Assembly (NCBI RefSeq): GCF_039654945.1
Contig: NW_027361899.1
Coordinates: 13,392,001 to 13,456,000 of the forward strand
Length of the DNA stretch: 64,000 nucleotides
From: Dendrobates tinctorius
Taxonomy: Eukaryota
Direction: 5' to 3'
Shown: piece after piece, positions 1-64,000 of the stretch
How the letters are laid out: each line of letters starts with the position of its first letter
Numbering within the stretch: position 1 is the first letter of the stretch
Position numbers and translations under genes: made by a program
The notes under the pieces: model-generated
Database searches by the model: none
Seen by the model: the letters and a program-made list of their open reading frames with translations, nothing else
Told to the model about the DNA's origin: nothing

Positions 1-521
1 CTATTGGAGGTCATTGGCTTACTAGGACATCATCACATACCACGACACTGACGAACAGCAGGAAAGCCCCTGACCCACTGAATAAAAGGGCGACAGCGTA
101 CCAGTGCCCAACCTTTGGGGATTGTTTTTTACTTAAATGCATGTACAGGTGCGTCTCACAAAATTAGAATATCATCAAAAATTGAATTTATTTCATTTCT
201 TCAATACAAAAACTGAATCTCCTATATTCTATAGAGTCATTACACACAGAGTGATCTATTCCACGTGTTTATTTCTGTTAATGTTGATGATTATGGCTTA
301 CAGCCAATAAAAACCCAAAAGTCATCTCAGAAAATTAGATTCACAAAAAACACCTGCAAAGGCTTCCTAAATGTTTTAAAAGGTCCCTTAGTCTGTTTCA
401 GTTGCTCCACAATCATGGGGAAGACTGCTGACCTGACAGATGTCCAGAAGGCAGTCACTGACACACTCCACAAGGAGGGGAAGCCACAAAAGGTCATTGC
501 TAAAGATGCTGGCTGTTCACA

Positions 522-975
522 ACAAATCTCCAGAGCGCCGAGCTGTGGAAAATATTCTGTACGTGCATTAATGGGGGTAACTACAGCTAGAAAGTCCCTG
601 GGCTGAGAATGGCCGACACCCGATACGGCCGGATCACTTTAGAACACCAGCATCCAGATGCGTACTTCCTCCTGATGTTTTTGGTGGACAGCCACACGTA
701 CGCATTCACACACACGTCGAGACCTGAACATTTATTTCCACGCGTACGTTTGCCAACAGATGGTAATTTCCTTGAGGAACAGACCACAGAGGTGCTCCCC
801 CGTGTCTCCAAACTCATACCCTCACTACATACAGGGGGAACCACCACACGCCCCTGATACCTCCTCCTGGGAGGACTCCGAGACTCAGGGTTTACTTGAG
901 GAGAGGGTTGAATTCTGCCCCTACTCCCTGGTAGCACCTTATCTGCCTCCACCAGAGAAGGGGTAGGTTTGAGAA
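522..975 (-). mobile_element. Ty3/Gypsy integrase C-terminal (GPY/F region) fragment within the Tc1 transposase
   Basis: Minus frame YVWLSTKNIRRK...KVIRPYRVSAILSPGTF resembles Gypsy VWLSTKNI...FIGPY; transposase frame breaks at ~521 and resumes at ~976. Confidence 0.7.
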
Positions 976-1778
976 GGACTGCTGCTGGAGTCATTGCATC
1001 AAGAACCACCACATACAGACGTATCCAGGACATGGGCTACAAATGTCACATTCCTTGTGTCAAGCCAATCATGACCAATAGACAACGCCAGAAGCGTCTT
1101 ACCTGGGCCGAGGAGAAAAAGAATTGGACTGTTAATCAGTGATCCAAGGTGTTGTTTTCAGATTAAAGTAAATTTTGCATTGTCTGGAGGAAGAGTGGAG
1201 AGGCCACAATCCAAGCTGCTGGAGGTCTAGTCTGAGGTCTCCACAATCAGTGATGGTTTGGGGAGCCATGTCATCTGCTGGTGTAGGTCCACTGTGCTTT
1301 ATCAATACCAAAGTCAGCACAGCCGTCTACCAGGACATTTTAAAGCACTTCATGCTTCCCTCTGCCGACATGCTTTTGGGAGATGGAAATGTCATTCTCC
1401 AGCAGGACTTGGCCCCTGTCCACACTGCCAAAAGTAACAATACCTGGTGCAAAAACAACAGTATCACTGTGCTTGATTGACAGCAAACTCGCCTGATCTT
1501 AACCCCATAGAGAATCTATGGAGTATTGTCAAGAGGAAGATGAGAGACACCAGACCCAACATAACAGACAAGCTGAAGGCTGCTGTCAAAGCAACCTGGG
1601 CTTCCATAACCCCTCAGCAGTGCCACATGCTGATCGCCTCCATGCCACGCCACATTGATGCAGTAATTGACGCCAAAGGAGCCCCGACCAAGTATTGAGT
1701 GCATTTACTGATCATACATTTCAGTAGGACAACATTTCAGATTTTAAAATCATTTTTTCAAGCTGGTATTATAAAGTA

Positions 1779-1954
1779 GAATAAAGATATTTGCACTGGG
1801 ATTATCCTTCTCTGATAGAGGATAATCCCAGCGCAAACATCTTTACTCTTATTTATAGTTTAATTTGACAACTTTTGTGGTGTGTTGTTCCGTTTGCCAC
1901 AGGTATTCTTTTTCCTGCTGTATACTAGCGCCACCTAGCATCAGTCCAGTACAT
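1779..1954. mobile_element. Short insertion starting with a hairpin (Penelope-like remnant)
   Basis: 15-bp duplication TGGT(A/G)TTATAAAGTA at 1764-1778 and 1955-1969; ~30-bp stem hairpin at 1778-1849. Confidence 0.55.
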
Positions 1955-2043
1955 TGGTGTTATAAAGTATTCTAATTTATGGAGATAATGACTTTTGGGT
2001 TTTCATTGGCTGTAAGCCATAATCATCATAAACAGAAATAAAC

Positions 2044-3722
2044 CCCCCAAAAAAAGGAAAAGGAAGCTTTATGCCATAATTATTCAAAAGATATATTTTA
2101 TTTAGTTACAATCTCAAAGTGACAGTGCAGGCAATTCAAACTTAGCAGGTTTACTAAGTAGAAATCCTTACATGTAAAAGAAAGTTCCCATGAATATTAG
2201 AAGCTAGTGTCAAGATGGTCATTATTATCAAGAGAACATTCCCCTGGACAAAGCCAAAAGCAAAACGCGCGGTGGGGTGCCTGCCGCTTACAGGTATAAT
2301 GTCTTTTTCACTTTGATGCATATGTTGTTTTGATAATAATGACCATCTTGGCACTAGCTTCTAATATTCTGATGACATTTGCTGATGACACTAAGCTAGG
2401 AGGGATAGCTAATACTAGAGAAGAGAGAGAGAGGATTCAAAAAGATTTAAATAAACTGGAGAAGTGGGCAGCAACTAACAGAATGGTTTTTAACAGGGAG
2501 AAATGCAAAGTACTACATCTGGGCAATAAAAATGAAAAAAGCATATACAGAATGGGAGGAATAGGGCTAAGTGACAGCACATGTGAAAAAGACTTGGGTA
2601 TACTAATAGATCACAGACTGAATATGAGTCAACAGTGTGATGCAGCAGCAAAAAAGGCAAATGCAATTCTAGGATGTATTAACAGAAGCATACAGTCTAG
2701 ATCACGTGAAGTCATTATTTCCCTCTACTCCTCTTTGGTCAGACCTCATCTGGAATATTGTGTCCAGTTATGGGCACCACATTTTAAAAAAGACATCAAC
2801 AAACTGGAGCAAGTTCAGAAAAGAGCGACCAGAATGGTGACAGGTCTGCAAACCCTGTCTTATGAGGAAAGGTTGCAGGATTTGGGAATGTTTAGTTTGC
2901 AAAAGAGAAGACTGAGAGGAGACTTAATAGCTGTCTACAAATATCTAAAGGGCTGTCACATTGTAGAAGGATCAACTTTATTCTCATTTGCACAAGGAAA
3001 GACTAGAAGCAATGGGATGAAACTGAATGGGAGGAGACACAGATTAGATATTAGAAAAAACTTTTTGACTGTTAGAGTGATCAATGAGTGGAACAGGCTG
3101 CCACGAGAAGTGGTGAGTTCTCCTTCAATGGAAGTCTTCAAACAGAGGCTGGACAGACATCTGACCGGGATGATTTAGCGAATCCTGCTTTGAGCAGGGG
3201 GTTGGACCAGATGGCCCAGGAGGTCCCTTCCAACTCTACGATTCTATGATTCATGGGAACTTTCTTTTACATGTAAATGGTGTAGGGATATCTACTTAGT
3301 AAACCTGAAGCAGCCTGATATGGGATATATTCCCATTTTTCTGCTGCCTTTTAATTTGAGGTTGGATGATACATATAATTTTTTGGAAAGCATCGTTCTG
3401 CTCCTTATATTGGATTATTTTGTCCATATCTCATTGGCGCATTGATTTGTTTCTTGCTGTATATGATTAGCTAATGTGATGGATATATACCATTCCTTTC
3501 ATTATACTAATATCTGGATGCAGTTCTTTTTGTATTTCTGTCCCCATTGATTGAATTGCCTGCACTGTCATTTTTAGATTGTAACTAAATAAAATATGTA
3601 TCTTTTGAATAATTATGGCATAAAGCTTCCTTTTCCTTTTGTTGGGGGTTTATGATTTTTGGAGGTGCCATTGCTCTAAGCATTTGAAATACATTTACCT
3701 ATATATTTTTTGGTGTTTTATT
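2044..3722 (+). mobile_element. Penelope-like non-autonomous insertion with nested inverted segments
   Basis: 13-bp TSD AACAGAAATAAAC (2031-2043, 3723-3735); inverted pairs ~2044-2140/3552-3652, ~2146-2196/3249-3307, ~2194-2232/2330-2368; decayed hammerhead-like motif 2241-2277. Confidence 0.6.
2372..3252 (+). mobile_element. CR1 LINE 3' fragment
   Basis: [33 protein letters not shown]; 3' hairpin and (ATTCTATG)n tail. Confidence 0.95.
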
Positions 3723-4182
3723 AACAGAAATAAACACGTGAAATAGATCACTCTGTGTGTAATGACTCTATATGAGTTTCTCTTTTTGTATTGAAGAACT
3801 GGCATAAATTAACTTTTTTATGATATTCTAATTTTGTGAGAAGCACCTGTATTTGGGTCTAAAAATCAACTTTGCGATTGGGTTTCATTGAAAATGTTGC
3901 ACCATTTGACTTTTACAGACTATCTATGATGTGGACTGTCTCATAAATCAGCTGAGAGCTACAGACTTTCCACTAGACTGTGAAAAGGAGCTCACTGATG
4001 AAGGTGCTGTCTGGAATGGTGAGGTGTCGGCCCATATAATTCTTTCTCCATTTACCCCTTTATGAGTCCCAAAATTGCTTGCTCGGCAATTTTTGTAACT
4101 CCCCTAGAAATAAACATAGACTGTTGCACATGTGTGACCACCTCCACATCACCGGAGGCACTGCGGGTCCGGCTTCTACATA

Positions 4183-5555
4183 CACTACTCATAAAAGGTT
4201 AGGGATATTTGACTTTCAGATGAAACTTCAGGATGATCCTAAAATGCCCTGTAACCGTTTCAGGGGACCTCAATGTGAAGTCTCTAAACTTTCGGATGCC
4301 CACGTTCAACTGTTCAATGTCTCAGTACTTTTTTCATAACTTTCTGTTCTCTAAACAAGGAGCTTAATGGAAAAATTCACAGCAGGTGTTTGATCCATGA
4401 ATCGGCCAATAAATGTCAGGGTTCACTTAGAATTGGTATTAAACCGTCCTCCTCATCATGAAGCAAAGATGACGCCTAACAATTGGTGACCAGGACCTCG
4501 CCGTTGTGAGGCTTCAGGGAGGATGTGACAGAAGAGGCCACTGAGTTCAGTGTCACAGAGACATCAGCAGGTGACAGATACAGAGACTCAAGAGTCACAG
4601 ATCGGCAGAGAAGGGGACGTCCTCTGTCACATCCCACACTGAGGACCCTTCATTGTGAACAATGCCCTTCAGGGCTGGATGATGAATGCCCCCCAACTCC
4701 AGGCATATCTAGGGGAGGTGAGAGGCGACCAAGTGTCACGTCAGACCATTCAAACCCATTTACATGAGTGTGGTCTGCGTTCTAGACGCCCTGCAAGGTA
4801 CCGGACCCCACCACCATGTGACAGGAGCATCTACGCTGGAAGAGGGACCAGTGGCCTCAGTGCTGTTCACTGATGAAAGTGGATTCATGCTGAGCAAAAA
4901 TCACGGCCGCCAACGATGTTAGAGACATATAGGAGGGCGCTGTGTATCAGCCATTTGTCACCAGACAAGCCTGTGATGGTGTTAGTGTGGGCAGGTGGGT
5001 GTAGTCAGTACAGAACTGCCTGCACTTTGTGACAAGCCCCTACTACTGGAATAACATCATTACTCCAGTCATTGTGCCTCTGCACGGACAACACCTAATG
5101 TCATCTTCATAGACGACCATGCTCCAGGTCATCGAGGGAGCATCATTGGGGAGCGATTGCTGGAGACTGGGGGGACCTCACATGGAGCGGCTGCACTTTC
5201 TCCAGACCTGAATCCCAGAGAAACCTATGGGATCAGCCGAGTCTCCGTGTAGAGGCTCGTAACGCTGTACCCCAGAACCTCAATGACCTGAGGGACGCCC
5301 TCCAATAAGAGAGGGACACCATGTCTCAGCAGACGATAACTCCTCTTGTGACCAGCAGGAGACGTCATTGTCAACTTTAATTGATGCTCCAGGGCAAGTT
5401 GCTTTTTTTCCAATAAATTGTTTGAGATGAGGAAATCACCGTCGCGGCTTCTACTGATTGCCCAACCGTCAAGAGAAAATATCACTGCAGCAGGAACATT
5501 TTACAGTTTCCGTAAATTTCACCTGAAAGCCAAATATCTTTTTCTGAGTAAGGTG
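4183..5555 (+). mobile_element. Decayed Tc1-like transposon
   Basis: TA-CACTACTCA... left end with diverged inverted copy at ~5515-5555; fragments DRQRRGRP, VLFTDES, SPDLNPRENLWDQ. Confidence 0.8.
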
Positions 5556-5999
5556 TCTGACATAAAATACCCCTTGAATCACTCATTAGTTCTTTCTTCT
5601 TTTCTTCCATACAGTGAATTTCAATTTGTCACTATTTGCAAAACTTCTGATTGTCGTCAGTGAATGGCAGAGATCTCAATTGCATGAAAAGACTCAGAAT
5701 GCTGCACAGTTACAAGGTTAGCACCTTTAGACAAAAATAAAAATAAAAAGGATGACCCGAGGGATGGGAGAGGATATTGATAACGGAAAGGGATAATCAA
5801 AGAACCATGTGCTCTAAGAGCAAATCTCTCCAAGAACCCAAATGTCGATCAGCTGGATCTACCATATATCCGCTCTCTTATGCCGAGTCCTGCACCCGCT
5901 CCGTCTTGTTCGACCCAACTGGTGCATTAGTTATAAAGGACAAGACGATAATCACCAATCATAGTACAAGTTGCCGCACTACATCACGGGGACACGGAC

Positions 6000-7100
6000 C
6001 TTTGGATAGGAGATGGTGGGCCCCCTCTTCATGTACAAGACATATTCATCAAGCGAGGGTCTTCTCAGGAAGAACTGATGCCCAGTGGAAGTCCTGACTT
6101 TCTCCCCGGACAGTTTGCCCAGTAAGTCTGTGTAGTTGATGGCCCCCCAATTACTGACCAGTTTTCCGGAGTCCTTCAGCACAAACATCTTCTGGAACAT
6201 GGAGTAGCGCCCGTGGTTGTACTCCGCTAGGAGCAGATCTCCAGACTGGAAGGGGACACCCTGGAAAGGTGCAAAGTCTTGGGGTGATGAATTTGGGGGG
6301 CAGCACAGTTTCTCTTGGTGGGATGTTGAAGGTTCTTGGGAAGGCAGATGCTCAGAAATACCATGAGGTCCATGCTCTTGACAGGATAAAGGGGGTCTGA
6401 GCTGCTCTGGGTGGTCTTGGTAGGAGGATGGGGGTCTGAGCTGCTCTGGATGGTCTTGGGAGGATGATGGGGATCTGAGCTGCTCTGGATGGTCTTGGGA
6501 GGATGATGGGGATCTGAGCTGCTCTGGATGGTCTTGGGAGGATGATGGGGGTCTGAGCTGCTCTGGGTGGTCTTGGGAGGATGATGGGGGTCTGAGCTGC
6601 TCTGGGTGGTCTTGGGAGGATGATGGGGGTCTGAGCTGCTCTGGGTGGTCTTGGGAAGATGATGGGGGTCTGAGCTGCTCTGGATGGTCTTGGGAGGATG
6701 ATGGGGGTCTGACCTGCTCTTGGAAGGATGTTGGGGGTCTGACCTGCTCTGGGTGGTCTTGAGAGGATGATGGGGGTCCTGCGGTGCTCAGCTGCTCTGG
6801 ACTTTGCAGATCTCTGATCTCCTGGGAGATAAATTCTGGAGGGATGATGCTACTCAGTCTGTCCAGGGGTGACAGAGACCTCCTCCTCCACGTCCTTATG
6901 CCTAGGGGACTGGCAGGTTGGGGGGATTCAGGCTGCCCCTCAGCTTCATGACCTTCCTGTGAAGATGAGCACAAAGTGATGCAATGTTGCAGCTGCACCC
7001 CGAGTCTCCGCGTCTGCAGATTCCTTGCACTGCCAGCAGAGGGCGCCCGACACCAGAGTGCGGCAGAGCACAGCCTTCTCCCCGCACACACCGCTGACAT
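6000..7100 (-). CDS. TRMT61B: Mitochondrial tRNA m1A58 methyltransferase, first coding exon (later exons not found in this window)
   Basis: ORF ends in PFQSGDLLLAE...GKLVSNWGAINYTDLLGKLSGEKVRTSTGHQFFLRRPSLDEYVLYMKRGPTISYPK, the Trm61/GCD14 N-terminal signature; phase-0 GT donor at 5999-5998; Arg/Ser/Ala-rich N-terminus resembling a mitochondrial presequence; head-to-head with WDR43 as in human. Confidence 0.9.
6385..6780 (-). repeat. Coding minisatellite, 39-bp unit encoding RPPSSSQDHPEQL (~10 units)
   Basis: Directly visible in the ORF translation and as repeated gggggtctgagctgctctgg(a/g)tggtcttgggaggatgat. Confidence 0.95.
7015..7046 (+). promoter_or_regulatory. CTCF-like motif inside TRMT61B exon 1
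   Basis: Core CCAGCAGAGGGCGC (7033-7046) with TGCAG 13 nt upstream. Confidence 0.5.
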
Positions 7101-7240
7101 CCCGGGGGCAACGGCGGAGAATCTCCCCAGATCAGCGCGTCATCATCCGGGGACAAGAAGGAAGCGGCAGCGCAGAGCGCACACGTGGGGGAGCGAGCAG
7201 TGCTTCCGGCCGTGCGCAGCGTTACACGACACGTGCTGCG
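7101..7240 (-). promoter_or_regulatory. Putative TRMT61B promoter/5' region, CpG-rich
   Basis: E-boxes CACGTG at 7182-7187 and 7230-7235, ETS-like CTTCCGG at 7203-7209, immediately upstream of the ATG. Confidence 0.45.
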
Positions 7241-7903
7241 GGACAGGAGGCTGCAATGAGGAGAGGAGGCTGCAGCAGCTGCAGGGACAGGAGGCTGCGG
7301 TGAGAGGATTCTGTAGTAGGGTGAGGAGGTTGCAGCAGCTGCAGGGAGAGGAGGCTGCAGCAGCTGCATGGATAGGAGGCTCCTGTGAGGATAGGAGGCT
7401 GCAGCAGCTGCAGAGAGAAGGTGGCTTTGAGGAGAGGAGGTTGTGAAAGGAAAAGGAAGAGCTGCTGCAGAGGCCCAACAGAACAGAATGACAAAGTCCT
7501 GCTTGGGACCTTATTGATAAATGAGCCCTCACCGTTCACCACTAACATTGATAAGTTGCTTTCATGGCGTCTGCAGCAGAAATATTTTATACTATAATAT
7601 GCAAATATTTTTTGACACAAAATAATTTCTGTTCTCCTACAATAAACTTTTCTTCCCCTCCAAATAGAGGAAACTGGAAAAATGTCATGTACTTAAACCA
7701 AAATATGTATATTCTGCACCCCTCCTCAACTGTTTTTCTTTGGGATTGTTGGAACCCAGTGATTGGCTGCAGCGGTCACTTCTGCGGTAGTTACGACATC
7801 ACTGCTGCAGCCTGTCAATAAAGACTCGGGAATTGGAGACGAGGCATCGCCGGAGTGGGGGAGTAACCGCTGTTTGTTATTGGACAAACCTGTGAACATA
7901 TAA

Positions 7904-8828
7904 GGCTAAGTGCACACGTACCGGAACTCTCGCGGAAATTACCGCGAGAATTCTGGAATTCCATTCCGCGGGAAAATCGCATTTTAAATTCCCGCGATTT
8001 TCCCGCGGAAAAACTAGCATTTTGCAAGCGTATTTAGCTTGCAGAATGCTAGCGTTTTCCAAGCGATCTGTAGCATCGCTTGGAGAACTGATTGACAGGT
8101 TGGTCACACTCGTCAAACATAGTGTTTGACGAGTGTGACCAACTTTTTACTACTGAGGCCGCCTATGCAGCATCAGTAGTAAAAGATAGAATGTAAAAAA
8201 AAATAAAAAATAGTGTTATTCTTACCTTCCGACGTCCCGCGCATCCGTTCCCAGTAATCCTTTGCGAAAACGCCCGCGATGACGTCCGTTCTCGCGGGAT
8301 CGCGATGTCTCGCGGTAATTCGCGATGACGTTGCGCGAATGACCGCGAGAACGGATGCCATCGCGGGCATTTTCGCAAAGGATTACTGGGAACGGAAGCG
8401 TGGAGAAAGGCGGGAATGCTGCGCGGGACGCCGGAATGTAAGAATAACAATATTTTTTATTTTAAATTCTATTTTTTACAGGGATATGGTACCCAAAGCC
8501 CGGAGGACAGCCTCCTCTCCTCTGGACCGTGGGTGCCATCTGCAATTGTTCTGCTTACTTTCCGCATGTTGTGCACAGCCACATGCGGGAAGTAAGCGGA
8601 ACAATGCATTCCTATGGGTGCGGGATCGCCGTGATTCCGCAAATTAATGAGCATGCTGCGTTTTTTACCGCAAAGCGATTCCGCCGCGGTAAAAACCGCA
8701 GCATTAGCACAGCATTGCGGAATCCCATAGGAATGCATGGGATGCTTATTTTTCGCGTTTTCGCGGCAAAATGGCGCGGTTAAAACCGCCGTGGAAACGC
8801 GAAAAAAACGCCACGCGTGAACTCAGCC
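7904..8828. mobile_element. PIF/Harbinger-type MITE
   Basis: TAA TSDs; TIR GGCT(A/G)AGT(G/T)CAC; CpG-rich internal palindromes. Confidence 0.75.
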
Positions 8829-9244
8829 TAAAAGTTAGTTCTGGAGAGTGGTGACCTCTATAAAGGGATAATCCTAAAAAAAATTAATCCCTACACAAAG
8901 GATTGGGGACCCCGACTGCCAGGATCTGGAGATGCGCCTTGAGTGGAAGATCACGTGTTCAACCTCCGCTCAATTTATTGTCTATGTGACTACGGGAGAT
9001 AGCCGAGCGCTTCACGTGAGGAAGGTTCATCCCTCGCCGGATCCTTGCATGGGAGAAGGCTGCTGCAGGGACAGGAGGCTTCTGCAAGGATAGGAGGCTG
9101 CCGTATTGAGAAGAAGCGTAGCTGCTGCAGGGAGGAGGCTGCTGCATTGAGAAGAGGCACAGCTGCTGCAGGGAGGAGGCTGCCGTATTGACAGAAGCCG
9201 ATGGCTCCTGTTGCTCACAATAAAGGGGCTTCACAATTCTCCGA

Positions 9245-10826
9245 AGAGGTTGCTAATAGCCGGAAGTGGTCAAAAATGATGTTGAGAAGGCCGAACTTTT
9301 AAATTTCTATTTTGCTTCTGTGTTCTCTAAGAAAGAAAATGTAACATCAACTGATCTTCATAGGGCCATCAAAGAAATAAAAGAATCCACACTATCCATA
9401 AACAAAGAGATGGTGAGGGAACACTTAGCTAATTTACATCTCCTGGTCCAGATGAATACATCCTAGGGTACTGAGTTAGAGGAAATTGCAGAACCACTAG
9501 CCAGAATCTTTGAAAAATGCTGGAGAACAGAAGTTCCAGAAGATATTGTCCCCATCTTCAAAAAAGGAAAGAAAATAGAGCCAGGAAATTACAAGCCAGT
9601 GAGCCTTACTTCCATATCAGGAAAGATGTGTGAACAAATTGTTACACTGCATGTATGTAACTACTTGGATAAGAATACAGTAATTAACCAGAGCCAGCAT
9701 GGGTTTGTAGCAAACAAGTCTTGTCAGACTAATTTAATTTCCTTCTATGATGGAATCACTGACTGGGTGGATCAGGGAAATGCGGTAGATATAGTACATC
9801 TCAACTTCAGCAAAGTATTTCATAAAGTTATCTTATACTATCCTTATTGAAAAAATTATCAAGTGTGAGATTGACAAGGCTATGGTTAGGTGGATTCATA
9901 GCTGGCACAGTGATTGTACTCAAAGAGTGGTAATAAATGGTTGCACATCCAATTGGAAAAGTGTTTCAAGTGGGTAGCACAAGGCTTTGTACTGGCCCAA
10001 GTATTGGTCAACCTTTTTATAAATGATCTATATAAGGGAACTGAAGGTAAGCTAATAAAATTTGCAAACGATGCAAAGCTAGGAGGGATAGCTCACACTA
10101 GAGAAGACAGAGAAAGGAATCAGAAGGATCTAGATAAGCTTGAACAATGGGCAGCGACTAATAGAATGGTATTTATCAGGGAGAAATGAAAGATTCTACA
10201 TCTGTGCAAGAAAAACAAAAATTACTTCTACAGAATGGGAGGAATAGAACTAAGCAACAGCACGTGAGAAAAAGACTTGTGCATACTAATAGATCACAGA
10301 CTGCATGAGTCACCAGTGTGATGCACCAGCAAAAAACGCAAAGTACTAGGATGTATTAAGAGAAGCATAGAGTCTAGATCACGTGAAGTCATTATCCCCC
10401 TCTACTCCTCCTTGGTCAGGCCTCATCTGGAATACTGTGTCCAGGTCTGGGCGCCACATTTTAAAAAAGACATTGAAAAACTGGAGCAAGATTAGAGAAG
10501 AGCGACCAGGATGGTGAGCGGACTGCAATGCATGTTCTACGAAGGACGTTTAAAGGATCTGGGAATGTTTAGCTTGCAAAATAGAAGGCTAAGAGGAGAC
10601 TTAATAGCTGTCTACAAATATCTGAAGGGCTGTCACATTGTAGAAGGATCATCTTTATTCTCATTTGCACAAGTAAAGACTAGAAGCAATGGGATGAAAC
10701 TGAATGGGAGGAGACACAGATTAGATATTAGAAAAAACTTTTTGACAGTGAGGGTGATCAATGAGTGAAGCAGGCTGCCACGAGAGGTGGTGAGTTCTCC
10801 TTCAATGGAAGTCTTCAAACAGAGGC
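9245..10826 (+). mobile_element. CR1 LINE RT fragment, degenerate
   Basis: KAELLNFYFASVF, QHGFVANKSCQTNLISFYD, KFANDAKLGG; multiple stops; 3' part nearly identical to 2372-3178. Confidence 0.93.
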
Positions 10827-13800
10827 CAACTATTTTTGTTCTATAGTAGTAACATTAACCCCTTAGTGACATCTGCTGTACATGTATGTAAGATGTGTGC
10901 AATCCTGGTATAGAGTGGGCTCAGAAACAGAATCTGCTCCATACAGTGCAGGCGTCAGCTGTGTTACATGGCTGGCTTCAGAGAGTAGCTTCCGTGATCT
11001 GAGCTAGCTGTGTGACTTCTCTAAAGGAAACGTGTCAGAAACTTCTACCGCCCAAAACCATTTACATCATTGTGGAGCCTGTTAAAACTAGGTCCATCCA
11101 TGACTCCATAGTGCTGCGTTATAAGCGAGAAACAATGTTTTGAAGTTCAGTGTGGCGATGCTCATACAGCTCCTCAACCTCATGCGGTCTTCACTGCCTT
11201 TTCCCATCCTCATCCACGATAACTGACAGATAAATCTCTAATAATAATAATAATAATAATAAAAAGCTCTGATTTCCTTAACTTTTCAATGGTTACTCCG
11301 TCATATAAATGAATGTTGGGAGCTAGAAGTGTCTGTCAGATTCCATTTAATGACCAGGCATTTTTTTTTTGTTTTTGTGCTTTTGTTTTTTTTCCTCCTG
11401 TTGTTCCAAGAGCCATAATAGTTTTTTTTTTAAATTTTTTCTATCGGCATAACAGCCGTACCAGACGTGTGTGTTTTGCGAGACGAGTGGGAGTTTCTGA
11501 AGGACACCATTAATTTTACTTTATAATGTCCTAGAACTCGGAGTCTTTTAATATGGTACTAGATATGCTGGAGGACTCAGAACAGGAACCGGAGGAATAA
11601 TGTCAGGCTCCGTGGGATCCCTGAGTCTGTGGCCTCACGTGACCTTTCCTCGGCCCTTCACGGCATTTTTAATTCGCTCTTAGGGAAACCATCCACTGAA
11701 ACCATCCACTGAACACATTGAAATTGATCGAGCTCATCGCTCGCTAGGGCCCACGAACCCCGACACATCTAAGCCGAGGGACGTCATATGCAGGATCCAC
11801 TACTTCCAAACTAAGGATGACATCATGCGTAAGGCGAGGGACCACGATGCTATAGACTTTAATGGATCTGATATTCTTCTGTCTGATCTCTCACGCTTCA
11901 CCCTGGCCAAGCGGAGGGTTCTACGTCCCCTCTTGGTGATGTTGCGGGAAAATAGGATCCCCTATAGTTGGGGCTACCCATTCCAATTGCAAGTACGCAG
12001 TGATAAGGGTCTGACAACTTTGAGATCCCCGTCGGATCTCCAGAACTTCACCGCTGCTCTGGTTGCGCTGGGGGACTGGCCTCGCCTCACTACGTCTGAC
12101 TTATGGGGACTGCGCCGCGATGGAGGACCTCCTGCTGGGACTATGGGAAAGAGGAAGCGGAGCTCCCGCCGGAGACATGGATCCGTCACTCAGGCCAACG
12201 ACACGTGATCATCCTAGATTATATGTTTTCTATTGTCTCTTTTGTTCCGCCTGCAGTACCCCTGCATACTGTCGGGCTCCCAAGAGGAGTCTGGTCGTAA
12301 CTTTGGTCAAGTTTGATTAATGCAGGGGGACTGGAGCCATATGTTTGGTAGCGTTTCATTTTCATCAGATTCTATCTGGGACACTTGAGCGGAGCTCCCA
12401 GCATAGCCTATTCTACACTGTTTATGAATGGTTTCCTACTCCGATGGGCACCCCAAATGATGTGCTTACCTGTTGTATTACTTTATAATTCCACTAATTA
12501 TATCCTAGGCTGACTAACGCTACTTTTTCTTCTAAATTTAGCACTCGGACATGCCCCTTCGGAGACCCGTTCCGATTGTGTTCACTTCTGCAAATGTATC
12601 TGGTTTATGACTCGTCCTGTTGTATTTGTTAATATTGTTTATACTGACAGGTCTACAGACCTACGGGGTGGAGTTTGGATTTCCTTTTTTTTTTTTTTTT
12701 GCTGCAGGGGCTTGGCTGTTGGCTGCTTGCTCTTTGCCCAATCACCTCCCCACTAGGGTGTGTCTGTGACACTACTTCTCAGAGTTTTCTCTGATATTGT
12801 TCTCTACACCAGAGGCCTAGTGGCCTCTTGGTCTTCCCTTTATTTCTTTTTTCTTTTCGGTTGGTTCTGAACTACTCTCTTTCCTTGGTGCTTTACTTTT
12901 ACTATCTCTGTCTCTTCCCACCACCCACCCCCCCTACTCCTTCCTGACCTGATTGTGCCACCTGTGGGCCCGATAGTTCATATGGCATCCCTACAACTCT
13001 GCTCACTTAATGTCAGGGGGTTTAATGTCCCCGAAAAACGATCGAAGGTTCTATACGGTATGCATAAGCAACGAGTTGACGTACTTTTGCTGCAGGAGAC
13101 TCCTTTCCGATCAGACAGAATCCCTACGCTTAGCCATAAATACTACACGCAGTGGTTCCATGGAAGTAATTCTGATTCCAAGTCTAAAGGAGTCAGCATT
13201 GCATTACATAAGTCTCTCCAGGCTCAGGTTGTCGCCTCTAAGACGGATTCTGGTGGTCGATATGTGTTTCTGAAGCTTAAAATCGCCCACGATCTGTTCA
13301 CCATAGCTAACATTTATCTCCCCAATCAAGACCAGGTCCGAGCATGCAGAAAGTACTTGCAGGACCTATCGGCTTTTGCGGAGGGCTACGTGATCATGGG
13401 AGGGGATTTCAATATGGTGTTGGACCGCGCTGTGGATTCCTCTTCGGGCAGGTCAGCGGTGTCCCCCTCGCAGATGGAGAGACTACGTCGGGCCCTGACG
13501 GACTCAAGGTTGGTGGATGTCTGGAGGTTACTGCACCCCACTGCCCGGGATTATACCTATTTTTCCACAATACACAATTCCTACAGTAGATTAGATTATT
13601 TTTTGATCAGCCCCGGGCTCCTGTCTTTTGACCCTAGGTCCGACAGAGACACGATGTTATGGTCGGACCATGCCCCGGTCTTGCTCTGCCTGCGGTTGCC
13701 GAGTCTCGTTCCGAAGGAATGGACCTGGTCCTTAAACCCTGGTCTCCTTGGAGATCTAACGTGTCAGGCGGCCGTGCGAACAGCAATCTCGGACTTTCTA

Positions 13801-14871
13801 GATTTTCACAAACATGACCCTACGGCTATTCCGTATCAATGGGAAGCTTTGAAAGGAGTCATACGGGGGGGTTTTATACAGCAAGGGGCCAGACTGAAAA
13901 GAGAGAGGAAAACTGATATAATGGGTTTGTTGACTTGTGTCCAAGCTTTGGAGACGGACCATAAACGGACTAGAGATGCTTGTGTGCTGACTGATCTCCT
14001 CCGGGCGTGCTGTGAGTTGAGCACCTTGTTAGACGCGACGTTAGCACGACAGAGGGACCGCTTCCGTAAATTTATGTACAAATATTCTGATAAACCTGGG
14101 AGAGCCCTGACCACTTATATTCCTACCATGAGATCTGCTACGGGTGAACTGGTCCATTTTCCTGGGGAGATTGTGGACTCGTTCAGAGCATATTACGACT
14201 CTCTTTATAATTTAAATGGCCCGTTGTCTGATATGTCCCCCCTCGAGTTTCAAGCACGGGTGGATGATTACATCCGGGATACTGGGCTCCCGCCTATGTC
14301 GGTGGAGGAGTCTGAGACCCTGGAGAGCCCCCTTTCAGAGCAGGAGGTTCTCGACACAATAAAATCCTTAGCTAATGGAAAGAGTCCTGGCCCTGATGGA
14401 TTTTCCGCTGCCTTTTATAAATTGTTTGCAAACTCCCTAGTCCCCTTCATGATCAAACTGTTTAACTCTATCTCGGCCAGCTGTCCCTTTGCCCCCCAAA
14501 CGCTGATGGCTACAATCACTGTGATTCCTAAACTGGGTAAAGATCCCCTATTATGTGCAAGTTATAGGCCCATATCCCTTATTAATGTAGATGTGAAGGT
14601 GTTCGCGAAAGTGTTAGCTGGTAGACTGAACCCTGTTCTCCCTGGGTCCATCCATAATGATCAGGCAGGCTTTGTGCCTCACAGGGAGGCCAGGGATAAC
14701 ACGGTGAAGACGTTGCTCCTGACTTCATACATGCGCACAGGAAAGGTACCATCATGCTTATTATCTATTGACGCTGAGAAGGCGTTTGACCGCCTAGGTT
14801 GGCCCTTTCTACGTGCTTCTCTGCAGCAACTAGGAGTGGGTCCTAACATGATGGAGAGGATTTTTGCTCTA

Positions 14872-15770
14872 CACTCACTGGCCACTTTATTAGGTACACC
14901 TGTCCAACTGTGTGTTAAGACTTAATTTCTAATCAGCCAATCACATGGCGGCAACTCAGTGCATTTAGGCATGTAGACATGGTCAAGACAATCTCCTGCA
15001 GTTCAAACCGAGCATCAGTATGGGGAAGAAAGGTGATTTGAGTGCCTTTGAACGTGGCAAGATTGTTGGTGCCAGAAGGGCTGGTCTGAGTATTTCAGAA
15101 ACTGCTGATCTACTGGGATTTTCACGCACAACCATCTCTAGGGTTTACAGAGAATGGTCCGAAAAAGAAAAAAAATCCAGTGAGCGGCAGTTCTGTGGCC
15201 GGAAATGCCTTGTTGATGCCAGAGGTCAGAGGAGAATGGGCATACTGGTTCGAGCTGATAGAAAGGCAACAGTGACTCAAATTGCCACCCGTTACAACCA
15301 AGGTAGGCAGAAGAGCATCTCTGAACGCACAGTGCGTCGAACTTTGAGGCAGATGGGCTACAGCAGCAGAAGACCACACTGGGTACCACTCCTCTCAGCT
15401 AAGAACAGGCATCTGATGGCTACTTTCAGCAGGATAATGCGCCATGTCATAAAGCTCGAATCATCTCAGATTGGTTTCTTGAACATGACAATGAGTTCAC
15501 TGTACTCAAATGGCCTCCTCAGTCACCAGATCTCAATCCAATAGAGCATCTTTGGGATGTGGTGGAACGGGAGATTCGCATCAGGGATGTGCAGCCGACA
15601 AATCTGCGCCAACTGTGTGATGCCATCATGTCAATATGGTCCAAAATCTCTGAGGAATGCTTCCAGCACCTTGTTGAATCTCTGCCACGAAGAATTGAGG
15701 CAGTTCTGAAGGCAAAAGGGGGTCCAACCCGTTACTAGCATGGTGTACCTAATAAAGTGGCCAGTGAGTG
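14872..15770 (+). mobile_element. Tc1-like transposon, internally deleted, inserted in L1 ORF2
   Basis: Perfect TIR CACTCACTGGCCACTTTATTAGGTACACC, TA TSD; removal restores L1 frame FALYHRP. Confidence 0.96.
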
Positions 15771-17814
15771 TATATCATAGACCTACAGCCCGTCTCAGAG
15801 TTAATGGCACCCTCTTCCTGCCCATTAATATAAGGAACGGGACCCGACAGGGTTGCCCCCTCTCTCCTTTACTCTATATCCTCGCGATGGAGCACCTAGC
15901 AGTGGCATTACGGAAGACACCCGATATTGAGGGTTTGCGGATTGGTCAACATGAGTTTAAGATATCCCTATATGCGGATGACTTACTGGTATATATTACC
16001 AACCCGACTGTGGCCTTTCCCGTACTTCTCCGAGAGTTCCGTAGGTTCGGGGAGGTCTCAAATTTTAAAGTCAACTAATCCAAGACGGAGGCGCTCAGTA
16101 TCTCCTTGCCTAATGATCTGGTTTCTCAGCTCCAGATGTCCTTTTCTTTTAAGTGGAAGACGGCCGCCTTGAAATATTTAGGAGTCTTAATACCTGCTGA
16201 CATTAACGCAACATATGCTCTGAATTATGTCCCGCTCCTGCAGAAAACTATCTTGGACCTTAAACGATATAACAGACCTCAGCTATCTTGGTTCGGACGG
16301 GTAGGAGTGATCAAGATGGAAATCTTGCCCCGATTCCTCTATCTTTTTCAGACGGCTCCTGTGCAAGTCCCGGATTGCTTTTTCAGGCGCCTGCAATCTG
16401 CTATCGATAGCTTTATTTGGGGAACTAGGAAGCCGCGGACTCGGTTCTCGGTACTAGTGAGACCCAAGACTAAAGGGGGGGTAGGCCTCCCTGATTTTAA
16501 ACGTTATTATCAGGCAGTCTTGCTCTCTAGGATAGTCGATTGGAGGTTTGGCGATGCTCATAAACAGTGGGTGTTCTTGGAGAAACTTTTATCGCCCTCT
16601 TCTTTGTATTGGCTACCTTGGCTGGGGGGGATCGGACGCCCGCCTGTGTCAAGTTATGCTCCACTCACACAGGTTGTTCTGAGGTTCTGGGACAGAGCCT
16701 ACGTGAAACTACGCCTGATCTCTCAATTGAGCAGATTGAGTCCCCTTTTTGACAATCCGGTCTTTCCCCCAGCAATGAATAGATCTACGTTTTTGTGTTG
16801 GACGCGACCTGACGAGGTGGTACTGGGTCAGGTGAGGGATAAACTTGCGGGGCTTTCCGATGTGAGGGGGTTGCGAGGCCCTGGTCAAACGACGCCGCTG
16901 TCCTGGCTGGAGTTTCTGCAATTGCGGAGCTTCCTTCTCAGTATACCATGAGGGGCGCCAACGCCATTTGAGTCTCTGATGCTCCCTACCGAGGGTCCCT
17001 CTCGTGGTTTTGGCGCTCTATGGCCTGGTCTTGAACTCACTTCCCTCTACTACGCTCGGCTTCATGGAGGCTTGGGAGAGGGACCTGGGGATCACCTTTT
17101 CTGAGGCGGATAGTTTAAAAATGTTCACTCTCGCGCACAAGATGACAATGTCCAGTCAGTCGCAGGAGAGGAATTATAAATTGCTGACGCGCTGGTATAG
17201 GTGTCCCACACTTCTCCATAGAATTAACCCGGAGACCCCGGATACCTGTTGGAGATGTGGATCCGCCGCAGGCTCTATGCTTCTTGTTTGGTGGTCCTGT
17301 GGTCTCCTGCAACCCTTCTGGAGCTCGGTGTTTGATGCCTTTCATCTGATGACTGGGGTCCGCCATGAGCCCTCCCCCCAAATTGCCCTACTGTCCCTGA
17401 TTCCCAATTTGATAGCTTCGGTTAAAAAGGGGATTCTAAGATTCTGTTTAACGGCTGCCAGAGCAGTTATTCCTCGGCATTGGAGGTCCACTGAGGTTCC
17501 CTCCACGGAGGAATGGATATCTGAAATGGAGAGACTACATCGTCTGGAGTCAATGGTGGCGGTGGTGACGGTGATTTTGCATGTGAACAGGGGCGCACCT
17601 GGTTCCTCTGGCAATCCTTCAAGGAGAGCGCGGGGTTCCTGAACTGGCTACATACATATTCACAACCCTCAATACGTGGACACTGATGCTATTGGGTCCC
17701 CTTTAACTTTCTCCCTCCCTACTCCCCCCTTTCTTCCTATTCCACCCCCCCTTTTTTTTTTTTTTTTTCTTTCCTTCTCTCTTCTCTCTTTTTATCTTGC
17801 TTTCCTTCTTCTTA

Positions 17815-19424
<1,610 letters not shown>

Positions 19425-19756
19425 TATATCTCTATAACTGCTTTTCTTACAGGTTATTTATTTTGTTTATAAGGTTCATATCTGGAGATGTTTTTCAAGA
19501 TAGCAAGCATGTATCCTAAATATGCCAGAGTCCTTGTTTGGCTATAAGTGTGCTGCTTTTACAGAGATTTAATGTTTAGCCTTGGACATGGTAAATGGCT
19601 CTCTGTACTGCTTTTACTGTTTAAAAAAAAACAAAAACTTCAATAAATATATTTACTGAAAAAAAAAAATAATGTCCTAGAAAATGAGGGAAACCATTCC
19701 CAGAGCGGTGAAATTGTGACTAGAATCCCAGCCATTCTACCATTGTTTTGTGTTTA

Positions 19757-19947
19757 GGCCTTGTTCACACATTCAGTATTTGGTCAGTATTTTCCATCAG
19801 TATTTATAAGCCAAAATCAGGGGTGGAAAAATCAGAAAAAGTATAATAGAAACTCGTCACCACTTCTGTATTTATCACACGCTCCTGGTTTTGGCTACAA
19901 AAACTGATGGAAAATACTGACTGAATGCTGACTGTGTGAATGTGGCC
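19757..19947. mobile_element. Harbinger-type MITE
   Basis: TTA TSDs; termini GGCC...TTCACAC / GTGTGAA...GGCC; truncated relative at 63169-~63250. Confidence 0.75.
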
Positions 19948-20859
19948 TTACAGAGTTTATTGTGCAGTGAAATGGCCTGATAATAGGACTCTCTGGATTG
20001 GTCCGATTACAGTGATACCGAACTTGTCCAGTTATTTTTTAATTAGTAGTAAAAAGAAAAAAACGGAAATTTGTTAAATAAAAGTGTTACCATTTTTTTT
20101 AGGCCATTTTATTTTTCCGTGGATGAAGCTGTGAGCGGCTCTTGTGGTTTTTGTGCCTTCAGTTGATGTTATTGATCCCATTTTGGAGTACATTTATATT
20201 TTGATCACTTTTTATTGCATTTCTTGGAGAGGTTCAGAAACCAAAAAGATGGCAATTTTTGGTGTTACAATTTTTCTTTTTGGCTTCAAAATAACTTTAT
20301 ATTGTGATCGGACTTTTTTTTTCAAATACTTTTTAATTTTGATACTAGATTAAGGGGCGTTATTTAACCTTTTAGCGTTTATTTTTACTCGTTAGATCCC
20401 CGCTCTCATACTATATGTATAAAGGGAAAGCACGGTGCTCCGGCGAAGGTCGGCCTGCGGCTGAGCTTCATCGGAGGACGGAGATGGCGGTTATGGGCGT
20501 CTTCAGCTGGCCCCCGGCTGATGTGGTAAACGGAGGGGTGATCCTGTGTGACCTCATTTATATACCGGGGTCAGATACTGACAGCGGCACTCAAAGGGCA
20601 GCGATCGGAGCTCAGCTCTGGCACATATGGTCCGAGTGCTGATAGTTTGGAACCGTCACCCAGGTGACGACCATAAAGGGAGAAAATAATTTAAAAAAAA
20701 CAGTGGAGGCGTCGCATGAACCCGGAACAGTCCCAGTACTGCCCGATACCCAGCTCCAACCAGGGGGGAAAAAGTTACCAGTGTTAGAAAATGGAGACAA
20801 AAACTACATTTTATATATTTTATCTGACACAATATAAAATATAGATTTGGTCACAGAGA

Positions 20860-21235
20860 ACAACTGCTGGGACTTGTAGTTCCCAGAGCCATCTCCACCT
20901 TTTGCCCCGCTGAGCAGAGGTGGCGGCAGCGTGCTGGACAGGCATTTCCTTATTCTAGGCGGATGTCACGGCGTGCTCTGCTGAGTGCCGCCATTCTGTT
21001 GGAGTATTCAGCCCAGTAATGTTAATAGATAGGTCTCCGGGAATATGGCCGCTGCCTCAGCCGAGGACACAATGTCAGTATAGTGTTAGCGCTCTTACGC
21101 TACGTGCGTCTGGACGAACGTCTGATCCGGCGTCTTTACGTCACGCCGGGGGCGCGGCCTGCTCGGGCACCTCCTCCTTCGGTCGCTGTGCGCATGCTCC
21201 GTCCTTAAACACGTGGCTACGAGCGGAGCGGAGCA
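20860..21235 (+). promoter_or_regulatory. WDR43 CpG-island promoter
   Basis: ZNF143/THAP11-type TGGGACTTGTAGT 20868-20880, YY1-like GCCGCCATT 20987-20995, CRE-like TTACGTCA 21136-21143, NRF1-like TGCGCATGC 21189-21197, E-box CACGTG 21210-21215. Confidence 0.6.
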
Positions 21236-21445
21236 ATGGCGGCAGCAGGCGGCGTGTACGAGCCGCTCCCCCCTCCATGCGCCTTCTCCCCCGAGAGCCG
21301 GGACCTGCTCGCTCTCTCCGGTGTGGACGGGCGGATACAGGTGTGGGACACCCGGGGGGCAGGGCTGAGGAGAGAGTACGTGCCCTCCGCGCACCTCAGT
21401 GCGACCTGTACGTGTCTGGCCTGGGCGCCGAGCCGGGGGATCCAG
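21236..21445 (+). CDS. WDR43: WDR43 exon 1
   Basis: MAAAGG...DGRIQVWDT...[19 protein letters not shown]; donor CAG|gtgagt. Confidence 0.92.
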
Positions 21446-24400
21446 GTGAGTAGCCGGGACTGAGGCTGCGGGGGGTCCGGACCTGTGTGTAACACGCGGT
21501 ATCCGTGCGGGGCCCGGGACACGCGTGGGCGGCGGGCAGTGGACGAGTCACGTGGGCGACTTTCTGTCACTTGTCCCAAGTGCCCCGTCCTGTGTGTGTG
21601 GTGGGCATCAAGGGGGCGACTTCCAGCTCTGGTTATGGGAGGGGGGCGCACAGCGGTGACATCCAGCCCCCGACTACAGGGGGGGCACGGCGACGACATC
21701 CAGCCTCGGTTGTGGGAGGGTGGAGCACGGCGGCGACATCCAGCCCTGGACTACAGGGGGGGAGCACGGCGGGGTCATCCAGCCTCGGTTGCGGGAGGGG
21801 GGGAGCACGGCGGGGTCATCCAGCCTCGGTTGCGGGAGGGGGGGAGCACGGCGGCGTCATCCAGCCCCGGTTGCGGGAGGGGGGGGGGGAGCACGGCGGC
21901 GTCATCCAGCCCCGGTTGCGGGAGGGGGGGGGGGAGCACGGCGGCGTCATCCAGCCCCGGTTGCGGGAGGGGGGGGGGGAGCACGGCGGCGTCATCCAGC
22001 CCCGGTTGCGGGAGGGGGGGGGGGAGCACGGCGGCGTCATCCAGCCCCGGTTGCGGGAGGGGGGGGGGGAGCACGGCGGCGTCATCCAGCCCCGGTTGCG
22101 GGAGGGGGGGGGGGAGCACGGCGGCGTCATCCAGCCCCGGTTGCGGGAGGGGGGGGGGGAGCACGGCGGCGTCATCCAGCCCCGGTTGCGGGAGGGGGGG
22201 GGGAGCACGGCGGCGTCATCCAGCCCCGGTTGCGGGAGGGGGGGGGGAGCACGGCGGCGTCATCCAGCCCCGGTTGCGGGAGGGGGGGGGGGAGCACGGC
22301 GGCGTCATCCAGCCCCGGTTGCGGGAGGGGGGGGAGCACGGTGGCGTCATCCAGCCCCGGTTGCGGGAGGGGGGGGGAGCACGGCGGCGTCATCCAGCCC
22401 CGGTTGCGGGAGGGGGGAGCACGGCGGCGTCATCCAGCCCCGGTTGCGGGAGGGGGGAGCACGGCGGCGTCATCCAGCCCCGGTTGCGGGAGGGGGGAGC
22501 ACGGCGGCGTCATCCAGCCCCGGTTGCGGGAGGGGGGAGCACGGCGGCGTCATCCAGCCCCGGTTGCGGCAGCAATCACGAATGTATGCTCTGGTCGTAT
22601 GTAATGTGGGGGTGATGGTACGTGGAAGTAAATCATGGAAGGACAGCAGCAACCTACAGCCCTGATTATGGGGGGACACAGTGGCGATCATGAACTTATG
22701 GTCTTGATCATGGGAGGGGGTTGCACGGCGGCGAAGTCCGGCCCCCAGTTGCGGGAGGGGGTTGCACGGCGGCGACGTCCGGCCCCCGGTTGCGGGAGCA
22801 AACACGAATGTATGCTCTGATCGTGTGTAATGTGGGGGTGATGGTACGTGGAAGTAAATCATGGAAGGACAGCAGCAACATACAGCCCTGATTACGGGGT
22901 ACACAGTGGCGATCATGAACTTATGGTCTTGATCATGGGGGGGGGGCGGGCGCGGCGGTGATCCGCAGCCGTGATCACTTGTGTGTACGGCACAGATCAC
23001 CTGAAAATCTTGTTCTAGGGGGCACTGTGCTGGCATTGGTGGTCTGTTGCTCTGTCGCGTCTGACCGTTCCTTAAGAGAATTAATTATAGAAGTTTTATA
23101 ACTCTTTTAACTAAAAAGTTGTGAAAACTTCCCGGGAAAATGTCAGTGAGCGGCAATACTGAGGAAAGCACAGACTGGGGGGCTGCAGTGCTTCATAACT
23201 GAAGGGTTAATCTTTAGACTTGGTCAGCCCTCCATGGCATTGAGGTTAACTTGATCCGAAGAATAGGTCTCCCACTGAACTGAAGAAGGGGTCTCTCCCG
23301 AGGACGGATGTGCCGTCCACCGCTCTATTCCTCCTTTATTGGACTGGCGGTAAGAGCGGAGGTTCACATGTCTAGTCTGGGATCAGTGGTCGGACCCCCG
23401 CAGATCAGCAGCTTATCCCGTTCTGTAGCTACGTCTAAATGGGAGTAATCCTCGTAGCACCGGGTTGTGGGGTGATGGGGACCCCTGTAGGACTGTCGGA
23501 TGCTGGTTACTGAGCACTGATTTAGGTTTGCGCTCTGCCGCTGTCAGGATGGAGCTGTCACAATCTGCTGTGAAACGTCCCCATGTGCATCATCGCCAGG
23601 AAGGTGACGCTGGATGATCAGTAATGGGGCGACGCTGCTGGGTGACTGGTAATGATTGTAGAGGAAGGGGGGCATAATGTCTGTGGGGGTGACTGGTGTG
23701 GGAATGTGGGGTAAGTATCTTATTGGGGTCCGCACATTCAGGAAGGGACCGTTGGGCAAATTACATCCCCTGCATTACAGACAGTAACACTGTGACAATT
23801 AGTGGCTGCTCCTCTTCTGCTACAGTCGTGTCCCTCCTGTCAGTGACAGTATTGGATCTTGAGGGAAACATGGTTTTCTCCAATCACTGACATCAAGCAG
23901 AGATCTTACGAAGAAGTGAAACGCGCTTACTACGAAGCTGCTGAACTTTATAAAGTTAAGACTGGAGATCCAATCGTGCATAAAATCCCCATCGAGTGTT
24001 TCTGGAGGTCGTCACCGTCCCAGCAGACCAGACCGTGTATCATACAGTCGTTACGTGACAACACTTACAGGGGATGTCCATTTATAAAGATAGCAGCAGA
24101 ACGAGAAAAAGGTCCATGCATAAAATAGTGCTCACCCGAATGAAGAATAATAAGTAATGTTTATTGATGGCAAGAAAAACACCCACAGATTAAAGACATG
24201 AATCCTCCCTGGTACCCACATGAATCATATAGACAGGCAGTACACACATTGACAATAGAATAAATGGGGTTAAAATATCCCCCTTAATGTCTAAGCAGAA
24301 AAAGAGGAACTGTCCCTGAGAATATTCCACGTCTGCGAAGAACAATGATGCCAATGGGAAACATGCAAAATTTCCAATATCACATGGTATAATATGAGTG

Positions 24401-26029
24401 ATCGAGACCGGGCGTTCCCAGAGTCAAAATAGGAAAACACATGCAGTTAGTTGGGTCCAACAATTAAACAAGCAGCGTTATAATGGTCCTTATACATATA
24501 CCAAGCCAAGTGTAGAAGACGACCCCAGCTAAGACATGTATTGATGGAATGATGTCCCCCAGAGGGCGAAGGCAAAAAGATGCCACAAAATGTAATAATC
24601 TATAGATAATGCAAGAAAAAAAGAAAATGAGCTGGAGGTGAAATCATGATGGTGAGCAATACAAAGAGAAATAGCCAGCATAGGAGACAATCAGATCAGA
24701 GAGCGTAAGGGAAAATAGTTCCGGGGCCAGGGAAGTGTGGGAAGCCTCATATGGTGACCTAAATAACACAATGTGGCTGCACTGGTGATGTCACGTGTAA
24801 AAAGTGACCGCTGCAGCCAATCGCTGAGCTCCGTGTGACTAAGAGGTAGACTGCTAAGCCCACAACACTAACTGGCCCCCGATGACTTGTCATGACGGCT
24901 GCCTAACACTGCGCCAATATTCACACTGAGTGCTGATAAGCGAATCCACCTGTCGCTCTCGGAAGGATGTGACGGGCACAGAGAGGCTGTGTGTTATGTA
25001 GGGGGGCGACGTACACGGCAGCGCAGGCTATTACCTCCCCAGTGCACGACGGGTTGTGTATGAGCTCACTGATGGCCCTCAAGGTAGTGGCCGCTACAGG
25101 ATGGTGTGCGGCTGGATCTTGACATTGGGTATCACATGTTTACATGGCTGATCTTTTGGGGTTTTTACTTCTTCCCAGGAAGCACATCAGAAAAAACGAA
25201 GGAAATCAGAAGCGATAGATAAAGATGTACAGTACGACCTCCTCACCATCGGCACAGCCACCGGCACCATATTGTTATACAGTATCGTCAAAGGGGAATT
25301 ACAGAGCAAACTGGTGAGTGCATCGTATAGGAAATGCCGCAGGGCAGCGCCGCCTGTGCATTCAGGCTCACTGGTGTGTGTACACAAGGTGCCGTCCTTG
25401 GGCTCTGACCAGTGTGTGTGTTTGCAAGGTGCCATCATCCTCAGTTTCTGGCTGGTGTTTGTGTGTTTGCAAGGTGCCATCATCCTCGGTTTCTGGCCTG
25501 TGTGTGTACAGGGCGCCATCATCCTCAGTCTCTGGTTGGTGTGTGTACTAGGCGCCATCATCCTCAGTCTCTGGCCTGTGTGTGTGTACTAGGCGCCATC
25601 ATCCTCAGTCTCTGGCCTGTGTTTGTGTACAAGGCGCCATCATCCTCAGTCTCTGGCCTGTGTTTGTGTACAAGGCGCCATCATCCTCAGTCTCTGGCCT
25701 GTGTTTGTGTACAAGGCGCCATCATCCTCAGTCTCTGGCCTGTGTTTGTGTACAAGGCGCCATCATCCTCAGTCTCTGGCCTGTGTTTGTGTACAAGGCG
25801 CCATCATCCTCAGTCTCTGGCCTGTGTGTGTGTACAAGGCGCCATCATCCTCAGTCTCTGGCCTGTGTGTGTGTACAAGGCGCCATCATCCTCGGTGTGT
25901 GTACAAGGCGCCATCATCCTCGGTCTCTGGCCTGTGTGTGGATATGGTGCCATCTTTTGTCTCTGGCCTGTGTGTGTATATAGATGGTGCTGACCTCTGC
26001 TTCAGATAGATAGATATATATATATATAT

Positions 26030-26064
<35 letters not shown>

Positions 26065-29000
26065 TATATATAATTTTTTTTTTTTTTTTTCCTAAAATCT
26101 GACTAACCCTTTCACTCCTGGTTACAGGTGGGCGGCCATGACAGGAGAGTGAACTGCATCCGGTGGCATCAGGAGAACGGTTGCTTGTACAGTTGTTCAG
26201 AAGACAAACACATTGTGGAATGGAACACACAGACCTACAAAGTAAACTGGTGAGCGAGACTCTGGATCGTGGGGCGCACACGGATGGCCGCCACCATGAT
26301 GGGCTCTTACTGCATCCAACAATCCCGCTCAGGTGTTTACAGGATTTCTTGGAAGTTTCCGTGGACTCGCATGTCTTCCATGAACGGGCACTGTGGCATA
26401 TGGTGGTGCTCCTGCTTTGCACTCATTCTTGGGCACTCGGAGCAAGGTGACTCGTGCTCCCATCCCCGTGTCGTATGGGACGCACCATAAATGCCAGCCC
26501 GGTGCACAGCACACGATAATCCAGCGCTGTGGGCAAAGCTTCCTGTGATGACACCAACAATGGTTTCGCTCTATTCTGAATAGAAATGAAGCTACATCCT
26601 CTTGGCTGTCTGAGCGAGTCCATCCCACCCACCGCCGCCACCTTCCCTCCTGCCGCCCCTCGCTGCACACCGCCACAATCCATCCAGCAGGATTTACTGA
26701 CCGCCCTCTCGTTTCTTCTTTTCCCACTATCCAAAGCAAATGGAAAGGCGACAACGGCAGTGTCAGCAGCTTGTGTATCAGCCCAGACGGGAAAATGTTG
26801 CTGTCTGCGGGACGGACGATCAAACTGTGGGATCTGGAAACCAAAGAAGTCACCAGGGTACGTGTCTGCGTCAGATGTGGTGGTGGGGGACGAGGCTCGG
26901 CAGACACACGATGATGGCTGCTTTCGGTAATGGTTATGTAAGCTAAAAAGCACAATACGGTCATGGCCAAGCAAACCCTCTTCTGCAATCACTGTGGATG
27001 TATGGCCTCCATGTTGTCTGTGCCTGGCGATCATCTTACTGCGCCCTAAAAGCCTCGACGTTGCAGTCCGGTCCTTGTCTAATACGTTTCTTCTTTTCAG
27101 CAATTTACAGGTCATTCTGCAGCGGTCACCTCTCTCATGTTCATACCAGTCCGAACATCGGCAGACCCTCGTGCTTCCCCCGACACCACTGGCCTCTACT
27201 TCTTGTCCGGCTCCATTCACGACCGGTTAATAAGTGTATGGTAAGTTTCATACGTGACAGTTTCAAGATCTTTGCTTGCTGTCGGTGAATGAAAGCCTGA
27301 ACTGCACTGCTGCTTCCTCCAATCCTCTCTGCACTAAAGAGCCCGAACTGCACTGATACATTGCAGCAAACAAAACAACACAGAGGCAGAGGACGCCCCC
27401 CCTGATGTCACACTTACATGTAATTGTAGCAAACCAGGATGAGAAGCAAGAAGGTTTCAATCCTTCACAGCAGATTCAAGCAGGGAATTTTTATGGAATA
27501 AACGTGCGCTACCAGACCATCACTCCTCACAAGTTGTGTGGTTAATACATTTATTTCCCTACGCGTTTCAAAGTTAAAAACTTCTTCCTCAGGGGATGAT
27601 ATGACATATCTTGTGAGGAGTGATGGTCTGGTAGCGCACGTTTATTCCATAAAAATTCCCTGCTTGAATCTGAAGATTTATGGCCACGGCGTGGTCATTT
27701 GGATGTGCAGCAAGCTGACCTTTGTTCCTTTATGCCTGATACTCTCCTGCAGAGGGTGAGTATAAATCATTGTCTTATATCTTTGTTTTCTCGGGTAAGA
27801 CCCTATTGCGCTCTTTTTCTTTCAGTTTCTACAATCCTTCACAGCAAGCAGAAATGTGCAATTAGAAATGCCCCCCATATATTTGGTCCTATTATCACTT
27901 TTTTCAATTCTTTTAGGCAAATCCGGACCGAAAAGAGAGAGAAGAGTGCTGTCCTCTCCTTCACACTCACAGAATCTCCTGTCTCTGTAGACCTAGCACC
28001 GTCAAACAGCAAAGAAATGGTAAGATCTCTGCTTCATAACACTCAGTCCAGAGCTGGAGAGTCTCTATCTGCCTCCTCAGGGCTGTCGCCCTGTCTATTA
28101 CGATGACAAAACATCTGTGGGCGCTACTGAGTAGGCAGATCTAACTGTGGTCTGCTGATCTCCCGTGTCCCACCAGTCTGTACTGCTATATAGGACATCT
28201 GTTCTACTAATGACCCTATATGTGATATCACTGCCTCCTGTGTACAAGAATATCACTCCTATAATACTACCCCCTATGTACTAGAATATAACTCCTATAA
28301 TACTGCTCCTATGTACAAGAATATAACTGCTATAATACTGCCCCCTATGTACAAGAATAGAACTCCTATAATACTGCCCCTATGTACAAGAATATAACTA
28401 CTATAATACTGCCCCTATGTACAAGAATATAACTACTATAATACTGCTCCTATGTACAAGAATATAACTACTATAATACTGCCCCTATGTACAAGAATAT
28501 AACTACTATAATACTGCCCCCTATGTACAAGAATATAACTACTATAATACTGCTCCTATGTACAAGAATATAACTACTATAATACTGCCCCTATGTACAA
28601 GAATATAACTGCTATAATACTGCCCCTATGTACAAGAATATAACTGCTATAATACTGCCCCTATGTACAAGAATAGAACTACTATAATACTGCTCCTATG
28701 TACAAGAATAGAACTACTATAATACTGCTCGTACAAGAATGTAACTACTGTAATACTTCCCCTATATACAAGAATATAACTACTATAATACTGCCCCTAT
28801 ATACAAGAATATAACTACTATAATACTGCTCCTATGTACAAGAATATAACTACTATAATACTGCCCCTATGTACAAGAATATAACTACTATAATACTGCT
28901 CCTATGTACAAGAATATAACTACTATAATACTGCCCACTATGTACAAGAATATGACTACTATAATGCTGCCCCTACGGATTTCTCTGGTATATATCACGT

Positions 29001-29382
29001 GCTCGGTCTTATCGTTGCAGCCGGTGAAGTTGGCCGTTGTTTCCAGGGATGGACAGTTGCACTTATTTGAACACACATTGAATGGGTGAGTGATGTATTC
29101 GGTGCTTTAGCGGCTGTTCTTATCGGTGCAGTGTCGTCCTTCGTCTCCTCGTCCTCTGAGCCTTTCCTGCTGGTTGGAAGCACTGGGGAGGTTGAATGTT
29201 ACCCGTGTGCTTCTTGCCCCTTTTGCCCCCACCCACCCTGGTGGGTTTCTCTGGCAGCTGCAGTGATGATACTCCCAATATGTGGTTTCCATTGGCTGAG
29301 TCATATGTGAAGACGACATTTCCTTGGCTGTGTCTGAGCGCTGCCCGTCCCTCCTCTGTACCTAGAGTTTTGTGTTGTTGTA

Positions 29383-29464
<82 letters not shown>

Positions 29465-32400
29465 TTATATCCCTTTCTAGCACCCACAAGAAGCCCCTCG
29501 CTCCGACTTGCACAGTACAGATAGCGACGCCAGGCAATGATGAGGAATCCACGCCAAAGCCGGTGCCCATCCACGCCGCCGGGTTCTGCCCGGACCGGCA
29601 GTCTGTGGTGCTCTATTACGGCAGCACCATGCAGCCGCTGATTGAAAAAGTGGTACGTCATGCAGGGGGCTTAAAGATCCCGTCCAGGTCTTCATCATTG
29701 TGTAGCGGAAATTTCAGCAATTTTCTACAGTGTGTGACAAGTGAATGGAGTGACAAGGGGGGGATTTATGAGAGTGCACCAAAATTATGGCACACAAAGT
29801 AATAAGTGGTGGAAAAACAATCGCTTCGACTATCCGCTAATGAAGTGGAAATATCTCTAATTTTATGGAACTGATACATTGTAATAAGTTCCTCAGCACC
29901 TGATTGTAACTAGAATTAATTGACGTTTCAGCCCAGTTGGGTGGTCGCCGAGCTCGGACCCCCGATAATTCTGTGCCGTGCTGGTCATCGCCTCCTGATC
30001 TCTGTTGTAACTTTCCTGGTTTTTTTTTTTATATAGGTCCTTAAGACTGACGAGCCGCATGTATGTTTAGTCCGAGACATCCAGAAGACACTAACGCTCC
30101 GGAAAGAGATGACTGTGACCAAGGTGAGAGGGTGACACCGTCTGACGCGATCCCATGTCCCCGAGATACATTATGGCTGTGTTCTCGCAGGAGACCCCCG
30201 GCCGGTCCCTGCATCGTGGTCTGTACTCCAGACTAGCTCTTTGCCGCAGTAGATTCCACCTGTCCTTTGTTTACACTTCCTACTGCTTGGGGTGGCTGAT
30301 AACAGGGAGCAGTAGCTTGAATTTCAGGGCTTTTACACCTCCTGCGATGCTGCTCTGTGCAGACTGGCTGTGATGATCTGTAGAGAACGGTTTCGCATCT
30401 TACCTGAATTGCAGTGATGTGTCCTCTCTTGGCTGTCTGAGCTTAGTCTGCATCGGAAACGGGCTTCTGGCACTTGTAGTCCACCTCATGCTTAGGTTGA
30501 CGACGGCAAGGCAGAATTGGAAAGACTCATGGCCACTTTAGTGATGAAGCTCGCAGGTTGTGCTCGTTTCGCATACCAGGAGTCCTCTGGGGCGATTATA
30601 TAAAGTGATCATCTGCTCTTAACAGGTGAAAACTCCAGTTGTCAAACCAGCAGAGACCACCGTACTCGTCCCTGGAATTCCAGGTCACAGCGCCACCACG
30701 ACGGCCGTGGCTTCCAAATCTGACAGGCGGGAAGGAAAAAGGAAACCTGGTGATAAGGAGGTGAGCTGCTTCATAAGGAATCATTAATCCTCGAAAGGCT
30801 TATGAAATTGTACTACTACACCCATTAGATCACTCCTGACTGTATGTCCTCACAAGCCCACTGCACTGCAAAAGTGTCCCCCATATGTATGTCCACTAGT
30901 GAACGCCATGTTTGATTTACAATAATACACCATGTGTAGTAAGTGAAGTTGCATCCATCCTTCTGTATTATACTCCAGAGCTGCATTCACTATTCTGCTG
31001 GTGCAGTCACTGTTACATACATTACATTACTGATCCTGAGTTACATCCTGTATTTTACTCCAGAGCTGCACTCACTATTCTGCTGGTGCAGTCACTGTGT
31101 ACATACATTACATTACTGATCCTGTTTTATACCCCAGAGCTGCACTCACTATTCTGCTGGTGCAGTCACTGTGTACATTACATTACTGATCCTGTTTTAT
31201 ACCCCAGAGCTGCACTCACTATTCTGCTGGTGCAGTCGGTTTTCCCGTGCACACTCCGGCTCTCGCTGTGATGATCTCAGTCTGGTTTCGCTTGTGTCGG
31301 ACTCGTGACGACGCTCCTCTTGGCTGTCTGAGCGGAGCTGTGCATGTTTGTGTGCAGCGGTCTCCAGGGTTGGGTCTTCACCAGTCCTGCGTCTTGGAGG
31401 AATTCTCCATACCCTTCACCTTATTTCTTGCAGATTAGCATTGAGGACAGACTTGGTGCTATGGACATCGACCTTCCTAAACTCCCCTCCAGAAGTGGCC
31501 TCCCGCAGACGGACAGCTTCTCGGTGCTCCTCGTCCAGGGTCTGGAGAGCAACGACTGCAACATCTTGAATGTAAGGATGGGGCAGAGCGCGACCGGGTG
31601 ACTCCTCACTGGCACAGGTGCTTATGTCGCTCCTTCTTTGTGTTTGCAGAAAGTTTTCCAGACGAAGAACGACTCGATGATCAAGAAGACGGTGTCCAGG
31701 ATCCCGGTGTCCTCCATCATCCCACTGGTGCATGAGGTGAGGACATGTGCTAGGATGTAACCGGACAGCGATGCTCGGGCTCTGTGCCGCTGCAATACCA
31801 GAAATGGCCAGTGGTCTCTGGCCCCATTCCTGCGTCTCCAGCTGATTGACAAATACAGTATCTGTTTGTGCTTTTCCTCCCCTTCCCTGGTCCGTACCCA
31901 ATTTTCTTTTATCTGTCCCCTGAGGAGGAACCAAGATGGCAGTGACAGGGGTCTTAACCAGATTTCCGGCTGTCATGGTAGCCCATTGTCCCCAACACAG
32001 TGGGTCATCAACGGGAGCCAGTAACTGCGCCGTGTGAATGCCGCTGTCGATCTCTAACAGCTGCGATCGTAGCTCAGCTCCTGAAGGGGTAGCCGTTATG
32101 CTGTGGGGGTGTGTGTGTGTGGGGGGCCGTCATGCTGTGTGTGTGTGGGGGGCCGTCATGCTGTGTGTGTGTGGGGGGCCGTCATGCTGTGTGTGTGTGG
32201 GGGGCCGTCATGATGTGTGTGTGTGTGTGTGTGGGGCCATCATGCTGTGTGTGTGTGTGTGTGTGGGGGCCGTCATGCTGTGTGTGTGTGTGGGGGGGAG
32301 GCCGTTATGCTGTGTGTGGGGGGGAGGCCGTTATGCTGTGTGTGTGTGTGTGGGGGGGAGGCCGTTATGCTGTGTGTGTGTGTGTGTGTGGGGGGAGGCC

Positions 32401-33955
32401 GTTATGCTGTGTGTGTGTGTGTGTGTGTGTGGGGGAGGCCGTTATGCTGTGTGTGTGTGGGGGAGGCCGTTATGCTGTGTGTGTGGGGGGGAGGCCGTTA
32501 TGCTGTGTGTGTGGGGGGGAGGCCGTTATGCTGTGTGTGTGTGTGTGTGGGGGGGGAGGCAGTTATGCTGTGTGTGTGTGGGGGGGAGGCAGTTATGCTG
32601 TGTGTGTGTGGGGGGGAGGCAGTTATGCTGTGTGTGTGTGGGGGGGGAGGCAGTTATGCTGTGTGTGTGTGTGGGGGGGGGAGGCAGTTATGCTGTGTGT
32701 GTGTGGGGGGGGGGGAGGCAGTTATGCTGTGTGTGTGTGGGGGGGGGAGGCAGTTATGCTGTGTGTGTGTGGGGGGGGAGGCAGTTATGCTGTGTGTGTG
32801 TGGGGGGGGGGAGGCAGTTATGCTGTGTGTGTGTGTGGGGGGGAGGCCGTTATGCTGTGTGTGTGTGGGGGGGAGGCCGTTATGCTGTGTGTGTGTGGGG
32901 GGGAGGCCGTTATGCTGTGTGTGTGTGTGGGGGGGAGGCCGTTATGCTGTGTGTGTGTGTGGGGGGGAGGCCGTTATGCTGTGTGTGTGTGTGGGGGGGA
33001 GGCCGTTATGCTGTGTGTGTGTGTGGGGGGGGAGGCCGTTATGCTGTGTGTGTGTGTGGGGGGGAGGCCGTTATGCTGTGTGTGTGTATGTGTGGGGGGG
33101 AGGCCGTTATGCTGTGTGTGTGTGTGTGGGGGGGAGGCCGTTATGCTGTGTGTGTGTGTGTGGGGGGGAGGCCGTTATGCTGTGTGTGTGTGGGGGGGGA
33201 GGCCGTTATGCTGTGTGTGTGTGGGGGGGGAGGCCGTTATGCTGTGTGTGGGGGGGGGGCGTTATGCTGTGTGTGGGGGGGGGGCGTTATGCTGTGTGTG
33301 GGGGGGGGGCGTTATGCTGTGTGTGGGGGGGGGCGTTATGCTGTGTGTGGGGGGGGGGCGTTATGCTGTGTGTGGGGGGGGGGCGTTATGCTGTGTGTGG
33401 GGGGGGGGCGTTATGCTGTGTGTGGGGGGGGGGCGTTATGCTGTGTGTGGGGGGGGGGCGTTATGCTGTGTGTGGGGGGGGCGTTATGCTGTGTGTGGGG
33501 GGGGGCGTTATGCTGTGTGTGGGGGGGGGGCGTTATGCTGTGTGTGGGGGGGGGGCGTTATGCTGTGTGTGGGGGGGGGGCGTTATGCTGTGTGTGGGGG
33601 GGGGGCGTTATGCTGTGTGTGGGGGGGGGGGCGTTATGCTGTGTGTGGGGGGGGGGCGTTATGCTGTGTGTGGGGGGGGGGCGTTATGCTGTGTGTGGGG
33701 GGGGGGCGTTATGCTGTGTGTGGGGGGGGGCGTTATGCTGTGTGTGGGGGGGGGCGTTATGCTGTGTGTGGGGGGGGGCGTTATGCTGTGTGTGGGGGGG
33801 GCGTTATGCTGTGTGTGGGGGGGGCGTTATGCTGTGTGTGTGTGGGGGGGCGTTATGCTGTGTGTGTGGGGGGGAGGGGCCGTTATGCTGTGTGTGTGTG
33901 GGGGGGGGGGGGGGAAACGACGTTATAATGTTGTTCTAAAATCTATTCAAATGCA

Positions 33956-33999
<44 letters not shown>

Positions 34000-36900
34000 T
34001 GAGACGACTAGTGTTGAGCATTCCGATACCGCAAGTATCGGGTATCGGCCGATACTTGCTGTATCGGAATTCCGATACCGACTTCCGATATTTTTTCAAT
34101 ATCGGAAGTCGGAATCGGAAGTTCAAAGTTGATTGACAGCCTGACGTCATCATGATGCGCGGTGTGTGCGCATCATGATGCGCCGTCATTTCGGGCCTGC
34201 CGGGGGTCTCTGCCGGCCTGCCGGGGGGCTGTGTGGACTGCCCGGGGTCTGTACCGGCCTGCCGGGGGTCTGTGCCGGCCTGCCGGTGGTCTGTGCACCC
34301 TGTGGGGGGCTGTGCCGGCCTGCCGGGGGGCTGTGCTGATGTCCGGGGGTCTGTGCAAGCATCGTCCGATGGGACTACAAGTCCCATCTGGCGATGCCTG
34401 CTACCATGACAGTGATTGACACATTAGCCAATGATGGGACAGTATCCCATCATCCGGCTAATGTGTTAAATGTTAAAAAAAAAAAAAAAAAAAAATACTA
34501 CATGCATGCCACATACATACCACATACATACTACATATATACTACATACATACATACTACATACATACTACATACATACTACATACATACTACATACATA
34601 CTACATACATACTACATACATACTACATACATACTACATGATGCTACATACATACTACATGCTACATACATACTATATATATACTACATGCATGCTACAT
34701 ACATACTACATGCTACATACATGCTACATACATACTACATATATACTACATACATACTACATNNNNNNNNNNNNNNNNNNNNNNNNNNNNNNNNNNNNNN
34801 NNNNNNNNNNNNNNNNNNNNNNNNNNNNNNNNNNNNNNNNNNNNNNNNNNNNNNNNNNNNNNNNNNNNNNNNNNNNNNNNNNNNNNNNNNNNNNNNATAC
34901 ATACTACATACATACTACATGATGCTACATACATACTACATGCTACATACATACTATATATATACTACATGCATGCTACATACATACTACATGCTACATA
35001 CANNNNNNNNNNNNNNNNNNNNNNNNNNNNNNNNNNNNNNNNNNNNNNNNNNNNNNNNNNNNNNNNNNNNNNNNNNNNNNNNNNNNNNNNNNNNNNNNNN
35101 NNNNNNNNNNNNNNNNNNNNNNNNNNNNNNNGCATGCTACATATATACTACATATATACTACATGCATGCTACATACATACTACATATATACTACATGCA
35201 TGCTACATACATACTACATACATACTACATGCTACATACATACCACATATATACTACATACAATACATTCATACAATATGTACATATAACATAGAGTAAC
35301 ATACTTACCAATACTTGTCACATTGTTCCCCGAAGCCATTGTCTTTTACGGAATAAATATTAACATAACAAACCACAAAAATACTCACCCACGATCCGAA
35401 GCAGTCCACGAGTGTGTCCCACGACGAATTTGGGTAGAGAACTGCAGCATCAGCTGTTGCTGCCGTTCTCTACGGGCTGCAGGAATCCAATGACGGAAGG
35501 TAGGTATCCTTCCGCACTGTATTCCTCCGCCACTTAAAAAAAAAAAAAAAAAAGTCCCTAGTCTCACTTTATGCCATTGCTGCGTGGGAATTTCCCACAC
35601 AGCAATGGCATAAAGTGAGACTAGGGACTTTTTTTTTTTTTTTTAAGTGGCGGAGGAATACAGTGCGGAAGGATACCTACCTTCCGTCATTGGATTCCTG
35701 CAGCCCGTAGAGAACGGCAGCAACAGCTGATGCTGCAGTTCTCTACCCAAGATCGTCGTGGGACACACTCGTGGACTGCTTCGGATCGTGGGTGAGTATT
35801 TTTGTGGTTTGTTATGTTAATATTTATTCCGTAAAAGACAATGGCTTCGGGGAACAATGTGACAAGTATTGGTAAGTATGTTACTCTGTTATATGTACTG
35901 TATGTCTATGTATGTATTGTATGAATGTATTGTATGTAGTATATATGTGGTATGTATGTAGTATGTATGTAGCATGCATGTAGCATGCAGTATGTATGTA
36001 GTATGTATGTAGCATGCATGTAGTATGTATGTAGTATGTATGTAGTATGTATGTAGCATGCATGTAGTATGTATGTAGCATGCATGTAGTATGTATGTAG
36101 CATGCATGTAGTATGTATGTAGCATGCATGTAGTATGTATGTAGCATGCATGTAGTATGTATGTAGCATGCATGTAGTATATATGTAGTATGTATGTAGC
36201 ATGCAGTATGTATGTAGTATGCATGTAGCATATATGTAGTATGTATGTAGCATGTAGTATGTATGTAGCATGTAGTATGCATGTTGCATGCATGTAGTAT
36301 ATATGTAGTATGTATGTAGCATGTAGTATGCATGTTGCATGCATGTAGTATGTAGTATGTATGTTGCATGTAGTATATATGTAGTATGAATGTAGCATGT
36401 ATGTAGTATGAATGTAGCATGTATGTAGTATGCATGTTGTATGTATGTAGCATGTAATTTTTTTTTTTTTTTTTTTTTTTTTTCATTCAACACATTAGCC
36501 GGATGATGGGACTACTACTGTCCCATCATTGGCTAATGTGTCAATCACTGTCATGGTAGCAGGCATCGCCCGATGGGACTTGTAGTCCCATCGGACGATG
36601 CCTGCACAGCCCCCCCGGCAGGCCGGCACAGCCCCCCCGGCAGGCCGGCACAGCCCCCCCGGCAGGCCGGCACAGCCCCCCCGGCAGGCCGGCACAGACC
36701 CCAGAGAGGCTGTACAAGGGAAAAACAGGATTTTTCTTATTCCGATACCGGAAGTCCCATAGACTTGAATGGGACTTCCGGTATCGGAATCGGCGATACC
36801 GATACTTTATTTTAAGATCGGCCGATCCATTCCGATCCGATACTTTGAAGTATCGGACGGTATCGCTCAACTCTAGAGACGACCCCTTAAAGACCTGCTC

Positions 36901-39715
36901 TAGGACCTGACAGGAGACACACACATCTCTCCTGATAATTTGCTACAATGTATCAGTGCAGGGAAATGAGCAGAGTGAGTTTGTGTTCTAATGGGGGTTT
37001 TTTTTGTTTTGTTTTTTAGCTCACAAAAAGATTACAAGGACACCCTAACAAGTGAGTAGACTCACCCATCCTGCTCCATGAACCCGATCGGCACACACCT
37101 CTCCTGAAATACTCTGTGCTGCTGTGCATCCTGCTCCATCCACACGATCAGCACACACCTCTCTTGAAATACTCTGCTGCTGTGCATCCTGCTCCATCCA
37201 CACGATCAGCACACCTCTCCTGAAATACTCTGTGCTGCAGAGCACCCTGCTCCATCCACACGATCAGCACACACCTCTCCTGAAATACACTCTGCTGCAG
37301 AGCACCCTGCTCCATCCACACGATCAGCACACACCTCTCCTGAAATACTCTGTGCTGCTGTGCATCCTGCTCCATCCACACGATCGGCACACACCTCTCC
37401 TGAAATACTCTGTGCTGCTGTGCATCCTACTCTATCCACACGATCAGCACACACATCTCCTGAAATGCTGTGCATCCTGCTTCATCCACACGATCGGCAC
37501 ATACCTCCTGAAATACTCTGTGCTGCTGTGCATCCTGCTCCATCCACACGATCAGCGCACACCTCTCCTGAAATACTGTGCTGCTGTGCATCCTGCTCCA
37601 TCCACACGATCGGCACACACCTCTCCTGAAATACTCTGTGCTGATGTGCATCCTACTCCATCCACACGATCAGCACACACATCTCCTGAAATGCTGTGCA
37701 TCCTGCTTCAGCCACACGATCGGCACATACCTCCTGAAATACTGTGCTGCTGTGCATCCTGCTCCATCCACACGATCAGCACACACCTCTCCTGAAATAC
37801 TGTGCTGCTGTGCATCCTGCTCCATCCACACGATCGGCACACACCTCTCCTGAAATACTCTGTGCTGATGTGCATCCTACTCCATCCACACGATCAGCAC
37901 ACACATCTCTTGAAATGCTGTGCATCCTGCTTCAGCCACACGGTCAGCACACACATCTCCTGAAATGCTGTGCATCCTGCTTCAGCCACACGATCAGCAC
38001 ACACATCTCCTGAAATGCTGTGCATCCTGCTTCATCCACACGATCGGCACATACCTCCTGAAATACTCTGTGCTGCTGTGCATCCTGCTCCATCCACACG
38101 ATCAGCACACACCTCTCCTGAAATACTCTGTGCTGCTGTGCATCCTGCTCCATCCACACGATCAGCACACACCTCTCCTGAAATACTCTGTGCTGCTGTG
38201 CATCCTACTCCATCCACACGATCAGCACACACATCTCCTGAAATGCTGTGCATCCTGCTTCATCCACACGATCGGCACATACCTCCTGAAATACTCTGTG
38301 CTGCTGTGCATCCTGCTCCATCCACATGATCAGCACACACCTCTCCTGAAATACTCTGTGCTGCTGTGCATCCTACTCCATCCACACGATCAGCACACAC
38401 ATCTCCTGAAATGCTGTGCATCCTGCTTCAGCCACACGATCAGCACACACATCTCCTGAAATGCGGTGAATCCTGCTTCATCCACATGATCAGCACACAC
38501 CTCTCCTGAAATACTCTGTGCTGCTGTGCATCCTGCTCCATCCACATGATCAGCACACACCACTCCTGAAATACTCTGTGCTGCTGTGTATCCTGCTCCA
38601 TCCACATGATCAGCACACACCTCTCCTGAAATACTCTGCGCAGCTGTGGTGCTCTGACTTCTTTATGCCTCTGCTCTGACGCCGTCCTCTTCTTTCTGCA
38701 GTGCCATACTGATGGTGCGCTGGCTGAAGGCTGTCCTGGTGCATCACGCCTCCTACCTGTCCACGGTAAGTTTGGCGCCTCCTGGTGGCCGCTGGATCTG
38801 TGATTTTCTTCTTTTCCCCGCTGGTCCTGACATCTCTGCTTTCTTGCAGCTGCCGGATTTGGTGCCGCAGTTGGGCGCCCTGTATCAGCTGATGGAGATG
38901 CGGGTGAAGACCCTGCAGAAGATGTCACGTCTGAGCGGGAAGCTTTACCTGCTCATCACACAGGTCAGCGCTCCCGGGGTGGCTGCTCACAGGGCACGGA
39001 CCCCAAGAGCCGGGTTATAAGAGAAGCCTCTGGGGTGGGGGGGCCACGAGGATCTGTCCTTAATGAGGGGCACTACTGTCCACTCTGAAATGGCTGGTAA
39101 CAAAGTAATAGTTTTCTCTGGTCTTTCATGCTCCATGATATAGCTATCTATATCATGGCCGGGGGGGGGGGGAGGTGGGGCACCGTACAGCCTGCACCTG
39201 AGTGTTTAACCCCTTCAGTGCTGCAGGCAGTCACTAAATCAGGGGTATTAGGGTGTGTGCACACGCTGCGGATTCTGCTGCGGTTCCGCAGCGGATTTGG
39301 CCTTGCGGATCCGTAGCAGTTTTTGCTGCGGTGTACAGTACCATTATTCCCTATGGGAAATAGAAACCGCAGTGCAGATGCTGCGGAATTTTCCGCGGTT
39401 TCTAAACCGCAGAAAGAATTGACATGTCAATTCTTTCTGCGGATTCCGCAGCAGTCTACCATCTCCTCCATTGTGGAGATGATAAACCGCAGGGAAAAAC
39501 TGCAGGATAAACCGCAGGTCTTTTGACCTGTGGATTTAGCTGCGGATTTTGAAAATCCGCGTGGATCAATCCGCAGCAGATTCCGCAGCGTGTGCACACA
39601 CCCTTAACGTACAGGACTCGGAACCAAAAAAAAGTGTTTTTCTTTTTTTTTTTGCTAAGTTTGGTGCTACCGTTTTCATACTGACCAAGAATCGTCTATT
39701 TGTTTTTATTTGCAA

Positions 39716-39746
<31 letters not shown>

Positions 39747-41337
39747 CTGGTTTCAGCACATTTTGTGCTACTATAAATAGTGGCGTTAAAAAATTATAAC
39801 TCGTCCCACAAAGAACAAGTCCTTTTACAGATACAGGCACCTGGAGTAACAAGGTTATGGCTCTTTAAAAAGAGGAAACATACAAAACATTGAGAGCTGG
39901 GGGTCCGCAGGTTTCGGGGGCTCCTCTGCAGAACTCCTGCCTGTGATGACATGAAGAGAACGGTTTCGCATCTCGCCTGACGTGCAGTGATGTGGTCTCT
40001 TGGCTGTCTGAGTGCAGTCTGCAGCGGGTGGGGGGCACAGGATTAAGTCCCTGGGATTGGGCTGCGGCGGCGCTTGATCCTACAAGCTGCCTCTTCCTTA
40101 CGTTGCAATACTCTTGTCTTTCCACCAGGTGTCAGCAGTTGAGATCTCGCAGAGGATAAAGGCCAATCAGGAGGCCAAGGTGGTGTACGAAGAAGGTGGG
40201 AACTGAACACTTAACTGCTCACGTGTGCACTTCGGAGGACCCCTTTAACATAGAACATGTGACACTTATTTTTTGCTTGTGTCAAGTTAGTTTGCTACAT
40301 GTGTAATCTTCCCTCCTGGACTATACAGCCTGATAAAATGTAGCAAAGCATCAGAATGGTGGAGAGGGGTGTTCAGACTGTAACAGACCCTCAGCTGCGC
40401 ACAGCATAGGTCTGTACAGGTGTGCAGCCTCTGGATGGGCATAAAAATGGTCACAAACAGCAGGCAGATATGGTGACAAAGTTTTATTAAAAGTTGTAGA
40501 ACTTTGTCATCTGATAAAGCTTGATCGCAGAGATCCCCTCCCGGCAGCGTTACGTTAGTGACTACGGGGCAGCAGCTGTCGATTATTATTGGTCGGACTT
40601 AGGTGTGAGGACTCTGATTTTTCCGTTTTTAGTTAAATCTGCTTTTATGGTGCAAGCAATTATTAAAGGGGGTCCTCTGTGTGCAACCTGCATATTTGGG
40701 GGGCGAGGTTCCCATTTCTAATCTTAATGTTCCTTTCTTTTTGCCCTGGGATTAAAGATCAAGTTTTTTTTCTTGCAGAATCGTCAGGCGAGGAGTCCGG
40801 TGATGAGGATCACAACATAGACTCTGATGTAAGTACCAGACGATGATAGCGGTCAGCTACCACTGACTAATTGCTGCGGTGGCGGTAACCTAGGTAGTGA
40901 TCAATAAAGTATAGAATTAAAATTCCCTTAGTTCTTTAACGGAGAGGACTTTTAATAAACATTATACAATAACCATTTAAGGTTCAACAAGTGACATTGA
41001 GGAGTTAAACTAAGTTTTGTGGGGACATTCTGATTTTCTAGGTGAAATCTATATTGTGCAGTTCTATATTTTAACCACTAGGTGGCAATGTTGTGCTACC
41101 GTTCAGTTTGCAGCAGTGACACCTGGTGGTGAATTCAGTAAGTGCAGTTTTCTGTTCTATTACTATATAAATGAAGTAACAGCCAGATTATTTTTTTTCT
41201 TTTAGGAGAACTGGGAAGAAGGTGACGAGGAAGCGGAGACAGAGGAATCTGAAGAGGAGGATCCGGAAGAGATGAATGTGGACAAAGTTGATGGAGATTC
41301 AGACGCCGACCTTGGGAATGAAAGTGAAGAAGAATAA
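21236..41337 (+). CDS. WDR43: WD repeat-containing protein 43 (UTP5; SSU processome UTP-A), complete 18-exon CDS, 1974 nt / 657 aa
   Basis: join(21236-21445,25179-25313,26128-26249,26737-26857,27101-27240,27917-28019,29021-29085,29481-29652,30037-30123,30626-30760,31434-31571,31650-31736,37020-37051,38702-38765,38850-38963,40129-40195,40779-40828,41206-41337). All GT-AG, phases consistent, open frame; WD40 repeats, Utp12-like domain ([10 protein letters not shown]...[13 protein letters not shown]), acidic tail. Confidence 0.96.
21690..22570. repeat. GC/G-rich minisatellite, 40-45-bp unit (intron 1)
   Basis: GAGCACGGCGGCGTCATCCAGCCCCGGTTGCGGGA(G)n, about 20 copies. Confidence 0.95.
25179..25313 (+). 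CDS. WDR43: WDR43 exon 2
   Basis: [12 protein letters not shown]...[17 protein letters not shown]. Confidence 0.93.
25410..25975. repeat. 41-bp minisatellite (intron 2), followed by (GATA)n/(TA)n at ~26005-26070
   Basis: AGGCGCCATCATCCTCAGTCTCTGGCCTGTGTTTGTGTACA repeats. Confidence 0.95.
26128..26249 (+). CDS. WDR43: WDR43 exon 3
   Basis: [32 protein letters not shown]. Confidence 0.93.
26540..26618 (+). ncRNA. SNORD53: Box C/D snoRNA, SNORD53-like (intron 3)
   Basis: C GTGATGA 26545-51, TGGTTTCGCT, D' CTGA, guide CTCTTGGCTGT, D CTGA 26610-13; guide complements 28S ACAGCCAAG. Confidence 0.88.
26737..26857 (+). CDS. WDR43: WDR43 exon 4
   Basis: [32 protein letters not shown]. Confidence 0.93.
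27101..27240 (+). CDS. WDR43: WDR43 exon 5
   Basis: [14 protein letters not shown]...[16 protein letters not shown]. Confidence 0.93.
27917..28019 (+). CDS. WDR43: WDR43 exon 6
   Basis: [26 protein letters not shown]. Confidence 0.92.
28240..28975. repeat. 35-36-bp satellite (intron 6)
   Basis: TATAACTACTATAATACTGCCCCTATGTACAAGAA. Confidence 0.96.
29021..29085 (+). CDS. WDR43: WDR43 exon 7
   Basis: [22 protein letters not shown]. Confidence 0.92.
29253..29346 (+). ncRNA. SNORD92: Box C/D snoRNA, SNORD92-like (intron 7)
   Basis: C 29263-69, AATATGTGGTTTC, guide TTCCTTGGCTGTGT, D 29334-37, terminal stem GGCAGC/GCTGCC; the 2-nt longer guide shifts the target to the A in CAC[A]GCC. Confidence 0.9.
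29385..29460. repeat. (AT)n microsatellite
   Basis: Directly visible. Confidence 0.97.
29481..29652 (+). CDS. WDR43: WDR43 exon 8
   Basis: [16 protein letters not shown]...[12 protein letters not shown]...QPLIEKV. Confidence 0.92.
30037..30123 (+). CDS. WDR43: WDR43 exon 9
   Basis: [15 protein letters not shown]...VTK. Confidence 0.92.
30360..30450 (+). ncRNA. SNORD53: Box C/D snoRNA, SNORD53-like (intron 9)
   Basis: C 30370-76, GGTTTCGC, D' CTGA, C' GTGATGT, guide CTCTTGGCTGT, D 30437-40, stem CAGACT/AGTCTG. Confidence 0.88.
30626..30760 (+). CDS. WDR43: WDR43 exon 10
   Basis: VKTPVV...LVPGIPGH...KRKPGDKE. Confidence 0.92.
30955..31240. repeat. ~70-90-bp tandem repeat, ~4 copies (intron 10)
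   Basis: CCAGAGCTGCACTCACTATTCTGCTGGTGCAGTCACTG...TACATTACTGATCCTG. Confidence 0.9.
31262..31337 (+). ncRNA. SNORD53: Box C/D snoRNA, SNORD53-like (intron 10)
   Basis: C 31268-74, TGGTTTCGCT, C' GTGACGA, guide CTCTTGGCTGT, D 31328-31. Confidence 0.87.
31434..31571 (+). CDS. WDR43: WDR43 exon 11
   Basis: [13 protein letters not shown]...[22 protein letters not shown]. Confidence 0.93.
31650..31736 (+). CDS. WDR43: WDR43 exon 12
   Basis: [29 protein letters not shown]. Confidence 0.92.
32090..33915. repeat. G/GT-rich compound minisatellite (intron 12)
   Basis: GCCGTTATGC(TG)n(G)n units with stepwise variant turnover. Confidence 0.96.
34009..36875. mobile_element. Non-autonomous hAT-type element with giant internal palindrome
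   Basis: 8-bp TSD GAGACGAC (34001-34008, 36876-36883); TIR TAG(T/A)GTTGAGC; subterminal CCGATAC repeats; symmetry centre at 35591; two N gaps. Confidence 0.88.
37020..37051 (+). CDS. WDR43: WDR43 exon 13 (32 nt)
   Basis: [10 protein letters not shown]; tttag acceptor, gtgagt donor; restores frame with exon 14. Confidence 0.9.
37060..38640. repeat. ~50-60-bp minisatellite filling intron 13
   Basis: CATCCTGCTCCATCCACACGATCAGCACACACCTCTCCTGAAATACTCTGTGCTGCTGTG. Confidence 0.95.
38702..38765 (+). CDS. WDR43: WDR43 exon 14
   Basis: [21 protein letters not shown]. Confidence 0.92.
38850..38963 (+). CDS. WDR43: WDR43 exon 15
   Basis: [38 protein letters not shown]. Confidence 0.93.
39251..39603. 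mobile_element. Harbinger-type MITE (intron 15)
   Basis: TTA TSDs; perfect TIR GGGTGTGTGCACACGCTGCGGA. Confidence 0.88.
39937..40017 (+). ncRNA. SNORD53: Box C/D snoRNA, SNORD53-like (intron 15)
   Basis: C 39943-49, GGTTTCGC, D' CTGA, C' GTGATGT, guide CTCTTGGCTGT, D 40008-11. Confidence 0.87.
40129..40195 (+). CDS. WDR43: WDR43 exon 16
   Basis: VSAVEIS...AKVVYEE. Confidence 0.9.
40779..40828 (+). CDS. WDR43: WDR43 exon 17
   Basis: [16 protein letters not shown]; gtaagt donor. Confidence 0.88.
41057..41088 (+). promoter_or_regulatory. CTCF-like motif in the last WDR43 intron
   Basis: CCACTAGGTGGCA (41075-41087) with TGCAG 13 nt upstream. Confidence 0.5.
41206..41337 (+). CDS. WDR43: WDR43 exon 18, coding part
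   Basis: ENWEEGDEE...DLGNESEEE*. Confidence 0.92.
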   Translation, partial: ENWEEGDEEAETEESEEEDPEEMNVDKVDGDSDADLGNESEEE

Positions 41338-42087
41338 CTTACCCCGTATGGTGGACGTTTTGCTCAAAGGTGCCCATCTGTCACTGTGCAGACTGTGTGC
41401 GGAAAATGGCGGCGGCGTCAGGACCGGGACTGAGCGCAAGCAAACTGAATGTTCCTATAACCGTGTCTGCCTTTCTGAGAATCCCACCCGCCCTCCCTGT
41501 TCTCTGGGGTCTTCTCAATAACTTGCCACACAACATCCAGAGATGCTTTATGTGCTGGACTGCATTGCCACCTTCCATATCTTTTTATTTTTTTTCCTTT
41601 ACCCCTTCCTTGTGGGTTTTACAAAATAGACAGGAGAATTATATGTTCCATGGTAGCGGTGGCGTGCGGTTTTATATTTTCCACTGATGATTTTTGACGC
41701 AAAGCACTCAGCGAGTCTATGAAAGAAAGCTGAAAAACATTTCATAAAGCGATCACTAAGCGGACTAATATAGAGGGGGGGGGGAAAAATGGCGACCACC
41801 GCTGCGCCAACCAATTTTATGGTTTAGTTGCCGATCAATATGCAGCTGGATGAGACTTTCGCTATATAATTTTTGGCTATTAAAATATTTAATTTTTATT
41901 CTTTTTTTTTTTTTTTTTTTTTCTTTTAAATGAAGCAAAAAAATATAACTGCAGAAAGTTTTGTTTTTTTCACAAAGTTGCGTTCTCTTCAGGCTGCAGT
42001 GCGCCCAGTAACCTCCGGAATAATGTACAGTATATTTGTCTATATCTGAAGTTAATGGCAGGTTAATATCGCCACCTTTGTAAAGTG

Positions 42088-42093
42088 AATAAA
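42088..42093 (+). terminator. Likely WDR43 polyadenylation signal
   Basis: AATAAA ~750 nt after the stop, followed by pyrimidine/GT-rich sequence. Confidence 0.55.
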
Positions 42094-42892
42094 AAAATAT
42101 TCTAGTTCTCCTTTACCCCCTCGAGGTCCTTGTGCTGCTTTTATTGGTCCTTGGTGCGGAGATGGCGACGCTCAGGGACAGGAGAGAAAAATGCAAACAA
42201 AGCGGCTGAGGGTAGTCTGGGCTGCTGCTGTCACACCTACACCTGTCTGAGGGGGGGTCTCTTTAGGGGTCTCAGCGAAGGGCAAGTTATCACCAATGGA
42301 ACGTATTAGCGAAGATGGAAATAGTGAAAAGTTCTGCAAACTTCCAATCGACTGTATTGCTGTGTATTGCTGTTCACCGTTTTCCATATCTCTGCTTACA
42401 GACAATGGCTTGGACCTTTACAGTGTAATTATAATACAATTATATATAATTCACTTCCAATCGCTGGGGGTGTCTCAGGACCAGCTATGACTTACACGGT
42501 GGTCTTGCAGAGCGTTGGATGGATGCAGAGTTGTTGCTCAGTCTGAAAACACATGAAAAGCAGCACACTTAGAGCGGTGTATTTTCTTGCAACTGGGGTC
42601 TGAAGCCCTGGTCCCCTGCAACATATATAATGCTATAGCCTATGGTTGTGGTGCCACAGTCATATCGCATAGGGTTTACTAATCAGGAGTGTTGGGATTC
42701 TGCAAATCCATTGAGAAATTTCTCACAGTTTGTCTACTACGGTAGTAATGCCCAATCGTAGACAATCGTCAGTGAGATCAATCATCTGAAATCCAGACTG
42801 ATACATTGTAACGAACACATCGGGGCGGCAGGGATTTGTGCTGATGGATTTATACATGAAGGATTGTGTAGAGCGGATGCAAATGTAACAAG

Positions 42893-43069
42893 TAGTGATG
42901 AGCGAACGTGTCTGGTTCTCAGGCGTGCTCGAGTAATATATTCTAGTCCCTGCGGCTGCATGTCACACGGCTGCTGGGCATCCCTGCCTGTGTTGTGACT
43001 GCCTAACAGCCACGAATCATATTAGTCTAGCACACTGAGATACTCTGACAACATGGGCGCTCATCACTA
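42893..43069. mobile_element. hAT-type MITE
   Basis: TIR TAGTGATGAGCG; 8-bp TSD GTAACAAG/GTAACAAA. Confidence 0.82.
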
Positions 43070-44036
43070 GTAACAAACACTCAGCTGGGGCAAATGTTGG
43101 GCCTATAGTGTTTTGTTTTTTTATCTTGGGAGAACACTAATCTGAGATCCTAGTGAGATCGGGGGCCGCGCTCTACTCCTTTCTTACCTCTTCACCAGCG
43201 CCCCCCGGCTGTTGTATGATTTATTTTTTTTCATTGTTGTAAATACGCAAAATATAGTTTGGGCAATGTAGTAAACTATTTGCTAAAAAAAAAATGTAGA
43301 TACCATGAAGGGGGACTGTCCTCCCACCATTTCAGTGAAAGGGTCTAAAAAAGGGGCTTCACTTCATTGTGGCGCTACTGTGCATATTCGTTTAGACGGG
43401 TGTTCCTTCACATGCGGAAGCTTTAATGCAGAGGCCTCGCTGTCCATGTCTGTGATCTTCAGATTCTATGGCATTTGCAAAATGACAACTCGCAGGAATC
43501 TTGACACCCCCCCCCCCGGCTCGTATTGTTCTGGGTCACTGGAGGACCCCTAAATTGCCCACACACAGAATAGATGACTTGTGGATGGTGGGGGTCTGTT
43601 CACCGGAGTGGACAGACTTTGGCACTTCTATCCCCATCAGTACGGAGCGGCGCTTCCCATCCCAGACGGCTGCTCCATTCATTACTTAAGGAGCTGAATC
43701 CGAGCGCAGTGTTCGGCCGCAGCAGTGTTTTGCGCAGTTGTGGGTCGAAGAAGCTTAGAGATGAGAATGGATGACGCACAGACTATAAATGGATCCATGT
43801 ATGAGAAAAATAAAACGCTGACACACGGGCCATATCGCCCTCGAGTGGGTTCTGGGGCCGGAGTCCTCGCTGCTCCGGATGTGTCGCCTCTAGAGCTCTC
43901 TCATGGAATTTGCTTCAGCTCGTCACTGGTGTAAAGCTCTCCTTGCTGTCAATTAATGATGACATTCTTTTTTCATCCACATATGTATCTGCTCTAAGCT
44001 AAGGGGATACAATTGTATCTGGACCCCCCCGCCTGG

Positions 44037-44509
44037 TACATTGTAGCCAACCGGCATTGAGATCTCGCAAAGCATTGTCTGCACTGATACATTGTAGCAA
44101 ACCAGCAGCGAGATCTCGCAGAGCATGTCTGCACTGATACATTGTAGCAAACCGGCATTGGTATCTCGCAGAGCATTGTCTGCACTGATACATTATAGCA
44201 AACCGGCAGCGAGATCTCGCAGAGCATTGTCTGCACTGATACATTATAGCAAACCGGCAGCGAGATCTCGCAGAGCATTGTCTGCACTGATACATTATAG
44301 CAAACCAGCAGCGAGATCTCGCAGAGCATTGTCTGCACTGATACATTATAGCAAACCGGCAGCGAGATCTCGCAGAGCATTGTCTGCACTGATACATTAT
44401 AGCAAACCAGCAGCGAGATCTCGCAGAGCATTGTCTGCACTGATACATTGTAGCAAACCGGCATTGGGATCTCGCAGAGCATTGTTTGCACTGATACATT
44501 GTAGCAAAC
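44037..44509. repeat. 51-bp minisatellite containing palindrome GCGAGATCTCGC; last unit resumes at 45054-45097
   Basis: Directly visible; 17-aa periodicity in the ORF track. Confidence 0.95.
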
Positions 44510-45053
44510 AGATACAAAAAGACGCCCAGTACTCTATATGAAAAAAGAGACGGTAACCTGGATACATAAACTGCCATTACAATGAAAATTCCACTCCATA
44601 CATAATTGAGACAAAGAGAACAAAGGAGTAATGGATTCAAATATAATAAGTAAAAAAGTACAAACTTTATTTAGCACATGCACAGACAGGTATCATGTAA
44701 ATAGCAAAATTGCAAAAATCATGAGACGCAAACGGGACAGACTAGGAAAGGGGGAATAGAAGACTGTACACCAGCAAAGCCATAGCCACACTAGCACATG
44801 TAATGATGTTTAGCAGTAAGTAATACAGCCAGAATAGGCACATAAACTATAAAGGAGGGTGATCCTGCGAAAAGCAGTGTAGTGTTACCGGCAATGGCGG
44901 TAAGTTTAGCCCATAAAAAATGTCACTACAGCCACAGTGGGTGCATATATAGTTAATGCGGGCAACTTACCAGGTGGTGCGCAGTGGTCAAATCCAGAAG
45001 GCGACCCCCGACGCGCGTTTCGCACTCACACTGGACGCTTTCTCAAGGGGAAG
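44510..45053 (-). mobile_element. Penelope-like/retrozyme-like non-coding insertion
   Basis: 7-bp TSD AGCAAAC (44503-44509, 45054-45060); hammerhead-like motif at its minus-strand 5' end; minus-strand AATAAA at ~44666-44671. Confidence 0.72.
45006..45050 (-). ncRNA. Minimal type I hammerhead ribozyme, U3:A8 core variant
   Basis: Minus strand CCCC-UUGAGAA-A-GCG-UCCAGUGUGAG-UGC-GAAAC-GCGC-GUC^GGGG. Confidence 0.68.
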
Positions 45054-46267
45054 AGCAAACCGGTAGCGCGATCTCGCAGAGCATTGTCTGCACTGATCTG
45101 CAGACTTACTGGATACGATTGGGAGCCGCGATGTTTTCTTTCACTCTCTCCAAGCAATTGAATACTCACGTTTGCTTTTCTTTTTCTGCCTCCTCGTTTT
45201 CGTTGCCTTTATTTTTTGCACCAAAGCGGCCGCGCTGCTGCACGAGGTTCATGAATTTTGCATAAAATAAAACCTGCCTTTATTTTTTACTCATGCGTTT
45301 CACAAATTGGCACCAGAAATATCTTGCTCCCGTCCAGTCCCTGCGAGGCGCCTGCTGGGCAAACTTTCAATACATTTACGTCAAATTTTGCGACTTTAAG
45401 ACGTCACATTTGACGAATCTGTCGAACACTAGAATAAAAAAGGAGCAAATGAAATAATAAATCGTCCGGAAGAGTTTTAGAAACTTTGAGAACTTTTTAT
45501 TTCTAGAATGATAAACTTTTTATATTCCACCAAATCCTCAGAACTCGAGCCTCCCATCTTTACCTCCTTACTGATGGTTTCCCAACAGTAATAAAAACAA
45601 ACCTGAATATTTCTGGGTTTTTATACAGTGGTTCCACAATAACAGCGTCCTGGTTTCATATGCTGTGGATTCTTGTCGCCTGTCGCTCTGTTACCTGACC
45701 GGAATGTGAACAATATTAACTATTAACAGACTGTACGGGATAATTACCGAACCCATCCACCCGCAGCTTCCCAAAAAAGCCCCCCATCAGCGGTGACCCA
45801 TGGGCTAACATGGCAGCCATTCATGTTCAGAGTCTGTTATACAACTGGTTAATACTCGACTCATTCTTCCTCTTCTGCTCTTGTTGGCCGAGGGGGGTCG
45901 TGAGATGATTAAAGATGATTTACAGCCATGGGAACAGTTGTCAGGGCCAACACCGAAATAACTAGACCCCCGGACTGCTGATGGGAATATTAATGCCCTG
46001 TTTATAACATCTACAGAATAGAGGGGCACTTGTGCCTGAGCGTGGACAAGTGGGGGAGCCGAGATCAGATCCCGGGGCGACGCGAGACCACGAAGCTGCT
46101 ACAAGTGGTCGCCGTACAATGCTGGGAATCAGGTCAGTGCTCGATGCAGATGTGACACCGGGTATATACTGCTCATATATAGAAAACAAAACATTTACTG
46201 CTCGAGAGGACTGAGAAACTTCATAGAGAAACAAAGTAGGATGTACAGGAGGTTACATTGTATGCAC

Positions 46268-48913
46268 AAGAATATAACTTCTATAATACTGCCCCTATGT
46301 ACAAGAATATAACTACTATAATACTGCTATGTACAAGAATATAACTACTATAATACTGCCCCCTATGTACAAGAATATAACTACTATAATACTGCTCCTA
46401 TGTACAGGAATATAACTACTATAATACAGCCCCTATGTACAAGAATATAACTACTATAATACTGCCCCTATGTACAAGAATATAGCTACTATAATACTGC
46501 CCCTATGTACAGGAATATAACTACTATAATACTGCCCCTATGTACAAGACTATAACTACTATAATACTGCTCCTATGTACAAGAATACAACTACTATAAT
46601 ACTGCCCCTATGTACAAGGATATAGCTACTATAATACTGCCGCTATGTACAAGAATATAACTACTATAATACTGCTCCTAGATACAAGAATATAACTACT
46701 ATAATACTGCTCCTAGATACAAGAATATAACTACTATAATACTGCCCCCTATGTACAAGAATATAACTGCTATAATACTGACCCCTATGTACAAGAATAT
46801 AACAACTATAATACTGCCCCCTATGTACAAGAATATAGCTACTATAATACTGCCCCTATGTACAAGAATATAGCTACTATAATACAGCCCCTATGTACAA
46901 GAATATAACTACTATAATACTGCCCCTATGTACAAGAATATAGCTACTATAATACTGCCCCTATGTACAGGAATATAACTACTATAATACTGCCCCTATG
47001 TACAAGACTATAACTACTATAATACTGCTCCTATGTACAAGAATACAACTACTATAATACTGCCCCTATGTACAAGGATATAGCTACTATAATACTGCCG
47101 CTATGTACAAGAATATAACTACTATAATACTGCTCCTATGTACAGGAATATAACTACTATTATACTGCCCCTATGTACAAGGATATAGCTACTATAATAC
47201 TGCCGCTATGTACAAGAATATAACTACTATAATACTGCTCCTATGTACAGGAATATAACTACTATTATACTGCTCCTGTGTACAAGAATATAACTACTAG
47301 AATACTGCCCCCTATGTACAAGAATATAACTACTATAATACTGCCCCTATGTACAAGAATATAACTACTATAATACTTCTATGTACAAGAGTATAACTAC
47401 TATAATACTGCTCCTATGTACAAGAATATAACTACTATATTACTGCGCCTATGTACAAGAATATAACTACTATAATACTGCCCTTATGTACAAGAATATA
47501 ACTACTATAATACTGCCCCCTATGTACAAGAATATAACTCCTATATTACTGCGCCTATGTACAAGAATATAACTACTATAATACTGCCCTTATGTACAAG
47601 AATATAACTACTATAATACTGCCCCTATGTACAAGAATATAACTACTATAATACTGCTCCTATGTACAAGAATATAACTACTATATTACTGCGCCTATGT
47701 ACAAGAATATAACTACTATAATACTGCCCTTATGTACAAGAATATAACTACTATAATAATGCCCTTATGTACAAGAATATAACTAATATAATACTGCTCC
47801 TATGTACAAGAATATAACTACTATAATACTGCCCCCTATGTACAAGAATATAACTACTATAATACTTCTCCTATGTACAAGAATATAACAACTATAATAC
47901 TGCTCCCTATTTACAAGAATATAACTACTATAATACTGCCCCTATGTGCAAGAATATAACTACTATAATACTGCCCCTATGTACAAGAATATAACTACTA
48001 TAATACTGCCCCTATGTACAAGAATATAGCTACTATAATACTGCCCTTATGTACAAGACTATAACTACTATAATACTGCCCCTATGTACAAGAATATAAC
48101 TACTATAATACTGCCCCCTATGTACAAGAATATAACTACTATAATACTGCCCCTATGTACAAGAATATAACTACTATAATACTGCCCCCTATGTACAAGA
48201 ATATAACTACTATAATACTGCCCCTATGCGCAAGAATATAACTACTATAATACTGCTCCTATGTACAAGAATATAACTACTATAATACTGCTCCCTATGT
48301 ACAAGACTATAACTACTATAATACTGCCCCTATGTGCAAGAATATAACTACTATAATACTGCCCCTATGTACAAGAATATAACTACTATAATACTGCTAT
48401 GTACAAGACTATAACTATTATAATACTGCCCTTATGTACAAGAATATAACTACTATAATACTGCTCCTATGTACAAGAATATAACTACTATAGTACTGCT
48501 CCTCTGTACAAGAATATAACTACTATAATACTGCTCCTATGTACAAGAATATAACTACTATAATACTGCTCCTATGTACAAGAATATAACTACTATAATA
48601 CTGCTCCTCTGTACAAGAATATAACTACTATAATACTGCCCTTATGTACAAGAATATAACTACTATAATACTGCTCCTATGTACAAGAATATAACTACTA
48701 TAATACTGCCCCCTATGTACAAGAATATAACTACTATAATACTTCTCCTATGTACAAGAATATAACAACTATAATACTGCTCCTATGTACAAGAATATAA
48801 CTACTATAATACTGCCCCCTATGTACAAGAATATAACTACTATAAAACCGCTCCTATGTACAGGAATATAGCTACTATAATACTGCTCCTATGTACAAGA
48901 ATATAACTACTAT
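46268..48913. repeat. 35-36-bp satellite array, left part
   Basis: Same unit as 28240-28975. Confidence 0.97.
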
Positions 48914-51455
48914 TGTAATGTAAAATGTCTATAAAGTATGATGTTTCTAGAAATCTCCCATTTCACACTACTGAGGACATTGTCCACTGTCAGCTGGCAG
49001 CACTTCCCCCTCCCTTACAGCCCCCTCCTTCTGCCCCTTTTAGCAGCTGTCTATGTGTGTGCTTTTTGCCGGCATCTGAAACCTGATACCGGGCATTTCC
49101 TCTCGAAGCACAGCTAGGGGGAAAAGCAGCTTACCAATCTCTAATTTTCATAATCCTAATCCCTCCAGAACCTGAGATATGGATTGCTCCCAAACGGAGT
49201 GTCCTAAGTATGGCATGCTTGGTGTCGTCGGATTCTATTCGGTAAATCACAAACAATGATGCCCTATGTGTGTTGGTACGGGCTTTTCTCGTTTAGATAT
49301 AGTTATTCTAAGTTTTGTGGCCAAATCCTAACTTGGAGAGAGGGAGGTTGTACCTCTCCAGACCGCCCATTTCGTGAGGTCAAAGACCCTAGGCTATAGG
49401 TATTCCCTACCAAATTCCAGTCAGTTCAGCTGGAGTCCTCCTGCCAGAGAGACGTGCCGATGAGTGGGGACGTTTGGTTAACCGCCCCTCCCCCAGCCAC
49501 ATGGTCTGTCTAATACCAACTACGCACACGTGAATGTTACTTTCTGTTCTTTCATCCACTTTGTTTTATATTTGTATTTGTACATATGTAATGTCTCACT
49601 TTATTACAACTTTTGTATTTGTAATCTGCCTGATTTGGGGAATAAATCGTAAAATTATCAGTTTGACTCCATGCTCTAAGAAACGAACTATGCGCCTTTT
49701 TTAGATAATCGCTACTAATTTGGGGTCTTAATTAACTCTTTGATTAAGTAAAGCGTGGCTGGTGGCAGCGTGGTGTGCATGGCTGGCTAAGCTAGCTGGC
49801 AGTACAGACGGGTCTTACATGCTGAATGAGGGGCTGCGGCCACAGCATTGATAATTCCCTTACTGCAGTAGTCTAGCGGCCCGTGCACAGCAAGCAGCCC
49901 GTCCGACGACTAATTATCCTTGGTGCAGTTCCCAGACTGACCTGAGGGTAAGGGGTGCGCCGGAGAGCTGTGAGTTCCAAAGTGGAACTGAGAAAGTGGG
50001 ATATACAGAAATCCCCGCAGTTCTTGGAAGGTTGTTAGCAATGGTGGGGCATCCAAAATACCCCCCTGCGGTAAATTATTAGAGCAAGATTAGCTTGCTG
50101 TATTTTGTCACGTGGTGCCAGTGGTGGGATAACTAAGATAAGCCCCACTGTGCCTGTGATAGCCGTGTGCCGGCAGTGCATCGCGTCCCTCCGTCCGCTG
50201 ACAAACCCGTGTCGGTGGTGGGATCGTGACGTATTGGTGGCACAGGGTCAGCTGTCCGTCACAATTTGGCGGCAGCGGTGGGCCCGTTCGTCACATATTG
50301 GTGGCAGAGCGGTGGGATAATCCTAGAGCATTAGTGATTTGGTTTGAGCAATCATTCCTCTCACTAAAAACGTGCACGGTTCCTGCGGATATCCTGCATC
50401 ATAGGTTTTGGAGAACAGACTCAGTGGTTACTAGTCCTAAGACATTTTTGTGTACTTGCAAGTATTCCCTCCCTTTCTCTTCGTTTTTCTTTTCTATCTT
50501 TTATTTGGCAACCATGGCGGCAAAAGGAGAACACTGGTACAGACAGCAGAAAAAAGAAAACCTTGCTTCAGTATGCACGTACCGATACGTTGACGCCACA
50601 AACAAAACCAGAGACCAACTGATCGCGGCTCTGGTGCTGCTGGACAACGACCAGAGCCCAGCGGACGCAGAAGCTGGCCCAAGTGGCAATGGGGCTGCAG
50701 CAGAGGCTCCACTCCTGAACGCTGGCCCCACATTCAACCATAGCGGGCTGGACCCCTACCTGCAAGCGGCCTTGGACGCACTCCCCGCCGAAGACAGTGA
50801 AGGACGGGTGAGGCTGATCCAGCAATATCGGCAGGAGGCCCAAGCCGAAAGAGAGGCTGAGAGATCCGAGCGCCAGGCGCAGAAGACCCATGAACTGGAG
50901 GTGCTCCAGCGGGGGGGGGAATGCCCCCACAGCCCGAAGCAGTGAGCCCAGCAGCGTCCAGACTTCTAAACCCCGGCCAGAGCATTTTCCCGTGATGGAA
51001 AAAGACGGGGACTTGGACACGTTTCTGCGAGCCTTTGAGAAAGCCTGCCGACAGTACCGGCTGGATAAGGTCCAATGGGCCAGGGCTAAAAAGCAAAGCT
51101 CTGGAGGCGTTTGCTTTTCTCCCGTCAGAAGACGACGATGACTATGATGCCATAAAGCAGGCTCTGATCGCCAAATACCGGCTGACACCTGAGGTATACC
51201 GAAGTACTTGGACGACATCGCCATCTTCAGTTCCACCTGGGAGGAACACCTTCAGCATCTCCAGGAGGTGCTCAAGCGTCTTCACCAGGCAGGCCTGACT
51301 ATCAAGCCGGGAAAGTGCCAGATGGGCATGAGCTAGGTCCACTACCTGGGGCACCGGGTAGGCGGGGTTCCATGAGTCCGGAGCCAGAAAAGGTAGACAT
51401 AATCGCATCCTGGCCCACCCCCAGGACCAAGAAACAGGTGAAGTCCTTCTTGGGC
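48914..51455 (+). mobile_element. Gmr1-type Gypsy LTR retrotransposon, left half (LTR, leader, partial gag, RT fragment)
   Basis: Starts TGTAATG; tRNA-Leu-like PBS; gag from 50514 (MAAKGEHWY...DLDTFLRAFEK); jumps at ~51204 to [19 protein letters not shown]...HYLGH. Confidence 0.85.
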
Positions 51456-51484
51456 TGGAGAGTTGCACAGGGCTGCTTTCAAAG

Positions 51485-54400
51485 CAGGTGGAACTGAAGA
51501 TGGCGATGCCGTCCAAGTACGCCACTGCGTACTCCTCTTGTCCCCGGAGCAGGTGGTTGATCATCCGCTGGAAAGTGGCAGGGGCATTTTTCATGCCGAA
51601 GGGCATGACTGTGGACTCGTACAGTCCAAAGGGGGTGATAAAGGCGGATTTCTCCTGCGCCTCATAATCTGCCAGTATCCCAGACTCAGATCCATGATGG
51701 ATATGTACCTTGCTTTTGCCAACCGCTCAAGCAGATCCTCGATGCGCGGCATCGGGTGGGCATCAGAGGTTGTGACGGCGTTGAACCCCCTATAATCCAC
51801 GCAGAACCGGGTGGTTCGATCCTTTTTAGGCACGAGGACTACAGGTGAGGCCCACGTGCTTTTGGACCGTCGAATCACCCCCAGCCTTAACATCTCCTCG
51901 ATCTCTTGGCGCATGACTTGTTGCACTGCCTCAGAGATCTGATAAGGTGTTCGCCGTAGTGGGGCGTGATTCCCGGTGTCCACCTCATGAACCGCTAACT
52001 CCGTCCTCCCAGGTCGGTTGGTGAACACGGCCCGGAAGGGTTCCAGGGCTTCCACCAACTGCGACCGCTGGGATACGGTTAGCAAACCACTTATCTCCAT
52101 GTCCTCAATGGACCCTTTGGCCTTGGCTTGGGCCAGCATGTCCAGGAGGGGATCTTCCTCCCCATCCTCGGGCAGGTTGCAGACCGGTAGGACGCAAGCT
52201 TCACGTTCGTGGTGCGTCTTCAGCATGTTGACGTGAAAGGCCTTGCGCCTACCCCGAGCATGGTCAAGCGTGACCACGTAGGTGACTGGGTTGAGTTGTT
52301 GGTGGACGACGTATGGGCCTTCCCAGGCTGCCTGAAGCTTATCCGTTGGTACGGGGACCAGCACCCACACCTTTTGACCCACCTGGTAGGTCTGCTCCCG
52401 GGTATTCTGGTCGTACCAGTGCTTCTGGTCAGCCTGAGCCTGCGTCATGTTGTCATGCACCAACTGCGTCAAGGTCTGCATCTTGTCACGGAAACGCATG
52501 ACATAATCCACAATGGACACTTCTGTGGGGTTTGGCTCATCTTCCCAGGATTCTCTTATCAACCCAAGGGGTCCCCGGACTCGCCTGCCATACAGGAGCT
52601 CGAAGGGGGAGAACCCGGTCGAGGCCTGCGGAACTTCTCTGTAAGCGAACAGCAGGTGTGGGAGGTACCGCTCCCAGTCGCGCCCTTGGGTCTCAACCAG
52701 CATGCGGAGCATCTGTTTGAGGGTACCGTTGAAGCGTTCACACAAACCATTAGTCTGTGGGTGATACGCACTCGATACCTGGTGCTTCACCTGAATTCTC
52801 TTACAGAGAGCCTCCACTAGGCGAGACATGAATTGGGTCCCTTGATCGGTAAGCATCTCCCTGGGAAATCCTACCCTCGAAAACATGGTCACCAGTGCGT
52901 CAGCCACCTTATCTGTCCTGGTTGAAGACAGAGCTACTGCCTCTGGGTACCGGGTAGCATAGTCTACCACGGTGAGAATGTATCGCTTTCCAGAGCTGCT
53001 GGGGACGGCCAGCGGGCCTACAATGTCCACCATGATTCTCTGGAAAGGCTCCTCTATCACCAGCAAAGGAATAAGGGGAGCCTTAAGAGCAGGCCCCGCC
53101 TTACCCACTTTTTTGACAGGTGTTACAGGTGCGGCAGTATTGTGTTACCTCTGTCCCCATCTTGGGCCAAGAGAAGTGTTGAGACAGCCGTGCCTTTGTT
53201 TTGCTGATCCCCAAGTGTCCAGCGAGTGGAATCTCATGGGCAATCTGCAACAACTCAGTCCTGAACTGTAGGGGGACGACTAGCTGTCTTTCCCTCAACC
53301 ACTCTTTTTGGGAATCTCCGGGTACTGTCTCCCGGTACAACCTTCCTCGTTCCAAGAACACCCTCTCCTTATCAGGCTCGGAGGTGGGCGTCTCGGCGAG
53401 GTGTCTCAATTTCTCCAGGCTTGCATCTCAGTGCAGAGCTGCCTGGAACTCCTTGCTGGAGGCTGCCAGAAGCGACATCAGGGTTCCTTCCTTACTGGGA
53501 CCCTCTGGAACCTGCTCTGGGTTCACCTCTGGTTCAGTCTCTCCTGTAGCAGAAGAGGGTCCAGAAGACAGGGCGCTACCTGCGATCTGGGCACTCTGAC
53601 TGCGTGTGACAGCTGCTATGTATGCTGTCTCCCTGAGGATTTCTACAGACCCACCAATCGGTGCTGCTATGGGCCCTACTTCCCCATCCACCCCCAACAC
53701 TTCAGGAGCAGTGCTACTTATGAGCCAGTTACCTTCCTCGGTGGCACTGGTCAGTTGCATGGCATTACCTTCCTCATGGTCCCCATGCACTTACCCATTT
53801 CCTTGAGCACCGTTGCTCGTTCCTGCCAGGGGTTCCTCAGCCGTCTCACTCCGCAGAGTGACGGGGCTGAGCACTTCGGTACCTGTGGACACATCTATCG
53901 TTTCAAAGAAATGGTTAACAGGTTCAGTCGGCACAGATACATCATCATCATCATCATCACCACTCCTAGGGAAAGAATGGTTATCGGATTTCTTTGGTAC
54001 ATTTACAACACCATCAGCATCATTCCTGGGGAGAGAATGGTTGTTAGTTGCATCATTACTCATCAAGGCATTAGCAGGTAACACATTCAGTTTCCCATCA
54101 TCATCATCAACACCAGGGTTAACGTTACCCTTATTATCAGATTGGGGAAGGGTGTCAGGGACGTAGTATGCAACCATCCTTCCCAAGTCAGTCCCCAATA
54201 AAACAACAGTGGGCAGGTTTTCAGACACTCCCACTTCCCTCACCCCGTTCCCAGCACCCCAATCAAGAAAAACCCGGGCCACTCGCAAGGGACAGCGGGT
54301 ACCCCCGATCCCGGTGACAGTCAGGGTTTTCCCCTCAACAAACTCTTCAGGGGCCGCCAGTCCAGGACACATGAGGGTTCGTTCAGCCCCGGTGTCCTTG

Positions 54401-57282
54401 AGGCCTGTAGCAAGACGGGCCCCCACCTGGACGGGTTGAACGTTGTCGTCAATCCTCCCAACCACACCTCCCACCAAAAGAACAGAGTTGTTGGGCCCAG
54501 AGGCCTTCGCTGGGGGGTTCTTCGGCTTTTCCGCACAGGTGTAACTGAGGTGACCAGGCCGCTTGCAGTGGAAACACAGGCGACTGTCAGTAGCAGGCCT
54601 GGTGTTGGCAACAGGGAGAAATGGCTAGCTGGGGCACTGGGGTTGGTTGCAGGCTTACCCCCTCTCCAGCTGGTGGTGACTGGCCTCCGCGTCTCTGGCT
54701 TCCAGTTGGCCTCGTAGTTGTCGGCGATCTGCACCGCTTTGTCCGCGTTCGTTGGTTCGCGGTCCAGGATCAACTGTCGCACCTCAGCTGGGCAAAGATG
54801 CAGGAACTGGTCTTTGATCATCAGGTCCCGTAGCTGCTCAAAGGAATCAGCGGACAGTCCATGGATCCACTGGTCAAATTCCTTGCACCACATCATTATA
54901 GCTATCGTGTGGGCCACGTTGGAGGTTCCGGAACTTCTTTCGGTATACCTCAGGTGTCAGCCGGTATTTGGCGATCAGTGCCTGCTTGATGGCATCATAG
55001 TCGTCGTCTTCTGACGGCAGAGAAGCAAACGCCTCCAGAGCTTTGCATTTTAGCCCTGAGGTCAAGTACCTGGCCCATTGGACCTTATCCAGCCGGTACT
55101 GTCGGCAGGCTTTCTCAAAGGCTCGCAGAAATGTGTCCAAATCCCTGTCCTTTTCCATCACAGGAAAATGCTCTGGCCGGGGTTTAGGAGTTTGGACGCT
55201 GCTGGGATCACTGCTTCAGGCTATGAGGGCATTCCACCCCCGCTGGAGCATCTCCAGTTCATGGGCCCTCTGAGCTTTTCGTTCAGCCTCTCTTTCGGCT
55301 CGGGCCTCCTACCGATATTGCTCTATCAGCCTCACCCGTCCTTCACTGTCTTCGGCAGGGAGTGCGTCCAAGGCTGCTTGCAGGTAGAGGTCCAGCCCGC
55401 TCTGGTTGAATGTGGGGCCAGCGCTAAGGAGTGGAGCCTCTGCTGCAGCCCCATTGTCACTTGGGCCAGCTTCTGCGCCCGCTGGACTCTGGGTGTTGTA
55501 CAGCTGCACCAGAGCTGCGATCAATTGATCTCTGGTTTTGCTTGTGGCGTCAATGTCTTGGTACGTGCATACTGCAGCAAGGTTTTCCTTTTGCCGCCAT
55601 GGTTGCCAAATAAAAGATAGGAAAGAAAAATGGAGAGAAAGGGAGGGAATACTTGCAAGTACACAAAAATGTCTCAGGACTAGTAACCACTGAGTCTGTT
55701 CTCCAAAACCTGTGATGCAGGATTCCCGCAGGAACCGTGCAGGTTTTTAGTGAAAGGAATGATTACTCAAACCAAATCACTAATCACCGCTGGCACCAAT
55801 ATGTGAGGAACGGGCGGATTGCTTTCGCCAAATTGCGACGGACAGCGGACCCTGTGCCACCAACAGGTCACGATCCCACCACCGATACGGGTTTGTCAGC
55901 GGACGGAGGGACGTGACGCACTGCCGGCACACGGCTATCACAGGCACAGTGGGGCTTATCTTAGTTATCCCAACACTGGTACCATGTGACAAAAACACAG
56001 CAAGCTTGCTCTAACAATTTATTGCAGGGGGGTATTTTGGTTGCCCCGCCACTGCTAACAACCTTCCAAGAACTGCGGGGATTTATGTATATCCCACTTT
56101 CTCAGTTCCACTTTGGAACTCGCAGCTCTCCGGTGCCCCCTTACCCTCAGGTCAGTCAGGGAACTGCACCTAGGATAATTAGTCGCCGGACGGGCTGCTT
56201 GTTGTGCACGGGCAATTAGACTACTGCAGTACTGGAATTATCAATGCTGTGGCCTCAACCACTCATTCAGCAATATAAGACCCTTCTGTACTGCCAGCTA
56301 GCCTCGTCAGCCACGCACACCACGCTGCCACCAGCTCCTGGTTTCTCCACTTAAGTTATAGACTTAATGGAGGGGTTCGAAGCCAACCCGATCAGTAGCG
56401 TAATTATCTAAAATAGATTTTATCATTTATTCCCAAAAGAATGCGGGCAGTGATTACATAGATAAAAGTTGCTATAAAGTTGAGACATTACATATGTACA
56501 ATACAAATATAACATAAAGGGGATTAAAAAGACAGAAAGTAACACATGTGCTTAGTCAGTATCAGGCAGTCCATGTGGCTGGGGAGAGAAGGCGGAGCCA
56601 CACGTCTCCACTCATCTGGGTTCTGGTCGGCACGGACGCTGTAGCTCCCACTGACTCATTGTAAGGGAGGGGTGCCTTATAGCCCAGGGTCTGTGACATC
56701 ACGAAAGGGGCAGTCTGCATAAGTTCATCCCCCCTTTTTCCATGTTGCCAATTAACTAAAAAACTTATGATAACCATATCTCAACGAGGGAAGCTCGTAT
56801 CAACACACTGAGGGCCTCATAGGTTGTAGTTCATCAAATGTAATAAAGCAACATCAGACATGACATACTTAGGACACTCCGTTTGGGAGCAATCCATATC
56901 TCAGGTTCTGGCGGTGATAGAACTTTGCAAGAGCCACCGTAGGGAAGCCGAGTCCGCGCAGATCACAGAACTGTCCGTTTCGTTTTTCTGTCGTGTTCGG
57001 AGCCCATGCTAGCCTATTTTAATATCTCTCATAGGTTTATTTCAGACACATGTCCCAGAAAACAAAGGACTTCCTTTAGCTTAACTAATTAACATTCCTT
57101 TCTGTGGAGATGGGCCAAATGCTATAGGGGAAGAGTCCTATTACCAGTGCAGACACAAGCTGTTAAGGAGGGGGAAGGAGGTAAGCTGTAGGAGCTGACA
57201 GGCTGAATTTCTCATCAGAGTGAAGTGGGAGATTTCTAGAAGGTTCTAGAAACATCATACTTTATAGACATTTTACATTACA
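51485..57282 (-). mobile_element. Gmr1-type Gypsy LTR retrotransposon, right half (LTR, gag with SCAN-like domain, protease, integrase, RT up to YLDG)
   Basis: Protease LKDTGAE; HHCC zinc finger (AHEIPLAGHLG...CNTC); DDE core (MVDIVGP, LTDQGTQF, GLCERFN); GPY; then RT ([27 protein letters not shown]). Order PR-INT-RT; several frameshifts. Confidence 0.92.
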
Positions 57283-59597
57283 AAGAATACAGCTACTATA
57301 ATACTGCCCCTATGTACAAGAATATAATTACTATAATTCTGCCCCTATGTACAGGAATATAACTACTATAATACTGCTCCTATGTACAAGAATATAACTA
57401 CTATAATACTGCCCCCTATGTACAAGAATATAACTACTAAATACTGCTCCTATGTACAAGAATATAACTACTATAATACTGCCCCCTATGTACAAGAATA
57501 TAACTACTATAATACTGCCCCTATGTACAAGAATATAGCTACTATATTTCTGCCCCTATATACAAGAATATAACTACTATAATACTGCTCCTATGTACAA
57601 GAATATAACTACTATAATACAGCTCCTATGTACAAGAATATAACTACTATAATACTGCCCCTATGTACAAGAATATAACTACTATATTTCTGCCCCTATA
57701 TACAAGAATATAACTACTATAATACTGCCCCTATATACAAGAATATAACTACTATAATACTACCCCTATGTAAAAGAATATAACTACTATAATACTGCCC
57801 CTATGTACAAGAATATCACTACTATAATACTGCTCCTATATACAAGAATATAACTACTATAATACTGCTCCTATGTACAAGAATATAACTACTATAATAC
57901 TGCCCCCTATGTACAAGAATATAACTACTATAATACTGCCCCCTATGTACAAGAATATAACTACTATAATACTGCCCCTATGTACAAGAATATCACTACT
58001 ATAATACTGCTCCTATATGCAAGAATATAACTACTATAATACTGCCCCTATGTACAGGAATATAACTACTATAATACTGTTCCTATGTACAAGAATATAA
58101 CTACTATAATACTGCCCCTATGTACAAGAATATAACTACTATATTTCTGCCCCTATATACAAGAATATAACTACTATAATACTGCCCCACTGTACAAGAA
58201 TATAACTACTATAATACTGCCCCCTATGTACAAGAATATAACTACTATAATACTGCCCCCTATGTACAAGAATATAACTACTATAATACTGCCCCTATGT
58301 ACAAGAATATCACTACTATAATACTGCTCCTATATACAAGAATATAACTACTATAATACTGCCCCTATGTACAGGAATATAACTACTATAATACTGCTCC
58401 TATGTACAAGAATATAACTACTATAATACTGCCCCTATGTACAAGAATATAACTACTATAATACTGCCCCCTATGTACAAGAATATAACTACTATAATAC
58501 TGCCCCTATGTACAAGAATATAACTACTATAATACTGCTCCTATATACAAGAATATAACTACTATAATACTGCCCCTATGTACAGGAATATAACTACTAT
58601 AATACTGCTCCTATGTACAAGAATATAACTACTATAATACTGCCCCCTATGTACAAGAATATAACTACTATAATACTGCCCCCTATGTACAAGAATATAA
58701 CTACTATAATACTGCCCCCTATGTACAAGAATATTACTACTATAATACTGCCCCCTATGTACAAGAATATAACTACTATAATACTGCCCCTATGTACAGG
58801 AATATAACTACTATAATACTGCCCCTATGTACAAGAATATAACTACTATATTTCTGCCCCTATATACAAGAATATAACTACTATTATACTACTCCAATGT
58901 ACAAGAATATAACTACTATAATACTGCCCCTATGTACAAGAATATAACTACTATAATACTGCCCCTATGTACAAGAATATAACTACTATAATACTGCCCC
59001 TATGTACAAGAATATAACTACTATATTTCTGCCCCTTATACAAGAATATAACTACTATAATACTGCTCCTATGTACAAGAATATAACTACTATAATACTG
59101 CCCCCTATGTACAAGAATATAACTACTATAATACTGCCCCTATGTACAAGAATATCACTACTATAATACTGCTCCTATATACAAGAATATAACTACTATA
59201 ATACTGCTCCTATGTACAAGAATATAACTACTATAATACTGCCCCCTATGTACAAGAATATAACTACTATAATACTGCCCCCTATGTACAAGAATATAAC
59301 TACTATAATACTGCCCCTATGTACAAGAATATAACTACTATAATACTGCTCCTATGTACAAGAATATAACTACTATAATACTGCCCCTATGTACAAGAAT
59401 ATAACTACTATAATACTGCTCCTATGTACAAGAATATAACTACTATAATACTGCTCCTATGTACAAGAATATAACTACTATAATACTGCTCCTATGTACA
59501 AGAATGTAACTACTATAATACTGCCCCTATGTACAAGAATATAACTACTATAATACTGCTCCTATGTACAAGAATATAACTACTATAATACTGCCCC
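57283..59597. repeat. 35-36-bp satellite array, right part
   Basis: Same unit and orientation as the left array. Confidence 0.97.
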
Positions 59598-60124
59598 TCA
59601 TGAGTAATACTGCTTAGCAGTTGAAACACGTCGACTGGGTCATGTCGACCATGAACATTTTCATTTGTACGCACTATATTTTGCTTTGAAAAATAAAAAT
59701 AAAAGTAAAATCCAGTCCTGTTGAGCCAGACTCCAATTTTTTCTATTATATTTTTGATGTGTGGTAGTCTTCTTTTCCGCCCTTTTCCCTTTCTGTGCAA
59801 ATTATTTTTATCATTGTAATTAAATAAAATTTATTCTTCTCACTTAATTTGGGTTTTAAACCCTGTGTCTTTCTTTGTTCAGGGTTTTGCTGGTGACTGA
59901 TGTTGATATTTGCACCTTTTGTTCTTCCACAAGTCGATTATTGTGTTTTACAAGTCATCGATCAATAATCGTCTGCACCGTCCGACTGATCCATTCTGTT
60001 TCCAAGTCATTATTTGTCTTTTGGGAATGACTAGAAACCTATTACCTGTTATGTGCATGAAGTGACACGTACGTTACACTACCTTATTGATATAACCTGG
60101 GCATCTTCTGTATATAATTGTAAA

Positions 60125-62090
60125 CAATGCCTTGAAAAAGTATTCATACTCCGTGAACTTTTTCACATTACACCCACAAAAGTAAATGTATTTTATTGGG
60201 ATTTTATGTGATATCAACACAAAGCAGCAAATATTTGTGAAATGAAAAGGAAATGATACAGGGGTTTCTAATTATTTTAAGAATATAAATTTGACAGTTG
60301 TGAGGTGCATTAGTATTCAGCCCCCTGTGAAGTCTGTTACCCCTAAGTAAAATCCTGAGAGACCAATTGTCTCCATAAGTCACATAATCGGCACCTTAAT
60401 TCTATCTGGGTGTGATTTGTTTTTGGTATAACTACCACTGGTCTGTGATGGCCTCAGAGGTTAGTGTGAGAACATTAGTGATCAAACAGCATTACGAAAA
60501 CCAAGGAGCTCACCAGACATGTCAGGGATAAAGTTGTGGACAAGAGTAAAACATGGTTAGTTTATTAAAAAATTAGCCCAAGATCTGAACATCTCACAGA
60601 GCTCTCTTTAATCCATCATCCAAAAATTGGAGGAGTTTGGCACAACTGCAAAGCTACCAAGACATGGCCGTCCACCTACACTGACATCCCGAGAGGAGAC
60701 CACAAATTGGAGAAGCAGCCAAGAGGTCCATGGTCACTGGAGGAGCTGCAGTGATCCACAGCTCAGGGGGGAGAATCTGTCCACAGGAAAACGATTAGTT
60801 GCTGTCACGGGGTCCTTCTCTGGTATCACACAATCAACAGAGCAAGAGGAGAGTGAACAATTCCAAGACATTTATTTAGGCAAAAATATGAAAAGTCCAT
60901 ATTCAGTCCACCACACAAAGGATAGATAGTCCAGAATCTGAATGCAGTTCAGTAACAGTATAACATGTCCAGGGAGATGAGAGTCCAAAATCCAGCTGAC
61001 AGTGGATAACATGTTCCATATATTCTTCTTTCTCTCAGAAGTCCTGTCTTCACACCATGCTCTGCACACAGCAACTGACTTGTCCAGCCCCTATCCTCCC
61101 CAGCCCCCCTCATTATGTCCAGGGAGTCAAAACAGGTTGGGGGCCAGTCTTCAGGCCTCCCAGACTTGACAAAAGGTGCCTGGGGGATTATGACACTACA
61201 GGGGGTCATCAAGAGTCATAGATAAAAGTCAGGCTGCAGACATACAAGGCATCAAGATTAACACTATGCAAATCAGTGAAATAGCAATATACACAAAATG
61301 ATATCCATATAGCATATCACACCATCACAGTTGCATACTCCACAAATTTGGTCTTTATGGAAGAACAGCAAGAAGAGAAATATTTTTTGAAAGCCATAAG
61401 AAGTCCCGTTTGCAGTTTGTAAAAAGCCATGTAGGGGACACAGCAAGCATGTGGAAGAAGTTGCTCTGGTCAGATGAGACCAAAGGGGAACATTCTGGAC
61501 AAAATAAAAAAAAGCTATGTGTGGCGGAAAACTAACACTAACCATCACCCTGAAAACACCATCCCCTCCATCACACATGGTGGTGGCAGTATCCTGCTGT
61601 GGGGAGACCTTACTTTACCCAGGACAGGGAAGCTGGTCAGAGGTGATAGGCAGATGGATGGAACTAAATGCAGGGCATTCCTGGTGGACAACCTATTAGA
61701 GGCTGCAAAAGTCTTGAGACTGGGGCATAGGTTCACTTTCCAGCAGGACAACGACCCTAATCATCCTGCCAGAGCTACAGTGAAGGGTTTAGCTCCGAGC
61801 ATATTCCTGTGTGTGAACGGCCCAGTCACAGTCCAGACCCGAATCCCAGAGAATCTGTGACAAGACTCGAAAATTGCTGATCACAGACGTCTCCATCCAA
61901 TGTCACTGAGCCAGATTTATATCATTAATATATTTAGAAAATATTCTGCCATTCCCCTTACACGTCACTAATACTTGTTACTTCGTGTTGAGATCACAGA
62001 AAGTCCCAATAGAATGCATTTAAATTTGTGGACGGAACGCGAAAAAATGTGGAAAAGTTCACGGGGTATGAAGACTTTTTCTCGACGCTG
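60125..62090 (+). mobile_element. Decayed Tc1-like transposon
   Basis: Diverged TIRs (CAATGCCTTGAAAAAGTATTCATAC / GTATGAAGACTTTTTCTCGACGCTG-TA); LPRHGRP, LWSDET, HGGGSILLWG, FQQDNDPNH. Confidence 0.88.
60803..61329 (-). mobile_element. Solo LTR inserted in the Tc1
   Basis: TGTCAC...ATCACA termini, 5-bp TSD GTTGC; AATAAA on the minus strand at ~60871-60876. Confidence 0.85.
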
Positions 62091-63594
62091 TAGGTACAGC
62101 TGGAATATTGGCTTCTGTCTTTCTTTGTAATTTGCTCATTATTAACTCTTTACGTGCTGGGGACGATCTGCCGGGCGACTCTGCTTCAGTTTTCCGATAA
62201 TTAATTCTTGATTAATATACATCCCGGTAGCCGTCACTCACCGGCGGCCGTCCCGTGTCCTGTGTGGAGGGTGTGAAATATCAGAGACCGATTAACCCTT
62301 TACAGTTATTGCTTAATTTAATTTATAAAATGGTCACCCAGGACCCTGAGCTGATGTACCGAGCTTTACATATGCGGTACTACCTGACGAGACTTGGGAA
62401 GCGATACATCAATTACGTTTTGGTTTCCTTTTTTTTTTTTTTGTTTCATTAAGTGATTTTTTTTGCAACAACTTTGTCAAAATTTTGCAAGCGGTTAATG
62501 ACTTTTTTTAAAAAAAAAATTCCAAAATGCTATTTTTTTTGCTTTTAAACTCTTGTGGATTTTTAGCACAAAAAGTCTCACGCTCCAATAAAATGTTGCA
62601 AAAAAAAAAAATTGCACAAATATTCCAGGTGTAAATCTCAAAATCACATTGGTGCAAAAACCTTATAACTTTTTGACTTTTTAAAAAGCTGCAATAGATA
62701 AATCGGCCCAAAAATCTGAAGGTATCAATCCCCACCCGCAATGATTAATATTAAAAACGCAGGCAAACATCAAATAGGGTAAAAAAAGGTGCAAATTAAA
62801 AGAAGAATGTAACGTAAAACGGGTGAAAAACTCCAAAAGTTTGTGAAAAACACAACTGCAATAATGAATGTGGCATCACGGCTCCGACTCATGATTTGCA
62901 TTTTTTTAAGTCACTTTTCTATTTTTCTCTTGTCATATTCACTGACGTTTCTTGCACCAAATTCCTCAAAATGGCGCCAGCAGCTCACCCATTTTGGTTT
63001 TCCTTCTTTCCATAAGTTTTGCAACTTTTTGAGCAAAAATTCACAAAGTTTTTGCAAAATGTTGCATAAAAATTGACTCCAGAAAAGGTGCAAATAGAAT
63101 GATCAATTGGGTGCAAAAAAAGCACAAAGCACAAAGAAGGGAAAAAGCGACGATGAATCCAAGCGTAAGGCCTCGTTCACACGTTCAGTATTTAGTCAGT
63201 ATTTCACATCAGTATTTATAAGCCAATGCCAGGAGTGGGTGATAAATGCAGAAGAGAAGACGAGAATTTGCGGATGACACGATGGGGAGAGAGGAGCTTC
63301 CAGTGACTGAACTAATATTTGGAGGCCAGAGTTTAGCAATCTCTACACCTTTGGTGGATTTAATGGTGGGAATGTTTTTTGGGATTTTAACTTCTAACTG
63401 ATATTTTGGGGGTAGTTCTGTTGTGATTCCCTGCTGTGGAAGGGGGAGAGTGACCCGGACCTTGTCACCAGGTGAAATAAGGAGGCCAGATGTCACTAGT
63501 GGGGCAGGTTCTAAATATTGAAGAGGCAGAGGGTTTCCTACTGTTACAGGGGAAGGTGGGATCTGCTTGTTGTGACTACTAGGGAGGAAGAGAA

Positions 63595-63850
63595 AGCCTG
63601 CTGTGATTACTGGGGAAGGGTAGGGGTGCGGCTGTGATTATTGGGGAAGAGTAGGGGTGCGGCTGTGATTAATGGGGAAGAGTAGGGGTGCGGCTGTGAT
63701 TACTGGGGAAGAGTAGGGGTCCGGCTGTGATCGCTGGGGAGGGGTAGGGGTCCATCTGTGATTACTTGAGGAGGGGTAGAGGGCCTGTTGGGATTAGTTG
63801 GGAGGGGTAGGGGTCCGGCTGTGATTACTGGGGAAGGGTAGGATCTGGCT
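63595..63850. repeat. 31-bp G-rich minisatellite
   Basis: GGGGAAGAGTAGGGGTGCGGCTGTGATTACT copies. Confidence 0.85.
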
Positions 63851-64000
63851 GTGATTACATTGATAGGGAGATCTGGGGGCCCTGATATGAAATGCCACTA
63901 GCAATGGGGGTCTTGCTGTGGCTACTAGGACAGTGTGAGGGGCTCACTATGATTACTAGCAATATGGAGGGCTGCTGTCAGCACTGGGGCAATAGGGAGC

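Follow-up and report, generated by a model that had tools for sequence, protein, structure and literature searches.

The unit at positions 48914-57282 of the window, a 64,000-nucleotide stretch of the Dendrobates tinctorius genome, most probably (we put the probability at roughly 0.7) consists of the 5' halves of two Gmr1-like LTR retrotransposon copies that converge within a 35-bp satellite, had inserted independently and were fused by one break-repair deletion. The unit is probably defunct and unique to this locus rather than the representative of a new type of mobile element. An earlier note on this DNA had proposed, as the simplest reading, that related subfamilies inserted in opposite directions and that a deletion then joined the two insertions; this is supported by the distinct subfamilies of the two arms, by insertions of the family in both orientations, by joints that are unique in the genome and by the TSDs of ordinary family members.

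Architecture of the unit and its family

Self-alignment bears out two converging arms, each with LTR, PBS and gag, in inverted orientation (Table 1). Over 49162-51203 versus 56914-54939 the inverted alignment reaches 81.7% with gaps counted, and 1907 of 2154 columns are identical in the whole-arm alignment (88.5% alike). The alternation of shared and divergent LTR blocks described before is seen on the alignment, with substitutions of 18.6% in the mid-LTR, 8.6% in U5 and 7.3% in leader plus gag. The leader does occur twice, but much of what had been called leader is U5, and each LTR measures about 1.4-1.5 kb. Likewise, the 39-bp termini (starts at 48914 and 57282) are exact reverse complements as noted, but they represent the conserved U3 start of the family: the first 34 bp have 90 exact matches genome-wide, and of 30 such matches examined 26 have all 39 bp. 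The match ends at 39 bp because the left LTR carries a 10-bp deletion. The reading frames of the unit are broken and neither a PPT nor a 3' LTR is present. Since the PPT and the sense-strand 3' R/U3 are missing, normal reverse transcription is precluded and the unit is an immobile fossil.

Table 1. Features of the unit and its flanking arrays in window coordinates.
Feature	Position	Strand	Remarks
Left 35-bp satellite array	46261..48913	+	~76 units; final 5-mer is the target ACTAT
Left-copy 5' LTR	48914..50295	+	'left-type' U3/mid block; two private deletions (10 bp and ~115 bp); predicted at motif level: TATA-like 49395, AATAAA 49641; several decayed PBS-like units in U5
PBS, left copy	50299..50318	+	complements tRNA-Leu 3' end, 2-nt bulge
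Left-copy leader and 5' gag	50319..51203	+	ATG 50514; 143 open codons, then out of frame; ends at joint J1
Piece B, 252-bp RT stretch	51204..51455	+	flipped
Piece C, 31-bp pol fragment	51455..51485	-	
Right-copy pol	51485..53424	-	integrase, then N-terminal RT part; right copy lacks RNase H, PPT and 3' LTR
RT N-terminal part, right copy	51833-51663	-	PF00078, weak
Integrase C-terminal domain, right copy	52319-52218	-	PF22938
Integrase core, right copy	53051-52758	-	PF00665
Integrase zinc finger, right copy	53277-53107	-	PF17921
Right-copy gag and protease-like region	53425..55600	-	spread over several frames; gag ATG 55600, frame lost past 16 codons
Protease-like DTG motif	near 54400	-	motif alone; no Pfam match
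SCAN, right-copy gag	54884-54705	-	PF02023, 27.5 bits (cut-off 27)
Right-copy leader and damaged PBS	55601..55801	-	PBS with substitutions and a 17-bp deletion
Right-copy 5' LTR	55802..57282	-	'right-type' U3/mid block; hairpin with 9-bp stem at U3 nt 31-50
Right 35-bp satellite array	57283..59598	+	~66 units; first 5-mer is the target AAGAA

The previous label 'Gypsy' can be made more precise as Gmr1-like (Ty3/Gypsy-related), an assignment resting on the domain order gag/SCAN-PR-IN-RT: on the minus strand, three integrase domains lie ahead of RT and gag contains a SCAN-type capsid domain. The available text of a preprint gives the order SCAN-protease-integrase-RT for Gmr1-like elements (bioRxiv 10.1101/2025.03.03.638093), and SCAN-bearing Gmr1 elements of frogs are reported in the accessible part of PMC4131045; the accessible part of PMC2836005 makes no mention of Gmr1. 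The family comprises thousands of copies (4299 first-look candidates), among which internally deleted ones are common. Ordinary relatives have direct LTRs of about 1.5 kb, 5-bp TSDs and a tRNA-Leu PBS, and a PPT precedes 11 of 30 LTR starts. Nine LTR pairs were analysed for TSDs, of which five were resolvable (three exact, two with one mismatch). Automatic pairing of 32 LTR pairs yielded a TSD matching at 5/5 positions in 17 cases and at 4/5 in three; 12 had none, including five that run off the end of the locus and others of which only some were inspected. No description of stacked or multiple PBS units was found in the papers searched, including the accessible text of PMC10886601, and a search of the window for tRNA genes found none.

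As a whole, the unit has neither the direct LTRs nor the single 5-bp TSD of an intact provirus. Its flanks, ACTAT on the left and AAGAA on the right, agree at two of five positions, which confirms the reported absence of a TSD. ACTAT is an ordinary target with full TSD at another locus of the family (G000:C70:97.44 Mb).

Three joints between two LTR subfamilies

The junction previously located at 51200-51520 is present but consists of three joints instead of a single one, with 0 bp homology at J1 (51203/51204) and 1 bp each at J2 (51455) and J3 (51485). In intact copies, piece B directly follows the break point of the right arm; in the unit it is flipped, with a 36-bp overlap with the right arm in which 35 of 36 positions are identical. 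Piece C derives from a site that intact copies carry some 126 bp past B, and both sources are at most 410 bp from the right arm's break. If the breaks were independent, the chance that B starts at most 36 bp from this break would be about 1-2%. At only two informative sites among 49 copies, linked variants did not assign B to either arm, which weighs against the favoured explanation. For comparison, the accessible text of PMC12807874 gives a median of 184 bp for locally derived junction insertions, fewer than 5% of which overlap by at least 10 bp.

Genome-wide, J1 and J3 have one match each in 6.36 Gb at up to two mismatches. Such unique joints refute mobility as a unit, as the earlier note had itself stipulated, and one match per joint searched together with the missing PPT distinguishes the unit from LARD- or TRIM-like mobile derivatives. 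None of the contigs listed from seven public read runs bridges a joint, but these runs lack window-private alleles (e.g. at 50965) and so count neither for nor against the joints; of the 24 public read runs listed, none matched half of the words searched and none is an RNA run.

The two arms are different LTR subfamilies. Left-type and right-type LTRs both occur elsewhere as ordinary or solo copies, the arms fall into separate supported clades of the mid-LTR tree (99/94 and 100/100), and they group as sisters in none of three trees. A fold-back inverted duplication was rejected because the arms are only 88.5% alike and belong to different subfamilies, and because the satellite is not flipped, unlike at the C63 locus.

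Origin of the probable fusion

In the favoured reading, integrase would have acted at two separate targets, with the outer U3 end of the left copy joined to ACTAT and that of the right copy to AAGAA. Family U3 ends lie within the 35-bp satellite at 14 and 15 junctions for the two orientations, in many phases. Elsewhere, the family also forms opposite-strand nests, namely at C178 (TSD CCTCC), C295 and C70:98.78 Mb, the last of which lies in satellite and was nested and then deleted. A supposed convergent pair at C116 turned out to be two separate solo LTRs. The convergent pair may then have broken, plausibly by fork stalling at the long inverted repeats, and in its repair the left copy would have lost about 5.8 kb and the right copy about 2.3 kb, together with some host DNA between them. 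Template switching or end joining at the break of the right copy would have supplied B, in flipped orientation, and C, either copied or captured from the adjoining sequence. Several repair pathways are possible, and religated fragments do not typically overlap by 36 bp, which counts against this explanation. A further objection comes from L012, a copy with direct LTRs that lies in this satellite too and has no TSD, and thus demonstrates that TSD loss does occur there. With LTRs only 89% alike, L012 itself looks like a two-copy recombinant. The 12 automatic pairings without a TSD are a third objection. Its flanks (GAGAA/ACTAT) mirror those of the unit, but L012 was rejected as the reciprocal partner since its U3 type is unlike that of the left arm, its orientation does not fit and gene order is intact. 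In-register satellite turnover keeps phase and hence would not be expected to erase a TSD.

A stepwise origin, in which the left copy first lost gag to RT so that B is its own sequence, a second deletion joined the right copy and C was captured, seems unlikely to us. B does lie on the strand of the left arm and downstream of gag in element order, and internal deletions are common in the family. However, the left deletion end and the right break would have to coincide within 36 bp by the small chance given above, and C stems from the same 410-bp neighbourhood.

Very unlikely is an aberrant cDNA made in one particle from two subfamily RNAs by a sense/antisense switch near RT, which would have had two U3 ends, integrated as a single unit and later lost its TSD. 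The intact U3 termini at both ends agree with it and the 36-bp inverted overlap could represent snap-back or switch homology. But the absence of a TSD in a family that makes 5 bp speaks against the unit with two U3 ends that the earlier note had listed as an alternative, at least four template switches would be required, and an apparent 17-bp repeat across the unit is satellite phase with two mismatches. Rare monomer variants also differ between the arrays: the inner halves have none of their rare types (17 and 14) in common, while halves of single arrays, a weak control, have 1-3. The satellite does keep one orientation across the unit as noted, but this says little because all five arrays at 28-82 kb (window plus 30 kb downstream) lie on one strand. 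A shared mobile-element head or tail was looked for among the satellite arrays and not found.

The aberrant cDNA has a precedent in the relative G000:C163, which combines two U3 ends with a perfect 5-bp TSD (ACAGG), predicted ahead of any inspection of its far end, so that such a model is not absurd for the unit; still, this type of fold-back was found once in the genome, with one U3 type searched. C163 is probably a pre-integration product, for which we propose formation by snap-back at the U3 hairpin. A two-U3 unit thus appears to have been realised once elsewhere and not at the window locus. That the family makes and integrates two-U3 cDNAs, with the unit as a second, far larger, whole-integrated case that arose by sense/antisense switching between two RNAs packaged together and now acts as a hairpin-RNA locus against its own family, is likewise very unlikely. 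No relevant report on the integration of aberrant two-U3 proviruses or on inverted-LTR retrotransposons with a TSD was found among the mostly open-access papers searched.

An assembly misjoin of two copies in satellite-rich DNA is least credible: satellite does border both ends and the genome holds thousands of family copies, but joints with 0-1 bp homology and small templated pieces are unlike overlap misjoins, fold-back read chimeras would not show the 11% difference between the arms, the arrays extend over just 2.7 and 2.3 kb, and within a 20.9 Mb contig gene order is kept across the unit (WDR43-type on the plus, CLASP_N on the plus and Retinal/PCARE on the minus strand, which we take to be the vertebrate order).

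Possible hairpin RNA and comparison with known systems

Whatever its origin, the locus could now supply hairpin or antisense small RNAs directed against the family, which we consider unlikely. A single transcript could pair the arms over 19 perfect runs of at least 21 nt (633 nt in total), or 25 runs (925 nt) with G-U pairs and U3 included. It would need one LTR promoter, making convergent transcription unnecessary; both LTRs keep TATA-site variants known from other copies, and the final exon of a WDR43-like gene on the plus strand stops 7.6 kb upstream. Against this, the arms are as divergent as unrelated copies, with no sign of homogenisation or kept pairing, the loop would span about 3.7 kb and an AATAAA in each LTR could terminate the transcript early. 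Other inverted neighbours in the genome imply that the window locus is not special.

As read here, the unit matters little in itself, since an abundant old family has produced several such opposite-strand arrangements by accident. Its value lies in offering an inherited repair junction whose templated pieces are cleanly resolved, in a case that LTR finders would miss. Its importance would be greater if RNA showed that fusions of this kind become family-silencing hairpin loci. Retroelement specialists will find C163 more interesting: a natural two-U3 insertion with intact TSD would mean that this integrase can do without the U5 end.

DIRS1-type tyrosine-recombinase retrotransposons have inverted terminal repeats and no TSD, and in both respects the unit resembles them. 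In contrast to them, its integrase is of the DDE type, its ends are TG..CA, its relatives carry direct LTRs and its inversion is a one-off; in 10 frames scanned there was no match to a tyrosine recombinase, and an rve integrase was found instead. With Gmr1-like elements the unit's copies share the order of SCAN gag, protease motif, integrase and RT, but the unit differs from them in being a fusion of two 5' halves whose LTRs are inverted and in lacking RNase H, PPT, 3' LTR and TSD. In yeast, inverted Ty1/Ty2 pairs whose LTRs are separated by 21 bp and share about 95% identity are fragile sites, according to the accessible text of PMC12887534; there too, two related LTR elements point in opposite directions and undergo breakage and rearrangement, whereas in the unit only the repaired product is seen. 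Breakage-replication/fusion junctions, as far as the accessible text of PMC12807874 describes them, share with the unit short inserts whose source lies next to the breakpoint (252 and 31 bp in the unit). The unit differs from these junctions in that it is apparently inherited and not somatic, lies wholly inside retroelements and contains a 36-bp overlap of a kind that is rare there.

Structure and origin of the arms

The unit is a real feature and most likely an ordinary one. With a probability of roughly 0.7 it arose when a single complex deletion joined two Gmr1-like elements that had inserted independently; that two independent insertions were fused, in one event or stepwise, is very probable. 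Its termini form an exact 39-bp inverted match, and the converging arms are identical at 1907 of 2154 aligned columns, with shared blocks alternating with divergent ones as the earlier note had described. Its remarks on the flanks also stand: there is no TSD (ACTAT on the left vs AAGAA on the right), and the 35-bp satellite arrays on both sides lie on the same strand. The first 34 bp of the terminus have 90 exact matches in the 6.36-Gb assembly, and all 39 bp are present in 26 of 30 fetched matches. The terminal identity is thus the conserved U3 start of the family and stops at 39 bp, where the left LTR carries a private 10-bp deletion.

Relatives show direct LTRs of ~1.5 kb and a 5-bp TSD, in agreement with the provirus structure that the note took as normal; their PBS matches the 3' end of tRNA-Leu, and a PPT precedes 11 of 30 LTR starts. 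Checked by LTR pair, five of nine pairs were resolvable (three exact TSDs, two with one mismatch). The 32 automatic pairings, in which some rows repeat a single event, gave flank matches of 5/5 in 17, 4/5 in 3 and ≤3/5 in 12; five of these 12 are truncated at the end of the locus, and the others were inspected in part. Family insertions are old, since K2P between the paired LTRs lies at 0.033-0.052 in six intact copies. Reading frames are broken in both window arms, the PBS of the right arm is damaged, and no PPT was found across the whole unit.

The left LTR type recurs in ordinary copies (L059, L061, L069) and a solo LTR (L077); the right type likewise has ordinary copies (L062, L064, L072) and solo LTRs (L076, L078). 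The types form separate clades in a mid-LTR tree (45 rows; support 99/94 and 100/100), and trees of the U5 (47 rows) and of leader+gag (33 rows) do not place the arms as sisters, each tree omitting copies with too little coverage of its segment. Copy L060 joins a right-type U3 to a left-like middle; the alternating pattern is mosaicism across the whole family. Because the types fall apart in the trees and the blocks are mosaic family-wide, we reject the arms as an inverted duplicate of each other, and neither trees nor LTR block comparison gave a sign of homogenisation between them.

The U5 of both arms and of L059, L060 and L061 contains 3-5 stacked, decayed units resembling an LTR end plus tRNA-Leu PBS. 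Their number differs from copy to copy, as if the LTR grew through retained old primer-site copies; the 3' LTR of L064 terminates immediately after one such unit.

Central junction and gene order

Elsewhere, A (the RT start), B, ~126 bp and C (a pol fragment) are collinear, in the 39 other places among the 40 that were scored out of 4299 candidates. Starting at the right arm, the window instead has A extending 36 bp into B, then C (31 bp), inverted B (252 bp) and inverted left gag. Homology at the joints is 0 bp (J1), 1 bp (J2) and 1 bp (J3); with one natural copy as ruler, 5786 bp are missing from the left copy and 2338 bp from the right. A start of B within 36 bp of the end of A has a 1-2% chance if the breaks were independent, which favours a single event with local templates.

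Patterns across J1 and J3 each have one match in the assembly at ≤2 mismatches, which speaks against the mobility as one unit considered earlier. The strand transfers of normal reverse transcription need a PPT and a sense 3' R/U3; lacking both, the unit cannot complete them and, J1 and J3 being unique, is likely immobile. By computation, a read-through transcript could pair the arms (19 perfect runs of at least 21 nt, 633 nt in total, loop ~3.7 kb) and fold into a hairpin.

The unit lies 7.6 kb beyond the last stop of WDR43/Utp5-like exons; the Utp12-domain exon and acidic last exon are read as WDR43. Vertebrate gene order is WDR43-TOGARAM2-PCARE. With a weak CLASP_N match and a Retinal/PCARE match following, this order is kept across the unit, which indicates a local intergenic deletion rather than a large inversion or translocation. 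The opposite insertions of related subfamilies joined by a deletion, proposed in the earlier note, are supported by the subfamily split, two targets and the kept gene order.

Coordinates of the features (window positions unless a contig is named; window = G000:C231:13392001-13456000)
Feature	Position	Strand	Remark
Unit	48914-57282		left arm +, right arm -
Joints J1, J2, J3	51203/51204, 51455, 51485
U5 of the arms	49760-50295, 55802-56325
Satellite arrays	28230-28975, 46261-48913, 57283-59598, L073/L074	same
WDR43/Utp5-like exons	25152-41334	+	WD40, Utp12 matches
Utp12-domain exon	38703-38954
Acidic last exon	41206-41334
CLASP_N match	13.55 Mb of contig	+	weak, E 0.007
Retinal/PCARE match	13.59 Mb of contig	-
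Presumably L1-like endonuclease/RT frames	12871-17642		broken by presumed Tc1-like transposase remnant, 14969-15738
Presumed further Tc1-like remnants	18140-19204, 60612-61860
Presumably CR1-like RT	2300-3178
Opposite-strand neighbours	C178		nested, TSD CCTCC
Opposite-strand neighbours	C295		nested
Opposite-strand neighbours	C70:98.78 Mb		nested, with a later deletion; within satellite
Opposite-strand neighbours	C63:23622622-23629004 (L093, L094)		solo LTR + satellite flank duplicated inverted (satellite flipped), beside truncated 3' LTR
Direct-LTR copy L012	G000:C70:96136623-96146622
Repeated solo LTR	G000:C70:97441070-97452137 (L088, L089)		TSD ACTAT
Copy with two U3 ends	C163:8544937-8570909 (L067, L085, L121, L132)	-	TSD ACAGG
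Near-identical-looking LTR-internal-LTR(-internal-LTR) copies	G000:C163:8590396-8605218, G000:C295:704310-712200		another LTR subtype, inside larger insertions

Target sites and alternative origins

Family U3 ends border the satellite at many different phases, 14 of them facing one way and 15 the other; these counts take in the window's own two and some tandem duplicates. ACTAT is among the family's normal targets and forms full TSDs at C70:97.44 Mb. Rare monomer variants of the left array differ from those of the right, with one type in common (of 31 and 21); unrelated arrays share 0-3, a weak control. Opposite-strand family neighbours recur at four other loci, each of different build. However, the two-insertion reading in its simple form has to accommodate L012, which lies in the same satellite and lacks a TSD as well (GAGAA/ACTAT; LTRs 89% alike); this copy is probably a recombinant of two insertions.

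The satellite forms five separate arrays in ~54 kb without shared flanks. One solo LTR is seen three times within it and was therefore amplified together with the array.

Integration of the unit whole, as one molecule, is improbable. A product with two U3 ends, an alternative raised in the earlier note, seems to occur once, with a perfect 5-bp TSD, on C163, which raises its prior, but the window unit has no TSD. The C163 copy ends with PPT, U3 nt 1-50 and then U3 nt 1-30 reverse-complemented; in place of the 3' LTR stands an 80-bp hairpin made of the U3 start, whose turn lies at the U3 stem-loop. A 19-kb insertion, which has terminal inverted repeats of its own and an 8-bp TSD, interrupts the body of the copy, and the far end of the copy, 26 kb off, repeats the flank ACAGG as predicted beforehand. 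A genome-wide search for this U3 type gave a single match to the fold-back pattern. The simplest reading is a snap-back cDNA integrated through two U3 ends; a rival is a template switch after integration, using the shared ACA end. Mis-assembly of the unit is slightly less probable still, assembly accuracy resting here on internal arguments (junction, arrays and gene order).

For the fusion of two insertions, the inverted pair of copies may itself have triggered the break, as inverted Ty pairs act as break sites according to the part of PMC12887534 used here. The right arm shares its order, gag with SCAN, protease-like DTG motif, integrase and RT, with Gmr1-like elements as outlined in the relevant part of bioRxiv 10.1101/2025.03.03.638093, and an excerpt of PMC4131045 reports Gmr elements bearing SCAN in frogs. 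The central junction resembles those in the cited portion of PMC12807874 in its short pieces derived from beside the break and differs in its 36-bp overlap; as overlaps of at least 10 bp occur there in <5%, template switching is at least as good an explanation as religation.
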